A stretch of DNA of 55,708 nt, from positions 1 through 55,708 of IMG/VR virus record IMGVR_UViG_3300025101_000005; one strand, given 5' to 3'. Positions within the stretch are counted from its first letter, which is position 1. The number at the start of each line of letters is the position of its first letter. The notes under the pieces were generated by a model, which saw only the letters and a list, made by a program, of their open reading frames with translations, ran no database searches and was not told the origin of the DNA. Source of the stretch: a virus (taxonomy: Duplodnaviria; Caudoviricetes). Below, piece by piece: positions 1 through 55,708 of this stretch. The position numbers and the translations under genes were made by a program.

Positions 1-99
1 GTCACCTCCCCTACCCAACAAATAATCGGAGCAAAAATTGAAAACGTCTGAAAAAAGAAGTACAAAGAAGTGCGAACGGTGCGAAAAGGACTTTTATGT
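1..99. repeat. 99-bp terminal direct repeat, copy 1 (circular-assembly overlap)
   Basis: Bases 1-99 are identical to 55610-55708. The length is a typical assembler k-mer and the repeat cuts through the start of the first ORF. Confidence 0.95.
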
Positions 100-493
100 A
101 AAGCCAAGCCACATGGATAGGGCTAAATACTGTTCCTGGGAGTGCCGAACAGCCAAAGGAAGTGTGAAAGATATGAAATCAGTCATGGCTACAGTGGAAA
201 ACAAGCCACTAACGCCCCAGCAATCGGCGCAAATACGTAGTAATATAGCGCAATATGTAAAAGACCAGATTGTAATAGCCAATGAAGTGGTGATGCACGG
301 CAAAGAATGGACGCCAACACAGGCAAGGGTCTTTGGCATGCTACTAAATAAAGTAGTTCCAGACCTAAACGCTGCATATCACAAGCACGAACATGAGATT
401 AAGAACTTAACCGAGATGTCTCGTTCAGAATTGGAGCAGATTGCTTCTGGAACCAAACAAATTGAAGGAGAATATGTAGAAGATGTTAATTAA
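38..493 (+). CDS. putative terminase small subunit with N-terminal zinc finger
   Basis: TTG start after GGAG. CERC...YCSWEC zinc-finger motif, helical C-terminus, two genes upstream of terL. Function inferred from position. Confidence 0.55.
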   Translation: MKTSEKRSTKKCERCEKDFYVKPSHMDRAKYCSWECRTAKGSVKDMKSVMATVENKPLTPQQSAQIRSNIAQYVKDQIVIANEVVMHGKEWTPTQARVFGMLLNKVVPDLNAAYHKHEHEIKNLTEMSRSELEQIASGTKQIEGEYVEDVN

Positions 494-704
494 AAACCAA
501 AGAAAGGACGCAATTCAGTCCAGAATTACGCTAGAACAGTTCGCTTCGGCTATGAAACAAATTAATTTAGAGAATGTTCCGCCAGAAAAACGCAAAGCAG
601 CAGTGCTTGACCACATATTTACAATAATGTCGGATACAGTTGTGGACTCTGGTCTCAAATACGAGATAAAGTCCAGCCAACTATTAAGGAAACGTCTTGG
701 CTAA
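483..704 (+). CDS. hypothetical protein
   Basis: GAAGGAG upstream of ATG; overlaps both neighbours. Confidence 0.7.
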   Translation: MLIKNQRKDAIQSRITLEQFASAMKQINLENVPPEKRKAAVLDHIFTIMSDTVVDSGLKYEIKSSQLLRKRLG

Positions 705-2316
705 ACCAACGCAACAGGAAGTTGCGAGATATTTACTGCGATTACGTGACGCCAGTGACTCATTCCGTGGCTTCGTAAAACTTATGCAACCTGATTGGGA
801 GCTTGCAGACTTTCAAGAAGAGCTAATAGAAGTATTAGACAACTTAGAAAAAGGTGAGCTGGGTGCTGACAACCTTCTCATCACAATGCCACCACGTCAC
901 GCCAAATCAACTTTCGGCACAATATACTTCCCTTCTTACTTCATGGCTCGTAACCCATCTCGTTACGTCATGTCTTGTTCTTACAACTCACAGCTCGCCA
1001 CAGACTTCGGCAGACAGATACGTGGAGTGGTAGAAGACAAAGCAATACCTCAAGCTTTCCCTGACTTTAAATTATCACAGGACAGTAGAGCAGCAGACGT
1101 ATGGCGTACCGAAGATAACGGTGCATACTTTGCTGTAGGTATTGGGGGTACGACCTCTGGTCGTCCCGCCAATCTTCTTATAGTGGATGACCCAGTAAAA
1201 TCCCGTGAGGACGCCGAGTCTATGACTCAGCGCAACAAGACATGGAACTATTACACATCAGCACTAGCCACACGTCTTCAGCCAGAACAGGACGGCACGA
1301 GACCAAAACAAATAGTAATCCTGACCCGCTGGCATCCAGATGACCTAGCTGGACGCCTCCAGCAAACAGAGGACTGGGAAGAAGGAAGATGGAAACATGT
1401 TAACTTCCAAGCAATAAAAACAGTCCGTAGTGGCAAAATAAGCCGTCGTGAGCTACCAGAAGACGATTCTAGGTACATCGAACCAGGGGAACTAGCAAAG
1501 CTCGCCCCTGGCAAGCGTACAGTAGATGTTCACGACGAAGCATCTTTATGGCCCGAACGCTTCAGCCTTGAAGACCTAAAGCGACGTGAGCGTTTAAACC
1601 CCAGAGAGTTTGCATCTCTATACCAGCAGCGCCCATACATCGAAGGTGGTAACATTATAAAAACAGAATGGTGGCAAAAGTATCCCAAAGACCTTTCACC
1701 AGAAAGTTTTACAACTTTAGTTATTGGCGTCGATACGGCTTTCAAGAAAACAGAGACAGCTGACTATAGTGTAGCTGTAGTAGCTGGCATGGATAAAAAC
1801 GGTGACATATATATAGTAGACATCATACGAGGCAAGTACGACTTTCCAGAGCTAAAGCAAATGCTAGTCCGTCTAAACAACAGGTGGCGAGGCAAAGGAC
1901 TCCGAGCTATGTACATTGAAGACAAAGCCTCTGGTCAATCTATACTGCAAGAACTAAAACGTGAAAGTGGTATGTCTGTAATCCCTTACAAGGTAGTCCA
2001 TGATAAGGTAGCCAGAGTCAACGCTATACTGCCTTTGATAGAAGGGGGACGAATATTTATTCCAGAACAGGCAGAATGGTTAGATTCATTCATAGACGAA
2101 ACAGTAACATTCCCTGGAGGAAACCATGATGACCAAGTTGATGCTATGACAATAGCTGTTGATGTCCTGTCAAGAACATCTATTTCGCCCGATGCTTGGA
2201 GCCTTCACACAGATGCTTCACAGTCATTAAACAATGCCAACATAAAATCTCTTGGAGATTCCTTAACCAAACGAATTGATAAAAAAGCACATGAATGGAA
2301 AGGTTGGGGTCTTTAA
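697..2316 (+). CDS. terL: terminase large subunit
   Basis: Walker A variant MPPRHAKS, Walker B LLIVDDP, motif TRWHPDDL, RNase H-like nuclease motifs GVDTA and HDDQVDA; TTG start. Confidence 0.95.
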   Translation: MAKPTQQEVARYLLRLRDASDSFRGFVKLMQPDWELADFQEELIEVLDNLEKGELGADNLLITMPPRHAKSTFGTIYFPSYFMARNPSRYVMSCSYNSQLATDFGRQIRGVVEDKAIPQAFPDFKLSQDSRAADVWRTEDNGAYFAVGIGGTTSGRPANLLIVDDPVKSREDAESMTQRNKTWNYYTSALATRLQPEQDGTRPKQIVILTRWHPDDLAGRLQQTEDWEEGRWKHVNFQAIKTVRSGKISRRELPEDDSRYIEPGELAKLAPGKRTVDVHDEASLWPERFSLEDLKRRERLNPREFASLYQQRPYIEGGNIIKTEWWQKYPKDLSPESFTTLVIGVDTAFKKTETADYSVAVVAGMDKNGDIYIVDIIRGKYDFPELKQMLVRLNNRWRGKGLRAMYIEDKASGQSILQELKRESGMSVIPYKVVHDKVARVNAILPLIEGGRIFIPEQAEWLDSFIDETVTFPGGNHDDQVDAMTIAVDVLSRTSISPDAWSLHTDASQSLNNANIKSLGDSLTKRIDKKAHEWKGWGL

Positions 2317-2347
2317 GGACGACCAAGTTAATAACAGAAAGTATAGT
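2317..2347 (+). promoter_or_regulatory. phage late promoter motif GGACGAC-N18-TATAGT (portal)
   Basis: Begins immediately after the terL stop codon; same spacing as the other copies. Confidence 0.75.
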
Positions 2348-2354
2348 TTATATT

Positions 2355-4316
2355 ATGAGTGTAGGTGGCCCAAAAAGTAGAACGACAATAAATTCTGGTT
2401 CTGGATACAGAAACGCTGAGTACGTATCAGGCCCGAATGAAGGTGTGGTTGTTGACCTTTCTGAATTTGCAGAAGAATTAATTAACTACCAAGACATATC
2501 TCACCGATTGTCAGACGAGCAAGAAAGACGAATCGTAGACTATGTAAAGTCTATGGTCGATATGTCTTACTTTAAAATCAGAAAAAGGTACGACCATTGG
2601 ACGGAAGCAGACCGAGCCCATGATGTTTACGTACCACCAGACACTACAGATTTCAGAGAAAAAGCTGTAATCGCCGATACCAGAGCTATCGCCGATACGG
2701 TTCTTACATACATGATGGCAGCACTATCAGGCAGAAACCCAATGTTTCAGCTTGAAGGTCTCAACAGAAAATCCAGACAATCATCTATGATTCTGGAAAG
2801 AGTATTGCATCAGCAGATGCGAAGAACGGCTGGTGAAGCACGTCTCGCCCAACTTCTCCTTGATAGCATACGCTACGGGTTCGCTCCTACGAAAATAGTT
2901 TGGGACTCTGGGACAAATCAAAATCGTATGATTAACTTTGACCCAAGGCGCTGCTTCCCAGACCCACGAGTAAACTGGGGTGACTGGGACAACATGCAGT
3001 ACATAGTCTTCTCAGACTACGTCAGCTTCAACTCTCTTCTATACAGCGGAATGTATCCGAAGCTAAAGATGTTCCCAGCTCTACGTCACAAGATTTCACC
3101 ACCACGAAATGCTTGGAGCGCACACCAGTTTCATAGAGAAGAAGGCAGAGGTCTATCAATAGACCCGTCTGCACCGAACCAAAGAGAAAGATTCGACCAC
3201 GCATATTTCACACTTGGCGACGCACGGGTGGTAGACGAAGCGTGGGTACGTCTATCTGGTCACGAAATCAACATACCTACAATCGACCAGATATTCCTAG
3301 TCATCACAATACTAGACGAAAACGTAGTCATCCGATTCCAGCTCAACCCATACGGCAGACAGATGCCAGCTGTTATCGGTGGTCTATACCAAGACTCGCA
3401 CAAGACGTATGGTCAATCACTCTACGACCTTATCTTGCCGATGCACGATATAGCTACATACCTGATGCGTTCACGTATCGACAACATTAGTGCAGCACTT
3501 AACAATCTGATATTTGTTGACCCAACACAGGTAAGTGTTCCTGACCTAATTGACAGGAATCCTTGGGGCGTTGTCAGAACATTGCCAGGTACAAAGCCTG
3601 GGGACGGTGTATTTATTGCACAGGTTCCAGACGTAACCCGTGGTCACTTCAATGATATTGCAGCAATGTCTGAACTCAAGCAAAGAGTATCAGCAGCATC
3701 CGACGCACAACAAGGTATGCCAACATCAGACGGCATCCGAACAGCAACAGAAATACAGCGTCTAACACAACTAGGCTCACAACGTCTTGGGGTTTTAGCT
3801 CGTGTTATGTCAGCTACCACCATCCGACCTATGGTGCGGATGATGGTATCAAACATTCAGGACAGTCTATCAATGGACGGCTCTGTTAAAATAGACGAAA
3901 GAGAAATGCCAAACCAACTATCCGATATGGTTGAAGACGGCTATCTCGACTTTGACGTGCAGAAAGATTTACAAGGCGATATTGATTACCTTGTGATTGA
4001 CGGCACATTACCACTCGAACCAACACGTAATGCTGAGACATGGATGAACATGCTACAGATTATGGCGCAGACAGGTTTGAATATGGAATACAACGCTGGT
4101 CAGATTGCTGAAGAAGCTATTAGAGCTATGGGCATTACAGATATGGACAGGTTCCGTATCTCGAAAGACCAGATGGCACAAGACGGCCCAAGCCCATCTC
4201 AGCAAATGCAGCTTATGGAAAAGATGCGAGGTGCATCAGTACAACCGAATGAGAACGTCCAGAAAGAAGTTCAGAAAGGCAACCTCATTCCACTAAGAGA
4301 GAGGCAAGGACAATGA
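2355..4316 (+). CDS. portal protein
   Basis: ~653 aa directly after terL. Podovirus portal-like features: LLLDSIRYG, NPYG..P...G...SHKTYGQS, RTATEI. Start moved to ATG 2355 (MSVGGPK). Confidence 0.88.
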   Translation: MSVGGPKSRTTINSGSGYRNAEYVSGPNEGVVVDLSEFAEELINYQDISHRLSDEQERRIVDYVKSMVDMSYFKIRKRYDHWTEADRAHDVYVPPDTTDFREKAVIADTRAIADTVLTYMMAALSGRNPMFQLEGLNRKSRQSSMILERVLHQQMRRTAGEARLAQLLLDSIRYGFAPTKIVWDSGTNQNRMINFDPRRCFPDPRVNWGDWDNMQYIVFSDYVSFNSLLYSGMYPKLKMFPALRHKISPPRNAWSAHQFHREEGRGLSIDPSAPNQRERFDHAYFTLGDARVVDEAWVRLSGHEINIPTIDQIFLVITILDENVVIRFQLNPYGRQMPAVIGGLYQDSHKTYGQSLYDLILPMHDIATYLMRSRIDNISAALNNLIFVDPTQVSVPDLIDRNPWGVVRTLPGTKPGDGVFIAQVPDVTRGHFNDIAAMSELKQRVSAASDAQQGMPTSDGIRTATEIQRLTQLGSQRLGVLARVMSATTIRPMVRMMVSNIQDSLSMDGSVKIDEREMPNQLSDMVEDGYLDFDVQKDLQGDIDYLVIDGTLPLEPTRNAETWMNMLQIMAQTGLNMEYNAGQIAEEAIRAMGITDMDRFRISKDQMAQDGPSPSQQMQLMEKMRGASVQPNENVQKEVQKGNLIPLRERQGQ

Positions 4317-4594
4317 GCAAGGTAGAAGCACTCAAAGCCTCCATTACAGACAAGAAGATAGTTGACTTGATGGAGGAGAACGACAGGCTCTTGGGGTTAG
4401 AGCTTACAGAAATGAACAAGACGAGGACGTCTGAATACAAGTCAATCAAGGACAAAATGACAGCTATGGAAGAAACCATAGTCAAATTAGAAACAAAGAT
4501 TGAGTCACTAGAAGGAGCTGGTCAGGACGACAAGTATAAGATTACTAAAGTAAAACTAATACAGTTGATGAAAGATTTGGGGTATTACAACTAA
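4313..4594 (+). CDS. hypothetical coiled-coil protein
   Basis: ATGA overlap with portal; heptad-like K/E pattern. Confidence 0.7.
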   Translation: MSKVEALKASITDKKIVDLMEENDRLLGLELTEMNKTRTSEYKSIKDKMTAMEETIVKLETKIESLEGAGQDDKYKITKVKLIQLMKDLGYYN

Positions 4595-6873
4595 TGGCAC
4601 AAACTCAACCAACAGGCGAACAGATACGATTCCGTTCCTCTAAGACAGGGGAACACATTTTAGATACGTACATGGAGAATACCGAGAAGGGTACACGTAC
4701 TCTTCCCGATATGATTGACGACCTTTTTGACGGGTCAGGCGTATTTCGTTCAACTAACTTTGAGTTTAGATTCGACCCAGCCACAGACAAGATACAAGTT
4801 CGTGTCGGTCAGTTTGCAAACGCAACTGCTGGTTATCAGGACATTACAACATTTTTTAACGTCACAGGCACATTTAGCTCATCAACAACATATCAAAACT
4901 TCGATGTAGTAACAGACAGCATCAAAGACGTGTACATCGTACACGGGCTAACTTCAGGACAAACTTTTTCTAGCGAATCAAATTTTACATCGAGCAGCAA
5001 CACAACAAAGATAGTTGATGTTTCCGAAGCACGAGCTTATGCCATAAAAGTAAACGGAGCCATTACAGGAACTGAGTATAGTGCAAAAGCCTGGGCTATT
5101 GGAGGCACAGGTGTAACAGGCGCAGCCAACGGCGGTAACGCAAAAGACTGGGCAACAAAAGTAAACGGCACAGCAGATAATGCAGAGTTCTCCTCGAAGG
5201 CCTACGCTCTTGGCGGAACTGGTGTAGACACCACCACTGGTTCTGCCAAGGACTGGGCTATCAAAACAGGCAGTACAGTTGGCAACACAGGAGAGTATTC
5301 AGCAAAGTTTTGGGCGACATCTACAAACGTAGTCACAGTTGCCAATGGAATTGCAAACATCAACACCGTTGCAACAGGCATTGCTAACGTCAACACCACA
5401 GCTACAAATATAGCTGACATCAACACCGTTGCTGGAATCAATGCAAACGTAACAACAGTAGCTGGGATACAAGCTAACGTAACCACAGTTGCAACGAACA
5501 ATGCGAATGTGACCACAGTTGCTGGAATCTCGTCTGACGTTACAAGCGTAGCTGGTATTTCGTCTGCGGTATCTGCCGTAAACTCAAACGCTACGAACAT
5601 TAATGCCGTCAACTCAAACTCAACTAACATCAATAGTGTCGCTGGTATAAATTCTAACGTCACTACTGTTGCTACTAACATAGCGAACGTAAATAGTGTT
5701 GCTGGTATATTCTCAGGGACACAGACGTTTACTGTTACAGTTGTGCAATCGGGTGGTAACAAGTTTGCAATAGACGGCGCAACAGCACCAGCTTTAACTC
5801 TTGTAAAGGGTTTTACATACACATTTGATGTAAGTGACAGCTCTAACTCTGGACACCCTCTAAGATTTAAAGACGCTTCTGGAAACTCTTTTTCTACAGG
5901 CGTAACAGTTAACGGAACGCAAGGACAGTCTGGAGCTACTGTAGTTCTTGCGGTTCCAACATCAGGAACACAGCCAGCAAGATATTATTGTACCGTTCAT
6001 GGAAACGGTATGGGTAACTCAATTACCACGCAAAACAACGACATTGCTACAGTCGCAACAATATCCTCAGACGTAACTGCCGTATCAAACATACACGCAA
6101 ATGTCACAACTGTTGCTGGAATATCATCAAATGTAACATCCGTAGCTGCCAACAACGCAAACGTAACAACGGTTGCGGGTTCAATCGCCAATGTAAATAC
6201 AGCTGCGGGCTCAATCGCAAATGTCAACACAGTCGCTGGTTCAATAGCTAATGTAAACACAGTGGCAGCGAACGTCACAGACGTAAACTCATTTGCTAAC
6301 ACTTACGCTATTGGGGGTTCTGCTCCATCAAGCCCAACAACAGGCGACCTTTGGTATGATACGTCTGCAACGCAGATGAAAGTATATAATGGTTCTGCTT
6401 TTGTACTATTCGTCACAGGTTATGATACCGACAATCTACCAGAAGGCAGCTCAAACCAATACTTCACAAACGCAAGAGCAGACGCTCGAATCACAAATGC
6501 TTTCGGCAGTAACGTAACTCTTGGAGCGGAGCTTAGAGGCCCAGCTACATTTGTTATCGACCCAGCAGCAGTTGGCGACAACACAGGTTTGGTTCAAATC
6601 AAGGGAAGTTTGCAAGTAGATGGTACGACAACCACAGTAAATTCTGCTACTTTGGATGTGACTGATAAGAACATTACTGTCGCCAAGGGTTCTGCAAATG
6701 CAGCAGCCTCTAACGGAGCTGGGATTACAGTCGAGATTGGAAGCGGTACAGACGCAACATTAACATACGCAAATACGGATGATACGTGGAACGTAAACAA
6801 GAATTTAAAAATAAACGCAGCTTTAGCAGCGACACAAGACGACGCTGTTGCACTAAGCATTGCGCTTGGGTGA
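4594..6873 (+). CDS. tail fibre protein with 10-aa repeats and a cupredoxin-like insert
   Basis: YSAK.WA repeats, NVTTVAG repeats, GHPL...YYCTVHGNGMG domain, PSSPTTGDLWYD motif, C-terminal SIALG. Confidence 0.85.
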   Translation: MAQTQPTGEQIRFRSSKTGEHILDTYMENTEKGTRTLPDMIDDLFDGSGVFRSTNFEFRFDPATDKIQVRVGQFANATAGYQDITTFFNVTGTFSSSTTYQNFDVVTDSIKDVYIVHGLTSGQTFSSESNFTSSSNTTKIVDVSEARAYAIKVNGAITGTEYSAKAWAIGGTGVTGAANGGNAKDWATKVNGTADNAEFSSKAYALGGTGVDTTTGSAKDWAIKTGSTVGNTGEYSAKFWATSTNVVTVANGIANINTVATGIANVNTTATNIADINTVAGINANVTTVAGIQANVTTVATNNANVTTVAGISSDVTSVAGISSAVSAVNSNATNINAVNSNSTNINSVAGINSNVTTVATNIANVNSVAGIFSGTQTFTVTVVQSGGNKFAIDGATAPALTLVKGFTYTFDVSDSSNSGHPLRFKDASGNSFSTGVTVNGTQGQSGATVVLAVPTSGTQPARYYCTVHGNGMGNSITTQNNDIATVATISSDVTAVSNIHANVTTVAGISSNVTSVAANNANVTTVAGSIANVNTAAGSIANVNTVAGSIANVNTVAANVTDVNSFANTYAIGGSAPSSPTTGDLWYDTSATQMKVYNGSAFVLFVTGYDTDNLPEGSSNQYFTNARADARITNAFGSNVTLGAELRGPATFVIDPAAVGDNTGLVQIKGSLQVDGTTTTVNSATLDVTDKNITVAKGSANAAASNGAGITVEIGSGTDATLTYANTDDTWNVNKNLKINAALAATQDDAVALSIALG
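5326..5706 (+). repeat. coding tandem repeat, ~30-nt period (NV/I-T/N-T/S-VAGI), tract 1
   Basis: Degenerate 10-aa repeats in the tail fibre. Confidence 0.8.
6037..6300 (+). repeat. coding tandem repeat, ~30-nt period (NVNTVAGSIA), tract 2
   Basis: Degenerate 10-aa repeats resume after the inserted domain. Confidence 0.8.
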
Positions 6874-6885
6874 TAGGAGAACTAG

Positions 6886-7239
6886 ATGGCAAATACATTT
6901 AAAAATGCGACAGCACAAAAAGTAGATACAAGTTTTGTTACAGTATATGACGCTAACGCAGCAAACTTAACAGCAACGGTTGTTCTTGGTGTAGCACTCT
7001 GCAACAGAACAACAGGAACAATCAAAGTAAGCTGTGTACTCCGAGTTGGGGGTGCAGACGGAAGCTCAAACGCAAATCACCGATTGATACTAAACGACGT
7101 ACAGATTTTATCAGGAGCTACCCTCGAAGTCATGGGTGGTCAGAAATACATACTGCAAGCAAACGACGACTTACAGTTTAAGTCAGACACTGCTGACAGC
7201 CTCGATGTTGTCATGGGCGTAATGGAGATTACTAGCTAA
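6886..7239 (+). CDS. small virion/tail-associated protein
   Basis: AGGAG RBS. MANTFKN start, beta-rich 117 aa; this gene type commonly follows AIALG-ending fibres in marine phages. Confidence 0.7.
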   Translation: MANTFKNATAQKVDTSFVTVYDANAANLTATVVLGVALCNRTTGTIKVSCVLRVGGADGSSNANHRLILNDVQILSGATLEVMGGQKYILQANDDLQFKSDTADSLDVVMGVMEITS

Positions 7240-8375
7240 TGCCATACTTAGGACAGTCACCCAAAGAAACGTTTAGCGCTGCTACTTCTCAAGTAATCAC
7301 GGGCAACGGAGGCACGTCTTACAGTTTAAACACTGCTGTTTCTTCTCCCGAAGATTTAGAAGTATTTGTTAACAATGTCCAACAGCAACCAACAACGACT
7401 TACACTGTAAGTGGCTCAACAATTACTTTTGATGAAGCGCTTAACTCAACGGACACATGCTACGTTGTATTTCGTGGGGCAAGAAAAGAGTCACGAGTAC
7501 ACCCAGCGGGGCAAAACCTTCAGGCAGCAAACATTACTGCAACTGGAAACGCAACAGTTACTGGTGACCTTACTGTAGATACTAATACACTTTTTGTAGA
7601 CGCATCAATCAACACAGTAGGTATATTAAACACTTCCCCTGGTAATTACTTGGACGGCGAGTTTACTGTAGGTAATAGCACCAAAGACCAATACATAAAT
7701 GTTGTAACAGGAGCTGCTAATGCAGCTGGAATATGTTTTCAGGACACTACTGGCACAAGTATTGTGGGCGGGTTGCGTTACACACACGGAGATAATGGAT
7801 TAGCTCTTTGGGCTGGGGGGTCAGAGATTGCAAGGATTCAATCAACTGGATTGAAACTTACTGCTGGAAAAGGAATTGATTTTAGTAATAACGCAAATGC
7901 TTCTGGTTCAGATACAGAGCTTTTAGATGATTACGAAAGTGGTACATGGACAGCTAGCTTCAGGTCTCACAGCAATGGAACAGAGACTACTCCAGCCAAT
8001 CACGACACCACTACACAAGACACAGCTGCGGAATATGTAAAAATTGGAAGGCTGGTTTTTGTAAGTGCTTGGGTAAGCGTTGATACCAAGAACAATCACA
8101 TATTTTTTGATTGCACGGGCCTTCCATTTGCTAGTGCTGCTGGCAGTGGAGGCGTCGGTATGGCTCTTCCTCATTTAAGAGGAATACGTTTTGGTTACAG
8201 CAGCACTTATATTATGGACAAAATTACGATTAGCGCTCAAATTTCTAGGGGTGGGCATACATCGTGTAGTTTTTCTACAGCAGCTACGTACACACCGTTT
8301 TCAGGGTATTGGCACGTTTTAAATATAAATGGTGGAAAATACGTTGGTTTTGCTGGAACTTACGAGGCAGCTTAA
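7239..8375 (+). CDS. tail fibre-related protein
   Basis: MPYLG start, VFVNNVQQQP..YTVSG domain, LDDYESGTWT and YVKIGRLVFV fibre-tip motifs. Confidence 0.8.
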   Translation: MPYLGQSPKETFSAATSQVITGNGGTSYSLNTAVSSPEDLEVFVNNVQQQPTTTYTVSGSTITFDEALNSTDTCYVVFRGARKESRVHPAGQNLQAANITATGNATVTGDLTVDTNTLFVDASINTVGILNTSPGNYLDGEFTVGNSTKDQYINVVTGAANAAGICFQDTTGTSIVGGLRYTHGDNGLALWAGGSEIARIQSTGLKLTAGKGIDFSNNANASGSDTELLDDYESGTWTASFRSHSNGTETTPANHDTTTQDTAAEYVKIGRLVFVSAWVSVDTKNNHIFFDCTGLPFASAAGSGGVGMALPHLRGIRFGYSSTYIMDKITISAQISRGGHTSCSFSTAATYTPFSGYWHVLNINGGKYVGFAGTYEAA

Positions 8376-8386
8376 AGGAGATAATT

Positions 8387-8656
8387 ATGGCAATAACAAA
8401 AAGAGAAGAAGTAGATAAAATTGAAATTGTTGGACAATTTAAAATTATTCAACAAAGAATATCTACTGTAATTGAAGAAGACGGCAAAGAAATATCAAGA
8501 GCCAATCACAGGGTGAGTTTTACGCCAGAGGACGACGTTTCTAAAGAATCAAAAGAGGTTCAAGATTTAGCAAAAATCTACCACACAGACGCCGTTAAGA
8601 AGGCTTACAAAGAATCTAATGTTCATCCAACTGTGAGAGATAACGAGGGTTCGTAA
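8387..8656 (+). CDS. small protein, probable fibre assembly partner
   Basis: AAGGAG RBS before ATG 8387 (MAITKREEVDKIEIVG...EDGKEISR.NHR). Confidence 0.65.
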   Translation: MAITKREEVDKIEIVGQFKIIQQRISTVIEEDGKEISRANHRVSFTPEDDVSKESKEVQDLAKIYHTDAVKKAYKESNVHPTVRDNEGS

Positions 8657-9495
8657 TGGCAAGAAGTAAAATTACAGAGGCTTCTTTATCAACGCCAAGC
8701 CAGTTTTTTGCTGTTGGAGGCACTCTGACTCAGTACCGCAGTGGTGGGGTTACATACAGAGTTCACTCATTTACAGATACTGGTAACCACAAAATTGTAT
8801 TCAACGCCACAGGTGCTGTTGATTTTCTTATTGTTGCGGGCGGAGGTGGCTCCGCAGCTGCTGAAGGCTACACGGGCTCTACAGGTGGCGCTGGTGCTGG
8901 AGGTATGGTCGAAGGCGCATCTCAAACAATAGCTCGTGGAGAATACACAATCGTTGTGGGTACTGGAGGTGCAAAATCTACAGACATAAACGCTCCAGGT
9001 AGTAATGGTGGCGACAGTTCCTTTAACAGTTTTATAGGCAAAGGCGGAGCTGGAGGAGGAGATTATGAAGGTGGTCAAAGAAATGGTGGCTCTGGTGCTG
9101 GTGGCTCAGAAGACAATGAACCAGGCGGTACATCAACACAAGACACATATTCTGGAACAAGTGGTGTAACTGGATTTGGAAACGCTGGTGGTTCTGGCGG
9201 GCCTTACGGGGGCGGTGGTTCTGGCGGTTCTGGAGGTGGAGGCGGAGCTGGTGGAGCTGGCACGAACGCAAATAATGCAACTGCAAACGGAGGTGTTGGG
9301 CGTGCAAACAGTTTAAGGACAGGGTCAAATGTAACGTACGCACGAGGCGGTAACGGATACGCACACAATGAAAGCTCCGTAGACGAAGCAGCAAATACTG
9401 GTAACGGCGCACACGGAGTTTCAAGCACAGGGGGCAATAACACTAATAGTGGTAATGGGGGCTCTGGGATTGTGGTAATAAGATATGCTTTATAG
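8656..9495 (+). CDS. glycine-rich virion protein
   Basis: YRVHSFT, LIVAGGGGS, GG-rich core and terminal GGSGIVVIRY. Confidence 0.8.
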   Translation: MARSKITEASLSTPSQFFAVGGTLTQYRSGGVTYRVHSFTDTGNHKIVFNATGAVDFLIVAGGGGSAAAEGYTGSTGGAGAGGMVEGASQTIARGEYTIVVGTGGAKSTDINAPGSNGGDSSFNSFIGKGGAGGGDYEGGQRNGGSGAGGSEDNEPGGTSTQDTYSGTSGVTGFGNAGGSGGPYGGGGSGGSGGGGGAGGAGTNANNATANGGVGRANSLRTGSNVTYARGGNGYAHNESSVDEAANTGNGAHGVSSTGGNNTNSGNGGSGIVVIRYAL

Positions 9496-9504
9496 GAGTT
9501 TAAC

Positions 9505-9972
9505 ATGCCATACATAGGACGTGAGCCACTTAGCTCAGATTTTAAAAAACTAGATAACATCTCCCCAAACGGCGGTGCATCTTACAGTCTTCTATTCAAT
9601 GGTGCAGCATACGACCCAGGCAGTAGCACTCGTCTTATCGTTTCGGTAAATGGTGTAACGCAAGCCCCAGACGTAGCGTACACAGTATCAGGCTCAACAA
9701 TTACATTCACAGCAAACTTAGTATCTGGCACAGACGTAGTTGATTACATTGTAGGAATGGGCGACGTCTTCAATGCTGGTGCGGTTGCAGACGGTACAGT
9801 AACCCCAGCAAAACTTGCCTCGACTCTCGTCTTGGACGACACACCCATACGAACTAATATAAACTCTTTAAATAACTCGGTAACAGTTGCAGCCAATCAG
9901 AACGCTTTTGTTGCTGGGCCAATAACAATTACACAACCATTAACGATTAATGGGACATTTACGGTGGTATAG
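9505..9972 (+). CDS. tail fibre-related adaptor protein
   Basis: MPYIG start; VSVNGVTQAP..YTVSGSTITF shared with 7239-8375; C-terminal AGPITI..LTING.FTVV. Confidence 0.75.
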   Translation: MPYIGREPLSSDFKKLDNISPNGGASYSLLFNGAAYDPGSSTRLIVSVNGVTQAPDVAYTVSGSTITFTANLVSGTDVVDYIVGMGDVFNAGAVADGTVTPAKLASTLVLDDTPIRTNINSLNNSVTVAANQNAFVAGPITITQPLTINGTFTVV

Positions 9973-10476
9973 ATGGCATCAGAGCTAACAGTACAAACAA
10001 TAAAAGCACCGACGTCTGGTGGTAATGCCAACAAGATTTTGATTGGTAGCGGGCAAAACCTTATATCCCCTGGGCATGTAATTCAAGTATTAAACATGAG
10101 AACTGATGGTGGCAGAAGCACAACATCAACTTCTTTAGTTAATACTGATATGACTCTAACAATTACTCCAGTAGCAACCTCTAGTAAAATATTAGTTTGG
10201 GCAAATATGTATGAAGTTTATACTGGTAATACAAATACTTCCGTTATGTTTTCTATCAATAGGGGCGGAACTATTATTGGTGACCATGCTGGCGCTACGC
10301 TATTTTATTCACCAGCAAGTCAATACGGTAATGTTCAAATTCAATATTATGATGAACCTAACACAACATCAGCCACTGAATACAAAATTCAGTTTAAATC
10401 TAATAATGGTAACAGTGTATCCATTAACGGTGATAATACACAAAACCATCTTATGTTAATGGAGATTGCTGGATGA
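9973..10476 (+). CDS. putative receptor-binding/fibre-tip protein (paralogue 1)
   Basis: GHVIQV...ITP...SSKILV...DEPNTTSATEY...LMEIA pattern. Confidence 0.7.
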   Translation: MASELTVQTIKAPTSGGNANKILIGSGQNLISPGHVIQVLNMRTDGGRSTTSTSLVNTDMTLTITPVATSSKILVWANMYEVYTGNTNTSVMFSINRGGTIIGDHAGATLFYSPASQYGNVQIQYYDEPNTTSATEYKIQFKSNNGNSVSINGDNTQNHLMLMEIAG

Positions 10477-10970
10477 GTACGTTATTCGTAGACAATCTCA
10501 AGCCGAACCTATCATCAGGCGTTCATGCTAGCGGTCATATTGTACAAGTTACGGATATGACTAAAGTAACTGACTTGCAAGTTACTGTAAATAACTCCTC
10601 TTCAAACACAGCAATTACTCAAGTTAAAACAGACATAGTTCCAAAGTTTGCTAATAGTAAAATCATAATAAATTTTCATACTCAAATATTTGGCCCATCT
10701 GGTAACTATCTTGCGGTAATGATATTTAGAAGCATCAATGGTGGTTCTTTTGGACACACAACAGGAAAGCCACATGCTTTCATTGGTAACGGTGATTGGC
10801 ATGATTGCCACATAAGTATAACTGATTCTCCGACATATACTTTAGGACAGACTGTAAGTTACATGCCGTATGTTTACACACACAATACGTCAGCGAACAC
10901 TTATTTTGGATGGGGCTCAAGTGCTGGTGGTTCGATGACAACACAGTATCTTATGGAGGTTGCACAATGA
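10473..10970 (+). CDS. putative receptor-binding/fibre-tip protein (paralogue 2)
   Basis: GHIVQV...IVPKFANSKIII...DSP...LMEVA pattern; ATGA coupling. Confidence 0.7.
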   Translation: MSTLFVDNLKPNLSSGVHASGHIVQVTDMTKVTDLQVTVNNSSSNTAITQVKTDIVPKFANSKIIINFHTQIFGPSGNYLAVMIFRSINGGSFGHTTGKPHAFIGNGDWHDCHISITDSPTYTLGQTVSYMPYVYTHNTSANTYFGWGSSAGGSMTTQYLMEVAQ

Positions 10971-11563
10971 GTTCAGTAATTAAAGTTGATGCAATCCAGA
11001 ACCAGTCAGGCACAAGCGCCATAGCGATTGATGTCGGTGGAAGACCAGTATTGTCTGATGCTTGTGTTGCCGTGCAATGCTCTAATAGTAGTAGTTTCGG
11101 AACTAGCAGTAATAGCACTTACGTTGGTAATTATAAAATGCCTCTGCCAACATTTACTAGCGCCACTCGTACTGTCCAAGTCAACAGAGGCGGTATGATA
11201 CTAACATTTCCAAGTTACGCTGGTGGCAATTATGCAAAAATTGTTGTACCTGTTACTGGAGTGTATGAGTACCGTTTTTATGGTGGATGTAGAAACTATA
11301 ATACGAGCGATTGGTGGACTCACGGCCTTGAAGTAAATAGTGAATCAGCATCTGGTACTGGTAGTCTTACCCATAATCTTTGGAACTTTCAGATGAATAA
11401 TTCCTCAGACCAAAATGATGATGAATTTGTTCCAACCGAACATAGTTGTGTTATTGCTTTAAATGCAAATGACTACGTTGTTCCATTTGTCCAATCAGTC
11501 CAAAGAATAGACTATTCAAATACTAACATGAGGCATGGATTTATATTCAGGCAAATAGGATAA
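10967..11563 (+). CDS. putative fibre-tip protein, C1q/TNF-like fold
   Basis: Start MSSVIKVDAIQ at 10967 (ATGA overlap); VPVTGVYEY and IALNANDYV motifs resemble C1q-like domains. Confidence 0.6.
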   Translation: MSSVIKVDAIQNQSGTSAIAIDVGGRPVLSDACVAVQCSNSSSFGTSSNSTYVGNYKMPLPTFTSATRTVQVNRGGMILTFPSYAGGNYAKIVVPVTGVYEYRFYGGCRNYNTSDWWTHGLEVNSESASGTGSLTHNLWNFQMNNSSDQNDDEFVPTEHSCVIALNANDYVVPFVQSVQRIDYSNTNMRHGFIFRQIG

Positions 11564-11567
11564 AGAC

Positions 11568-12137
11568 ATGGCACTAACAAAACTAAATGACGCAGCAATA
11601 TCTTCAATAACTAACGCTGGTTTGCCATCCTTAGACCATACGAACATGTCAGTTGGCAGTGTTTTGCAAGTTGTACAAGTTGCGACAGACCATCAACAAA
11701 ATTTTAATACGACTGCATATACAAATCTAGGTAATTTTTCACCAATTATTACACCTAAATTCAGTAACAGTAAAATTCTAGTAAATGTCTGTTTACACTT
11801 TGGTGAAGGCGCTGATACTTTTCCATCATTTAAAGTTTATAGAACGCCTAGTGGTGGCAGCGCAGCTCAGATTGCTCAAGGTTCAAACCTTCGAGAAAGA
11901 GCATCTTTTTCATTTGTTGGAACAGAAAATAGTGGTCGTGACCAATATAGAATGACTTGTGTAAACTGGCAGTATCTTGATAGTCCTTCAACAACTTCTG
12001 CTTTAACGTATCGTGTTGATGTTAGTCCAATGAGAACTACTCCTAGACACATGTATTTTAATAGACATTACGAAATGAGTGACAATAACAGAGCTTCAAC
12101 CATATCTACATTTACTTTATCAGAAATCAAACAATAA
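11568..12137 (+). CDS. putative receptor-binding/fibre-tip protein (paralogue 3)
   Basis: MALTKL start; GSVLQVVQ...ITPKFSNSKILV...DSPSTTSALTY. Confidence 0.7.
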   Translation: MALTKLNDAAISSITNAGLPSLDHTNMSVGSVLQVVQVATDHQQNFNTTAYTNLGNFSPIITPKFSNSKILVNVCLHFGEGADTFPSFKVYRTPSGGSAAQIAQGSNLRERASFSFVGTENSGRDQYRMTCVNWQYLDSPSTTSALTYRVDVSPMRTTPRHMYFNRHYEMSDNNRASTISTFTLSEIKQ

Positions 12138-12146
12138 GGAGGCAAT

Positions 12147-12530
12147 ATGACTGACATAGCACAAGCACTTACGTCTCTCGAAATCAAAGAATGGGTATTG
12201 CGTGGCGAGCCCACATCTAAAGCTGAGTTCGAGAAGATGTTTGTAAAAGTAACTGGCGCAGATAAAGACGGAAGCGCCATAGAAAGCACTGACCCAAAGG
12301 ACTTTGGTGTTACTTGGGATGAGGTAAAAGCAGAACAAGATAAGCTAATAGCAGCAGAGCCCATGAAGCTTTTACGTGCAGAACGAAACATAAAGCTTGC
12401 AGAAACAGACTGGTGGGCAAGCTCTGACCTTACAATGACAGATGCACAAAAGAAGTATCGTCAAGATTTGCGTGACATTACAAAAACATACGATAGTCTG
12501 GAGAAAGTAAAATGGCCTACAAAGCCATAA
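12147..12530 (+). CDS. tail fibre assembly chaperone
   Basis: LRAERNIKLAETDW...YRQDLRDIT...WPTKP signature; AGGAGG RBS. Confidence 0.85.
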   Translation: MTDIAQALTSLEIKEWVLRGEPTSKAEFEKMFVKVTGADKDGSAIESTDPKDFGVTWDEVKAEQDKLIAAEPMKLLRAERNIKLAETDWWASSDLTMTDAQKKYRQDLRDITKTYDSLEKVKWPTKP

Positions 12531-12539
12531 AGGTGCAAT

Positions 12540-12779
12540 ATGGAGTTAATGGTATGGAATGGAGTTCTAACGTTAATACTTGGCTTGGTCGGGTATTTTT
12601 TACGTGAGAAGTCTAATGAAATTAGTCGTTTGTCTATTCTTCTCAATAAGACACGAGAAGAAATTGCAAAAGAATACGTGACGAAAAAAGAAATGGAATC
12701 TGATATAAATAGGGTTATAGATAGATTAGATGCACTAGATTCTAAGATTGATAGGTTAATTGAAAAGAGAGGGCGATAA
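12540..12779 (+). CDS. small membrane-anchored coiled-coil protein
   Basis: N-terminal hydrophobic helix, then TREEIAKEYVTK...LDSKIDRL coiled coil. Confidence 0.7.
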   Translation: MELMVWNGVLTLILGLVGYFLREKSNEISRLSILLNKTREEIAKEYVTKKEMESDINRVIDRLDALDSKIDRLIEKRGR

Positions 12780-12922
12780 TGAACGGCAAAGAAGGAAAAA
12801 TAGAAAAGTACAATCCAAAGGATGCTGCCATAAACAGACCCATGAACAAAAAAGGTCATGGTTCTATAATGGCTGGCAAAGCGATTGTACGAAAGAGTAA
12901 GAAGATTAAAAGAACTAAATGA
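12779..12922 (+). CDS. 47-aa basic microprotein (not in ORF track)
   Basis: MNGKEGKIEKYNPKDAAINRPMNKKGHGSIMAGKAIVRKSKKIKRTK. Fills the gap exactly, with TAATG coupling upstream and ATGA coupling downstream. Confidence 0.75.
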   Translation: MNGKEGKIEKYNPKDAAINRPMNKKGHGSIMAGKAIVRKSKKIKRTK

Positions 12923-13200
12923 CCCCACAGGCAAAGCTCAAAGCGATAAAGGAGCTTACAAGTTCAAAGGGTTGGACAGTTCTTTTAGATGTAATGAATG
13001 ACGAGATTCTGGCGTCTGCCATGTCTATTGCTGAGTCAGCAAACATGGATTTGACAGAAATAAACTTCAGACGTGGCTCAATATGGGCTGCTAAGAGGAT
13101 GCTCGAATTACCTGTACGTCTGCAATCAAAGCTGGAGTCGGAGGTTGCACTGTCTGATATGGACGACAGAAACAAGAACACAGGCAATAATGAGCAATAA
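12919..13200 (+). CDS. hypothetical protein (conserved pre-scaffold position)
   Basis: SKGW.VL...FRRG pattern typical of small genes between portal and scaffold. Confidence 0.7.
   Translation: MTPQAKLKAIKELTSSKGWTVLLDVMNDEILASAMSIAESANMDLTEINFRRGSIWAAKRMLELPVRLQSKLESEVALSDMDDRNKNTGNNEQ
13161..13191 (+). promoter_or_regulatory. phage late promoter motif GGACGAC-N18-AATAAT (scaffold)
   Basis: At the 3' end of the upstream gene; followed by a cUUCGg hairpin (about 13212-13228) and a GGAG RBS. Confidence 0.6.
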
Positions 13201-13244
13201 TTTAAATTAACCCCCCGCTTCGGCTGGGAGAATGGAGAAATAAA

Positions 13245-14318
13245 ATGGCGACACCGCAAAACCCCCAAGACGCTATGGCTGCTGTAGACAGACTGGCCTC
13301 ACAACAAATGGGCGTTAACCCTAATCAGGCGCAAACACCAGCACAACCAGCTACTGCCCCTGAGAAGAAAAAAGAGGACAGCAACGAAGGCAAAGCAGCT
13401 GAGAAAGGCAGTCCTGAAACTGAAGGTGACAAGATGACCGCTGAAGCAATCATCTATGAGATTGAGTTTGGCGATGGAAGTGACCCGAAGACAAAAAGAA
13501 ACCTAACACCTCAACAAATTAAATCAACGTTTGAGAGGTATAGCGCTCTTAATTTTAAGAACGCAAAGTATAAGCCTGTTATGGATGTTATTGAGCAGTA
13601 CATGCGCAAAAACCCTGGGGCGAATACAAAAGACGTTGCTCAGATTCTTAGCAATTTAGCAAAAGGAGAAGAAGCAAATCCCACAATGGGCAACACACAG
13701 GGCGATAAGCCAGGTGTTTATGAGAAAGATGCAGCAGTCAAGTCTGGAGACATGGAGGCAAGTCTTAAGAAGTGGGAAGAAGAAAACGCAGCTTCACTGC
13801 CACCTGGGTACAAAGAGATGATGATGTCTGGAGCCCAAGGAAATCAAGGCATGCAAGCTATGCAGCAACAAATCAACCAGCTATCACAGTTACTACGTGG
13901 TGTATTGGCTAACTCACAAGGAGTTGCAGACGCAGCTAAGAACCAAGTTGCCAATTCACAAGCACAAAGCGTACAGGCTGTACAGCAACAGATTGCTAAC
14001 AATATTGACAAAGTACAACAAGCACTGGGTCTACCTGACACCGCTGCTAATGACTTTATGATATTTGCAGCAGAACGTGGCTTTACTATGGAAGATTTTG
14101 TTGACCCTCAAATGACTATTAAGGTCATGCAAGATTTTAAAAACAGCATGAACAGTCCAGAGATGGAGAGAATGAAGGCTATCGCTGAAAGGCGACAGGC
14201 ATTTACGGGCTCGCTAGGTCAAACACCAGCAGCAAATCCGACAAATGCACCAGCCGAAGCTGGCTCTACTTTGGATAACTTGATTAACAAGACTATGTCT
14301 AGGAAGATGCAAGGCTAA
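13245..14318 (+). CDS. capsid scaffolding protein
   Basis: Q/A/P-rich disordered ends, helical core, located upstream of the capsid gene. Confidence 0.7.
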   Translation: MATPQNPQDAMAAVDRLASQQMGVNPNQAQTPAQPATAPEKKKEDSNEGKAAEKGSPETEGDKMTAEAIIYEIEFGDGSDPKTKRNLTPQQIKSTFERYSALNFKNAKYKPVMDVIEQYMRKNPGANTKDVAQILSNLAKGEEANPTMGNTQGDKPGVYEKDAAVKSGDMEASLKKWEEENAASLPPGYKEMMMSGAQGNQGMQAMQQQINQLSQLLRGVLANSQGVADAAKNQVANSQAQSVQAVQQQIANNIDKVQQALGLPDTAANDFMIFAAERGFTMEDFVDPQMTIKVMQDFKNSMNSPEMERMKAIAERRQAFTGSLGQTPAANPTNAPAEAGSTLDNLINKTMSRKMQG

Positions 14319-14321
14319 TAA

Positions 14322-14522
14322 TTGTACAAAGCATTTGTGACAATATGTCACTTAATGAATCCTGAGTATTGTATTGTACTGGAAGACCAATACGGCCCGT
14401 ACAAGACAGAGGAAATGTGCAAAAGACGTGCGTACGAAATATCAAGAAAAGTTCATAAAGGCTATCCTATGTACAAGTCTAAAAGGTTTAGATGTCCTAA
14501 AATTGGAGATTATGATTTATAG
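14322..14522 (+). CDS. hypothetical Cys-containing protein
   Basis: TTG start; C...C...GPY.TEEMC..R...C motif. Confidence 0.6.
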   Translation: MYKAFVTICHLMNPEYCIVLEDQYGPYKTEEMCKRRAYEISRKVHKGYPMYKSKRFRCPKIGDYDL

Positions 14523-14554
14523 GGATGACAAGTACATAGTTTATAACATATCAT
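14523..14554 (+). promoter_or_regulatory. variant late promoter GGATGAC-N19-TATCAT (capsid)
   Basis: Begins right after a stop codon; one mismatch and one extra spacer base relative to the consensus. Confidence 0.55.
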
Positions 14555-14673
14555 ACTAATAACACACAAAGTTGCGCTACGGCTCAATGTGTTAAAGAGT
14601 TTATGCGATGGTTAATTTCCGTAATGACTCGACTGTAAAATAACCGTAACTAAATGCTATAAGGAGGTAAATT

Positions 14674-15867
14674 ATGGCAGCAATACAAGGATTGCGGGGA
14701 ACAGGAGAGTTTTCATCTGATTTCCGCCCAAAAAATTACCGTGAGCTTTTCACATTGTTGGAACCAAACGGTAACGCTCCACTGAACGCTATGCTTGCAA
14801 TGGGTTCATCCGAGCCAACAGACGACCCAGAGTATAAAAACTTTAGGGACGAACTACCAGAGCGTACTTTGAAAGTGAATGGTGCTGTTGCTTCAACATC
14901 AACAACATCAGTTACAATCGACGCAGCTGACGACAATAAATTCGCTGTAAAAGGCGCAATCATTGTTAACAGTGAGACAAGCGAAGTGATGCACGCTACT
15001 GCTGATACTACTGGCACTACCCTTACAGTGACCAGAAACATTGGTGGTACATCACATCAAATTGCAGATAATGCAATCTTGTTTATCTCTGGCTTTGCAG
15101 CGGCTGAAGGTGACACTTCTCCAACTGCAATCAGCTTTGACGCTTCAGTAGTCTCAAACTTCACTCAGATTTTTAGGACTGCTTTTCAAGTATCAAATAC
15201 TTTGCAAAGCACATTTCTAAGAACTGGTGACAAGTTAGACGAGGCTATGACTAAGGCACTTAAGCTCCACATGTCTGACATTGAGCGAGCTATGTTCTTT
15301 GGTAGTAAGCACGAAGCTAACGGTTCAACTGCACAACCAACAAGGTTTACTGGTGGTCTATTGAACAGCTTAACAAACGTTGTAGACATTGCGACACAGA
15401 ACGCCACTTTCGGTGGTACTAATGCTGGTACAATGACTGAAGATGGTTTCGACTCTCTTCTAATCAACACAGTGTTTAAGTTTGGTTCAAAACAAAAGAT
15501 TGCTTTTGTTGGTGAAACAGTAGCGAACCACTTGCAGCAGTATGGCAAGGATAGATGGCAGCCTACACAAGTTGAGGGTGCTTATGGAGTTAACTTAACA
15601 AGGTATGCTACATTTGCTGGCGACTTGATGGTACACTTGCATCCGCAGTTCCGTCAGTTACCGCACATGAAGAGTGCTATGGTAATTGTTGACTTCCCGT
15701 TCTTGGTATATCGTTTCCTAGAAGGACGTGATACTCAGTTGCTAGAAAACAGGCAAGCCGTTGACGCAGACAGCGTCAAGCACGAGTACCTAACCGAATG
15801 TGGTTTGGAACTCTTGCAAGACAAAGTACATGCGTACATTAAAGGCTGGACTGCAAGGAAGAACTAA
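14674..15867 (+). CDS. major capsid protein (SU10/DUF5309-like)
   Basis: TAAGGAGG RBS; NFTQIFRT...DIERAMFFG...RFTGG and EYLTECGLE motifs; inserted beta domain (TLTVTRN). Confidence 0.88.
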   Translation: MAAIQGLRGTGEFSSDFRPKNYRELFTLLEPNGNAPLNAMLAMGSSEPTDDPEYKNFRDELPERTLKVNGAVASTSTTSVTIDAADDNKFAVKGAIIVNSETSEVMHATADTTGTTLTVTRNIGGTSHQIADNAILFISGFAAAEGDTSPTAISFDASVVSNFTQIFRTAFQVSNTLQSTFLRTGDKLDEAMTKALKLHMSDIERAMFFGSKHEANGSTAQPTRFTGGLLNSLTNVVDIATQNATFGGTNAGTMTEDGFDSLLINTVFKFGSKQKIAFVGETVANHLQQYGKDRWQPTQVEGAYGVNLTRYATFAGDLMVHLHPQFRQLPHMKSAMVIVDFPFLVYRFLEGRDTQLLENRQAVDADSVKHEYLTECGLELLQDKVHAYIKGWTARKN

Positions 15868-15870
15868 TTA

Positions 15871-15901
15871 GGACGACCTTACAGTTCGATTGAGGCATAG
15901 T
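15871..15901 (+). promoter_or_regulatory. phage late promoter motif GGACGAC-N18-CATAGT (tail operon)
   Basis: 3 nt after the capsid stop codon; consensus spacing. Confidence 0.7.
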
Positions 15902-15930
15902 AAGGGGGCAATAATGCCCCCTTACTTTTA
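15899..15930 (+). terminator. intrinsic terminator after the capsid gene
   Basis: AGTAAGGGGGCA-ATAA-TGCCCCCTTACT perfect 12-bp stem followed by TTTA. Confidence 0.75.
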
Positions 15931-15943
15931 TCAAGAGGTTAAT

Positions 15944-16246
15944 ATGACAGAGAAAAAAGTTAGAGCTAGAACGAAAAAAGGTCATTACAAATCTGATGAC
16001 CCGTCTACACCAGATGTAAACGAGGCTTTCGTTCAGGAAGAGCCAAAAAAAGCTTCTGAGCCAACAATAGTTTGGTTTGAAAGCAGACAACCAGAAGCCA
16101 GCATGTTTGATGTAGCTGGTTTGCGTTCAATTAGACGATACTCAGACAATCATTTAGAATGGAAAGTAATGTCAGATGACGTTGCTAGGTTTGAGAAAGA
16201 CCACTTTATTATGAATGGAAGGGTACGTAGGAAGGTTGGAAGCTAA
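15944..16246 (+). CDS. hypothetical protein with RAR..KG.Y..DDPSTPDVNEA motif
   Basis: GAGG RBS before ATG 15944; coupled to the next gene. Confidence 0.7.
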   Translation: MTEKKVRARTKKGHYKSDDPSTPDVNEAFVQEEPKKASEPTIVWFESRQPEASMFDVAGLRSIRRYSDNHLEWKVMSDDVARFEKDHFIMNGRVRRKVGS

Positions 16247-16785
16247 TGCCAACAGTTACAACTGATACCGCTACTGAAACAAGCAACACTAATCCTCACA
16301 TACGTGAGAAAAACTCTCCCCTTGAGAGTCTAATATTTCAGGCGCTAAGACGTTACGGCGATTTTAGCCCTGGAACATTAGATGGGGATGTAGGCTTGAT
16401 GTTCCTTGAGTTTGCAAACATGGTTGTTGACGATATACGTATGCACCCATACGCACCGTCAACCACTACCACCGCAACATCTGGTGACACAACAACCACC
16501 ACAACAACAGTAAATGGCATAGATTATTATGAATCTTTGCAAGACGTTCGTGAGATTGACGATATTATCATAGTCCAAGGATTACTTTATCATTACGCTT
16601 TGCAACAAGGCAGTGAAAAAGTGTCCGTGTATTTACCAACATACAACACAACCCTTAATAGGCAGTTGTGGAGACAGAAGAATGGCAATACAAAGATACG
16701 TATGACTGTTGTGGATGACGGCACAAACAAAGGAAACATTAATAAAGGAAAAACAAATACAGTAAATGGAACGGTCACCTACTAA
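16246..16785 (+). CDS. putative head-tail adaptor (tail tubular protein A-like)
   Basis: Position after the capsid gene and size; LIFQALRRYG and IIVQGLLYHY helices. Confidence 0.6.
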   Translation: MPTVTTDTATETSNTNPHIREKNSPLESLIFQALRRYGDFSPGTLDGDVGLMFLEFANMVVDDIRMHPYAPSTTTTATSGDTTTTTTTVNGIDYYESLQDVREIDDIIIVQGLLYHYALQQGSEKVSVYLPTYNTTLNRQLWRQKNGNTKIRMTVVDDGTNKGNINKGKTNTVNGTVTY

Positions 16786-18296
16786 TGTCCAGCACTATCA
16801 AGTCTCCAAGTGGGGTAAAAACCAAGGTATTTGCTTACGAGAACTTTCAAGGTCTTGATACATCTCGTGACATAACCTCTTTAGATACTGGTAAGGAGCA
16901 ACACCTAAACCAGATTGTTAATGGCACGGCAGACTGGCGTGGGCAAATAGTTCGTGACGCATCAGTTGTATTTAGAAAAGGTGAGTTCAAAGTAAATCAC
17001 ATTCGCTTCTTTGGTAAGGACGAAGCTTTATGGGTAGAGCAAACAGGCTCTGGTCTTAACTTTAAGTCTGACAGAGACCACGAACTACTAGACGTACACC
17101 CAACAGCAGCAATAGTTTCTACTACAGTATTCAACCAATCAGTTCAGTTGGCTGCAAGAGCAAGGCCAATGTACCGATATGACGGCGTAAATTTTACAAG
17201 AAACCAATCACCGTCAATAAACAATTTGCAACCAGGGTTTCTTACGTCTGTGCAAAGACGTCTTGTAATTGCTGGAATCCCAGGTAGAGAAACGCAAGTA
17301 CACTTAAGTCGTGTAGACCAAGACGAGATATTTCCTGAAGACGAAGACCCAGCATCAACAAACGTCTTGCGAGCTGGATTTATAGACATTGCAAACTTGC
17401 TTGGAACAGCTGACCAAATAACTGGTCTTGGCTCATTCGAGCAAAACAGATTGGCAGTATTTACTGCTGACCGAGCCATCATATTTAAAATAGACCCAAG
17501 TATAGATAACTGGCTTGTTGATGATAATGCAAACATCAACATTGGCTGTGCATCTCACAATAGCATTGTAAACGCTGGAACAGACCTGTTGTTCTGCTCA
17601 AGGTCTGGCATACATTCAATTAAACGTTCAGAAGACAACGGTATATTGGTTTTCTCATACAGTCTTTCAGATAAAATTGATATTTTATACAGAGAGCTAT
17701 TTGAATCTGTAGAAGACCCAGAGCAGATTAGCGCCGTTTTTGACCAAGACACAGCACAATACCATTTGTTTTTCCCACAAGCTGGTGGGTTTTTATGTAC
17801 AAGACTTACTTTATCTATGAACCCAGAAGGTGGTCAACCACAACCAAAGTTTAGTACAGGAACCTTTTTAAATTCTAGGTGTGGTGCGTTTCTTAACGGG
17901 AAACTTTTGTTTGGTACAACTGGTGGTGTTTTTGAGTTATTAAAGGTAGAAGAGGTTAAGGATAATTCTATCACTCCAGAACTAACAGTGACGACACCGC
18001 TTTTGTGGCATGGTAGTTTAGAGGATACAAAAGAAACATCGAGCATAATTTTGCAGATGGCTGGTAAAGGAAAAGTATCTGTAGAAGCTCAAGACGACAA
18101 AGGAAGGCTTATTGGCACAATGTTTATGGAAGTAGATGACACATCGGACGACAACTACTTTCAAGATGTGCCATTATCAAGGCAATATGAAAGAAAATGG
18201 CAACATAGGTACAGAGCAGCCCAGTATAAGTTTAAAACTGAAGGGGGTGACGGATTGCTTAGACTTATTGGTTTTGCAGTAGTAGTGAGGACATAA
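16785..18296 (+). CDS. putative tail nozzle / tubular protein B-like
   Basis: 503-aa beta-rich, propeller-like sequence (NIGC....SIVNAGTDLLF.S..GI) after the adaptor. Confidence 0.7.
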   Translation: MSSTIKSPSGVKTKVFAYENFQGLDTSRDITSLDTGKEQHLNQIVNGTADWRGQIVRDASVVFRKGEFKVNHIRFFGKDEALWVEQTGSGLNFKSDRDHELLDVHPTAAIVSTTVFNQSVQLAARARPMYRYDGVNFTRNQSPSINNLQPGFLTSVQRRLVIAGIPGRETQVHLSRVDQDEIFPEDEDPASTNVLRAGFIDIANLLGTADQITGLGSFEQNRLAVFTADRAIIFKIDPSIDNWLVDDNANINIGCASHNSIVNAGTDLLFCSRSGIHSIKRSEDNGILVFSYSLSDKIDILYRELFESVEDPEQISAVFDQDTAQYHLFFPQAGGFLCTRLTLSMNPEGGQPQPKFSTGTFLNSRCGAFLNGKLLFGTTGGVFELLKVEEVKDNSITPELTVTTPLLWHGSLEDTKETSSIILQMAGKGKVSVEAQDDKGRLIGTMFMEVDDTSDDNYFQDVPLSRQYERKWQHRYRAAQYKFKTEGGDGLLRLIGFAVVVRT

Positions 18297-19858
18297 TGGC
18301 AAGAATTAGACAACAGTTTCCGCAGAACTACGGCTCTTCTGGAAACATAAATACAGAATTTGAGAATTTATTTCGCTACTTAAATGCAGCAGAACTAGGC
18401 GATAATACTCTCGGTGAATTGTTACAAACAATTTTTAGTAGTACGGGCGAATGGCAAGGCCCAATCGAGTTCAGAAAAGATGCAAGTGGTGACATCCAAT
18501 ACAGGGTCGGAACATACGCAGACGACACAACTGGTTACATAACACTTGTTTCGGCAGCTGAACTACGTGGCGCATCAGGCGCATCTGTTGGTGAAATTGG
18601 GGCTCCAATTATTCACTCAAGACAAGACACAGTAATATCTGGCACTTCAACAACAGTCATTGACTATGCTCACTCAGCTACAGACGAACTTCTTGTATAT
18701 GTAAACGGCATCCTGAAAAGAACAGGAGCTTCATTCGACTATGTTAGCAGCCCAACAGCTGGTACTAGCAGTAATGGAGCGGTTACGTTTAACAGTGCTT
18801 TAGCTAATGCTGATGTTGTTTCTATATACAAGATTAGGTCAACAGCCATAACAGGATTTACAAGGTCAGACACTGTAACAACAGGAAACCAAGCTGTGTT
18901 TGCTTTTGTTCACGACTCAACAGCAAGGCTACAAGTTTATAAGAATGGTATCTTAATGCGTGAAGGTGGTGCGAATGACTACACCACATCATCAACGACA
19001 AATACTGTTACATTCAACTCATCTGTTGCATCAGGAAACACTGTAACAATTATTACAGTTGAGAACACATCTGTACAAGCCGTAACAGGACACATGTTTG
19101 AACAAGACTTTGTTCACACAGATAGTGGTCTTATACAACTGGCAAAAATTAGAATAGACAACAATGCTATTGCCCAAGCAAAAGTAAATGGTTTGTCATC
19201 AGCTCTTACTGCAAAAGCGAAACTTACAGTTTCTAACTCTACACCATCATCCCCAGCAACTGGTGATTTGTTTCTTGATACATCGCAAACACCAAACCAG
19301 TTGAAGTTCTTTGATGGCACGCAGTTCTTAAAGACGTCTCCTGAATCATCTCTCCCGACCTTTACATCAGCTAACGCAAGTCAGTTTGTAAAGGTAAATG
19401 GTACAGGGACGGCTCTTGAGTATGGAACAGTCGACCTTTCCTCCGTTGTTCCAGTAACTCAAAAAGGTGCAGCAAACGGTGTGGCGTCTCTCGACTCAAC
19501 TGGTAGGTTGCCTTCCACACAACTTCCTACCGTTCTTTCTACTGACAGTTTTTTTACTCAAGTAGGAACAGCTGCAAACCAAACATACGGCGTAAAAAGA
19601 ATATTTAAACAAAAGATTAGAATAGACGGCATAGCAGTAAGAACCACATCAGGTACTTGTAGTGTGCAAATATCTGTAGATGGTGTTGGTTTGGGTAGCA
19701 CACTTAGCGCCAGCTCTACGCCTTCTGAAACAGCATTAGGAACACCGATTGAAATAGATGCTTCTGTTTCATCAAAGAAAATAGAATTTATTGTAACCAA
19801 CAATTCTTCAGCGAGTGTGTTAGAAGTAACTATGGCTGTAAGTGTGATTGCGAGTTAA
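18296..19858 (+). CDS. tail fibre/spike-like virion protein
   Basis: Two VY.NGIL...G...DY repeats, PSSPATGDLFLD and GAANGVASLDSTGRLP fibre motifs. Confidence 0.75.
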   Translation: MARIRQQFPQNYGSSGNINTEFENLFRYLNAAELGDNTLGELLQTIFSSTGEWQGPIEFRKDASGDIQYRVGTYADDTTGYITLVSAAELRGASGASVGEIGAPIIHSRQDTVISGTSTTVIDYAHSATDELLVYVNGILKRTGASFDYVSSPTAGTSSNGAVTFNSALANADVVSIYKIRSTAITGFTRSDTVTTGNQAVFAFVHDSTARLQVYKNGILMREGGANDYTTSSTTNTVTFNSSVASGNTVTIITVENTSVQAVTGHMFEQDFVHTDSGLIQLAKIRIDNNAIAQAKVNGLSSALTAKAKLTVSNSTPSSPATGDLFLDTSQTPNQLKFFDGTQFLKTSPESSLPTFTSANASQFVKVNGTGTALEYGTVDLSSVVPVTQKGAANGVASLDSTGRLPSTQLPTVLSTDSFFTQVGTAANQTYGVKRIFKQKIRIDGIAVRTTSGTCSVQISVDGVGLGSTLSASSTPSETALGTPIEIDASVSSKKIEFIVTNNSSASVLEVTMAVSVIAS

Positions 19859-19863
19859 TATGT

Positions 19864-20292
19864 ATGATAAAGGTAATAACGCATGATAATGAAAGAATTT
19901 CAAAATGGGCTAGTAAGCACCTTGAAGATATTACTTGGAACAGCCCTCAATGTTTTGGATTTGAACTCAACGACAAACTTATCGGTGCAGTCATCTTTAG
20001 CGAGTGGACTAAGAACGATATTCACGTCAGTGTTGTATCGACCAATGCTCGTATGTGGCAAAAGCGTATACTCCATATTCTCTTCCACTATACGTGGGTT
20101 ACTTGCGGTTGTATTAGGATGTCTGCGTTGGCTAAAGAATCAAATAAAAAATCTCGTAGACTTCTTGAGGCGCTTGGTTTCAAGGAAGAAGGACGACTAC
20201 GTAACTATCACGGCAGCGAAGATGGAGTCGTCTACGGTATCCTCAAAGAAGAATCCGAAAGATGGTATAAAACGCAAGAGAGGGAGGCCTAA
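19864..20292 (+). CDS. GNAT-family acetyltransferase-like protein
   Basis: N..SRRLLEALGFKEEGRLR...YGIL motif; sits before the ejection proteins, like T7 gp13. Confidence 0.8.
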   Translation: MIKVITHDNERISKWASKHLEDITWNSPQCFGFELNDKLIGAVIFSEWTKNDIHVSVVSTNARMWQKRILHILFHYTWVTCGCIRMSALAKESNKKSRRLLEALGFKEEGRLRNYHGSEDGVVYGILKEESERWYKTQEREA

Positions 20293-20297
20293 AAAAA

Positions 20298-22172
20298 ATG
20301 TCTAAAGGCGGAAGTTCACCAGCACCACCTGATTACACAGCTGAAAAAAGCCAAATCAGGAAGGACACAGAAAAGAAATACGGCGAGCAAGCTGAAGCTT
20401 ACAACACTGCCGTAGATACATTTAACACGGCACTAGGCGGTTTTCAAAGCCAGTACGACAATCTTTCGAGTGCGCTTTCTGGAGCAAATGTATCTAATTT
20501 GTATGATGACCCTACGACGACAGATGTAAACGAGAACATCTTTGATGTGTACTCCCCACAGATAAGTGACCTCGCTACTGCTTTAAGTGGTCTTGATACA
20601 GATATAGACAAGCCAATATTTGAGTCATCTGTTGGCTCAGAGTATGGGCCTATTGGTATTACAAACATTCCAGACCTAAACAAGTTTTCTACAACTGATT
20701 TTGATACTCTCTCATCAAACATTAGTGGTCTTTCTGATACTCTTAATCAGTTAAAAGCAGACAGAGCAGCAGAAGAACAACGTATTACAGACTTTGGTCA
20801 AAGCTTGAACCAAGGTTTAGGTGGCATGGGTGTATCATTAGGTCAGTTAGGAATTTCAGACCTTGCATCTATGAATCAGCTAGAAAAACAGTTGTCAGAC
20901 CTTAACTTGCAAAAGCAAGGGTTCTCGTCTGACATTATGGGTCAGTTTATGCCAGGGGGTTTTTCTAACTTCCAAAATCAATACGACACACTAACCGCTG
21001 GCCTTTCAGACCTTAGAGGTAGAAGGCAAACAGAGCTTGATAGAATCGGCACATTTGGCGACACACTTTATACTGACGTTGATAGCTACTTTGACAGGCT
21101 CGATAACCTTGGAATCGCAGATGAATCTGGCATCGGTTCTCTTATTGATGACATCGAAGATAGACAAAGACAGGCTGGAAGATTCTCGTCTGAACTTGGG
21201 TTTGACTTTGGTAATCAGCTAGGCGAGCTACAAGACGTTCTAGGTGATGTTAAAGACCTACAAAGCGAAAGAGTTGCAGAGCTTGCACGTTTAGAAAACG
21301 CAAAAGCAAATTTCTTATCTCAGGCTGGTAACGTTGAGCAAGCTGCTGAAGGTGGCAATATGTTCAGCGCTTCTATTCTCGATAATATTGATGACCAAAT
21401 ACGTGACCTTAAAAATGAAATTTCTGGCTTCTCATCTGAATTACCATTTGATTTCTCAGGAGCTACAGGCTCTATTGCAGACGCTGAAACTGCGTTGGCT
21501 GGTTTACAGGGCGAAAGAACAACCGCACTAGACGACATTCTTTCAAGAGTGCAAACAGCTGGAACGGGTATTGGAGACATTGCTCTATCAGACGAAGACG
21601 CCATAACTGGCAGACAAACAGACTTACAAAAGCTTCAGCAAGAGCTTGCTAAGTTTTCTGGTGGTAGAGTTGGTAACATAGGTGGTGAGATAACTGCGGG
21701 CCTCGACCAAGTAGATGCTCGTCTTGCAGACTTAGCAACCAAGCGTTCAGAGATTGAGACAGCAGCGCAACAACTTGTTGAAGACATTAACAACGCATCT
21801 TTTTATGGTGTTGATGACCTTACTGGTTCTCAAACAGCGTTTGACCAACAGAAAGCGCAAGTTGATTTATTTAACGCACAGCAAGCACTAGATGAAATTG
21901 CACAAGCAGAACAAAGGCTACAGTCTGAAAGACAAAGACTCGAAACAGATGCAGAAGCCGTTGCTGCTAGGTCAGGACAAGCACAGCAAGACTTACTTGC
22001 ATCAATAGGGGCATCAGGTGTTCCTGAGTTTCAGAACTTCGCTCAGATAGACCCAATAACCCTAGAGCAATATTTAAATCTATTAGCTCAAGGTGGCGAC
22101 GAAGAAGAGCTGGGAGCATTAGCAAACTTGCCTTCAGCGTTTAGTCAAAACTTAGGGGTTATAAGTGTATAG
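20298..22172 (+). CDS. internal virion (ejection) protein 1
   Basis: MSKGGSSPAPPDY N-terminus typical of podovirus ejection proteins; acidic coiled-coil repeats with recurring FSS(D/E). Confidence 0.7.
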   Translation: MSKGGSSPAPPDYTAEKSQIRKDTEKKYGEQAEAYNTAVDTFNTALGGFQSQYDNLSSALSGANVSNLYDDPTTTDVNENIFDVYSPQISDLATALSGLDTDIDKPIFESSVGSEYGPIGITNIPDLNKFSTTDFDTLSSNISGLSDTLNQLKADRAAEEQRITDFGQSLNQGLGGMGVSLGQLGISDLASMNQLEKQLSDLNLQKQGFSSDIMGQFMPGGFSNFQNQYDTLTAGLSDLRGRRQTELDRIGTFGDTLYTDVDSYFDRLDNLGIADESGIGSLIDDIEDRQRQAGRFSSELGFDFGNQLGELQDVLGDVKDLQSERVAELARLENAKANFLSQAGNVEQAAEGGNMFSASILDNIDDQIRDLKNEISGFSSELPFDFSGATGSIADAETALAGLQGERTTALDDILSRVQTAGTGIGDIALSDEDAITGRQTDLQKLQQELAKFSGGRVGNIGGEITAGLDQVDARLADLATKRSEIETAAQQLVEDINNASFYGVDDLTGSQTAFDQQKAQVDLFNAQQALDEIAQAEQRLQSERQRLETDAEAVAARSGQAQQDLLASIGASGVPEFQNFAQIDPITLEQYLNLLAQGGDEEELGALANLPSAFSQNLGVISV

Positions 22173-22184
22173 GGGCGTTAGCGA

Positions 22185-23726
22185 ATGGCATTTAGCGCAA
22201 TATTAGGATTAGCTGGTAACTTATACGCAGCAAACCAAGCATCAAAGGACGCAGCAGCTGCAAGGTCTTTGCAGATGCAGCAGATGGAATCGCAAAGACA
22301 GTTCCAAAATGCAAACTTTATGCTGGCTCAAGATGCACGTAAAGAGCGTAGAGAGCAAAATCAGTATCTACAACAAATAGAAGCTCTTAACAGGAGGCTT
22401 GCTGGACAGGAACGTGAGTTCCAAATGTCTGAGCTAGACAACTTTAAGAGGGCTTTGTTGAAGGAAAGAGAATCAGACATTGAACGTCAGATTCTTCAGG
22501 ACAAAGAGGCTGCACGTCTTTCTACATTTAGACTAGAACAACTCCTCAAAGGACAGGACATTAGCGAGCAAGAGCGAGCTTTTGCTATACAACAACTTAA
22601 CTTAGCTAGAGCAACGGCATCTGGTGAACGTGATGAAGAGCTAAGACGTTTCTTACAAGACAGAGCAACAGCACAGATAGAGCGTGACTTTCTTGTAAAC
22701 ATGGCTCTTGATGCACAAGATACAGCACGTCTTGAGCGTGCTGACGGTATGGCTGTGCGTGACCAAATACTTAATCAGATACTTGGATTACAAGGCGCTG
22801 TAAACCAAACTGCTTCTCAGCTTGGTTACGTTCCTATTCCAGCAGCTGTATCCGAAGGAGACATACAGTCAGAAATAGACAAGCGAACAGCTCAAAATAT
22901 TTCAGACGTAGACCGAGCAGCAGAAGCGGTAGCTTCTGTAGGCGAGGCTGGTCTTATACGTCAGGGCATGGATGACAGCACAAAAGGCACAGCAGTTCGT
23001 GGTGATATTGCAGCACGTCTTGCAAACGAATATTCAAAAGCCAGAGATTCAGCTTATGACGATGCACTAAAATACATCTCTGGAAGAGAACAAGTCTTCG
23101 GCACAAATGTGGGCAACATTATGGATGCAAGAAGCAAATTGCTTGCAGAGACAGCTGGTGTAGCTGGTACAGGACTACAGCAACTAGCTAATCTTCCAAG
23201 CGCACCATCAGCACTATCAGGATTCAACTATGCACGAATGATACCGTCATCAATCATAAACAGAAACATTAGCAGTGCAAATGATTTTAGGGCTCCTGTT
23301 GCTATTGGCAGTTCAATATACAACAACCCAGCATTGATGACAGCAAACCTAGCCAACTACACCAGACCAACAAGCATGGCTACTAATCAGGGCTTTAATG
23401 TTAAGTCTGGCATATTCAACCCAGCAGCAGTCAGTCTTGATAGCTCAAACTATCTTGGTAACGCTACAAGTATAGGTAACCAAATGATGAGTCAGCTTGG
23501 CTCATACGCTAATAACATGCAAAACAGAGCCCAAACAGCTGGTCAAAACTTTGGTCAGTCTTTTGGTCAGTTTGTAAACGACCAATCACAGGCTGGGGGA
23601 ATGACGTTTCAGTATGATGCAGACGGCAAAGTAATCCCAGGCAGTGGAGTAAAACAAAATGATGGTCTGTTCTACAGCATAGACCAATCATTTAATAAAT
23701 TTTTTAATAACCTGACAGGTTCTTGA
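22185..23726 (+). CDS. internal virion (ejection) protein 2
   Basis: Hydrophobic N-terminus, A/Q-rich coiled coil, position. Confidence 0.65.
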   Translation: MAFSAILGLAGNLYAANQASKDAAAARSLQMQQMESQRQFQNANFMLAQDARKERREQNQYLQQIEALNRRLAGQEREFQMSELDNFKRALLKERESDIERQILQDKEAARLSTFRLEQLLKGQDISEQERAFAIQQLNLARATASGERDEELRRFLQDRATAQIERDFLVNMALDAQDTARLERADGMAVRDQILNQILGLQGAVNQTASQLGYVPIPAAVSEGDIQSEIDKRTAQNISDVDRAAEAVASVGEAGLIRQGMDDSTKGTAVRGDIAARLANEYSKARDSAYDDALKYISGREQVFGTNVGNIMDARSKLLAETAGVAGTGLQQLANLPSAPSALSGFNYARMIPSSIINRNISSANDFRAPVAIGSSIYNNPALMTANLANYTRPTSMATNQGFNVKSGIFNPAAVSLDSSNYLGNATSIGNQMMSQLGSYANNMQNRAQTAGQNFGQSFGQFVNDQSQAGGMTFQYDADGKVIPGSGVKQNDGLFYSIDQSFNKFFNNLTGS

Positions 23727-23734
23727 GGTAGAAT

Positions 23735-25822
23735 ATGGTAGATTTTGTAGGATTCGGGACAGGCTATAACAAGCAAATGGACTCAGACGAACGTAGACGT
23801 CTTGAGTTGGCTAAAGCTTTTAACGATTTTAGACAAACAAACCCATACGCTTCGCCTATGGAGATGCAGTCTTTTGTAGACCAAGCTGCTGCTGGCAGAA
23901 ACTATCTTGCTGGTGGCATGCCTAGCGCAGACGTCTTGAATATTATTGGTAAGCGCAATGCTGAAGCACTGCAAGCCAAGAAAAACCAAGAAGCTCAAGC
24001 TGCTGCTGCAAGTAAATTTGATTTGTTTTCAAAAGCAGCAAACATAAGTGATGACCTTACCTTAAGGTTTGGCGGTAGTCCTATAAATGAAGAGACGGGT
24101 CTTCCTACAGAAGAATTTACAAAATTTTTAGATGAACTTAAAACACAAAGTGGCGTTGATTTTAGTGGTGTAATTACACCCAACAGAATAAACCAAGTTA
24201 GAACAGATAGAACCTTGACCCTTGTTCCCAAGGTTGTTGAGTACATGAAAAGCACAGACGGCACAGTTAGTGTAGAACAGGCTGCTGCTGCTTTGGGTGT
24301 GCCAAAATTTCTAGTAAAAGGTGTATCAGATAGAGTTAAGACCGTACTTGACAGAGAAAAAGAAACATATTTGTACGACAAGAAGAAAGACCTTCTTGCT
24401 CAAATCAAACCAATTATGGAGCGTGGAGGCGATGTTGAGGAGGCAATAGCTGCTTTTAAAACAGATGCAACAAGTTTTGGAGTAAATGAAACCGAACTAA
24501 ACAAAGCTGTCGACGAAATGAAAACGGAATCCACTAGGATTAAAAAGAAAATTGAAGAAGACAGAAACTACGAGCTAGCTGAAAGAGTACAAAAAGCTAA
24601 GATTGCGTTTGGTAATGATGTTCAAAATGTTCCTCAAGTCAAAGTGGCTATTGCAAGAGGCGACATTAATACAGCCAAAAAGCTTATGGAGGAGTATCTT
24701 TTAAATAATTATACAACTCTTGGTGATGCCGAGAAAGCAGCCGTAATAAGTACCTTTGATACTATTATTGAAGGCCTAACAGTAGAATCTCAGTACGAAC
24801 AAGACACTCTACATAACGAAAAGAAATCACTTGCAGACAAGACTGTGGCTGGCGTACCAGCAGCAGTTCTGAAGAAAAGCCAAGACTCTGCTTTCAACTT
24901 CTTTACAGGTGGCAAGAAAGGTCAAATCAATCCAGCAACTTCTGGAGAAGCAGTTGCAGCACCAGCCGTTGTTGCTGAACTAGCTAAGAAATATGACCTT
25001 AGTAACTCATACACATTGTCGCTCTTGTCTGACTACTTTAAGAGGCTGGGCAAAGAGGAAGGCTCTGATTACAACGCTGTTCTTGCTGGAGCAAACTCAA
25101 TCCTTGAGAACTCACGTGGCGTAACAACGATTGAACAAGCTACTGAGTACACGCAAGACCTTACAAGGAGACAGCTTGGTGACTTTGACGGAGACCAGAC
25201 TTTTGATAACTGGTTCACTAACGAGAAAACACAATACACTAAGAAGTTTGACGAAGCTAAAGCTGCACTAACCAGTGCATTACAAGAGTCTGACGCAACT
25301 GCAAAACTTAGAGCCCTTAGAGGTGTTGCTGCTGGTCTTAATCAGCTTCAACAAGTTACTGCTGAAAGCTTTAGAAATGCGTTTAGATATGCTCAAGGTA
25401 AAGACAGGTGGATTACTGCTGGAACCCCTGGCTGGAATAGAACAGACGTAGAAGGGTGGCAGAATGGTGTTAATACTGAAAAAGATGCTTTGATGAAGCA
25501 AATCACAGAACAAATTGCTATTGCCGAAAGACAAGTGCAGAACACACCAACCGCACCTACTCTTGTTGATAATATAAGTAGCCAAGAAAGGACTCTTAGA
25601 GACTCTAACATTCCTACTGTTATAGCAAGTCAGCAAGGACAGAGACAAAAAATGGTTAAGGAATTTATGGGTATACGAAACATAAAACGAGATATGATTA
25701 ACAAGCTAGATTCAGGCCAGTATCAAGAGTTTCAACAAGACCCTGTGTCCTTTATCAAGCGATACTACAACACGTATTATTCTCAATGGATAACACAAAA
25801 CAATAACGGGGATGACTTATAG
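23735..25822 (+). CDS. internal virion (ejection) protein 3
   Basis: F.GFG.GY N-terminus, all-helical, position before the giant protein. Confidence 0.65.
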   Translation: MVDFVGFGTGYNKQMDSDERRRLELAKAFNDFRQTNPYASPMEMQSFVDQAAAGRNYLAGGMPSADVLNIIGKRNAEALQAKKNQEAQAAAASKFDLFSKAANISDDLTLRFGGSPINEETGLPTEEFTKFLDELKTQSGVDFSGVITPNRINQVRTDRTLTLVPKVVEYMKSTDGTVSVEQAAAALGVPKFLVKGVSDRVKTVLDREKETYLYDKKKDLLAQIKPIMERGGDVEEAIAAFKTDATSFGVNETELNKAVDEMKTESTRIKKKIEEDRNYELAERVQKAKIAFGNDVQNVPQVKVAIARGDINTAKKLMEEYLLNNYTTLGDAEKAAVISTFDTIIEGLTVESQYEQDTLHNEKKSLADKTVAGVPAAVLKKSQDSAFNFFTGGKKGQINPATSGEAVAAPAVVAELAKKYDLSNSYTLSLLSDYFKRLGKEEGSDYNAVLAGANSILENSRGVTTIEQATEYTQDLTRRQLGDFDGDQTFDNWFTNEKTQYTKKFDEAKAALTSALQESDATAKLRALRGVAAGLNQLQQVTAESFRNAFRYAQGKDRWITAGTPGWNRTDVEGWQNGVNTEKDALMKQITEQIAIAERQVQNTPTAPTLVDNISSQERTLRDSNIPTVIASQQGQRQKMVKEFMGIRNIKRDMINKLDSGQYQEFQQDPVSFIKRYYNTYYSQWITQNNNGDDL

Positions 25823-25852
25823 GACGACTGTAATACAGCAATAATATAAATT
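25822..25852 (+). promoter_or_regulatory. phage late promoter motif GGACGAC-N18-TAAATT (giant protein/lysis)
   Basis: Overlaps the last base of the upstream TAG; consensus spacing. Confidence 0.75.
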
Positions 25853-25879
25853 AAACCTATCGGATAACTGGAGTACCGA

Positions 25880-28800
25880 ATGGCAAACCAAACAAATTAT
25901 GACGGCATATCATTTACACCACAAGAAGAGGGTGCAACAGACGTAGGATACCTTAACGTATCCCCCGACCAAATCACAAAAGACCCCCGATTTCTTACAG
26001 ATTTGCGTAAATACTACGCAGACTACGGACAGTTTTATTCTACAGACCAAGAATACCTAGACGAATTTTACGAAGACGCTACTTGGCGAGACCTAAACAC
26101 TGCTGGTGCAGTGATTGGTGCTACTTATACTCAAGGCGAGAGTAAAGAAACAAGAGCAAGAGCAAAACGTCTTGAGCAAGCATGGCGTCAGCTCCCAATG
26201 TTTTGGCAAGAAGGTGGTAGAGGCATTGCTTCTGCTGCGCCTGACATTGCTAAAGCTATTATTCTTGACCCAGTAAACCTTATTCCAGTTATTGGTGCGT
26301 ACGGCAAAGCTGCACAAGTAGCAAAAGCAGCGTATCTAGCTGGTCAGACTGGAAAGCAAGCAACAATCGCTGGTGTAAAATCTGGTATTATAGGCGCTGG
26401 TGTTCGAGAAGCTGCAATCGGTGCTGGTGCAGAAGGCGTAATTAGTACAGCAAATCAAATTAGAGATGTACAGCTTGGCTTGGAAGACGAAGTAAGCATT
26501 GGTCGAGTTGCAAAGGATGCAGTTATTGGCGGTGCTACTGGTGGACTTATTGGTGGTGGCGTTCTTGGCCCAGTACCAGCTGTTATTGGTGCAAGACGTG
26601 GAATTAACACAACAGCAGCCCAAACAGACGAGCTTATAAGCAAAGGTCTTACAGGTCAGCAAATCGCAGACACTGTAGCAGCACGTGGCGTTACGGGTTT
26701 TGACGAACTTGTTACAGCATCAAAAGATACAGACGCATTTATCCAGCCAAGTGATGCAGCGACAACAGAAACAACAGCGACCACAGAGTCACCTACAGCT
26801 GAGATTGATGAGAAAATCAATCAAATAAAAACTTTCTATAAAGAAGAGCAAGACCTACTCGATAGTCAGCTAGACGACGGCATAGACCCAGACATTGTTG
26901 CAGAAACAGAAGTAAACCTGAACGAACTGGCTGCACTTAGAGAGTTTGGCGAGAACCTAAAAGCAGAACAAATAGAAATCAGCAAGCTTGAAGCCTCAAA
27001 CAATCCTAACTTAAGGGCTCAAGCTCAGAAGCGTCGTGCAATTTTTGAAAGAAACTACTCAAAGTTTAGACGAGCAACAAGAGGCGGTCTCAATTTATCT
27101 GAAATCAACGAGATTCTTGAGCAGTATAGAGCGAAGCCAAGCGACACTGCTGACGCAAACCCAGTAGAAACAGAAGCAACAACAACTGAAGCTACTGGCG
27201 AAGGCACTACAACCACAGAAGCAGCGCCCGAAGGACGTACAGAAGGCGCAGTTTCAGAAGCTGACACCACTACTACCACTACAACGACTGAAACTGTGCC
27301 AGCAGACGAGACTGTTACAGCCACTGTCGAAGTTAAATTCGATGACATGCCTTTCAGAAACGAAGCGCAGAAAACAAAAATACAATCAAGGTTTAACGAA
27401 GAGTACACCCAAGAACAATTTGAAGCTGATTTTGCAGCTGGCAAAATTTCTGTTGGTAGGGATGGTAAGTTTACACGAGATTCTGTTGGCGAGGTAACAG
27501 CAAGCGCATCATTGGCTAGGGACAGAAAAGCGTTCACAGAAATGATGGATTCAGGCAAAGCTGAACCAAATGAAACTACAGTTACAGCAGAACCAGAAGC
27601 TAAGACAGACGAAATTATTATTGATAGCGAGTCACGAGGAAAAGCTTTAGCAGCTGGTCTTGACCCGAAAGATATTCCAGCAGCAGAGGCATCTGCTTCT
27701 GGTCGTGTTACAAAACGACAAGTTAACAAAGCAATTAATGCTGCAAAGAACAATCCTCCATCTTCTTATGCACAACAAGTGCAAAGGGACTTGGATACGC
27801 TTCTTGCAAACATTGGCAATGACATTGACGTAGACGAGAACAGTCTTAGAGCTTTGATTAGGGTTATGTCCCAGGACAAAGCTTCTTACAAGTCTGACCC
27901 AGACGACATCTTGGCATTGTTTGATGAGTTCAGCAAAAGCGGTATGGCTACAGGCGATAAGGCTTTTACACAAACAGAACTCAAAAAGATACGTCAGCTC
28001 GTTAGAAAGATTCGAGACCCTAAAGATGGCAACCCTGAGTTTTCAAAAGAAACAGCACAGATACTTGCAGAGAGACAAGTTCTCAACGCAAGAGACAATC
28101 CTGAAACGCAGACCGAATCACTGGTTCGCTCTGTTCAAAAGTCTATCGACAACAAAGGCATTTACGAAACAGCTGGTAGAGATACACGTGGACGTATCCA
28201 AGCTATGCTTCGTAAGAGTTCCGTAAACGTAAAACCAAACGAGTTTGCAAAAGAAGAAGCTATTATTAAAGCAACATCTGGCAAGGGGCCAGATGTTGTT
28301 AAGTATATCTCTGGTGGCGAAACAGCTGTAGGCCCAGATGGAAGAAAGATTCGTGTAAAAGCTGGCACTACTTTGTTTGCAGACGGCGTAACAAAGAGAA
28401 GCTTTGTAAGCTACGAATACCTTATGAAAACACGTGGTGTGAACATCGGTAAGAAATCAACAAAGAAAGTTAAACAGCCTACAGACGAAACACCAACAAT
28501 TACTAACGAGGTTGTTCAGAAGCTTGTTGCTGATTTACAGACTGACGGAGATACAGACAAGTTTATTAGAACTGTAAAAGCACTTCAAAAGAAAGGTGCT
28601 GGTGTACCTGAAGAGCCTTCAGCAACTGTAGACGTACCAACAACAAGTGCTGGTAAGAAACTAATTATCCGCTCAAAGAACAATGCTGCTGATGTTCGTA
28701 TGATTAGCCAAAAGCAAATCAGCGAAGGCAAAGGCATAGAAGCTATTATCGGTCAAAAGGGTGGGCCTAACTCAAACCCAGCAAACTGGGATATTAAATA

Positions 28801-31800
28801 CGCACCTTTTGATGCAGAGGCCAAAACGTTACGAGCAAGACAAGAACTATTTGAAAGCTTACCTTCTGGCGAAGTCCCAGGGCAAACACGTGAAGACGTT
28901 ATTAAAAAGCCTATAGACGAAGCTGAGTTTAATGAAAAAGAACTTGAGCTAAGTGAAGCAGAAGTAGCCATTGTAAACAACATCCTTGGTGAGATGGGTT
29001 TCCGTGGAGCCAATGGATTAAAAGGTAACTCGATTACTGGGCAAACCTTAATGGTTATGGAAGATAAGCTTAGTATGGGTGGGTGGCCTGTAAAAGAAAG
29101 TGCAATGGATGCACGTATTGAGCAGATAGCTTTCCTTGAAAACCTTATGGCTAAGATTGCACCTGATGGTGTAAACAAACCTGTTCAAACAAGGTCAGAA
29201 GCAAAGCTGGCTATAGAGAATATCTTTGCTGGTCACTCATCAGAAGAGATTGCTGGAGCCAAAAGACTTATTGATATGCTTGGAGGAGACCCAGACAAGG
29301 CTCCCCTAATCAGAGGCAAGACGACAGATACTATCGGGGCATACAGAGGTTATTACACACAAAGAGATAACGCTGTAACCATGAGAACTGGTCAGGGTCG
29401 TGGCACTGACATGACTCAGCTTACTCCCACAATAAACGTTTTGTACCATGAGGTTGGTCACTGGGCTTACAGAAACATTCTGACACCAGAAGACAGGGCT
29501 CAGTTTTGGAATATAGCCAAGACACACTACAAAGGAGGCAAGATAGATTCTGACTCCATAGATGAATCACGCTACCTTCAGAACCAAACAATTAGCAAAG
29601 AAGGTCGACCTGATTATGTTGTAAGACAACCTACAAGCCCACAAGAATACTTTGCAGAGCAGTTTGAAATGTGGGTCTCTCGAAAGAAAGCCTCACCAGA
29701 TTTGGCTACAGAGAAGTTTTGGCAAAGGATTGCTACGTACGTCAAAGGTATCTTTGACAGATACTACTATGGCGCTGAACTAAACCCAGACCTAGAGCCT
29801 ATCTTCGCTAAAATTATTCCTGATGTACAAGAAGAAGTTACATTCCGTCTTGGTGTAGATGACAAGCCAAAGACTGATTTCGGACGGCACATACAAAAGC
29901 GTCTTGTTCAGTTGCAAATCACTAAAGAAAACCTAGAAAGTGCAATAGGTCGTGATAGCGCAGATGGAATTGTTGAAGCTCACAAAGAGCTGCAACAGCT
30001 TCTGCTAGAGATGGTTCCGAACTCTAAGGTAGTGGCACGAGATGGTGCAGAGAACGCTATATTCTCTCCACTAAGAAAAGGTGCAGCTGGTAGAAAAGGT
30101 ATGGTCAAGATTATTCGTGACCGAATCAATAACTACGACGAAATGATTGATGGCAAACAGTACGGTACAGACGACGGGTTTGACACACGTAACTATGGTG
30201 ACTTTTCAACTCAAGCAGATATGGAGAAAGTAGCTGAACAGTTAAAAGACTTTTACTACAACGGTTATGGTGGAACATTTGTGCCAGCTGAAGGAATCCC
30301 TGGTCGAATAAAAAACCTAGAGGCTTCGTCTACGCAAAACCTTATTGGCATGATTGATAAGCAGCTAAACTCTGTTTATCAAAAGGTTGAAAACACCACT
30401 AATCTTATTGGTGGTTCTAAACCAGACATGGCTAACAAGCCTCCAGTGCGCTCAAACGGCAAGGTTCAGCCAAGCAAAACAGCCAAGAATACAAAGATTA
30501 AGAACGAAAGAATTAAAGAGCAGACCCTTAACGAAGCTGTGCAAGTTGCAAAAACAAAGAAGAATAGCAGAACAAGGGTTACTACAAAGAATACACCAGC
30601 AATCAATCAGAACTCAGCTGAATCAGTCAAGGGCAAGAAGCTTAATGACTTGCTTGCTTTGTTCAGAAAGCATAAAGGCACAGAGTATGGTGACCAAATT
30701 GGTGTAGAGATTGTAAACAAAATCAAATCTCAGCCAGCGCCAGCCAAGCAAGTACGTGTTTCACGTGGAACATTTAAGCTAAGTGGAGATGCTCTTGAGT
30801 CAGAACTGCTAGATGCTCTGCATGTAGGAGACAAAACTAGGGTAGATGAGGCCTATGCTGAAGTCGTGCGACGTGCAAACAACAAGCGTGCGAAGTCACA
30901 AGGTGGTGCAGCTATACTCAAACCTAAGTTTAAAAAGTCAAAGATGGCTATTGCTACAGAGATAGCTCACAACAAAGGTGTCGTTAGAAACGATGGTATA
31001 CCTTCTGCTGCTCGTGCTTCTGTAAGGGAGATGTTGTCTTACATCACTCACAGAGACACAGAGATGCAACAGGTCAGCAGAACTATTGCATACAGAATGA
31101 TGAACATTCTTAACAAATCATCTTATGGAACTATGCAAAACGCCAACAGAATTACTATGGACATCATGGCTCGTCTTGGTAGGGGTGACTATGCTGTAAC
31201 GGGAGATGGTGCGTTTGGAAACTACAACCTCCCAGACTTTAAAAACTTTAGAAATACAGTAAGACGACTGGCTACATCTTTAAACAAAGGCGAAGATATA
31301 GACAGCGGTATTACAGAACTAAACAATATGGTCATTCGTTCTGGAGCATTGCCACAAGACGAGATGGACGTAATAAGGGCTGCTTACGATGCTCTTGATG
31401 ACACAGCAAAAGCTCAAGTTATTGCCAAGCATGGAAGTAAGTACGAAGGTTACTATTCCATGACCAGAGATGAGATGCTGGCTAATGAATGGTTTGGAGA
31501 TTCTATATCACGATACATGAAAGAAGACATAACTCGTGATGACATTCTCGAACTAAGCATATCTGGCGACACACAAAACATAGCCAACATAGCCGTTCTC
31601 GACAGGGCAATAGACAGAACCATAGAGTATTCTTCTTACATTGCTAATGGTCAGATTGGTAGACAAGACGTTAAGAACGCTTACAGACGTGTATCCATGT
31701 ATGGCGACATGTTTGAAGACAATGCTGCTCGACCACTGGCTGGTTCGCTAGAAGGCAAGTACCTTACACACCCAAGCTATGCAGCTGATTATGCACATGA

Positions 31801-34800
31801 CAGTTTCATGTCTATGTCTAAAGACAAGAAGACAAAGATTCTTAGGTTTGTAAAAGGCGGATACGGGTTTGATGAACCCAATCAAATGCCATTGTTCTTT
31901 TATCATGGTACACCACGTGGCAACAAATTAAAGAAATCAAACAATCCAAACGTGCAGATGCGTCCGTCTGATATAGGGTTGTACGGCCCTGGCATTTACG
32001 TAACAGAGAATCCTTTTGTTGCATCACAGATGTATGCAAGGACACCAACGTTCAATGCAATGGTTGATGCAATAGATGAATCAAACCTATCAGACATTAT
32101 TAAAGAAGATTTGCACTGGGATGCTTTTGAACTTACACAAGTAAGACGAGACATTGGAAAGCTAAGACGACAGTATGCGTCTTTGCAGCCAGATGCTTAC
32201 TTGCAGCGGGAGATTGCAGACGAGAGGGTTATCGTTAAAGAACAGCTAGACGAACTCATACAGGTTGAGCGTGGTTTAGTAGCAAACATGAAAAATAATG
32301 GCATGGAGTTTGAGTCTGATGTCTTGCCTACAGTTATAAAACTAGATAGCCCAGCAGACTTCAGAGCAACAAGTATATATCAGTCTGAAGACGACCCGTT
32401 CTTGCAAGCTATCATGGCAAAGTTTAACGAAGAAGACGTGCCAGCAGAGATGATTTCTTCTCTTAGCATGCGTGGCGTAGATGGCAGAGCATTTGGCCCA
32501 AGAAGTGGAGAAGATATTTATAATTCTGTTATTGATGCTTTTGTTCGCTTCGGTGGCAGAAGTAAGACAGGCGCTCAAGCAGAATTTAACAATATGTTAC
32601 AAGAGATGGGATACGATGGTCTCTTAACTACACACAGAAATAGTTTGAATGATGGGGATGAGTTCGTTCAAACTAATAGGACTTATGGCGCTTCAAGTAT
32701 TCAACATGAAACAGCTGTTTTGTTTAACTCAAATCAAATTAAACACATCGACGCAGATGAGTTTAACGATATGGAATATGGCATCTATGCACAAACCACA
32801 GGCAACCCAATTCCAAAAGGTGCTGTAGGAAGCATGGCAAGGGGTCTTCAAGACGGAGACTTTAACAGCATAAATGACATTCCTGTCGGTGAGTTTGGAG
32901 AGCTACTAGAATCAGCTGGCGGTGACCCAAACTATGTTGGCGCTCTTATGTCTCTTATGAGAAAGAGAACGCTTACACCAGCCGAAGAAGAAACAATTAG
33001 AAAGTCTAGCCCTGTTGGGTTCCTTAAATCACAGTCTAACAACTTGAGAGATATGGGTGCTAGGTGGCTAGGCGACTGGTATGAAAACCATTTCCCTAAT
33101 TTGAACCAACGCTTTGCTGGCATATACTTTCCAATACAGAAGGCAATGAGAGGTTTGCCTGACTCTGATGGAAGCCTGAAAAGATATTTTAAGAAGTCTG
33201 TAAATGTTGGGACAACAGTCACAGACAAAATTGCAGAGCAACCAAAATCACATTCTAAGATTGTAAAAGCTTTACGTTACGGAGATGGAAGCCGTCAAGA
33301 AACAGCTCTTACCGACCAAGAACGTGTTGTTTACAGGCAAATTAGAAGTGCCTTTGAAGCAGAAAGACAAGCCATGTTAGATGCTGGCTTGATGGTTGGC
33401 TATAGACAAAACTATTTCCCACAAGTTTGGAACGCAAAAGCTATTGGCAAAGACAGAGATAAGTTTCTCGAAGTTCTACAACGATACTACAACAAAGACG
33501 CACTTCTAAATGGCAGAACACCTACAGACGAAGAAGCAAAAGACTTTGCTGAAGGCGTTATGATGAAGCTTGTAGATGATGAGGATGGTGCAGACGGAAC
33601 ATTTATTCCAGTAAAAGGCACAACAAGGAGCCCAACATTTGACAACGTTGATTACTCAAGGGTTCTTGAGCTTGATAAACCAGAGTTTATTGATGAGCTT
33701 CGAGACCTAGAAAAGTATTTAGAGAGTGACCTCGATGCGTTGCTTGTTAAATACTTTGAGGGTAGCTCAAGAAAGATGACCCATGTGGACGAGCTTGGTA
33801 TTAATAGCCACGCTGTTTACGATTACATGCAAGTAGCTGAAGAAGGTGTGCAAGGAATTGCAAAACTTCTATCAACAAACAAACAGTTTAGGTTTGACAG
33901 GAGTGCAACAAACGCATCTGGCATGATGGAAACATTTACTTTGCAAGACGTAATACGTATGCCGTTTGCAAACAGTGATGCTGAAGCTCTTAGATTTGCA
34001 GAGCAGTTAGTGAACACACATAATGGTGCTGGCGCTCCAGCTGCAAGACAACTTATATATGCGGTAGCTCCAATAGACCCACGCACTGGCAGAATGAACC
34101 AGACATATAAGAGACGTGCTGATGCAATCGTGCATGCTCTTGATGACTTCAAAGGCAAAACAGGAGTGTTGCAACCACAAGACTATGACTTTATCGAGCG
34201 TTCTTTGAAGCCTGTTATGAAGAAGCCTCTAACAACTATGGGAGGCAAAGCAATACAAACAGCCTCAAGGAATTTAAGATTCTTTAACAACATTACGTTG
34301 CTTTCATACACAACTCTTACATCACTTGGTGACTTGGTACTTCCAGTCATTCGTTCTGGAAGTATGAAGTCTTGGATGAAAGGCATGTTCAGCCTGAGAG
34401 ATGCTGAGATGAGGCAAGCGATTAGAAACACAGGCGTTGCTATGGAGAACATCATTCACGAAAGAATGATTCATCTGTATGGCGCACCTGATGGCAAGGC
34501 ATCACATGCTTTCTTCAATGCCACGTTGCTTACAGACTGGACTGATATGAACAGACAGATAGCAGCAGCAACTGGTTACAACTATTTCCAAGCTATGCAG
34601 ACGAAAGCATTTAACAACTTCAAGGAAGGTGTGCCTTACGCACAGCAACCAGCATCATACAAAACTGCACACAGAGCTTTGAAGATGTATGGTCTTGAGA
34701 TGTATTTGCCTGGGGCAGAAGTAAATCCAAAATCTCTTGGCGATAAAAACGTCTTGCAAGACAAGCATGTTAAGATGGCTATGATAAGATTCGCTGATGA

Positions 34801-35467
34801 TTCTATCTTCCAACCTAATGCAGACGACGTGCCAATGTGGGCTCAGACACCAATAGGTGCGCTTGTATTCCAGCTCAAGTCATTCCCGCTGATGATGACA
34901 CGTCTTACAGGACACGTCTTGAAGGAAGCAAACTCTGGAAACTTTGGCCCACTGTTAGCTTTCGCAGCTCTTGGCCCAACATTTGGTATGGGAACTCTAG
35001 CAGCAAAAGATATTTTGCAGTCACGTGGTGGCGATGATGGTAGAAGCCCAGAGACTAGAAAGAGAAACATTCTTAAATCTCTAGGCTATGACAAGAAAGT
35101 ACACGGAGATGAAGACAACTTCCTTGGCTGGTATGTTGAAGGTTTAATTGTAATGGGTGGTCTTGGTCTTATTGGAGACATGATGCACACAGCAGTTGAA
35201 CAAATAGACAACGGAGCTTACGGACGAGAAAGAATGTGGGGAACATTACTCGGCCCAACGTTTGGTCTTGGCAACTCAGCAGCTAATGTTTTTGCTGGTA
35301 TCGGAGCAGAAGAAGGAAGCGGTAAATCAAGACAAGCAGTCAGAGAAATTGCCAACAGGATACCAGTTGTCGGTGGTAACAGAGCAGCTAAAGAAGCTAT
35401 CGTTGATGCAGTTGCTGGTGAATCTGATGACAATTCAAAGTCTTATCTAAGGAGCATCACTAAATAA
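25880..35467 (+). CDS. giant polyvalent internal virion protein (zincin metallopeptidase and ADP-ribosyltransferase-like domains)
   Basis: 3195 aa; GGAG RBS. Gly/Ala hydrophobic segment near the N-terminus, HEVGH...EYFAE, YHGT...GPGIY.T...GYDG...NQIK, and an ejection-protein-like C-terminus. Confidence 0.8.
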   Translation: MANQTNYDGISFTPQEEGATDVGYLNVSPDQITKDPRFLTDLRKYYADYGQFYSTDQEYLDEFYEDATWRDLNTAGAVIGATYTQGESKETRARAKRLEQAWRQLPMFWQEGGRGIASAAPDIAKAIILDPVNLIPVIGAYGKAAQVAKAAYLAGQTGKQATIAGVKSGIIGAGVREAAIGAGAEGVISTANQIRDVQLGLEDEVSIGRVAKDAVIGGATGGLIGGGVLGPVPAVIGARRGINTTAAQTDELISKGLTGQQIADTVAARGVTGFDELVTASKDTDAFIQPSDAATTETTATTESPTAEIDEKINQIKTFYKEEQDLLDSQLDDGIDPDIVAETEVNLNELAALREFGENLKAEQIEISKLEASNNPNLRAQAQKRRAIFERNYSKFRRATRGGLNLSEINEILEQYRAKPSDTADANPVETEATTTEATGEGTTTTEAAPEGRTEGAVSEADTTTTTTTTETVPADETVTATVEVKFDDMPFRNEAQKTKIQSRFNEEYTQEQFEADFAAGKISVGRDGKFTRDSVGEVTASASLARDRKAFTEMMDSGKAEPNETTVTAEPEAKTDEIIIDSESRGKALAAGLDPKDIPAAEASASGRVTKRQVNKAINAAKNNPPSSYAQQVQRDLDTLLANIGNDIDVDENSLRALIRVMSQDKASYKSDPDDILALFDEFSKSGMATGDKAFTQTELKKIRQLVRKIRDPKDGNPEFSKETAQILAERQVLNARDNPETQTESLVRSVQKSIDNKGIYETAGRDTRGRIQAMLRKSSVNVKPNEFAKEEAIIKATSGKGPDVVKYISGGETAVGPDGRKIRVKAGTTLFADGVTKRSFVSYEYLMKTRGVNIGKKSTKKVKQPTDETPTITNEVVQKLVADLQTDGDTDKFIRTVKALQKKGAGVPEEPSATVDVPTTSAGKKLIIRSKNNAADVRMISQKQISEGKGIEAIIGQKGGPNSNPANWDIKYAPFDAEAKTLRARQELFESLPSGEVPGQTREDVIKKPIDEAEFNEKELELSEAEVAIVNNILGEMGFRGANGLKGNSITGQTLMVMEDKLSMGGWPVKESAMDARIEQIAFLENLMAKIAPDGVNKPVQTRSEAKLAIENIFAGHSSEEIAGAKRLIDMLGGDPDKAPLIRGKTTDTIGAYRGYYTQRDNAVTMRTGQGRGTDMTQLTPTINVLYHEVGHWAYRNILTPEDRAQFWNIAKTHYKGGKIDSDSIDESRYLQNQTISKEGRPDYVVRQPTSPQEYFAEQFEMWVSRKKASPDLATEKFWQRIATYVKGIFDRYYYGAELNPDLEPIFAKIIPDVQEEVTFRLGVDDKPKTDFGRHIQKRLVQLQITKENLESAIGRDSADGIVEAHKELQQLLLEMVPNSKVVARDGAENAIFSPLRKGAAGRKGMVKIIRDRINNYDEMIDGKQYGTDDGFDTRNYGDFSTQADMEKVAEQLKDFYYNGYGGTFVPAEGIPGRIKNLEASSTQNLIGMIDKQLNSVYQKVENTTNLIGGSKPDMANKPPVRSNGKVQPSKTAKNTKIKNERIKEQTLNEAVQVAKTKKNSRTRVTTKNTPAINQNSAESVKGKKLNDLLALFRKHKGTEYGDQIGVEIVNKIKSQPAPAKQVRVSRGTFKLSGDALESELLDALHVGDKTRVDEAYAEVVRRANNKRAKSQGGAAILKPKFKKSKMAIATEIAHNKGVVRNDGIPSAARASVREMLSYITHRDTEMQQVSRTIAYRMMNILNKSSYGTMQNANRITMDIMARLGRGDYAVTGDGAFGNYNLPDFKNFRNTVRRLATSLNKGEDIDSGITELNNMVIRSGALPQDEMDVIRAAYDALDDTAKAQVIAKHGSKYEGYYSMTRDEMLANEWFGDSISRYMKEDITRDDILELSISGDTQNIANIAVLDRAIDRTIEYSSYIANGQIGRQDVKNAYRRVSMYGDMFEDNAARPLAGSLEGKYLTHPSYAADYAHDSFMSMSKDKKTKILRFVKGGYGFDEPNQMPLFFYHGTPRGNKLKKSNNPNVQMRPSDIGLYGPGIYVTENPFVASQMYARTPTFNAMVDAIDESNLSDIIKEDLHWDAFELTQVRRDIGKLRRQYASLQPDAYLQREIADERVIVKEQLDELIQVERGLVANMKNNGMEFESDVLPTVIKLDSPADFRATSIYQSEDDPFLQAIMAKFNEEDVPAEMISSLSMRGVDGRAFGPRSGEDIYNSVIDAFVRFGGRSKTGAQAEFNNMLQEMGYDGLLTTHRNSLNDGDEFVQTNRTYGASSIQHETAVLFNSNQIKHIDADEFNDMEYGIYAQTTGNPIPKGAVGSMARGLQDGDFNSINDIPVGEFGELLESAGGDPNYVGALMSLMRKRTLTPAEEETIRKSSPVGFLKSQSNNLRDMGARWLGDWYENHFPNLNQRFAGIYFPIQKAMRGLPDSDGSLKRYFKKSVNVGTTVTDKIAEQPKSHSKIVKALRYGDGSRQETALTDQERVVYRQIRSAFEAERQAMLDAGLMVGYRQNYFPQVWNAKAIGKDRDKFLEVLQRYYNKDALLNGRTPTDEEAKDFAEGVMMKLVDDEDGADGTFIPVKGTTRSPTFDNVDYSRVLELDKPEFIDELRDLEKYLESDLDALLVKYFEGSSRKMTHVDELGINSHAVYDYMQVAEEGVQGIAKLLSTNKQFRFDRSATNASGMMETFTLQDVIRMPFANSDAEALRFAEQLVNTHNGAGAPAARQLIYAVAPIDPRTGRMNQTYKRRADAIVHALDDFKGKTGVLQPQDYDFIERSLKPVMKKPLTTMGGKAIQTASRNLRFFNNITLLSYTTLTSLGDLVLPVIRSGSMKSWMKGMFSLRDAEMRQAIRNTGVAMENIIHERMIHLYGAPDGKASHAFFNATLLTDWTDMNRQIAAATGYNYFQAMQTKAFNNFKEGVPYAQQPASYKTAHRALKMYGLEMYLPGAEVNPKSLGDKNVLQDKHVKMAMIRFADDSIFQPNADDVPMWAQTPIGALVFQLKSFPLMMTRLTGHVLKEANSGNFGPLLAFAALGPTFGMGTLAAKDILQSRGGDDGRSPETRKRNILKSLGYDKKVHGDEDNFLGWYVEGLIVMGGLGLIGDMMHTAVEQIDNGAYGRERMWGTLLGPTFGLGNSAANVFAGIGAEEGSGKSRQAVREIANRIPVVGGNRAAKEAIVDAVAGESDDNSKSYLRSITK

Positions 35468-35850
35468 TGTACGAGTACGCCATAAAAGAAATAACCAAAG
35501 TAGTTGATGGCGATACTGTCGACATGGTGATAGACCTTGGCTTCAGCCTTACAAAGAAAGAACGTGTACGTCTTGCTGGTATCGACGCACCAGAAAGCAG
35601 AACACGTGACCTCGATGAAAAGCAGATGGGGCTCGAAGCAAAAGCATTTCTTACAAGACGTCTTGCTGACGGCGAGCCTTCAGGTCTCAAAGTTAAGACA
35701 GAAAAAGACGGCAAGTATGGTAGAATGTTGGGGTGGATTTACATAGGACAGACGAACTTAAATGAAGAGATGGTCTATCGTGGTTACGCCTGGGAGTATG
35801 ACGGAGGCAAGAAAACAAAAAGCCTAGACGAACTGAAGGCGAAGCGATGA
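35467..35850 (+). CDS. thermonuclease (SNase-like) family protein
   Basis: VVDGDT, RVRLAGIDAPE, GKYGRMLG and GYA motifs. Confidence 0.9.
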   Translation: MYEYAIKEITKVVDGDTVDMVIDLGFSLTKKERVRLAGIDAPESRTRDLDEKQMGLEAKAFLTRRLADGEPSGLKVKTEKDGKYGRMLGWIYIGQTNLNEEMVYRGYAWEYDGGKKTKSLDELKAKR

Positions 35851-36161
35851 ACCAAAAAAAACTACAAGTAGAATCTAAGTATGCAGAATATGATGAAGAC
35901 GGTGATGGCATTGTGAGTGATGAAGAACTTGCTCACGTAAAGACTATAAAAGAAACCGAGACGAGTTTACGAAAAAATTTAGCACAGTTACGCATGGCTA
36001 GGTTCACACTGATTGCTATGGGTGCATTTACTGCTGCAATGTTTTTCGTACCAATAGAGCGAGTACAAGCTCTAGCGGATATTAGTAACCTATTCTATAT
36101 ATCAGGCGCTGGAATAGTCGGCGCATATATGGGAACAACAGCATGGATGGCAAGAAAATGA
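35847..36161 (+). CDS. EF-hand-loop plus two-TM membrane protein (holin/antiholin-like)
   Basis: DEDGDGIVSDEE 12-residue loop, then two hydrophobic helices. Confidence 0.7.
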   Translation: MNQKKLQVESKYAEYDEDGDGIVSDEELAHVKTIKETETSLRKNLAQLRMARFTLIAMGAFTAAMFFVPIERVQALADISNLFYISGAGIVGAYMGTTAWMARK

Positions 36162-36541
36162 TACAAGCACTGATTGGCCCAGTAACAGGGCTACTAGATA
36201 AATTTATAGAGGACAAAGACCAGAAGAATAAAATTGCTTTTGAATTAAGCACGATGGCAGAACGTCACGGGCAAGAATTAGCACTGGCTCAGATAGAAGT
36301 TTTAAAAGAAGACGCTAAAGGCAACTGGTTTCAGTCGTCTTGGCGACCCTTGATTGGCTGGATTTCTGGCTTATCCCTTGGAATCAATTACATGGTCGCA
36401 CCGATTTGCGCTGGCTTTGGCATTATGATACCACAAGCAGACATGTCCGTAATGATGCCATTGATGTTTGGCATGCTCGGAATTGGTGGAATGAGGAGCT
36501 ATGACAAGATGAAAAAAACTGATACGAAAGGAATCAAATGA
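36158..36541 (+). CDS. holin (3TM / GTA-holin-like)
   Basis: MIQALIGPV start; SSWRPLIGW and GMLGIGGMRSYDK motifs. Confidence 0.85.
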   Translation: MIQALIGPVTGLLDKFIEDKDQKNKIAFELSTMAERHGQELALAQIEVLKEDAKGNWFQSSWRPLIGWISGLSLGINYMVAPICAGFGIMIPQADMSVMMPLMFGMLGIGGMRSYDKMKKTDTKGIK

Positions 36542-36993
36542 CATTTAAATTATCAGAGCGAAGCCTCGGCAAGCTTGAAGGCGTGAATGACAGCATGAAA
36601 CTTGTTGTTATGAAAGCCATAACCCTTACAAAAATTGACTTCGGAGTTATTTGTGGTCTGCGAACTCAAGAAGAACAAGAGGAGCTGGTAGCAAAAGGTG
36701 CATCCAAGACGATGAAATCACACCACCTTACTGGCAACGCTGTAGACTTAATGTGTTACATTGGTTCACGAGGTTCCTGGGAATTAAATTTGTATGACGA
36801 CATTGCAGACGCAATGAAACAAGCAGCCCAAGACGAAGGAGTTGGAGTACGTTGGGGTGCTGCGTGGCAAATACCAGATATTCGAGAATGGGATGGGACA
36901 ATGGAAGAAGCTATGAACGCTTACGTAGATTTACGTAGGTCACAAGGCAGACGTCCTTTCATTGACGCTCCACACTTTGAACTCAGCTCATAA
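36538..36993 (+). CDS. endolysin, peptidase M15 family
   Basis: GLRT.EEQ, SHHLTGNAVD, RWG..W and DAPHFEL zinc-peptidase motifs. Confidence 0.9.
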   Translation: MTFKLSERSLGKLEGVNDSMKLVVMKAITLTKIDFGVICGLRTQEEQEELVAKGASKTMKSHHLTGNAVDLMCYIGSRGSWELNLYDDIADAMKQAAQDEGVGVRWGAAWQIPDIREWDGTMEEAMNAYVDLRRSQGRRPFIDAPHFELSS

Positions 36994-37027
36994 CAGGTTT
37001 GTAAATAAACTACTTATTATTATTGTT

Positions 37028-37222
37028 TTAGTCTGCTGGATACTTGATGACCCTTCGGCATTGCTTCTTCTGTACAATGGGGTCTCTCTTTTGTTCAAGT
37101 AAGTTAGCCATAACCAAACAACTTGCATGGCTAGTAAACTCTAGTCTGTGTAGTTTTACTTCCGACGACTCAACGTCTGGAACAATCAGCAACCACAAGC
37201 TGTAAACAATTACTTCCTTCAT
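37028..37222 (-). CDS. hypothetical protein
   Basis: ATGA-coupled to the upstream gene; F.S..SC...C pattern. Confidence 0.6.
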   Translation of the reverse strand: MKEVIVYSLWLLIVPDVESSEVKLHRLEFTSHASCLVMANLLEQKRDPIVQKKQCRRVIKYPAD

Positions 37223-37539
37223 TTGAAAGACCTGTACTCAACAGTCTTGTTCAAATCTCTAGCTACCTTTATGCCTTGCTTCATCCCTTTCGATATACCT
37301 CTGTCTGTATAGACGACCACATAATCTGCAACATCATACCACTTAAATGCAGCATCTAATCCTATTTGCCTTTCTGACTCTACGTCTTCGTCTAGCACTT
37401 GCGTGTAGAGTAGGTGAGATAAAAAAGGGCTCTCGCCCTTTTTTAATGAATCAAGCATACACTTACGTGCGAACTCTCTATTTTTTTTTCGGTCTGCCTC
37501 GTTTTGCCCTTTGTACGGGCTTTCCACTATTACTTTCAT
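37219..37539 (-). CDS. nucleoside 2-deoxyribosyltransferase-like fold protein
   Basis: VIVESPY.G, GESPFLSHLLY, D.VVVY.D.GIS.GM..GI motifs. Confidence 0.7.
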   Translation of the reverse strand: MKVIVESPYKGQNEADRKKNREFARKCMLDSLKKGESPFLSHLLYTQVLDEDVESERQIGLDAAFKWYDVADYVVVYTDRGISKGMKQGIKVARDLNKTVEYRSFK

Positions 37540-37810
37540 TTGTTATTTCTCCTCCAATAGCTCCATAAGCACACAAGTCCACCCATGAATCTGCATGCTC
37601 TGGTGTTTTTATAAGCCGTGAAATCTTTAAACCCATCATACACATAACAACTTGCTCGGCTGTTATCTCTTTACCAAGAATCACAGACCAAATCTTAGCA
37701 ATGTCCTCATGGTTTTTCTTTGCTGGCCCATACACTTTAGCTCTATCACTATTGATAAGCTGGTCTGCTGTACCCAAAAACGAAGTGCGATTAAATTTTT
37801 TCTTACTCAT
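37478..37810 (-). CDS. DUF6378-like protein
   Basis: DR...YG....N...IA..WS, M..LKISR, H.DSWVD..AYGA motifs. Confidence 0.8.
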   Translation of the reverse strand: MSKKKFNRTSFLGTADQLINSDRAKVYGPAKKNHEDIAKIWSVILGKEITAEQVVMCMMGLKISRLIKTPEHADSWVDLCAYGAIGGEITNESNSGKPVQRAKRGRPKKK

Positions 37811-38063
37811 TTTTCATTCTCATTTTTATTAGTTGTATCTGTGCCTCAAGCTCTCGCTTCTTGTGGTTAAGTTCCACAGTCTCCTTGCGAAGATGCTTAC
37901 GTTTATCATTGGCTTTTGCAAAGTCATCCTTCTCAAGATTGCTTCTTGAAATGCGCTCTAGTATAGAGTTGATTTCGTTCTCGTTATGCTCGATGTCTTT
38001 CATAACTTCGGAACGTTTCTTGTGTAATGTTACAAATTTATTTTCTAACTCTTCATACTTCAT
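37803..38063 (-). CDS. coiled-coil hypothetical protein
   Basis: Likely start MKYEELE at 38063, directly after the exonuclease stop. Confidence 0.7.
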   Translation of the reverse strand: MKYEELENKFVTLHKKRSEVMKDIEHNENEINSILERISRSNLEKDDFAKANDKRKHLRKETVELNHKKRELEAQIQLIKMRMKNE

Positions 38064-38064
38064 G

Positions 38065-38886
38065 TCAGCTTCCCTTCGGCAACGGTTCATAAAGCTCGTA
38101 AAAGTTACACAGTTCTCTGGCACTTCGTTCGTGTTTCTGGCAATACCAGTCACCATCTGACTTGGCGATTGCAAACCTACACGTCGTGCATGATTTAGGA
38201 ACATCAATTTGTCCCCAACACGCACCCCTTTTAAAACACCCTCGGCATCTCCAATCTGTTTCGTCATTGCTAATCTTCCTCGCTTTGTTAAGTAAAACCC
38301 TTTCAATCCGTTCTTTAATAAACATAAACTCAAGGTCATCATAATCCACAATCTCAGAATGGTATTCGCTAGTATTCTTATTGATTGCTATAAAAAAAGA
38401 TGTCGGCATTTGCGACATCCCCATCATCATTTGTAACTGTGAGTAGTATCTTGGATGTGATTTCTTCACACCATCTTTATAAAACTTTTTCCATGAAGCA
38501 TCGTTCATGCTTTTGATTTCAAGAACATGCAAGTCTTCCTTGCTTTCGTCTAGCTGTATGTGTCCATCCATGTGACAGACGACATGACCCCCTAGTTCTT
38601 CGTATGTATGTTGTCTTCCAGTCAGTCCGTCTTTTTCCCAGACTCTGACATCTGCTTTAATTTTTAAATCTCTAACGACTTCGTCTTCAAGAATGTGACC
38701 GAGTCTAAATATTCTTTTTAATCTTGGTGTCGGTGGATTGTTCGGAAACCCACGCAGACTAAATGCTATCTCAGCATCACAAGCAGTACCAATCATAGAC
38801 GCACCGATGTAATCTCTGGCTTTCTCTCTTGGTTCTTTCTCGTAGCCCTCGTCTATTGCTTCTACTACTTTTTTTGCTTCGACCAT
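38065..38886 (-). CDS. Cas4-like PD-(D/E)XK exonuclease
   Basis: IGAS.IG..C, GH..E, HMDG, LEIKS, Y.SQLQ and C-terminal CRGC....C plus a further Cys cluster. Confidence 0.85.
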   Translation of the reverse strand: MVEAKKVVEAIDEGYEKEPREKARDYIGASMIGTACDAEIAFSLRGFPNNPPTPRLKRIFRLGHILEDEVVRDLKIKADVRVWEKDGLTGRQHTYEELGGHVVCHMDGHIQLDESKEDLHVLEIKSMNDASWKKFYKDGVKKSHPRYYSQLQMMMGMSQMPTSFFIAINKNTSEYHSEIVDYDDLEFMFIKERIERVLLNKARKISNDETDWRCRGCFKRGACWGQIDVPKSCTTCRFAIAKSDGDWYCQKHERSARELCNFYELYEPLPKGS

Positions 38887-38900
38887 ATTAAAACCTGTAT

Positions 38901-38939
38901 AAAAAAAGAAGGAGTGGGGAGGATTTCCACTCCTTCTTT
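38901..38939 (-). terminator. intrinsic terminator after the SSB gene
   Basis: AAAGAAGGAGTGG / CCACTCCTTCTTT 13-bp stem with a T-run on the minus strand. Confidence 0.75.
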
Positions 38940-38947
38940 GCTAGTGA

Positions 38948-39433
38948 CTAAAACGGAATTTCGTCGTCTAAGTCTTTATTATCTGAGGGAGAATCAGACT
39001 TGTCAGACTTAGCGTCTGCCTTAGTAGGCATAAACGACTTGACCTCTGAACTCTGTCTTTGAACCCCATCGTCACCAGTCCAAGGCTTCCCTAAACCGAC
39101 TCTGATTTTACATTGCAATCCTTTCAGAGACGCAACATCCCCAGGCTTGTCAGGTGTTGAGTGTCCAGCACAGACAAGAAATGATTTCAACTGTCTGAGA
39201 GCAATCTCTTGTGCCTGACTGCTGGTGTGCTTGATGTTCAAGTTTACCCTTATATCACCTTGACCATCGACATCATCGAAGTCAAGAACCAATTTGCGGT
39301 TGTTGGTTGCACCAACTGGTTCAAGGGATGCACTCTTACATTCCACTGTATAAACGCCTTGTTGAAGACGTGTGCTTCCTGACCCTTCTTCAACTGAAGA
39401 CAAGTCAAGATTAGTAAAGTTCCAATCACTCAT
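38948..39433 (-). CDS. DUF669-like single-stranded DNA-binding protein
   Basis: L..GVY.V N-terminus and acidic tail ending DDEIPF; follows the Sak4-like ATPase. Confidence 0.8.
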   Translation of the reverse strand: MSDWNFTNLDLSSVEEGSGSTRLQQGVYTVECKSASLEPVGATNNRKLVLDFDDVDGQGDIRVNLNIKHTSSQAQEIALRQLKSFLVCAGHSTPDKPGDVASLKGLQCKIRVGLGKPWTGDDGVQRQSSEVKSFMPTKADAKSDKSDSPSDNKDLDDEIPF

Positions 39434-39435
39434 AT

Positions 39436-40191
39436 TTATTTCTCCTCGGCAGTAGCCATTCGTGTTAATAATTCAGTGACATCATCCACTTGTTCAAATG
39501 GTTTCAGTACACTTTTTGGGTCTCTGGTCTTGCCATGCCACCCACTCACTTCGTCCGTAACGATATATCTCTTAACCTTTGGTAAACCCTTATCGTTTGT
39601 CTCTGTCCGTCTCACACCACACAAGACGTGGTCAAACAAAGCTGGAACTTGTTTCGCAACAGAAGCTCCTTTTACCATTGGCCAATAATGAGTTACATCA
39701 TTAGCGTCCTTCTCCTCCTTCGCCAAACAGGTAACGTAAACGTGCATAGGCAAGTCACGTATCCACTTCAAAGCACCAATCATAATACGTGCATTGTCGC
39801 CCCATATTTTAAAGTTGTTGCTCTCTCCCTGATTTTCTTGCTCAAGATGCTCCATCAATCTGTCTGACATCTCTGTCAAACTATCAATGGCTATCCACTT
39901 GTAACCTTGCTTGGCAAATTCTTCCGTCTTAATCATCTGCATAATTCCACGGAAACTATACGTTCCACTCTCAGGCTCGTGCTTACCAGCCCAAGAAGTA
40001 AAAGGAACATAGTCTATCTCTACGTCTTCGATTGATTTCAACCCAGCCTCACCAGAAAGAATGAGACCCTTACCGTATCTAGCTTGGTAATATCTACACT
40101 GAAATGTTTTACCAAACCCATGATGCGCATAAAGAAGAACCTTCGTAGGCCCATCTTGCATAATGTCTTTTGTGCTAAACGTTTTGAACAT
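39436..40191 (-). CDS. Sak4-like (AAA_24) recombination ATPase
   Basis: KVLLYAHHGFGKT Walker A, IAIDSLTE Walker B, GKTR near the C-terminus. Confidence 0.85.
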   Translation of the reverse strand: MFKTFSTKDIMQDGPTKVLLYAHHGFGKTFQCRYYQARYGKGLILSGEAGLKSIEDVEIDYVPFTSWAGKHEPESGTYSFRGIMQMIKTEEFAKQGYKWIAIDSLTEMSDRLMEHLEQENQGESNNFKIWGDNARIMIGALKWIRDLPMHVYVTCLAKEEKDANDVTHYWPMVKGASVAKQVPALFDHVLCGVRRTETNDKGLPKVKRYIVTDEVSGWHGKTRDPKSVLKPFEQVDDVTELLTRMATAEEK

Positions 40192-40609
40192 TTTTAACTA
40201 CCCTCACTTTCGGTTTGTCTAAATTGCGTGTTAAGCAATATCTGATTTCATTTTGAGTTTCCAAAGGCATCTTTGTGTACTGCCTTTTATCTATGCTAAG
40301 ATTACGCCTTACATAATTTGGAAGAGGTTTCTCTTCAAAATGTTTTTCAAGCGCATCCTTATCCCAAGACCATCTTTCAGTACGAGAAACAGTGACCTCA
40401 TACAATCCTAAGTCTTTGGATTGTGAGCCTGACTCCTCTGGAAATAATCTTGAAATGTCTCCCTCTAGCACAGATATTTGCTCATCGAGGGTCTGCCGTT
40501 CTTGGCTTAGTTTATACAGCTTGGAAGACATTTCCTCCAATCGCTGTGTCGTTTTAGATGCGACATCATCTTTGCGTGTTTTGTCAAACACGTCCCAACT
40601 ATCAGTCAT
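40175..40609 (-). CDS. hypothetical protein, recombination module
   Basis: AGGAGG RBS; coiled-coil N-half. Confidence 0.75.
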   Translation of the reverse strand: MTDSWDVFDKTRKDDVASKTTQRLEEMSSKLYKLSQERQTLDEQISVLEGDISRLFPEESGSQSKDLGLYEVTVSRTERWSWDKDALEKHFEEKPLPNYVRRNLSIDKRQYTKMPLETQNEIRYCLTRNLDKPKVRVVKNVQNV

Positions 40610-40649
40610 AAGACCTCCTTATTTTAATGTGTCATCAGCAAATTTTTAT

Positions 40650-40710
40650 GAATGATGACTTGATTAATAATATAGGTGTAGTATAAATTATACATTAATG
40701 CAAGTCAAAA
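40650..40710. promoter_or_regulatory. divergent promoter region with palindromic operator candidate
   Basis: AT-rich spacer between divergent genes. TTGATT at 40660 with TATAAA/TAAATT downstream; palindrome GTATAA-A-TTATAC at 40681-40693. Confidence 0.55.
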
Positions 40711-40720
40711 GGAGAACAAA

Positions 40721-40948
40721 ATGCGACTTAACATCGAGAAGCTCATCACCGATTTGGGTGGGGCGTCTTCGGTGGCTAAGATAACTGGCGTGGTTCGTAC
40801 TGCCCCATACGGCTGGATGAAGAGACGCTATATAAGTAGCCAAGTTCTTGAGAAAATAAAGGAGCATGCTCCAGAAATTGACTTTAACAATTACTTTGAG
40901 GAAGACGAACATGAACGAAAAACTGGCAGCAGCGCTGGATTATCTTGA
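40721..40948 (+). CDS. Cro-like HTH regulator
   Basis: LI..LGG.S.VAK.TGV...A.YGW..R..I pattern; first gene of the divergent unit; AAGGAG RBS. Confidence 0.8.
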   Translation: MRLNIEKLITDLGGASSVAKITGVVRTAPYGWMKRRYISSQVLEKIKEHAPEIDFNNYFEEDEHERKTGSSAGLS

Positions 40949-42812
40949 GAGAGGTTGGTCTGTAATACCAATCAAACCAGACGCTAAAAGACCCGCTATT
41001 AAGTGGAGACAATATCAAGATAAGCCACCTACGGAGAAAGAAGTAGACCAATGGTGGACACAATGGCCTGACTATGACATTGCAATCATAACAGGCGAGG
41101 TAAGTGGAATTGTTGTTGTCGATTGTGACAATGAAGAAGCTTACGAACAGGCAATAAACACAGGCATGCGCTCGGCTTTTACAGTCAAGACGAAAAGAGG
41201 AGTGCATTTATATTTCGAGCATCCCAAAGATGGAGTTCGTCGTGGGCCTCGTGCTGGCGTAAACAGCACGGGCTCCGACTGGCCTCGTATAAATGGGTTG
41301 GATTTTAGAGGCGACGGCTCTTATGCGTTGCTACCTCCAAGTAAAAACTATAGTTGGGAGATAGGTATAGGCTTAGACTGGGATGACATTCCAACTTGGA
41401 AGGATTGGAAACCAGTCTTACCATCTATGGATGGCAAAGACTTTGAGTTCTCACAGCTAGACTTGTCTTCCGTAATGCCATTAGACCCAGACGAGTTTAT
41501 ATCGGAGTGGGATAGGACTGCCAAATATGTCCGTGATTCTTTTCCAAACTCACTGAAGATTCCATCTGGTCTTGGCAACGGACGCAACGAACGTGTGATG
41601 CGTTACATATCTGAATCCATACTTGAAGGGTTCTGGGGTCACGACTTACGTCTTCGTGGCTTTGCGTTTATGAATGAGTTTTTTGAAGCGCCCTTAACAG
41701 AACGTGAGTTTGAGGCAACGGTTCTGTCTATGGAACAATCAGAACGACGTAATCATCCTGACAGATTTGATGAGAAGGGTGACTATATATATAAGCCATA
41801 CATAAATGCTAACCAACCAGTCGAAGCTAGGACACGCAGACTTATACAAATGAAAGATGCAGACCAGCTGTTACAAGAAGCTGATGCAAAGACGTATCTG
41901 ATAGAACCTTGGCTTCCAAGTAATACGATTGTGCAAGTGTTTGGATACAGTGGTCACGGGAAGTCGTTGTTTGTACAACATGCAATGGGTGCTTTGTCTG
42001 CTGGCAACAAATACTTTGGCCCTTTTGAGATAGGTAAACCAGCACGTGTATTGTATATGGACTTCGAGATGGGCATGGCTACCATCGCAAGACGATTGAT
42101 TGACTTGAAATCAATACATTCTGACACGGCTGACAGACTCAATATCTGGACTCCGTTTATTGATAAGAAAGAAATTAATCTGCACAACAGAGATGGTTTA
42201 CAGGAACTGCAAGGTTGGATTGAGTTCTCCGACCCAGACGTTGTTGTCATAGATACACTACGAACAGCTTACCCAGGGCTACAGGAGAACAGCTCAGACG
42301 AATGGTCAAAGGTAAACCAGCTCGCAGTGAAGCTCAGAAACTCTGGCTTGTCTGTAATACTTATACATCACAGTAACAAACCAAGTGACAGTGGCATTGG
42401 AAGAGAAGCTGGCTCAACGAATCAGCTTACTACTTTAGAAACACAAATACGTGTAGCACAAGTATTCCAAGACGAAGATACAGCGAAACAAAATGCTGCG
42501 TTGTATGATGGCAACTATGACCAACCTGTCTGGCCCTTGCTGCAAGGAAGTTTGCCTGAGAACTTTCGTCTGTATATGGTGATGGAAGTTCGATACGGAA
42601 AAGTTCGTGAGTGGACAGACCTACACGATAGAGTTCAGTGGCTAGGGTTTTCTGCAAACGATATTACTGGCGAGAAGCGTATCGTCGCTAGCAAATCTAC
42701 AAAACAAAAAGCAAAAGAGATGGCTCTGAATGGATTAGACGCCGAGCATATAGCCGAAAAGCTTGGCAAGCCTCTTACTTTGGTTCGTCTTTGGTTGGAG
42801 TTATCGAAGTAA
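40911..42812 (+). CDS. bifunctional primase-polymerase fused to RepA/AAA_25 helicase
   Basis: GWSVIP, K.P...W, IITG..SGIVVVDCD, RGVHLYF, DFRGDGSY..PPS; GNGRN (PriCT-like); GYSGHGKS, VVIDTL, IHHSNK; C-terminal HTH-like end. Confidence 0.9.
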   Translation: MNEKLAAALDYLERGWSVIPIKPDAKRPAIKWRQYQDKPPTEKEVDQWWTQWPDYDIAIITGEVSGIVVVDCDNEEAYEQAINTGMRSAFTVKTKRGVHLYFEHPKDGVRRGPRAGVNSTGSDWPRINGLDFRGDGSYALLPPSKNYSWEIGIGLDWDDIPTWKDWKPVLPSMDGKDFEFSQLDLSSVMPLDPDEFISEWDRTAKYVRDSFPNSLKIPSGLGNGRNERVMRYISESILEGFWGHDLRLRGFAFMNEFFEAPLTEREFEATVLSMEQSERRNHPDRFDEKGDYIYKPYINANQPVEARTRRLIQMKDADQLLQEADAKTYLIEPWLPSNTIVQVFGYSGHGKSLFVQHAMGALSAGNKYFGPFEIGKPARVLYMDFEMGMATIARRLIDLKSIHSDTADRLNIWTPFIDKKEINLHNRDGLQELQGWIEFSDPDVVVIDTLRTAYPGLQENSSDEWSKVNQLAVKLRNSGLSVILIHHSNKPSDSGIGREAGSTNQLTTLETQIRVAQVFQDEDTAKQNAALYDGNYDQPVWPLLQGSLPENFRLYMVMEVRYGKVREWTDLHDRVQWLGFSANDITGEKRIVASKSTKQKAKEMALNGLDAEHIAEKLGKPLTLVRLWLELSK

Positions 42813-42978
42813 CTTTTGCATCAGGGAAGTGCTTTCTAATTTCGTCAACTATCTTGGCGACTTCTGGATTGCGCTTCCTATTTTCTTCACGCTGTTTCTC
42901 AATCTCTAGGTCACGATTGTGTTTCCAAGAGTTATATTTATGTTCAATTTCTTTTTGTCTTAGGTTTAATTTTTTCAT
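42775..42978 (-). CDS. hypothetical protein (lone minus-strand gene)
   Basis: Protein-like composition (NR.RNPE.A..VDE.R..F...KV); convergent overlap with the primase end. Confidence 0.55.
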   Translation of the reverse strand: MKKLNLRQKEIEHKYNSWKHNRDLEIEKQREENRKRNPEVAKIVDEIRKHFPDAKVTSITPTKDEPK

Positions 42979-43028
42979 GTATTAAGGATGATACAACGAC
43001 TTTCACTTCGCTAATAACGCCTTAAGTC

Positions 43029-43057
43029 AAAAGGCGGGGTTTACAACCCCGTCTTTT
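43029..43057. terminator. A/T-flanked hairpin, possible bidirectional terminator or origin element
   Basis: AAAAGGCGGGGTT-TAC-AACCCCGTCTTTT 13-bp stem with one G.T pair. Confidence 0.6.
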
Positions 43058-43185
43058 AAAGACTAAACGTTTAGTCGTTGTATCACTTTTGACTGGATAA
43101 ATCAACACCTAGAAAAAAATTTCTTGTAAATATTTGTTATTAGTATTAAATGTTATACTATACATGGAAAAAGGAGCAGTGATAT

Positions 43186-43479
43186 ATGCCAAGAAACATT
43201 CGAGTCTCGGACTCGAACTTATCTTGGCTTCGTCAAAACCATAGAATTAAAACTTACTCTGACATGGCACAACACCTTAATTGTTGTGTCGATACCTTGA
43301 AAAGAATACTTGTAAGAGAAGGCTTGCAAGAGTTCGATGGGGCCAAGTATCAGGTTCGCCGTGACTTCCAAGGAAAAACGTGGGCTAGGCCGTGCATGAA
43401 ATGTAAAGATACGACAGAGCGACCAAAGAATTGGTTTTTTTGTAAGTCTTGTCGTAAAGATTTGGGGTACGAGGATTGA
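43186..43479 (+). CDS. HTH plus C4 zinc-finger protein, candidate transcription regulator
   Basis: TYSDMAQHLNCCVDTLKRILVREGL HTH-like segment; CMKC...CKSC; AAGGAG RBS and upstream TGTTATACT extended -10. Confidence 0.7.
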   Translation: MPRNIRVSDSNLSWLRQNHRIKTYSDMAQHLNCCVDTLKRILVREGLQEFDGAKYQVRRDFQGKTWARPCMKCKDTTERPKNWFFCKSCRKDLGYED

Positions 43480-43859
43480 GTAAGCAAAAGAAAAAAGGCG
43501 ACGACTACGAAAGAGAGTTAGCCAAATACATTAATCAAGAAACAGGACTGAAGACAGCGCACAGAGCCCCATTATCTGGTGGTGGTTACGTGGATATGTC
43601 GGGTGGTGCAGATATTCTTGGTGTCCCAGGGATATTCATAGAAGCTAAACGTGTTGAACGTCTGAACTTCCATGACGCCCTGAGACAAGCCGAACGTAAC
43701 ATAGGAAAAACAAATGCACCAGAGGTTCCTATCGTAATTAATAGAAAAAATAGAATGAGAACAGGCGAAAGCCTTTGTCTTATAAGGCTAGACGACTTCT
43801 TAAAATTTTATTGTAGTTACCTGAGAGAAACAGGTTCAGTTAAATTTAACAACAGATAG
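43476..43859 (+). CDS. Holliday-junction resolvase-like PD-(D/E)XK nuclease
   Basis: KG..YERELA, R.PLSG, ADI, IEAKR.E motifs. Confidence 0.8.
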   Translation: MSKQKKKGDDYERELAKYINQETGLKTAHRAPLSGGGYVDMSGGADILGVPGIFIEAKRVERLNFHDALRQAERNIGKTNAPEVPIVINRKNRMRTGESLCLIRLDDFLKFYCSYLRETGSVKFNNR

Positions 43860-43889
43860 GACGACTAAGACGTTGTCATCCAGTATCTT
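43859..43889 (+). promoter_or_regulatory. phage late promoter motif GGACGAC-N18-TATCTT (basic microprotein operon)
   Basis: Overlaps the last base of the upstream TAG; consensus spacing. Confidence 0.75.
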
Positions 43890-43960
43890 TATTGAAGGTA
43901 GAGAAGTACAGTTTATTGGCTGTATACTTTTGTACATACTTTATAGAGTGGTTTTTGGAT

Positions 43961-44224
43961 ATGGCACGAAAGAAAAGCGTAAAACTGTCAGTAGGAAGAG
44001 GCGAAAAGAGACCCGCCTCCAAAGGGGCGGGCCTCACAGCAAAAGGCAGACGTAAATATAACAAAGCTACAGGCTCTAACTTGAAAGCCCCACAACCACA
44101 AGGTGGTAAGCGTAAGAAATCATACTGCTCAAGGTCTGCTGGTCAGATGAAAATGCACAACATCAGCTGTAAGAAGACTCCAAAGAAAAGAATTTGCGCA
44201 GCCAGACGTAGGTGGAAGTGCTAA
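43961..44224 (+). CDS. 87-aa basic protein (DUF6321-like)
   Basis: Start MARKKSVK; GLTAKGR..YN..TGSNLKAP, R.KSYC.R..G and terminal RRRWKC. Confidence 0.75.
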   Translation: MARKKSVKLSVGRGEKRPASKGAGLTAKGRRKYNKATGSNLKAPQPQGGKRKKSYCSRSAGQMKMHNISCKKTPKKRICAARRRWKC

Positions 44225-44835
44225 TGGCAGACGACTGGGATGAGTTTTCAACACTTGTTGCAGCTGAGATTCAATCTTGGTCTGAAGAAGTATTAGAAAA
44301 ACCAACACCATTATTTGCAGACATGCCCCCATGTCCTTTCGCAAAAAAGGCTTGGCTCGAAGGCAATGTCGTCGTTCATGTAACCGAAAGACTAGAACCT
44401 GTAATAGAAATCAAGAACGAGATGTGTCTTACAGACGAGATAACACACGTTGTAGCATGGACAGGTTGGGAAGACTTGAGCTTTGAAGATTTCAACAGCT
44501 GGCTAGACAATCAAAATAAAAATCATTTTGGAATTTGGTTGATGGGTTTTCACCCTGAAGCCGAATCGCATCCTAACGTACCAGAATTTGAAGGTATCGT
44601 TGAGGACGACTATGCACTACTACTTGTGCAATCATTAGGTTATCTTGTTAAATCTTCTGATAAGTTGAGGAAGACAAACTATTATCAAAAGTTTAATATA
44701 GATGACATAAAGTATATTAATCATCGCAAGGAGGTCTATCATGCGTGGAATGAAAAAATCAATGAAAAAGCCTATGCCAAAGAAGAAAACTATGGCATCA
44801 AAAAAAGGCTCTATGAAGAAAAAAAAGGTCATTAG
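44224..44835 (+). CDS. acidic DUF1415-like protein
   Basis: TAATG coupling; PCPFAKKAW and GFHP motifs; D/E-rich. Confidence 0.65.
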   Translation: MADDWDEFSTLVAAEIQSWSEEVLEKPTPLFADMPPCPFAKKAWLEGNVVVHVTERLEPVIEIKNEMCLTDEITHVVAWTGWEDLSFEDFNSWLDNQNKNHFGIWLMGFHPEAESHPNVPEFEGIVEDDYALLLVQSLGYLVKSSDKLRKTNYYQKFNIDDIKYINHRKEVYHAWNEKINEKAYAKEENYGIKKRLYEEKKGH

Positions 44836-44845
44836 GAGAGCTTAA
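44741..44845 (+). CDS. 34-aa Lys/Met-rich microprotein, overprinted (not in ORF track)
   Basis: AAGGAGG RBS; MRGMKKSMKKPMPKKKTMASKKGSMKKKKVIRRA; stop is TAATG-coupled to 44845. Confidence 0.75.
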   Translation: MRGMKKSMKKPMPKKKTMASKKGSMKKKKVIRRA

Positions 44846-45036
44846 TGATTAAGAAAAACCGAGGCGTTATCTTCGGAACACGTGGCAAAACACCAGGGAT
44901 GCAGTCGATGAAGGTTGGTGGCAAAAACATCAACCCTTATCGTGCAATGTCCATGATGCCTAGCCAGTTCGGAAGAACAACCACAGGAGTAAAACCTATC
45001 TTCGGTGGTCGTGGTCGTTCCCTCAGACGTAGGTAA
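44845..45036 (+). CDS. 63-aa basic microprotein
   Basis: K/R/G-rich with no acidic residues; AGGAG RBS. Confidence 0.7.
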   Translation: MIKKNRGVIFGTRGKTPGMQSMKVGGKNINPYRAMSMMPSQFGRTTTGVKPIFGGRGRSLRRR

Positions 45037-45041
45037 ACACT

Positions 45042-45173
45042 GTGGCTAGTATTGGTAGGAAAGTAAAAGCTGTCGCAAACAAAACGCAGACAGGTAAAAT
45101 GAAGCACGCAAATTGTCCTTGCGTGTTGGCACGAGGTAACAATGGCAAGAAAGTCAACGTCAAAAAAGGGTAA
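45042..45173 (+). CDS. 43-aa basic microprotein (not in ORF track)
   Basis: GTG start after AGGT; MASIGRKVKAVANKTQTGKMKHANCPCVLARGNNGKKVNVKKG fills the gap. Confidence 0.55.
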   Translation: MASIGRKVKAVANKTQTGKMKHANCPCVLARGNNGKKVNVKKG

Positions 45174-45327
45174 GACATCTAGCAAGAAAGACGCTTGTTA
45201 CCACAAAGTTAAGTCACGCTACACAAAATGGCCTAGCGCTTATGCTAGCGGAGCATTAGTTAAATGTAGACGTGTAGGCGCAAAGAACTGGGGTAAGAAG
45301 AGTGGCTCGAAGCGAAAGTCTGCATAA
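45142..45327 (+). CDS. 61-aa basic protein (WPSAYASG family, DUF5872-like)
   Basis: KDACY.KVK.RY.KWPSAYASGALVKCR motif; GAGG RBS. Confidence 0.75.
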   Translation: MARKSTSKKGKTSSKKDACYHKVKSRYTKWPSAYASGALVKCRRVGAKNWGKKSGSKRKSA

Positions 45328-45520
45328 ATGGTTCAGCAGAAACAAAGGCAAAGGCTGGGTAGACTGCAAGACTGGAAAGCCTTGTGGTCGTAAGTCGGCG
45401 AAGGGTAAATCCAAGAGACCTTATCCAGCTTGCAGACCGACGAAGGCTCAATGCTCGTCTGCCAGCAGAAAGAAGAAAGGGCCAGCACGTATCAGCTGGA
45501 AGAAAGGAAAGAAGAAATGA
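45302..45520 (+). CDS. 72-aa basic protein (DUF5872-like)
   Basis: L.KWF...WVD..TGKPCGR...R.YP.CRP motif. Confidence 0.75.
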   Translation: MARSESLHKWFSRNKGKGWVDCKTGKPCGRKSAKGKSKRPYPACRPTKAQCSSASRKKKGPARISWKKGKKK

Positions 45521-45660
45521 GGGGAATGAAGAAAAGCATGACCAAAGGAAAGAGCTTAACTAAAAAGCAAAAGATGATTGCTGGTATGGCTCCTCCGTTT
45601 AACAAGATTACAGGCGCAGACTTCAAGAAGTTAAAGAAGAAGCGCACGAGAACAGCTTGA
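45517..45660 (+). CDS. 47-aa basic microprotein
   Basis: ATGA coupling; MRGMKKSM...LTKKQK.IA...PP..KITGADF..L. Confidence 0.7.
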   Translation: MRGMKKSMTKGKSLTKKQKMIAGMAPPFNKITGADFKKLKKKRTRTA

Positions 45661-45977
45661 TTTGCCACGAATGTGGAGGCTCTACAAAAGTATTAGACAG
45701 TCGTTCCAAAGACGGAAGCATAAGACGCAAGAGAACATGCACGAATTGCAGTACGAGTTTCTGGACATTGGAAGTATTAGAGACCTCCTTGCACACAGAG
45801 AAAGACTGTACGTCAGAGAAGAACGTTTCTCAGACGAAAAGAAAAGTGACCCCAAAAATCTCCCAGGAAAAACTAAATAACACATCTTACATGTTCGACG
45901 TCGACAGCTTGTCAGACGAAGAGCTAGAAAAACAAGTCATGTCTGGCAATGTAAGGTTTGACGAAGACGAACTATAG
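45657..45977 (+). CDS. NrdR-N / Ogr-Delta-like zinc-ribbon protein
   Basis: CHECGGSTKVLDSR....IRRKRTC..C...F.T.E matches the NrdR zinc ribbon; no ATP cone; acidic tail. Confidence 0.75.
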   Translation: MICHECGGSTKVLDSRSKDGSIRRKRTCTNCSTSFWTLEVLETSLHTEKDCTSEKNVSQTKRKVTPKISQEKLNNTSYMFDVDSLSDEELEKQVMSGNVRFDEDEL

Positions 45978-46007
45978 GACGACACTTGCTACTCCCCTAG
46001 TTATTTT
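45977..46007 (+). promoter_or_regulatory. phage late promoter motif GGACGAC-N18-TATTTT
   Basis: Overlaps the last base of the upstream TAG; consensus spacing. Confidence 0.7.
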
Positions 46008-46032
46008 ATAAGAGGGTGTTAAGGAGGGCAAG

Positions 46033-46485
46033 GTGGAACCAATTACTATGGCAGTCGCAGCTTTTAACGGAATAAAAGCGGGCGTGGCTGCTGGAAAAGA
46101 AATCTCGTCTTTGGCTAAAGACATCGGAAAAATGTTTGATGCCATTGATAACGTCAAACAAGAGCATAATAATGAAAAGGGAAAACCCTTTCAGTCTGCT
46201 AACGAAGAAGCATTACAAACTTTTATTAATAAGAAGCAAGCAGAAGACCTTGAAGACAACTTACGTCAAATAGTTATTGCAACTAGAGGCCCATCTGCAT
46301 GGCAAGAACTAATACGTATGCGTGTCGAAGTCAGAAAACGTAGGCAAGAAGAAGAAGAAGCTAAACGAAGACGACGACGAGAAATATTAGAACTTATTGG
46401 TACTTGGTTCGCAGTCATACTCGCAGTCGTCGTCGTTGGTGGTATCGCAATCTTAGGATTAGCTAAATATCTAGGCAGAATCTAA
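46033..46485 (+). CDS. coiled-coil protein with C-terminal TM helix
   Basis: AAGGAGG RBS, GTG start, hydrophobic C-terminus. Confidence 0.75.
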   Translation: MEPITMAVAAFNGIKAGVAAGKEISSLAKDIGKMFDAIDNVKQEHNNEKGKPFQSANEEALQTFINKKQAEDLEDNLRQIVIATRGPSAWQELIRMRVEVRKRRQEEEEAKRRRRREILELIGTWFAVILAVVVVGGIAILGLAKYLGRI

Positions 46486-46695
46486 TAAGATTACAGCCCA
46501 ATACTGTAGATATTGAGGGGCTTTTGGCCCCTCAATATAATTGCGTCCATCTTTTTCAATGAACCCAATGTAAAGTAATGTGCGCAGATAACGTGAGACA
46601 CTATGTTGTGTCACACCTATGGCGTCAGCTATCTCCTTTTGCTGATTCACTGGTGTCGTCGACTGGCGGAGGTGCTTTAGAATTTTCACTGCCAT
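46471..46695 (-). CDS. winged-HTH protein (IclR/MarR-like)
   Basis: KIL..L......QKEIADAIGVTQHSVSRYLRTL...GFIEK; start uncertain (46695 or 46725). Confidence 0.7.
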   Translation of the reverse strand: MAVKILKHLRQSTTPVNQQKEIADAIGVTQHSVSRYLRTLLYIGFIEKDGRNYIEGPKAPQYLQYWAVILLDSA

Positions 46696-46933
46696 CACTT
46701 TCTGGTTGTGCGTTAGTCGGTGCATCTTTGTCCTCTACTCTGTTAATCGTTGCAAATAACCATCGTGTATTCAGTATAGAATTTTTCATAAAGTCTATGA
46801 CTGTCATTGCTCCGTCTTTGTTGAAAACATTTTGCGTAAACGTCATCTCCAGACCAACGAACTGGTCGTCGTTCTTTACCATCCAAACGTCTGCGACCTT
46901 CACAAACTCTGGCTGTTTAGTTTCTTCTTCCAT
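46625..46933 (-). CDS. hypothetical protein
   Basis: AAGGAG RBS inside the integrase end; start MEEETKQ. Confidence 0.65.
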   Translation of the reverse strand: MEEETKQPEFVKVADVWMVKNDDQFVGLEMTFTQNVFNKDGAMTVIDFMKNSILNTRWLFATINRVEDKDAPTNAQPESDGSENSKAPPPVDDTSESAKGDS

Positions 46934-46934
46934 G

Positions 46935-47921
46935 TTACTCTCCTTCAAGTAAGTTGATTGTTGTTTCTAAATGTGTCGGTGCGAGATGCGAATACCTCAT
47001 CACCATTGCTAGAGACGAATGTCCAAGCAAGTCTGCAACCGCTCGAAGAGATGCCCCCTTTTGCACCAAGTGACTAGCGAACGTGTGCCTACAATCATGT
47101 GGTGTAAAATCTTTTATGCCAGCAACGTTGCAAGCGTTGTAAAAGCTGTCGTAAAACTTAGACCTCACCCACTGGCTTCCGTCTGGCTGAGTGAAAACGA
47201 AATCGTCGTCGTCGTCGACTGTCAGAACTTTAGATACTCTGGCCCCCAGCGGAACAGCTCGAACCTTTTTTCGTTTCGTCTTGCCTTTTTTGCTGGTGAA
47301 TAATGCCGAGCCCCTGTGAATATCCTGTGGACAAAGTGCGAAAGCCTCGCCAATCCTCGCCCCCGTATAGAATAAAAAGGTTACGACGTCTTTGATTGTG
47401 CTATCGCAACAGTCAATCAGATGGTCTCGCTCGGTCTCGGTCAACCAACGCAAGCGACTATCATCCACGTTCGGACGTACAATATTTATGCTTGGCACAT
47501 CCCACCCCATACTCTCTGCATGCGATAGCATGGCTTTGATACTGTTCAACTCTCTCGCCACAGTGTTTGGCTTGTTCCCTCGGCTTGTAACGTGGCTCAT
47601 AATTTGCTCCAACGTCAACGCATGCAATGGAACATGTCCAAGTGCAGACGAAAAAAGTCGCATGATTGTTTGGTCGGTAGTCCCAGGTGAACTTGGTCGT
47701 CCCAGGAAAGCATCCGCTGCGTCAGCTGCAAGACGTCTTGATTTCGTCTTGACCTCTCCCGCTGCGACGGCAGCATAAGTTTTTGTGAGTTCGTCTTTGG
47801 CTTTTGATTTCTGGCTCTTGTGAAGGCCCGTGGATTTCCGTACTCGGATGGGTCTTCCGTCTTGTATGACAGTGCCAGTTATCTGCCATACGTCTTTGCG
47901 TAAAGTTAAGTTAAGTGTCAT
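46935..47921 (-). CDS. int: tyrosine recombinase / integrase
   Basis: TGARIGE (R), SKKGK (K), HDCRH, LGHS and RY.H catalytic motifs; N-terminal arm-binding-like W.I.G......RVRKSTG. Confidence 0.9.
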   Translation of the reverse strand: MTLNLTLRKDVWQITGTVIQDGRPIRVRKSTGLHKSQKSKAKDELTKTYAAVAAGEVKTKSRRLAADAADAFLGRPSSPGTTDQTIMRLFSSALGHVPLHALTLEQIMSHVTSRGNKPNTVARELNSIKAMLSHAESMGWDVPSINIVRPNVDDSRLRWLTETERDHLIDCCDSTIKDVVTFLFYTGARIGEAFALCPQDIHRGSALFTSKKGKTKRKKVRAVPLGARVSKVLTVDDDDDFVFTQPDGSQWVRSKFYDSFYNACNVAGIKDFTPHDCRHTFASHLVQKGASLRAVADLLGHSSLAMVMRYSHLAPTHLETTINLLEGE

Positions 47922-47928
47922 GTTGTAC

Positions 47929-47980
47929 TCCCTTGTATAACCCTCACACTATAATATAGTATAACAGATTATACAAGGGA
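47929..47980. promoter_or_regulatory. 12-bp inverted repeat enclosing overlapping opposite-strand sigma70-like promoters
   Basis: TCCCTTGTATAA (47929-47940) / TTATACAAGGGA (47969-47980). Minus strand TTGTAT-N17-TATAGT; plus strand TTGTAT-N16-TATAGT. Confidence 0.7.
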
Positions 47981-47990
47981 ATAAGTTTGG

Positions 47991-48137
47991 TCACTTCTTG
48001 AACCACTTGCAGTAAGGGCATTTGATTATCTCATGCCAAGTTTGTTTCAAGGCTTGCTTGAAATGATTGTTCACGTGATATTCTTTTATCACGCCCTTAC
48101 CTTTACAGAATGTGCAGACGTTCTTCTTCTTACGCAT
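47991..48137 (-). CDS. 48-aa zinc-finger microprotein (not in ORF track)
   Basis: MRKKKNVCTFCKGKGVIKEYHVNNHFKQALKQTWHEIIKCPYCKWFKK; CxxCxGxG...CxxC; overlaps the upstream stop. Confidence 0.65.
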   Translation of the reverse strand: MRKKKNVCTFCKGKGVIKEYHVNNHFKQALKQTWHEIIKCPYCKWFKK

Positions 48138-48393
48138 CTGCTGGAAGTTCTGCTGTTGGCAATTTGTTGAAGTCTTCCACGTCCATGTCTAGCCAAAAGC
48201 TAGCATCTCCATACGATACTTGCGCACGTATCTCGGTATCATTGTGAATGAAAGACATGCCGATGGGGTACTTGACCCCATCTTTCAGCATCTTGTAACC
48301 TTTCTCGTATATAGAGCGGTTCTTCTTCAGCCTCACGGCTTTGTTGTTGAGACGCACGATGTCGTCTTTAGTCATGTATGTAACTTTTGTCAT
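48130..48393 (-). CDS. hypothetical early protein
   Basis: AGGAGG RBS; H...E.R......WLDM..EDFN.LP. Confidence 0.75.
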   Translation of the reverse strand: MTKVTYMTKDDIVRLNNKAVRLKKNRSIYEKGYKMLKDGVKYPIGMSFIHNDTEIRAQVSYGDASFWLDMDVEDFNKLPTAELPADA

Positions 48394-48402
48394 GTAATCC
48401 TC

Positions 48403-48870
48403 CTATGTTAGACGTTTAGTTACCTCGGCGTGTACGTCTCCGTACACTGCCGAATCCACAATCAGGGATACACCCTCGATTGTCTTCGTGTCAGAACCCA
48501 CAGTGACGTCTACACTCGAACCATCTTTACGTTCGCACAAGTAGTAATACTTTGGGTTCTTGCATCCAATCATGCACAAAGCACCAGTGCCAAGGTCTTT
48601 CTCGACGTCATTGACCCAACCACCCACGATGGAAAAGATACCTTTCTTGCTTGGGTCAATGCTATCAACTGCCTTAATCCAAAACGGACGAAAGTTACCT
48701 CGACCCTTCTTCTTTGGCTTGGACGTAGAGCCACCGACCATTGAATCCATATCGGATTCGGTCAGCACTCCATCATCCACCACACGCTTACCAATCGCAG
48801 TAATCAGTTCACGTTTCTCGTCTGTACTCATGGCTGAGTACAGTTCCATGATTGTCTCAATAAGTTTCAT
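48403..48870 (-). CDS. hypothetical early protein
   Basis: GGAGGA RBS before MKLIETI. Confidence 0.75.
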   Translation of the reverse strand: MKLIETIMELYSAMSTDEKRELITAIGKRVVDDGVLTESDMDSMVGGSTSKPKKKGRGNFRPFWIKAVDSIDPSKKGIFSIVGGWVNDVEKDLGTGALCMIGCKNPKYYYLCERKDGSSVDVTVGSDTKTIEGVSLIVDSAVYGDVHAEVTKRLT

Positions 48871-49042
48871 TGTCTTCCTCCTCCCACTTCTTGAGCATGT
48901 CCTCTGCAACTGCTCGATACAGAGAACCTTTCTTCTTTTCGATATGTTTCAACGCTTGCTCGTTGGTCATGCCGTAATCGTTAAGGCATACAGCCAACAT
49001 GCTATCCACTTCGGGTGCTACACTGTTTGCTATCTTACTCAT
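48857..49042 (-). CDS. hypothetical early protein
   Basis: Start MSKIANS; overlaps both neighbours. Confidence 0.6.
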   Translation of the reverse strand: MSKIANSVAPEVDSMLAVCLNDYGMTNEQALKHIEKKKGSLYRAVAEDMLKKWEEEDNETY

Positions 49043-49550
49043 GCTTTGCCCCCACTTTGAAAGAGATGTCACAATACTCGCCAGTCTCTTCGTCTAGGTA
49101 GTAGAAGTCTTTGGCTAGCATGTTGGCAATCTTCTGCCTCACGAGGTTCGGTGCTTGCGAGCCCTTGTAAATGAACCCACCACCTTCGACTACGTCTGCG
49201 ACGTATCGAGAGACAACACCAACAATTTCTCGCCAGTCGTTCGGGTCATAGAACGCTTTGCCACCATCACACTTGGGTGCTTTTCTCATTTCGAGAAGTG
49301 CTTGCTCCACCTTTGGCTTTGAGTAAGACGAGGGTGTCTTCGCAACTGGGTTCTGAGCCTCCCATGCTGACTTGGTTGTCGCCCTCGTATACACAGTCGT
49401 CTTGCGTGTAGACTTCTTCTTCGCCTTGGCTTTGGTTTTGCCACCAACAAACTCTGCGATGTCATCCTCAATGACCAATGGCTTTTCTTCTTGCAAGCCG
49501 TAGTCGGCAAGCTTTTTATCAACGATTGTTTTCTTTATGTCTGAACTCAT
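49035..49550 (-). CDS. hypothetical early protein with basic linker
   Basis: GGAGGT RBS; KTKAKAKKKSTRK segment. Confidence 0.7.
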   Translation of the reverse strand: MSSDIKKTIVDKKLADYGLQEEKPLVIEDDIAEFVGGKTKAKAKKKSTRKTTVYTRATTKSAWEAQNPVAKTPSSYSKPKVEQALLEMRKAPKCDGGKAFYDPNDWREIVGVVSRYVADVVEGGGFIYKGSQAPNLVRQKIANMLAKDFYYLDEETGEYCDISFKVGAKHE

Positions 49551-49725
49551 AGTCCACCTCCATACATATTAGTTTGATTGCATTGTAATTCGTTGACCTC
49601 ACATGTTGGTCAACAACTCTATGGGCAACCTCTAACCAAAACTTGGTATGCCAACCACGTTTCGGAAAGAGGCTGAACCATTCCGTACGTACCACTGTGG
49701 TACGTTTCCGTTTACCTCGACGCAT
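49519..49725 (-). CDS. hypothetical early protein
   Basis: Fills the gap between the vWA gene and 49550; start uncertain. Confidence 0.45.
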   Translation of the reverse strand: MRRGKRKRTTVVRTEWFSLFPKRGWHTKFWLEVAHRVVDQHVRSTNYNAIKLICMEVDYEFRHKENNR

Positions 49726-51661
49726 TGAGCAATAGAGAATTGTCAACAACAAACCTCTCTCCCAATAGGATACGTGCAAGGTTATCCATGCCAGCATGTG
49801 CAAGCGTCTCCACCGAATCCACAACTGTGTACTTCGGATAATATCTCTTCACACTGTCTGTCTGAATACCGATGCCAAGACATTCAATGTCTTCGGCAAC
49901 CAACTGATTGATAGCATCTCGGCAATGTTGGTCGAGGGCTCTTGAATCGCCACTCGCACAAGGCATGCCGTCTGACAAGACGAACATAATCTTGCGACGC
50001 TCACTCCTTGGCTTGAGTCTGTCTCTTGCATACAGGATTGCCTCGCCGTCTGAATTGTTGCCACCCGCCATGTCTGCGATAGTACCGAGCGAACCCTTTG
50101 CCTCGTACAGACGTTCTTCAAATGCCTTGAAGATGTACATGTCCAAGGGCTCGTATCTGCTGAAACTACCAGTGCTTTCGGCTCTGATGGAATGACGAGT
50201 ACCACTCTTGTGACTGGTTCGATTGTTGAAACCCAACACCTCGTACTTGATAGATGTTCGGTCAATCGCCTCAATCATGGCAATGGCACACTGCATAGCA
50301 ACGTAGGCTCTGTGGCTTGCCATCGAACCCGATAGGTCAATCAAGAACGTGACGGCAGTATCCAAGTCTTGTCTCTCGGTACGTATCTTGAACACGTTGG
50401 GCTTGCTGTTGTATGCACCAACAAAACGTCTGCTATCGAGACGACCTTGCTCCTTGGCATAATCCCAATCTCGGTTCTCACGAGCAAGCAAGGCACGCTC
50501 AAGCTTTCGTCGCATGACATTGACGTCGCCAGCCATGCCAGCAACTTGCTTGTCATACTCGTCTGCCGTACCTCGTGCCATCCATCTGCCAAGTGTCTGA
50601 CGTGAGCCATACTTACTTGGCTCGTCAAGTCTGTGATGCCACTTGTCACTGGCAGTAGACAACGGACGATAAGAACCACGACCACCCTTGAGCAACTCGG
50701 TTGTCTTGCGTAGTTCTTTGACCACACAATCCTTGACGTCGAATTGTTCGTAGACTTCTACGTCTTCGGACTCTTCGGGTTTCGCCTCCGAGGTAGCATC
50801 ACCACGTTCTCCGCCTCCATACTCGTTGCCGTGTTTGTGTCCGTCGTCTGGTTCGCTTTTCTCTCCACCACTCGAAGGGTCGTCGCCTTTGCTCCCATCT
50901 CCGTCAGACCCCTCATCAGAAGACCCATCGCCTTTCTCCTCTGTTGGGGCTCCACCATCATCTCCACTCGTAGGTTTATCCCCTTTCTTAGTTCCACCAT
51001 TAGGGTTATCAGTTTCTTCATTGGCATCTGCCTCCTCTCGTAGTTCACGTTCGATGGTTCGTGCAAGGTCAACAATGTCCTTGCTGTTTCTGCATGCGTC
51101 GATAGCCTTGACCCACACTGGCAACTTCTTGCGAAGATTGTCACTGCATACGTCAAGACATTCGCCACAAGTCTCGCCACCATATCCCTTGCGACCTTCC
51201 CAAGTGATGGCAACTGGTGCGAGGAATCTGTCGTCTTTCAATCGCTTGTCCGTCTTGGATACGTTGTCAAGGAACTCTCGATTGACCGCAGACGTAGTGG
51301 CTCGCAAGTTTTTCTCACTCCCAGGGTAATCACGCATGACTCGTCTCTCCAACCATACGTCTTCGAGACCATTGGCTAGTGACTTGAGCAGTGTGTTGTT
51401 CTCTCTCGCACACTCATTGAAGAATGAACGAAGAGCCTTGAAGTTCGTGTGCTTGACGTGACCACTCTCATGGTCAACGTAGCCACGAATTATCTCGGCA
51501 GTGGCATCATCAACCTCTGCATTGTGGTCAATAGACGGCAGATAGATGGTCGAACCATCCGTCGCCGCTCCGTCGCCTTGGAACACGACGGATACGTCTT
51601 GCTTTCTACCGAATACGGATGAGGTCTTTTGAACCTCGTGTGTGAATAAATCTCCTCTCAT
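49712..51661 (-). CDS. CobT-like vWA protein with N-terminal HExxH
   Basis: GGAGGT RBS; DHESGH and NGLED, acidic G/D/E linker, GRLD, MIDAS DLSGSM and VLSDG. Confidence 0.85.
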   Translation of the reverse strand: MRGDLFTHEVQKTSSVFGRKQDVSVVFQGDGAATDGSTIYLPSIDHNAEVDDATAEIIRGYVDHESGHVKHTNFKALRSFFNECARENNTLLKSLANGLEDVWLERRVMRDYPGSEKNLRATTSAVNREFLDNVSKTDKRLKDDRFLAPVAITWEGRKGYGGETCGECLDVCSDNLRKKLPVWVKAIDACRNSKDIVDLARTIERELREEADANEETDNPNGGTKKGDKPTSGDDGGAPTEEKGDGSSDEGSDGDGSKGDDPSSGGEKSEPDDGHKHGNEYGGGERGDATSEAKPEESEDVEVYEQFDVKDCVVKELRKTTELLKGGRGSYRPLSTASDKWHHRLDEPSKYGSRQTLGRWMARGTADEYDKQVAGMAGDVNVMRRKLERALLARENRDWDYAKEQGRLDSRRFVGAYNSKPNVFKIRTERQDLDTAVTFLIDLSGSMASHRAYVAMQCAIAMIEAIDRTSIKYEVLGFNNRTSHKSGTRHSIRAESTGSFSRYEPLDMYIFKAFEERLYEAKGSLGTIADMAGGNNSDGEAILYARDRLKPRSERRKIMFVLSDGMPCASGDSRALDQHCRDAINQLVAEDIECLGIGIQTDSVKRYYPKYTVVDSVETLAHAGMDNLARILLGERFVVDNSLLLNASR

Positions 51662-51671
51662 GTTTACCTCC

Positions 51672-53504
51672 CTAGTTGAAGATTCTGTCGACGATACCAT
51701 TCAACACGGCTCTGTCTTGAGCCGAGCATCTGTCGAGAACAACAGTCTCGATGGCTTGTCGCACACCAAGTTTGTTGTCTCCACTTGGCATCAGTGAAGT
51801 GAATGTGTGGATAGCATTGCCGAGAGCAATGTAACCACGTGGCGAAATGGGTTGCATGACCTTGGAAGTCGTGAACGCATTGATATGCTCGGTCACATAC
51901 TTGCTGACCTTGTTGACCATTGCTTTGTCCAAGCTTGGCACGGAAGACTTGATAAGTTCCTCACGTTGCTTTGCATCCATGTACTCGACGTGAATCCAAA
52001 CCTTGAATCGGTCAAGCAATGCCATGCTCTGTGGTCTTGCACCTTGGTACATGCCGAACTCGTCGCCTTGACCAACTGTGTTGCCAGTCGCAAACATACG
52101 GAACATTGCATGTGGCTTGACAAGACGACCACCATCCTCGGTAAGCAACAAGCCGTTGCCCTCGAAGGCTCTCTGCATCACGTAGGCAATGTCAGGTCTG
52201 ATGAAGTCCAACTCGTCAAAGCAACCAATCGTAGGACTTGCCATCATCTGTGGCAGTATGCCGTCCACGAACTTGGAAATCGTAGCCTCGCCGTCCTTGG
52301 TCAAGACGTCACGACCAACCAAGTCCATACGTGTAATCTCACTGTCAAAGTTGACACGTGAGAAGGGCCAACGCAGACGAGCAGCCACTTGCTCGATAAG
52401 TGTCGTCTTGCCCGAACCAGTGTGACCATGCAAGTAACAAGGTTGATTGGTAATCAACGCATACAGAACTCTGAACAAACTCATTGGTCTGAACACGTAG
52501 TTGGTGTCAATATCTGGCACGTGAGGATGGTCGCCATCCCATTCCCAACACGGAACGTCGAAGTCGAAACTGTCGAGACCCTTGCCAGTGATACCGAACA
52601 ACGCATGAGCCTTGGCAACCTTGACCTTGCCACTCGGAATAGTGCCGTCGCCTTTGACCTCGGAAGTCGTGGGAGCAACAATCGTGGCTGATGACTTGCG
52701 AAGACGAACAATGTCGTCACTCATCTTCTGCATGGTATCAATCATGTCCGAAATCTTGGGCAAGCCGTTGGATGTCAACGCAAGGTCAATCAATGCAGAC
52801 GCATCAGCGTTCGGTGCTTTCGGTATTGGCACGGCACTGTCCTCGTCTTTCTTCTGCGTGGCAAGGATGTGCTTGGTCAAAGCATTGCTTTTGCTCGTGT
52901 GGTCTGGTTCGGGTACGTCTGTGCGACTCTCAAGCAAGCTTGGCATTGGCTTGAGCCTCTCGGTGTCGCCGAAGATGTTGTGCAAAGCTTGCATTGCATC
53001 CTCGCTTGTCCATCCCTCGTTCACGACCAAGTCGTCGTGTACATTGCACAGTTCTTCGAGTCCATAGTCCTCGACGTTAGTGGATACTTCACTCATGGGT
53101 TCCTCCTCGGTTGTTGTAGTGAAAGCAGATAGTCGGCACTCTTCGTACGCTTTGTCGTCAAACGTACGTGGTCGTCCGAATATGTAGCCAGTTTTGGATT
53201 TGCTACTCGTGGTAGCATAGCCCTCGTGGTTTGGCTTACGGATAGCATCAAGCACTTGGCTTGGTGCAATTTTGCCGACAATGATGCCAACCATTGTCTC
53301 GACGTCTAGGCTGTCACGTAAACCAGTGTAGGTTGCTCGTGGGTTGATTTGTTCAACGCCATCTCCCACGATTGGGCTATCGTCGAAAGCAACTTGGATT
53401 GCCCCTTTCGACCATGTTTCGAGAAATGGAGTGACCAAGTCACGAACCATTTTTCGTCTTTCCGTGAAGTCTCCCTCACGAAGAGCGTCTTGAAGTGTCG
53501 TCAT
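51672..53504 (-). CDS. CobS/MoxR-like AAA+ ATPase with long N-terminal extension
   Basis: GHTGSGKT, DLVG, FVDG.L, FDELD, ATGNT.G, LLDRF and SPR motifs. Confidence 0.9.
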   Translation of the reverse strand: MTTLQDALREGDFTERRKMVRDLVTPFLETWSKGAIQVAFDDSPIVGDGVEQINPRATYTGLRDSLDVETMVGIIVGKIAPSQVLDAIRKPNHEGYATTSSKSKTGYIFGRPRTFDDKAYEECRLSAFTTTTEEEPMSEVSTNVEDYGLEELCNVHDDLVVNEGWTSEDAMQALHNIFGDTERLKPMPSLLESRTDVPEPDHTSKSNALTKHILATQKKDEDSAVPIPKAPNADASALIDLALTSNGLPKISDMIDTMQKMSDDIVRLRKSSATIVAPTTSEVKGDGTIPSGKVKVAKAHALFGITGKGLDSFDFDVPCWEWDGDHPHVPDIDTNYVFRPMSLFRVLYALITNQPCYLHGHTGSGKTTLIEQVAARLRWPFSRVNFDSEITRMDLVGRDVLTKDGEATISKFVDGILPQMMASPTIGCFDELDFIRPDIAYVMQRAFEGNGLLLTEDGGRLVKPHAMFRMFATGNTVGQGDEFGMYQGARPQSMALLDRFKVWIHVEYMDAKQREELIKSSVPSLDKAMVNKVSKYVTEHINAFTTSKVMQPISPRGYIALGNAIHTFTSLMPSGDNKLGVRQAIETVVLDRCSAQDRAVLNGIVDRIFN

Positions 53505-53531
53505 ATTTACCTCGTGTAATGTTAAAGTTGA

Positions 53532-53571
53532 AAGTAAAACGAGAGGCAGATTCCGAAGAATTTGCCCCTCG
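53532..53571 (-). terminator. cUUCGg hairpin with U-rich tail upstream of the AAA+ gene
   Basis: Minus strand CGAGGGGCAAATTC-TTCG-GAATCTGCCTCTCG followed by TTTTACTTT. Confidence 0.6.
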
Positions 53572-53573
53572 AT

Positions 53574-53599
53574 ATAAAAGTTCCTTTATAAACGCACGT
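53574..53599 (-). promoter_or_regulatory. early leader element ACGTGCG-N6-AAGGAACTTTTAT, copy 2
   Basis: Same 7-nt and 13-nt blocks and spacing as 55324-55349. Confidence 0.65.
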
Positions 53600-53660
53600 C
53601 GTGTATAGAAGATTGTCATGTCGTATGTATAACACGTTAGACAACAACTGACAACTCCCT

Positions 53661-54323
53661 TCATGCCTTCAACCATTCGAGCATGGTTTTTCGTGAACTT
53701 ATCTCGTTCTCGTTGAACTTAACGCACCCCCACTCGCCGTGCTTTTTCTCAATTTTGCCGTCTTCGTCGAGTAGGTTTCCGTGTTCGTCTATGCGTTCGT
53801 CGTCTAGCATGCTTTGGAACAGATACTCGCCGACTTGCTCCAATGCCCACTCTGGCATTGTTCCGTCCTCGAACGATTCTTGCATGCCGATACATGTGTC
53901 TGTGCCGTCTTCGTAGAAACCAACGAAGTCACAACCACCCTCTTCGTACTCGGCTGATACAGTCCAACCGAGTTCGTGTGCTTTGTCGTACACTCCGATT
54001 GGTGGGCTCCACGCAGAATCGAAGTTGAATTGGATGCCGTTCTCGTCTGCGTTCTCTTCCCAATCGCACTCTTCGAGGTTGACTTCCCACTTCGTACCCC
54101 AGTTCTGCACTCGCCAATCCCACCAAGCGACGTCCATCTTCACTGGCTCGTTGTTGCCTGTGATGTGAGGGAACGTCGGCTTGACTTCGATTGTGCCGTC
54201 GTAGTTGGGTTCGGGCAGAAAATGTGCGAGGAAGTTGCCCTTTTGCATGTCCTCGACTAACGCCTTGACTTTCGACTTGTCGTCGTGGGTAAGGCTTACC
54301 CAGTTGCTACACCAGTTTGGCAT
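53661..54323 (-). CDS. DUF1281 / YubB ferredoxin-like domain protein
   Basis: MPNWC.N start, W.V.NWGTKW, F.SAWSPP, Y.E.G..F.G motifs. Confidence 0.85.
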   Translation of the reverse strand: MPNWCSNWVSLTHDDKSKVKALVEDMQKGNFLAHFLPEPNYDGTIEVKPTFPHITGNNEPVKMDVAWWDWRVQNWGTKWEVNLEECDWEENADENGIQFNFDSAWSPPIGVYDKAHELGWTVSAEYEEGGCDFVGFYEDGTDTCIGMQESFEDGTMPEWALEQVGEYLFQSMLDDERIDEHGNLLDEDGKIEKKHGEWGCVKFNENEISSRKTMLEWLKA

Positions 54324-54332
54324 GTTGACCTC

Positions 54333-54479
54333 CTATCTGTCGTTGCCGTTCATTCGTCTGCACTCGTCCTCCACACGTGACCTCACACGTGAATGGTAGA
54401 CACACTGTCCAGACCTCGCATGGTAGACGCCCCATCCTCTCGGATGAGACGCCACGTAGTAGTCGTCGCCCCACATCAT
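54333..54479 (-). CDS. hypothetical early microprotein
   Basis: ATGA-coupled start MMWGDDYYV. Confidence 0.55.
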   Translation of the reverse strand: MMWGDDYYVASHPRGWGVYHARSGQCVYHSRVRSRVEDECRRMNGNDR

Positions 54480-54754
54480 TTCCACGTGCCTGACTTGGGT
54501 TCGTATGGGATGAAGACACACTCGCCGTTCTTCCACGTGCCATCAGGGTAGTAGATGACTTCGCCACATCCACCAAACCACTCGATTATCACGAGCATGA
54601 ACAATGCGTAGACGAGCATGAAAGCCGTTAGGTATGCGAGAGCCTTGCCGAAACTACGTAGTAGTCGACCTAGTCTCTTGCGTCGTAGGCGTGTGTTGGT
54701 TATCGACGTTCGTGGAAGTAGCTCGACGAAGTCGTTGTGTCGTTGTTTTCGCAT
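54476..54754 (-). CDS. early membrane protein
   Basis: GGAGG RBS; basic N-terminus, one TM helix, EW..GCGE..Y..DG....GEC.F motif. Confidence 0.7.
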   Translation of the reverse strand: MRKQRHNDFVELLPRTSITNTRLRRKRLGRLLRSFGKALAYLTAFMLVYALFMLVIIEWFGGCGEVIYYPDGTWKNGECVFIPYEPKSGTWK

Positions 54755-54789
54755 GGTATCCTCCGTATGCGTTGATGAAAAAAAAGACC

Positions 54790-54827
54790 AAAAAAAAACC
54801 CCACACCCGTGAGGGTGTGAGGTTTTT
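54790..54827 (-). terminator. intrinsic terminator after the first early gene
   Basis: Minus strand CCTCACACCC-TCAC-GGGTGTGGGG followed by nine T. Confidence 0.85.
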
Positions 54828-54834
54828 GATTCGC

Positions 54835-55239
54835 TTACTTGCGTAATTGCACAAGTGCGTTAAGAAAGCTTGCAAAAGCTTTCTCGTCCATGCCGTTCAC
54901 TTGCGAAGCAAGGTCGGACAGTACATTCGGCTGTGAAGCCTTCGGCTTTGCCTTGGCTTTCGCTTTCGGCTTTGCCGTCGTCTTCGGCTTGGCTGGGGTT
55001 GCTTTAGCAACCTTCGCCCATGCAACCCTTGCCTCGTCGCCAGTCGAGGCGTATGCGTTGATGCGAGCAGTGTCGTTGCCCTTTAGGGCTTTGAGCAAGT
55101 TGCCCCAACGCTTACGCTTGGAAGACTTCGTCTTCGTCTCCACGTAAGCCACGAGTTCAGCTTTCACCTTCTGCGACTTTGTCGTGGAAAACTGCTTCGC
55201 AACTTCGGTAGCTGATGGGTTTGTGTTTGCATGTGTCAT
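54835..55239 (-). CDS. first early gene, basic protein with histone-H1-like AKP segment
   Basis: GAGGAG RBS before MTHANTN; AKATPAKPKTTAKPKAKAKAKPKA. Confidence 0.75.
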   Translation of the reverse strand: MTHANTNPSATEVAKQFSTTKSQKVKAELVAYVETKTKSSKRKRWGNLLKALKGNDTARINAYASTGDEARVAWAKVAKATPAKPKTTAKPKAKAKAKPKASQPNVLSDLASQVNGMDEKAFASFLNALVQLRK

Positions 55240-55323
55240 GTGAGTTCTCCTCGTGCGTTGGTTGAGAACCTCGTGTGTAACGCACAGAACACGTCGAGGT
55301 TGAACCGAGAAAATCGGCTCACC

Positions 55324-55349
55324 ATAAAAGTTCCTTCGGAACCGCACGT
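55324..55349 (-). promoter_or_regulatory. early leader element ACGTGCG-N6-AAGGAACTTTTAT, copy 1
   Basis: Same blocks and spacing as 53574-53599; upstream of the first early gene. Confidence 0.65.
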
Positions 55350-55352
55350 GAG

Positions 55353-55383
55353 GGACGACTCGCCGTCTCGTTCCGTCTAAACT
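55353..55383 (+). promoter_or_regulatory. phage late promoter motif GGACGAC-N18-TAAACT (terminase operon)
   Basis: Consensus spacing; points across the contig junction into terS. Confidence 0.7.
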
Positions 55384-55389
55384 GCTGAA

Positions 55390-55625
55390 ATGATTACACA
55401 TGCGTTACTTTCAGGCATTGTTCAGAGCCTACCGAGGCTAAAATTGAAAATTTTAGCACGCACACGTAGGAAAAACCCCTACATAGGGAGTCAAAACCCT
55501 TGTAGAACAAGGGTTTACATGCGTTATGTGACTGATTTGTGCCTGAAACACGTGCAAGACGAGGCTGGGGGGAGGGGGTCATCCCGCCCGCCACTCGCAT
55601 TGCACTATTGTCACCTCCCCTACCC
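55390..55625 (+). ncRNA. candidate structured RNA or DNA secondary-structure element
   Basis: Nested perfect inverted repeats: 55409-17/55540-48, 55437-45/55449-57, 55494-503/55507-16, 55489-93/55529-33, 55552-57/55600-05. Confidence 0.45.
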
Positions 55626-55708
55626 AACAAATAATCGGAGCAAAAATTGAAAACGTCTGAAAAAAGAAGTACAAAGAAGTGCGAACGGTGCGAAAAGGAC
55701 TTTTATGT
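55610..55708. repeat. 99-bp terminal direct repeat, copy 2
   Basis: Identical to bases 1-99. Confidence 0.95.

Follow-up and report, generated by a model that had tools for sequence, protein, structure and literature searches.

The DNA stretch analysed here (the window, 55,708 nucleotides) represents a complete temperate marine phage of the CRP-810 type and carries a cassette of seven basic microprotein genes around one gene for an acidic protein. All seven microprotein ORFs are under purifying selection, each in its own frame only. Judged by sequence similarity, three of the products, P1 (DUF6321), P6 (WPSAYASG) and P7 (HKWF), are free-standing copies of modules that are fused in one cyanomyovirus protein, a homology that is new in this analysis. 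Tentatively, and with a little less than even confidence, we favour a role of the microproteins as cargo that is made late, is associated with the head and binds nucleic acid, while the acidic protein (ACID) would handle or modify a polycationic peptide.

A cassette of basic microproteins around an acidic protein

The region is best read as a single translationally coupled transcription unit, which comprises the following genes:

43961..44224, + strand: P1, 87-aa basic protein, net charge +28, Pfam DUF6321
44224..44835, + strand: ACID, 203-aa acidic protein from ATG, pI 4.9, net charge -16
44741..44845, + strand: P3, 34-aa Met/Lys-rich peptide, net charge +16, in a different frame and overlapping the 3' end of ACID
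44845..45036, + strand: P4, 63-aa Gly/Arg-rich basic protein, net charge +15
45042..45173, + strand: P5, 43-aa basic protein, GTG start, net charge +11
45142..45327, + strand: P6, 61-aa basic protein with a two-Cys unit, net charge +19
45302..45520, + strand: P7, 72-aa basic protein, GTG start, net charge +23
45517..45660, + strand: P8, 47-aa basic peptide, net charge +15, its ATG internal to a longer TTG ORF
45657..45977, + strand: NrdR-like gene, 106-aa zinc-ribbon protein with an acidic tail, the final gene of the unit

A preliminary description had proposed basic ORFs of 87, 34, 63, 43, 61, 72 and 47 aa, and all of them are present where it had placed them, with net charges of +11 to +28. 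Its claim that Asp and Glu are almost absent agrees with counts of 1, 0, 0, 0, 1, 2 and 1 in P1 and P3 to P8, that is 0-2 per microprotein; summed over the seven, there are +127 charges over 407 residues. Scanning the window in all six frames gave eight ORFs with at least 27% Lys+Arg and at most 4% Asp+Glu, and four of these lie inside the 1.7 kb of the cassette. The adjoining genes are coupled as tightly as had been described, by TAATG and ATGA junctions and by overlaps of 32 and 26 nt, and Shine-Dalgarno-like sequences are found upstream of P3, P4 and P6, with AAGGAGG 7 nt upstream of P3. The predicted acidic protein of about 200 aa with CPFA and FHP motifs was recovered as the 203-aa ACID, which contains PPCPFAKKAW and WLMGFHP. 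A later start, which had also been called for, concerns P8 and P1 and not P7, since the N-termini of P7 homologues agree with the GTG start. That the cassette is dedicated and co-conserved is supported by the 83 loci with an ACID relative, in which P1 was found 33 times, P7 22 times and P6 19 times.

Frame-specific selection

Values of pN/pS were pooled across five related loci, which amount to three near-independent lineages. In the proposed frames, values of 0.17, 0.13, 0.10, 0.09, 0.16, 0.06 and 0.40 were obtained for P1, P3, P4, P5, P6, P7 and P8, respectively, compared with 0.53 to 12.8 in both alternative frames. Constraint is weakest in P8, where 0.40 stands against 0.53 in one alternative frame. 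In the overlap of P3 and ACID, the P3 frame is constrained (0.13), whereas the ACID frame is not (1.5-1.7).

Frame-specific purifying selection in all seven ORFs contradicts the reading that the small ORFs are no genes at all, their frames being open by chance where the DNA is rich in purines. A-rich sequence readily yields Lys-rich frames, gene callers overlooked two of the ORFs, and homologues in the cultured phages CRP-810 and HMO-2011 are unannotated, all of which would suit chance ORFs. However, homologues with 40-99% protein identity occur in many loci, Pfam and PHROG matches were obtained, and Shine-Dalgarno-like sites precede three of the genes, and we consider this reading hardly credible and already contradicted. 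The analysis rather exposes genes that annotation pipelines missed in CRP-810 and HMO-2011.

Microprotein families

P1 matches Pfam DUF6321 (PF19846) with 58.7 bits (E 9.1e-16), well over the cut-off of 28.5 bits, its residues 21-85 aligning to profile positions 4-72 of 72. The conserved core, which P1 possesses, was derived from our alignment of 18 sequences (A2) and not from a Pfam description; it reads GAG[LM]T-x-KG...GS-x-LK...S[YF]C[AS]RS...RRW[KR]C, with a C-terminal Cys. Invariant in A2 are G22, G24, T26, G29, Y33, G38, S39, L41, R51, S54, C56, R58, S59, P74, R77, A81, R82, R84, W85 and C87, which include the C-terminal R-R-W-[KR]-C and a second Cys. Records of cultured phages with DUF6321 number 157, with cyanophages and SAR11 phages among them. 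In pelagiphage Greip, an 83-aa protein with DUF6321 bears the label 'RecA-like recombination protein'; a fusion to a DNA enzyme was considered and rejected, the name being simply carried over.

P4 contains conserved RGVIFGT and SQFGR motifs and no Cys. Roseobacter phage CRP-810 has a homologue in the corresponding position, where it had been left unannotated. A set of 1.84 billion proteins yielded only 10 cluster representatives, of which nine measure 57-64 aa and the tenth is a fragment of 31 aa. P5 has the conserved motif G-x-MKH-x2-CPC. P6 is built around the core DACYHKVKSRYxxWPSAYASGALVKCRxxGAKNWG and matches phrog_727 (2.4e-19), phrog_38880 and phrog_3477. When 8000 longer candidate proteins were scored against the core, 7999 matched it (E <= 0.001). 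With 17.0 bits (E 0.0092) P6 falls below the 27.5-bit cut-off of DUF5872 (PF19197) and is therefore not filed there. The unit of P7 is LHKWF...GWVDCKTGKPCGR...YPACRP. P8, found in eight close relatives, begins with MRGMKKSM as does P3, of which it is a paralogue. The start of the NrdR-like gene overlaps the stop of P8; its product matches Pfam Zn_ribbon_NrdR (1.8e-11) and is a possible regulator.

Kinship to ribosomal proteins, which had been suggested, was not found, as none of the seven microproteins matched such a family (bS21, bL33-36 type) in Pfam or NCBIfam. Against NCBIfam and PADLOC, the zinc ribbon was the only cassette protein with a match.

Fused modules in cyanomyoviruses

ORF29 of cyanophage S-SCSM1 (QFG06285) is 88% identical to P6 over 34 aa (E 3e-20), while its C-terminus is 38% identical to P1 over 71 aa (E 8e-10), with DUF6321 detected there at 3e-22, and its N-terminal module 46% identical to P7 over 28 aa (E 4e-5). 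ORF29 is labelled 'virion protein' in the GenBank record and 'hypothetical' in the supplement row. For CsCl-purified S-SCSM1 particles, the text consulted of the particle study gives 45 proteins identified by mass spectrometry, 13 of them with unknown function (PMC9602691). The virion label belongs to the fused protein of a distant myovirus, which counts against head-associated cargo.

A hydrophobic-x-Glu-Gly/Ala joint was found at most 25 aa upstream of 11 of the 18 modules checked in cyanophage fused proteins, and the myophage fused proteins appear to be jointed for a head protease. A head-maturation protease family was not matched at E <= 0.001 among the 41 window ORFs scanned, and we propose that each unit has its own start codon because this phage has no such protease that could be found. 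The split genes show a mini-protein of 40-90 residues to be the working unit, and they provide a natural map of the pieces expected from the fused myophage proteins.

The 'virion structural protein' gp65 of HMO-2011, encoded beside an ACID homologue, was examined as a fused basic polyprotein and turned out to be an unrelated protein. The consulted portion of the phiRIO-1 proteomics paper contains nothing on small basic proteins (PMC4819975).

The acidic protein and its distant kinship to a haem-enzyme family

ACID matches phrog_28122 (1.4e-10). In an alignment of 33 sequences (A1), W19, C37, P38, A40, W44, P111, Q136, Y153, Y154 and R168 are invariant, the Cys37-Pro38 pair being kept in 33 of 33 and preceded by [GN]-x-[LMV]-P-[AP]. 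The family counts 528 members among the candidates scored and appears to be viral only; a profile search of genome contigs with A1 returned no cellular relative. Cultured phages with a homologue are few (5 and 8 records). Among cyanomyoviruses only S-SSM7 and S-SSM6a have one, indicating that the fused modules work without ACID.

The ACID of the window itself has no Pfam match at E <= 1, none to DUF1415 at E <= 10 in a six-frame search and none to DUF6875. Its relatives, however, match DUF1415 (PF07209, cut-off 26 bits) in 22 of 33 cases at E <= 1 and in 15 of 46 at E <= 0.01, with three distinct proteins exceeding the cut-off (P0042, 30.3 bits; P0053, 36.9 bits; L063, 37.0 bits). For DUF6875 (PF21780, cut-off 24.5 bits) the corresponding numbers are 11 of 33 and 8 of 46, and three relatives reach 25.7 bits over profile positions 3-60 only. 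Both models are co-linear on the same ACID-family protein. The matches of the relatives indicate a superfamily link and not membership of the window ACID, which we describe here as a putative distant relative of DUF1415 and DUF6875 with an invariant Cys-Pro, a kinship that is new. The earlier guess of a Cys-redox partner came near in this respect.

According to the consulted part of a recent preprint, DUF6875 proteins (cytochrome P422) are enzymes with a Cys-ligated haem, catalysing Trp hydroxylation or C-S bond formation, and their haem ligand is the Cys of an RxGxVCP motif (bioRxiv 10.64898/2025.12.11.692455). The Arg of that motif is absent from ACID, and the equivalence of the Cys is taken from HMM coordinates alone. 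The P422 substrate motifs Rx(M/L)x3Dx2F, Dx2(Q/H)x3K and MxGxF were not recognisable by eye in A1; the nearest resemblance is W-L-M-G-F-H-P, with different spacing. Sequence-profile searches of the PDB with A1 and A2 yielded nothing meaningful, and a feature search of the ESM Atlas for the ACID family again returned the DUF6875/DUF1415 leads and only those. A complex prediction for ACID residues 1-180 (A1), P1 (A2) and haem gave a score of 0.01 against a mark of 0.32 and counts neither way.

ACID and the Met/Lys/Gly peptide

A gene for a Met/Lys/Gly-type peptide lies 3' of ACID in 62 of 82 loci but at only 1 of 185 control gene ends, and a basic peptide of any type in 73 of 82 loci versus 18 of 185, the 82 loci including many near-duplicates. 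In the window, the MRGGGM-repeat peptide encoded 3' of ACID in relatives is represented by P3. The length of this peptide varies among near-identical loci (e.g. 65, 66, 79 and 96 aa), and such a variable repeat number is what one would expect if bulk charge matters for its function. Overlapped, probably coupled translation of ACID and the peptide is kept in most loci. The preliminary description had made ACID the acidic partner of the peptides, which applies to the Met/Lys/Gly peptide and not to all seven, because most cyanomyoviruses with fused modules showed no ACID homologue. ACID and the Met/Lys/Gly peptide are a conserved pair in their own right.

Genomic context and a promoter-like motif

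Structural genes lie within 3 kb of ACID in 59 of 82 loci, ACID being usually found between capsid and tail genes. In the window and in nine other loci, the cassette is located 3' of primase/helicase and resolvase genes (10 of 82), while 13 loci show neither context. In locus L013, whose capsid protein is 83% and whose scaffold-like protein is 51% identical to that of the window, P1-ACID-P5-P6-P7 are inserted exactly between the scaffold-like and capsid genes, with the P5 homologue immediately 3' of ACID. The cassette thus behaves as a mobile-like unit at differing genome places within one phage family. In the window it lies beside replication and recombination genes, outside the head module, an observation that weighs against head-associated cargo.

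Two copies of a composite motif flank the cassette:

43859..43889, + strand: copy 1, GGACGAC-N18-TATCTT, its first G being the last base of the resolvase stop TAG
45977..46007, + strand: copy 2, GGACGAC-N18-TATTTT, closing the cassette

The GGACGAC reported at 43859 in the preliminary description is real, as GGACGAC occurs 16 times in the window against 3.1 expected, and it is promoter-like and common to structural genes. The composite GGACGAC-N18-xAxxxT occurs nine times against 0.26 expected, a number reached in none of 100 shuffles. Five copies are intergenic, and one is situated 54 nt 5' of the scaffold gene. Besides scaffold, the genes with a copy in front of them are those for the portal and the giant internal protein; another copy is found behind the capsid gene. 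Both flanking copies are kept in eight of eight close relatives, across three diverged spacer variants, although the spacer behind the 43859 motif is only 33-61% identical in seven of the eight. The 43859 motif resembles a sigma-70-type promoter in its two elements, which keep a constant distance from each other, stand in front of genes and are conserved in relatives. GGACGAC differs from the TTGACA consensus, and a generic promoter scan did not report the motif. Public sequencing runs listed for this phage comprised 24 from DNA and none from RNA. We describe GGACGAC-N18-xAxxxT here as a new conserved, promoter-like motif that the cassette and the head genes have in common. A structured RNA in the leader between motif and P1 was considered and dropped, since this leader is unconserved.

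Proposed role and alternatives

Our favoured reading is that the products are probably packaged with DNA in the phage head. The microproteins would be made late together with the head proteins, and their bulk positive charge, along with small units stapled by Cys, would allow them to bind nucleic acid. A modest number of copies would be taken into the capsid, with the DNA or attached to it, and would leave with the DNA at infection. ACID, with its DUF1415/P422-like features and invariant Cys-Pro, may keep the polycation harmless until assembly or modify it chemically. The likeness of ACID is to enzyme families and not to a plain chaperone, which also speaks against this reading. Of the functions put forward in the preliminary description, DNA condensation, charge neutralisation and chaperoning are speculative, and full neutralisation of the genome is arithmetically implausible: about 880 sets of the seven microproteins would be needed for 111,416 phosphates, and these would weigh about as much as the DNA itself. 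In the consulted text of PMC3281028, it is stated that there is no evidence of basic proteins contributing much to the neutralisation of phage DNA, dense packing leaving little room.

Alternatively, the microproteins might act unpackaged in the infected cell, for host shut-off or replication organisation. Their targets would be host or phage nucleic acid, to be coated or compacted, or else ribosomes or RNA, and ACID would buffer their toxicity. The position 3' of primase/helicase and resolvase genes here and in nine other loci would fit such a function, as would the P6 core, which is 88% identical to that of cyanomyoviruses with unrelated hosts and might meet a universal target (nucleic acid or ribosome), and the small basic size, which recalls ribosomal proteins. 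However, a ribosomal or RNA-binding family was matched neither in Pfam nor in NCBIfam, most related loci lie among structural genes, the fused form carries a virion-protein label in its record and the promoter-like motif is common to head genes. We therefore regard action in the cell as unlikely, albeit a serious contender. A toxin-antidote or counter-defence pair with no connection to the particle was also considered, in which, for example, ACID would mimic DNA and the basic peptide would be its cationic partner. Opposite charges, overlapping genes, strict adjacency and the mobile-like cassette at differing places in one phage family are all in keeping with such a pair. It is, on the other hand, at odds with the usual position between capsid and tail genes and with the lack of any match to 5027 defence-system models; moreover, the acidity of ACID is moderate (19% Asp+Glu), and its buried-looking CPFAKKAW and GYY motifs suggest a cofactor or active site over a surface mimic. 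A pair of this kind seems very doubtful.

The kinship of ACID bears on a further possibility, namely that ACID is a thiolate-haem (P422-like) or other Cys-dependent enzyme modifying the co-encoded peptides in a phage peptide-maturation system. Candidate targets would be Met in the MRGGGM repeats and Trp or Cys in the C-terminal R-R-W-K-C of DUF6321. ACID relatives match DUF1415 and DUF6875 co-linearly, three each above cut-off, the invariant Cys-Pro is preceded by G-x-[LMV]-P-x, and peptide translation is overlapped and probably coupled in most loci. Against this, the window ACID matches neither family, the RxGxVCP Arg and three P422 substrate motifs are unrecognisable by eye in A1, those P422 enzymes that have been characterised use free Trp as substrate and require ferredoxin and its reductase, Met/Lys/Gly peptides contain no Trp, and DUF6321 is found in many phages where no ACID homologue was found. 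Peptide modification by ACID is thus quite unlikely. A more specific version, in which ACID would belong to the DUF1415/P422 superfamily as a haem enzyme with a Cys ligand, carried by the phage, and would mature the adjoining microproteins, by Met oxidation in the MRGGGM repeats or by hydroxylation or C-S cross-linking at the DUF6321 Trp-x-Cys, so that the head carries chemically matured peptides, is a long shot. If true, it would place a ribosomal-peptide maturation pathway within a virus structural module, and binding of haem by ACID would mean a new enzyme class in phage morphogenesis.

The P6 core, DUF6321 and the ACID family are among the commonest unexplained ocean-virus sequences, and three cultured phages allow direct testing.

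Comparison with known systems

The closest likeness is to S-SCSM1 ORF29 and S-B43 QDH50481 (PHROGs 727 and 3477), whose HKWF, DACY...WPSAYASG and C-terminal DUF6321 modules correspond to P7, P6 and P1. In cyanomyoviruses the fused gene is a late-region gene directly upstream of the large terminase gene, and the label of its product places it in particles. The cyanomyovirus units are joined in a single chain of 427-957 aa, whereas here they are separate genes of 61-87 aa. The fused proteins further carry CWxGY and beta-rich modules that are missing here, and P3, P4, P5, P8 and ACID have no counterpart in them.

ACID is similar in length (about 180-200 aa) to P422 and DUF1415 proteins, and its family has an invariant Cys-Pro where the N-terminal 60 positions of the DUF6875 model align, but its context is phage structural genes and cationic peptides and not Trp metabolism.

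The T4 internal proteins IPI, IPII, IPIII and Alt, which carry a capsid-targeting sequence cleaved by the gp21 head protease, are small and basic; they are packed into the head and leave it together with the DNA. They serve as the functional model to which the fused cyanophage forms can be likened. The microproteins, in contrast, start with MARKK, MRGMKK or MIKKNRG and have neither a capsid-targeting leader nor a Leu/Ile-x-Glu site, and the source phage resembles HMO-2011-type and CRP-810-type phages and not T4-like myoviruses.

To our knowledge, no homology exists between the microproteins and genome-travelling proteins of the PBCV-1 type, with which they have in common that they are very basic and poor in Asp and Glu. 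For PBCV-1 particles, the consulted text of PMC3281028 lists several basic DNA-bound proteins. The proteins of this type are Arg-rich or larger, are abundant enough to offset a large part of the DNA charge and reside in less densely packed capsids, while the microproteins here are Lys-rich with Cys pairs. Should the peptides be packaged, tailed phages would, contrary to the usual view, join the eukaryotic viruses that have dedicated cationic genome-associated proteins.

Microprotein genes of the cassette

The cassette at 43961-45660 encodes seven basic microproteins (P1 and P3 to P8) and one acidic protein, ACID, and is closed by a zinc-ribbon gene. All ORFs named in the preliminary description were found, and the zinc-ribbon gene lies behind them:

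43961-44224, P1, 87 aa
44224-44835, ACID, 203 aa, pI 4.9
44741-44845, P3, 34 aa, in another frame across the ACID 3' end
44845-45036, P4, 63 aa
45042-45173, P5, 43 aa, GTG start
45142-45327, P6, 61 aa
45302-45520, P7, 72 aa, GTG start
45517-45660, P8, 47 aa
45657-45977, plus strand, zinc-ribbon gene, 106 aa, start overlapping the P8 stop

Net charges of P1, P3, P4, P5, P6, P7 and P8 are +28, +16, +15, +11, +19, +23 and +15, with 0-2 acidic residues in each. The cassette region was aligned with nine related IMG/VR loci, and synonymous and non-synonymous differences against five of them, representing three lineages, were pooled. In the proposed frames, pN/pS values of 0.17, 0.13, 0.10, 0.09, 0.16, 0.06 and 0.40 were obtained for P1 and P3 to P8, versus 0.53 to 12.8 in shifted frames of the microprotein ORFs. 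Among close relatives, protein identity was 94-99% for P7, 90-97% for P6 and 74-76% for ACID, the microproteins being more conserved than their larger neighbours. The seven microprotein ORFs are genes, P8 being the least certain of them. Where P3 overlaps ACID, constraint was observed in the P3 frame (0.13), while the last 31 ACID codons (44740-44832, plus strand) were unconstrained in their own frame (1.5-1.7); the Lys/Glu-rich tail of ACID is probably a by-product of this overlap.

Pairing of ACID with a Met/Lys/Gly-repeat peptide

In 62 of the 82 loci with room downstream of ACID, the start of a Met/Lys/Gly-repeat peptide gene (with KKMRGGGMVKK-like units) coincides with the ACID 3' end or lies within it, and in 73 the same holds for a strongly basic small ORF; these loci include many near-duplicates and the counts are not de-replicated. 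At control gene ends of the same loci the corresponding numbers were 1/185 and 18/185. ACID and the Met/Lys/Gly peptide clearly constitute a gene pair. P3 (MRGMKKSMKK...) is its local version, and P8 repeats the P3 start. The pair is also present in Puniceispirillum phage HMO-2011 and in CRP-345; the HMO-2011 peptide (50 aa, MRGGM repeats, about L004:4503-4655, behind the ACID homologue) is absent from the public annotation. Repeat number varies among near-identical loci, as is expected if bulk charge outweighs fold.

Phage genome and family

The 55,708-base window spans an entire virus record, which carries direct terminal repeats and has been rated as complete. Genes were assigned from PHROG scans of 41 ORFs, which also revealed tail-fibre-like genes, a holin, an endolysin and, on the minus strand, recombination genes:

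697-2316, large terminase
2295-4316, portal
13245-14318, scaffold-like gene
14674-15867, major capsid protein
25880-35467, plus strand, 3195-aa ORF with the GGACGAC motif upstream
40866-42812, primase/helicase
43476-43859, resolvase
46935-47921, integrase

Because ACID matches gp20 of Roseobacter phage CRP-810 (47% identity) and, more distantly, proteins of CRP-345 and HMO-2011, the window was placed in the temperate CRP-810-type family (PMC11288001). The accessible part of that family description makes no mention of the cassette's small genes. The 3195-aa ORF probably corresponds to 'internal virion protein D', a very large protein listed in the CRP-810 paper.

Families of the microproteins and their fused forms

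P1 belongs to Pfam DUF6321 (58.7 bits, cut-off 28.5), and P6 matched phrog_727 (2.4e-19) with a DUF5872 score under the cut-off; for P3, P4, P5, P7 and P8 no match was obtained in the family libraries searched. In a nucleotide search of cultured phages the sole matching segment was P6, in 21 cyanophage records, within genes recorded as 'virion protein' in S-SCSM1 (ORF29) and as 'structural protein' in S-B43, which lie immediately upstream of the large terminase gene. Their translation is a single chain ordered P7-like, P6-like, further modules and C-terminal DUF6321. Its HKWF...GWV unit is 46% identical to P7 over 28 aa, its DACYHKVK...WPSAYASG...NWG unit 88% identical to P6 over 34 aa, and its DUF6321 (Pfam 3e-22) 38% identical to P1 over 71 aa. 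For S-SCSM1, 45 phage proteins, 13 of them of unknown function, are reported from CsCl-purified particles by mass spectrometry (PMC9602691, as far as available); the virion status of ORF29 comes from its GenBank label, its row in the S-SCSM1 supplement reading hypothetical.

Fused forms are very common: of 8000 longer candidate proteins, 7999 scored as matches to P6, and many such proteins end in DUF6321, some carrying DUF5661, DUF192 or kinase-like domains. In five fused chains, 11 of 18 modules have a hydrophobic-x-Glu-Gly/Ala/Ser site within 25 residues upstream, which is compatible with, rather than proof of, cargo polyproteins jointed by head-protease sites. No head protease was found among the 41 window ORFs scanned, and the units are here separate genes, which independently points to the mini-protein as the working form.

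Among 1.84 billion proteins searched, P4 yielded only 10 cluster representatives, nine stand-alone (57-64 aa) and one a 31-aa fragment, with the common motifs RGVIFGT and SQFGR. Behind the ACID homologue of CRP-810, two conserved small basic genes (L003:4512-4721 and 4724-4909) are missing from the public annotation: one is a P4 copy in the same position as in the window, the other a basic ORF of 69 aa. Pelagibacter phage Greip gp45 (L087:2450-2701), located in a stretch of nine small ORFs (38-77 aa), is an 83-aa stand-alone DUF6321 protein recorded as 'RecA-like recombination protein'; this label was rejected as a name apparently transferred from another phage's gp114. Other cationic mini-modules, some fused to P6-like units, were seen in the same clusters of other phages (L016, L020, L059, L070, L076 and CRP-345, L005), with recurring patterns ARGCG...RRK.T.Y, KPKRTP...IRFGQQG...YW..KVKW and GQWSARKAQ. 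The cationic mini-modules point to a shuffled toolkit.

Linkage and genome position

By tblastn, P1, P7 and P6 were detected in 33, 22 and 19 of 83 loci with an ACID relative; gene order varies by group, P1-P6-P7-ACID recurring in several distant groups. Structural genes lie within 3 kb of ACID in 59/82 loci, with capsid genes upstream of ACID; in 58 loci ACID is followed, after 137-1291 nt, by the start of a phrog_12985-type virion or tail gene. The resolvase context of the window was found in 10/82 loci, and neither resolvase nor structural genes in 13/82. Most tellingly, L013, a locus of the same phage family (capsid protein 83% and scaffold-like protein 51% identical to those of the window), carries P1-ACID-P5-P6-P7 with the scaffold gene immediately on one side and the capsid gene on the other. 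The cassette is thus mobile as a unit and normally resides in the head and tail module. In the window, the slot filled by the whole cassette in L013 holds a candidate 66-aa ORF (14322-14522, plus strand, TTG start, three Cys), loosely similar in pattern to CRP-345 gp76.

A promoter-like motif

GGACGAC occurs 16 times in the window versus 3.1 expected, 13 times on the plus strand. Five intergenic copies (2317, 15871, 25822, 43859 and 45977) begin at a stop codon or immediately behind one. In these five and in the copy at 13161, just before the scaffold gene, a spacer of exactly 18 nt separates GGACGAC from a downstream xAxxxT hexamer (TATAGT, CATAGT, TAAATT, TATCTT, TATTTT, AATAAT). The composite GGACGAC-N18-xAxxxT is present nine times (0.26 expected; 0/100 shuffles reach 9):

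2317, 8530, 13161, 15871, 25822, 43859, 45977 and 55353, plus strand
53177, minus strand

Several composite copies ahead of structural genes begin within a stop codon or directly behind it (TAGGACGAC). Both copies bracketing the cassette are retained in 8/8 close relatives, among which three spacer variants, otherwise 33-61% identical, occur. The motif was not detected by a generic sigma-70 scan; it looks like a candidate phage-specific promoter class, seemingly common to the cassette, the post-capsid genes and the genes for portal, scaffold and giant internal protein. The motif lends the 'late operon' of the preliminary description support of an inferential kind, its late timing staying presumptive. 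The zinc-ribbon protein (NrdR-type, 1.8e-11, no ATP-cone, very acidic C-terminal tail) may act as a small regulator of late genes and may be tied to GGACGAC.

The ACID family and a possible enzyme link

An IMG/VR scan with ACID gave 245 relatives, and 80 loci from among them were retained. A profile search recovered 528 proteins among 2218 candidates, nearly all from marine metagenomes and viruses, and cellular genomes scanned with the ACID alignment gave zero matches. In the family alignment (n=33, identity down to 24%), W19, C37, P38, A40, W44, P111, Q136, Y153, Y154 and R168 are invariant and CPFAKKAW is nearly constant, while the His of GFHP varies. The S-SSM7 protein SSSM7_092 (Synechococcus phage, L086:2405-2935) is a divergent homologue, 24.7% identical to a family member, that retains RCPFAKKA, Q..S and GYY; it is solitary, with no cationic peptide gene behind.

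The window ACID had no Pfam match. DUF1415 matched 22/33 aligned members at E <= 1 and 15/46 further members at E <= 0.01, DUF6875 11/33 and 8/46 at the same thresholds. The curated DUF1415 cut-off is exceeded by the relatives L063, P0042 and P0053, that of DUF6875 narrowly by three relatives, and both models align co-linearly on the same relatives. DUF6875 is described, in the part of the preprint available, as cytochrome P422: Cys-ligated b-haem enzymes whose ligand Cys sits in an RxGxVCP motif and which carry out Trp hydroxylation or C-S bond formation (bioRxiv 10.64898/2025.12.11.692455). By HMM coordinates ACID has a Cys-Pro at the matching place, but it lacks the motif Arg and the three substrate motifs. 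That ACID may be a haem-thiolate enzyme is a lead and not a finding, at well below an even chance.

Proposed role and alternatives

We propose that 43859-45977 would be a late, translationally coupled cassette in which the Cys-pair mini-proteins P1, P5, P6 and P7 and the low-complexity polycations P3, P4 and P8 may associate with nucleic acid and the head, as the fused cyanomyovirus homologues appear to do, and ACID may pair functionally with the Met/Lys/Gly peptide as neutralising helper or enzyme. This whole reading is held tentatively, at somewhat below an even chance. Against this reading, the cassette adjoins replication genes in the window genome, and no ACID homologue was found in most cyanomyoviruses with fused modules in the cultured-phage search. 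According to the part of PMC3281028 available, basic proteins are generally held to make only a small contribution to neutralising charge where phage heads are densely packed. By arithmetic from computed charges, the seven together bring +127 per set against 111,416 phosphates. What is plausible is no more than partial neutralisation, or a role that is not bulk, such as organising whichever DNA passes first or last, or shielding DNA on entry.

The replication neighbourhood would also suit intracellular nucleic-acid or ribosome binders, an unlikely reading set beside the prevailing structural context. A peptide-modifying haem or Cys enzyme system, with the Cys-Pro match for it and the missing P422 motifs against it, is less likely again, and a toxin-antidote or counter-defence function of the acidic and basic partners is quite improbable. 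That the small ORFs are not genes at all is hardly credible beside their frame-specific constraint, even with P8 at 0.40.

Comparison with known systems

The cassette protein families are already catalogued, as domains of unknown function. Full-text literature on DUF5872 and DUF6321 gave only a listing of a DUF5872 gene in an algal virus, and by title and abstract no phage study was found for DUF1415 or DUF6875. These families are widespread, unexplained and easily tested in three cultured phages, and the surprising enzymatic reading still has room. Basic phage proteins associated with the head are of a kind already known; new are the split form with one gene per module, the conserved coupling of ACID with the Met/Lys/Gly peptide and the DUF1415/P422 link found for it, the cassette's change of place between replication end and head module inside one family, and the promoter-like motif.

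Follow-up and report, generated by a model that had tools for sequence, protein, structure and literature searches.

The late leader of phage lambda consists of the PR′ promoter, the qut site, the 6S RNA and the tR′ terminator. The put RNAs of HK022 are antiterminator hairpins that act in cis; we know of no Rfam model for them, and the likeness to them drawn below is by description. The pac site of the SPP1/SF6 type, arranged as pacL-pacC-pacR, is located at the start of the terS gene. A structured phage RNA that arises from terminase genes, cabRNA, is reported to be sensed by CBASS (PMC10686824).

The locus analysed here, the DNA immediately 5′ of terS in a marine phage, may be compared with all four. 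As in lambda, one promoter-proximal, structured non-coding stretch of about 200 nt heads a very long late operon, and the DNA around the promoter, itself a prediction here, is conserved. In contrast to lambda, a hairpin followed by a U-run on the + strand is present in just 4 of 35 lineages, there is no sequence likeness and the first late gene is terS instead of the lysis genes. As with put, hairpins are found a few nucleotides past the putative promoter and might influence polymerase in cis along a long operon; an RNA of the put type would still work from 550 nt away, which is the distance seen in one type of relative (L157). The number and form of the hairpins differ from those of HK022 put, however, and there are lineages that lack the hairpin-bearing module. 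The locus resembles SPP1/SF6-type pac sites in lying at the 5′ edge of terS and in having A-tracts and short boxes that recur, whereas its hairpins change in ways that preserve pairing and its core is far more conserved than TerS. The likeness to cabRNA would be that of a structured RNA, putative here, tied to a phage terminase locus; cabRNA itself is reported to arise within the terminase genes of staphylococcal phages (PMC10686824).

The window, by which we mean the whole 55,708-nt stretch of DNA analysed, is a complete, circularly assembled genome of a CRP-810-type marine phage of about 55.6 kb. Since its bases 1–99 are identical to its last 99 (55610–55708), the contig is a circular assembly, and the record is classed under direct terminal repeats. 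Its TerL shares 76.6% identity with the TerL of Roseobacter phage CRP-810, with the next-best matches at 35% or below; the nearest characterised relatives, at 32–35%, include Aaphi23 and Listeria B054. The gene set is as in the CRP-810 family, with an integrase (46935–47921), CobS- and CobT-like proteins, a primase-helicase and a 3195-aa protein. The ORF for the latter (25880–35467) is within the late operon and has no Pfam match. No tRNA or tmRNA genes were found in the window. The + strand carries every ORF between 38 and 36993, indicating a single 37-kb rightward late operon that begins with terS. The terS start is a TTG at 55647, equivalent to window position 38, with GGAG upstream at 55637–55640, and it is separated by a divergent gap of 407 nt from a leftward gene that starts at 55239. 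The product of this leftward gene (54835–55239, − strand) is rich in lysine and alanine. Small proteins with the same KPKAKAKAK-type repeat are encoded in L157 (964–1383, − strand) and L219 (8183–8521, − strand); this neighbour, which has no Pfam or PHROG match, adjoins the region in several lineages. Another divergent region of the window, at 40609–40722, is AT-rich and has a TTGATT...TATAAA-type promoter-like sequence with a small ORF after it. It is probably an early or immunity switch, unlike the GC-rich region before terS.

The CRP-810 family, including 251 uncultivated genomes, is described in PMC11288001. These are temperate phages with a global distribution, whose hosts are Roseobacter and probably SAR11 and Sphingomonadaceae; within the main text of that paper, the terms "intergenic" and "promoter" are absent. 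The paper places the CRP-810 attachment site next to a phage tRNA-Thr gene beside the integrase, and we rejected an attP reading of the pre-terS region on this ground, the window's integrase being at 46935–47921 (PMC11288001). PMC12629253 treats another family, of the CRP-822 type.

A TerS search of IMG/VR returned 13 loci and a TerS profile 260 relatives, 80 of which were fetched. The region was placed in their loci by an nhmmer profile and was upstream of terS in most of the 80. Among 38 representatives less than 95% identical, 36 were aligned, L025 and L034 being omitted as part of the region is missing from them. An alignment of the central module alone (M2, see below) contained 35 lineages, with L157 and L219 added and three near-duplicates dropped, and an alignment of nine lineages reaches down to TerS identities of 44–64%. 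A blastn search of 55240–55708 against the phage collection gave zero matches. The non-coding element that the initial annotation had placed immediately 5′ of terS is real and conserved across lineages, and it is the most conserved non-coding DNA seen beside the packaging genes.

We explored the possibility that the region may encode a protein, as the window has an 86-aa ORF at 55390–55650. For every one of the six frames, at least one of the 36 lineages carries a stop no more than 10 nt from a central anchor. No frame is open throughout, and the protein-coding reading was rejected on this basis, in agreement with the earlier statement that no credible ORF exists here. CRP-810 gp63 is annotated over the non-coding region; it spans the region with its 16-mer in a frame that differs from that of the window's 86-aa ORF, and it is probably not a gene. 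Also in CRP-810 (L063 407–880; OR671924.1), the conserved terS start TTG-AAAACGTC was seen 111 nt 5′ of the annotated start of gp62. Initiation at this upstream position adds a CxxC...CSxxC zinc-ribbon segment.

A comparison with Rfam, one of the checks proposed in the initial annotation, left the element without a match. Rfam 15 at gathering thresholds gave 0 matches over the whole window, and a permissive scan of 55200–55708 yielded CRISPR-DR34 (17.6 bits, threshold 35, E 1.4) and PhotoRC-I (10.2 bits, threshold 45, E 7.3) and nothing else. In a search for prophage copies in 185,579 representative genomes, 72 pattern matches were obtained, which is about the chance expectation, and 0/72 were assigned to the family by nhmmer. 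We conclude that the region is a real, family-wide and modular non-coding control region without an Rfam counterpart. Its features in the window, in modules M1 to M3, are as follows.

55318–55352, + strand: M1, 5′ of 55390–55625; CTCACC-ATAAAA box, hairpin H_a GTTCC-TTC-GGAAC (55330–55342) and CGCACGTG
55353–55395, + strand: 5′ end of M2; GGACGA (55353–55358), a 19-nt spacer and CTAAACTGCTGAAATGATT with a −10-like TAAACT (55378–55383)
55400–55421, + strand: hairpin H_b, ATGC/GCAT, of just 4 bp in the window, with the conserved ATTGT after it
55437–55457, + strand: hairpin GCTAAAATT-GAA-AATTTTAGC, specific to the window's lineage; relatives have a GAAACGTC block here
55476–55489, unstranded: hairpin H_c, CCCC-TACATA-GGG, with A-runs on its flanks
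55494–55516, unstranded: hairpin AAACCCTTGT-AGA-ACAAGGGTTT, lineage-specific; most relatives have CAAAATCA-N5-TTAG instead
55549–55562, + strand: 3′ border of M2, CACGTGCAAGACGA; a direct repeat of 55345–55358 (CACGTGAGGGACGA)
55567–55592, + strand: G-run of M3 in nearly all lineages; GGGGGGAGGGGG (55567–55578), TCAT and CCCGCCCGCC (55583–55592)
55593–55609, unstranded: hypervariable patch with at least four alleles among relatives at TerS identities of 93–99%
55610–55625, + strand: the 16-mer GTCACCTCCCCTACCC, invariant
55626–55657, + strand: terS initiation block, AACAAATAATC-GGAG-CAAAAA-TTG-AAAACGTC, conserved in all lineages

M1 is conserved in most lineages, with stem changes from TT/AA to CA/TG or TC/GA. 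Its sequence AAGTTCCTTC is more constant than its pairing, because the 3′ arm of H_a is absent in the L179 group. M2 (55353–55562) corresponds to the "domain 1" of the initial annotation. Its conserved order is GGACGA, 19 nt, TAAnnT-GYTGAAAWGA, H_b, ATTGT, RAAACGTS and H_c between A-runs, after which its 3′ part continues with CAAAATCA-N5-TTAG and then TGTGnCACAGACG. M3 (55567–55657) is made up of the G-run, CCCGCC, some 22–26 variable nucleotides, the 16-mer and the terS block GGAGCAAAAA-TTG/ATG-AAAACGTC.

The modules are arranged differently among the relatives. The short forms L039 and L059 consist of M1 and M3 without M2, and the segment missing from them is bracketed by the two copies of the direct repeat that flanks M2 (family D6; 79% identical, CACGTG-N4-GACGA). 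In the eight contigs of the L157 type, M2 is located beyond an oppositely oriented histone-like gene, 550 nt from M1/M3; M1 stays beside M3 in these as well as in the short forms. In L084 and L099, M3 is directly downstream of a terS whose product has no Zn ribbon. M2 is an optional and movable module, and M3 is tied to the terS-terL junction. TerS proteins without the N-terminal zinc ribbon were observed in L084 (2550–3619), L099, L219 (8860–9263) and L077. Strictly conserved blocks alternate with patches (55400–55436, 55462–55475, 55497–55506, 55530–55560 and 55593–55609) that vary sharply at TerS identities of 93–99%, and some strains look recombinant, L005 carrying the window's left allele and the right allele of L006.

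Every repeat named in the initial annotation was found in its place. The arms TTTCAGGCA/TGCCTGAAA (55409–55417/55540–55548) are complementary at 9/9 bases and GTGCAAGACGAG/CTCGCATTGCAC (55552–55563/55594–55605) at 83%. The arms GCTAAAATT/AATTTTAGC are at 55437–55445/55449–55457 and AAACCCTTGT/ACAAGGGTTT at 55494–55503/55507–55516, ACATGCGTTA is repeated at 55398 and 55517, and GGGGAGG, within the G-run at 55567–55578, complements CCTCCCC at 55614–55620. Folding the + strand of 55390–55625 as RNA gave −84.2 kcal/mol, compared with −63.6 ± 4.9 for dinucleotide shuffles (z = −4.19), and folding the − strand gave −85.5 kcal/mol (z = −3.77); for either strand, 0/200 shuffles were as good. The dense pairing reported for this region is beyond what base composition at the dinucleotide level provides.

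The whole fold is more stable than chance in the window, yet its two largest helices are not conserved in relatives. The 9-bp helix proposed to close domain 1 is complete solely in the allele group to which the window belongs. The search for a closing helix of long range that holds across lineages was negative, since a duplex test against shuffles for a helix closing the 3′ half of M2 gave a mean z of −0.30, with 2/32 lineages below −2, and this candidate was rejected. The long domain-2 hairpin (55552–55605) had a z of −4.53 in the window, compared with −0.36, −0.57 and −0.82 for the three alleles nearest to it, and z was −2 or lower in just 3/23 sequences. The multibranch model likewise did not extend to the family, as RNAalifold kept only 3 pairs across 36 lineages. 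Excess self-complementarity as such holds in most lineages. The mean z for the fold of M2 was −2.37 on the + strand (13/20 at −2 or lower) and −1.90 on the − strand (9/20 at −2 or lower) in 20 lineages less than 80% identical, with 30 shuffles each. The mean z of M3 was about −0.15, which is no better than shuffles, and M3 is constrained in sequence, not in structure. The initial annotation was right in kind, and the fold drawn there differs from the conserved one.

Covariation was observed for two hairpins of M2, H_b and H_c; with RNAalifold and the 36-row alignment, the CCC/GGG core of H_c was the sole helix kept. On a sequence-only alignment of 35 lineages, 67.0% of the cells of H_b and H_c were paired, compared with 59.9 ± 1.3 in shuffles, 66 cells had changed on both sides, compared with 40 ± 4.6, and the covariation score was 0.251, compared with 0.155; 0/500 shuffles reached each of these values, counts that are not probabilities because the aligned sequences are related to one another. 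Controls in which the pairing was slid gave 36–55% paired cells and covariation scores of 0.09–0.17. Changes on both sides occurred in 12 of the 14 pairs (7/8 in H_b and 5/6 in H_c, where 80.5% of cells are paired). H_b forms a hairpin of −6 kcal/mol or lower in 11/22 lineages with unrelated stems such as GGGG/CCCC, GGGTC/GACCC and GCCCC/GGGGC. Since pairing is kept through sequence change, these results argue for a single-stranded form, most simply RNA.

These observations bear on two alternatives. One is that the region consists of double-stranded operator or activator sites for two divergent promoters, with the palindromes as protein-binding sites. Its divergent intergenic position, its invariant blocks, the palindromes TGTGnCACA and CCCC-N5-GGGG and the like behaviour of both strands would be in keeping with such sites, but we consider them quite unlikely, since H_b stems are wholly different between lineages yet complementary, the region is 400 nt long with a movable 200-nt module, and the lysis-lysogeny switch seems to be elsewhere, at 40.6 kb. 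The other is that a GC-rich spacer without function is self-complementary by chance, a reading that would accommodate the allele-specific nature of the two largest helices and the unexceptional folding of M3. It is highly improbable. Conservation already contradicts it, blocks being invariant at TerS identities of 44–64% and the 16-mer exact in 35 contigs of the family, and the covariation exceeds that of 500/500 shuffles.

The initial annotation had also called a promoter at 55353. GGACGA and TAAACT are the best-conserved columns of the upstream half: G29, A30, G32 and A33 are invariant in 36 lineages and T53, A54, A55 and T58 at least 90% conserved, and T2, A3, A4 and T7 of the TAAnnT box are likewise conserved in the 35 lineages of the M2 alignment. 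A sigma-70 scan, however, did not call the GGACGA/TAAACT box, because it has no TTGACA-like −35. The GGACGA-19-TAAnnT motif has a single occurrence in the window. A repeated phage-promoter motif was rejected, as three motifs were searched and each was found once, save for the copy of the 16-mer in the terminal overlap. The sole match of the sigma-70 scan, TTGTCA-16-AATAAT at 55608–55635, would place a promoter inside M3; this was rejected because it is window-specific and A-11 and T-7 of AATAAT are not conserved in relatives. On the pattern of conserved bases, we predict that GGACGA-TAAnnT is a promoter with its start near 55390.

The explanation that we tentatively favor, with a probability approaching an even chance, is that the 37-kb late operon has here its promoter, a structured leader and the block for translation initiation. 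A rightward RNA is suggested by the TAAnnT box and by the A-rich linkers of the + strand. No strand bias was seen in either count of wobble pairs, the minimum-energy hairpins having 27 (+ strand) and 22 (− strand) G.U pairs and the aligned H_b/H_c pairs having 27 G.U-type and 44 A.C-type cells. The contigs of two RNA runs, X23 and X24, cover phage positions 53181–53409 and 54889–55177, outside the region, and the two runs contained 0.07 and 0.05 of the sampled words, a coverage that is neutral as to transcription of the leader. Terminator candidates on the + strand of the late operon are few, at 12575–12597 and 17774–17789; their count is above that of shuffles only in 1–19000 (28 vs 14.8 ± 3.8) and is insufficient to argue for a need for antitermination.

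Transcription in the opposite direction was considered as well. M2 might be a leftward small-RNA gene or attenuator ending at H_c, or the leader of a histone-like-CobS/CobT operon. Read on the − strand, H_c and H_a each form a hairpin with a T-run behind it, and both received terminator-like calls in the window. An A-run of at least 3 is found on the 5′ side of H_c in 22/35 lineages, equivalent to a U-run after the hairpin on the − strand, compared with a + strand T-run after H_c in 4/35. The A.C-type cells outnumber the G.U-type, with 13 at the loop-closing pair of H_c that would be U.G on the − strand, and M2 is mobile relative to M3. Nevertheless, the sequence to the right of M2 yielded no leftward promoter, the TAAnnT box points the other way and four lineages have the T-run on the + strand. 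In addition, the histone-like gene of the L157 type has its own strong − strand terminator (a hairpin and T8) between the gene and M2, so leftward transcripts should stop before M2. We regard a leftward RNA as improbable. The rightward leader has difficulties of its own, namely that H_c resembles a − strand terminator in those 22/35 lineages, that the box is without a recognisable −35 and that M3 is downstream of terS in L084 and L099. Moreover, M2 is missing from L039 and L059 and lies 550 nt from M3 in the L157 type, which does not sit well with a simple leader.

The 16-mer of M3, GTCACCTCCCCTACCC, was found exactly in 47 IMG/VR stretches, of which 35 belong to the family by context and 12 are chance matches. 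It is present once per genome, the second copy in the window being the terminal overlap, and its variants are CTCCCCACCCC, CTCCCCCACCCCC and GTGACTCCCCTACC. Bases 55612–55619 (CACCTCC and the preceding T) match what we take to be the 3′ end of 16S rRNA. One IMG/VR contig (L184, 1–45) starts with what is presumably a Nextera transposase adapter, which is joined to the middle of the 16-mer (CCCCTACCCC...). Where TerS is without a Zn ribbon, the terS start persists as a mini-ORF, with 9 codons in L219, 4 in L077 and 29 in L099, and the "MKTS" start is what survives in these three. In L084 the terS block is kept and the start codon is absent.

In M3 of L058, the interruptions of both runs are missing together, and the polarity is flipped in L219, with a C-run upstream and GGGGGG replacing the C-run of the 16-mer. 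The G-run and the 16-mer are complementary in differing registers, GGGGAGG:CCUCCCC in the window and GGGGUAGGG:CCCUACCCC in L077, and the minimum-energy folds of L099 and L084 pair the two. The register shifts and the polarity swap hint at a helix or switch between the G-run and the C-run, with the caveat that G and C runs pair promiscuously and that shuffles fold as well.

For the late-operon leader, we propose the following sequence of events. Rightward transcription would start about 7 nt past the TAAnnT box, near 55390. The first 170 nt or so of the transcript, from M2, would fold co-transcriptionally into the short hairpins H_b and H_c and lineage-specific ones separated by A-rich linkers, and these may affect the late transcript in cis by way of elongation or antitermination, its stability or its processing. 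In M3, the G-run would pair alternatively with CCCGCC or with the C-rich 16-mer, 11 nt before the terS ribosome site, and the choice between them could set the accessibility of both the C-rich stretch and that site.

The position and the constraint of M3 also raise the possibility of a pac site, where TerS would recognise M3, perhaps with the GAAACGTC/TGAAA boxes and A-tracts of M2, and the first headful cut would be made nearby. The element is always at the terS-terL junction, on the upstream side of terS in most lineages and immediately past it in L084 and L099. The constraint on M3 is one of sequence and not of structure, and M3 is present once per genome. The relatives' RAAACGT[CG] at 55437–55457 matches AAAACGTC at the terS start, and M2 and the start of terS share the box AAACGTC. 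The two strands fold equally well. Among the closest TerL relatives that are characterised, Aaphi23 and Listeria B054 (32–35%) are headful packagers. The element is internal in 7/9 genome-length contigs with differing break points, which fits permuted genomes, and these need a pac site.

The ends of contigs were inspected in this context. In four lineages, one contig each begins no more than 1 nt from the A of ATTGT (55418). The window begins at the 16-mer (55610), as do L003 and L154, and L288, a contig of 52 kb, has its end 4 nt inside the 16-mer. At both 55418 and 55610, conserved sequence resumes with that very base after a hypervariable patch. In length, the 99-nt overlap resembles an assembler word size, and because of it and these borders between variable and conserved sequence, we read the contig ends as probable assembly-graph breaks and not as physical ends. 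The window itself has the appearance of a circular assembly opened at a graph branch rather than a true terminal repeat. In two DNA runs, contigs from other lineages align with the window over 55608–55652 only. A pattern scan for left-hand contigs yielded at least 117 stretches; among the matches listed were 6 family loci, with only L288 ending in the region. A search for left-hand contigs with the 220-aa neighbour protein yielded 12 loci, none ending in the region. In one DNA run a single contig spans the entire region, with no reported accumulation of ends, an observation on contigs only that may speak against pac. The behavior of the sequence itself speaks against it as well. H_b and H_c keep their pairing while their sequence changes, which is unexpected for a double-stranded protein site. 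Drift would be expected in a site recognised by a phage protein that evolves fast, but the 16-mer is unchanged where TerS lacks the Zn ribbon or is at 44–50% identity. On balance, a pac site centered on M3 is the main rival of the leader, though a somewhat unlikely one.

The invariance of the 16-mer suggests a further and rather unlikely scenario, in which the region is a family-wide RNA switch read by the host machinery instead of a phage protein, with the G-run toggling between CCCGCC and the 16-mer. By analogy, the 16-mer is similar to the end of 16S rRNA on the 3′ side, and its G-free stretch of about 20 nt resembles a Rho loading site. From its place 11 nt ahead of the terS ribosome site, it would gate Rho-dependent termination or translation of the late operon, and its invariance across different predicted hosts would reflect a universal host partner. 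M2 would then be a movable, promoter-carrying RNA that modifies polymerase in cis, in the manner of put, including from 550 nt away.

The 16-mer together with the terS start provides a compact marker, as 35/47 of its IMG/VR matches belong to the family once context is checked. If the region is the leader of the late operon, it would offer a handle on late-gene timing in CRP-810-type phages. If it is instead a pac site, it would define the packaging specificity, and hence the transduction potential, of an abundant group of marine phages.
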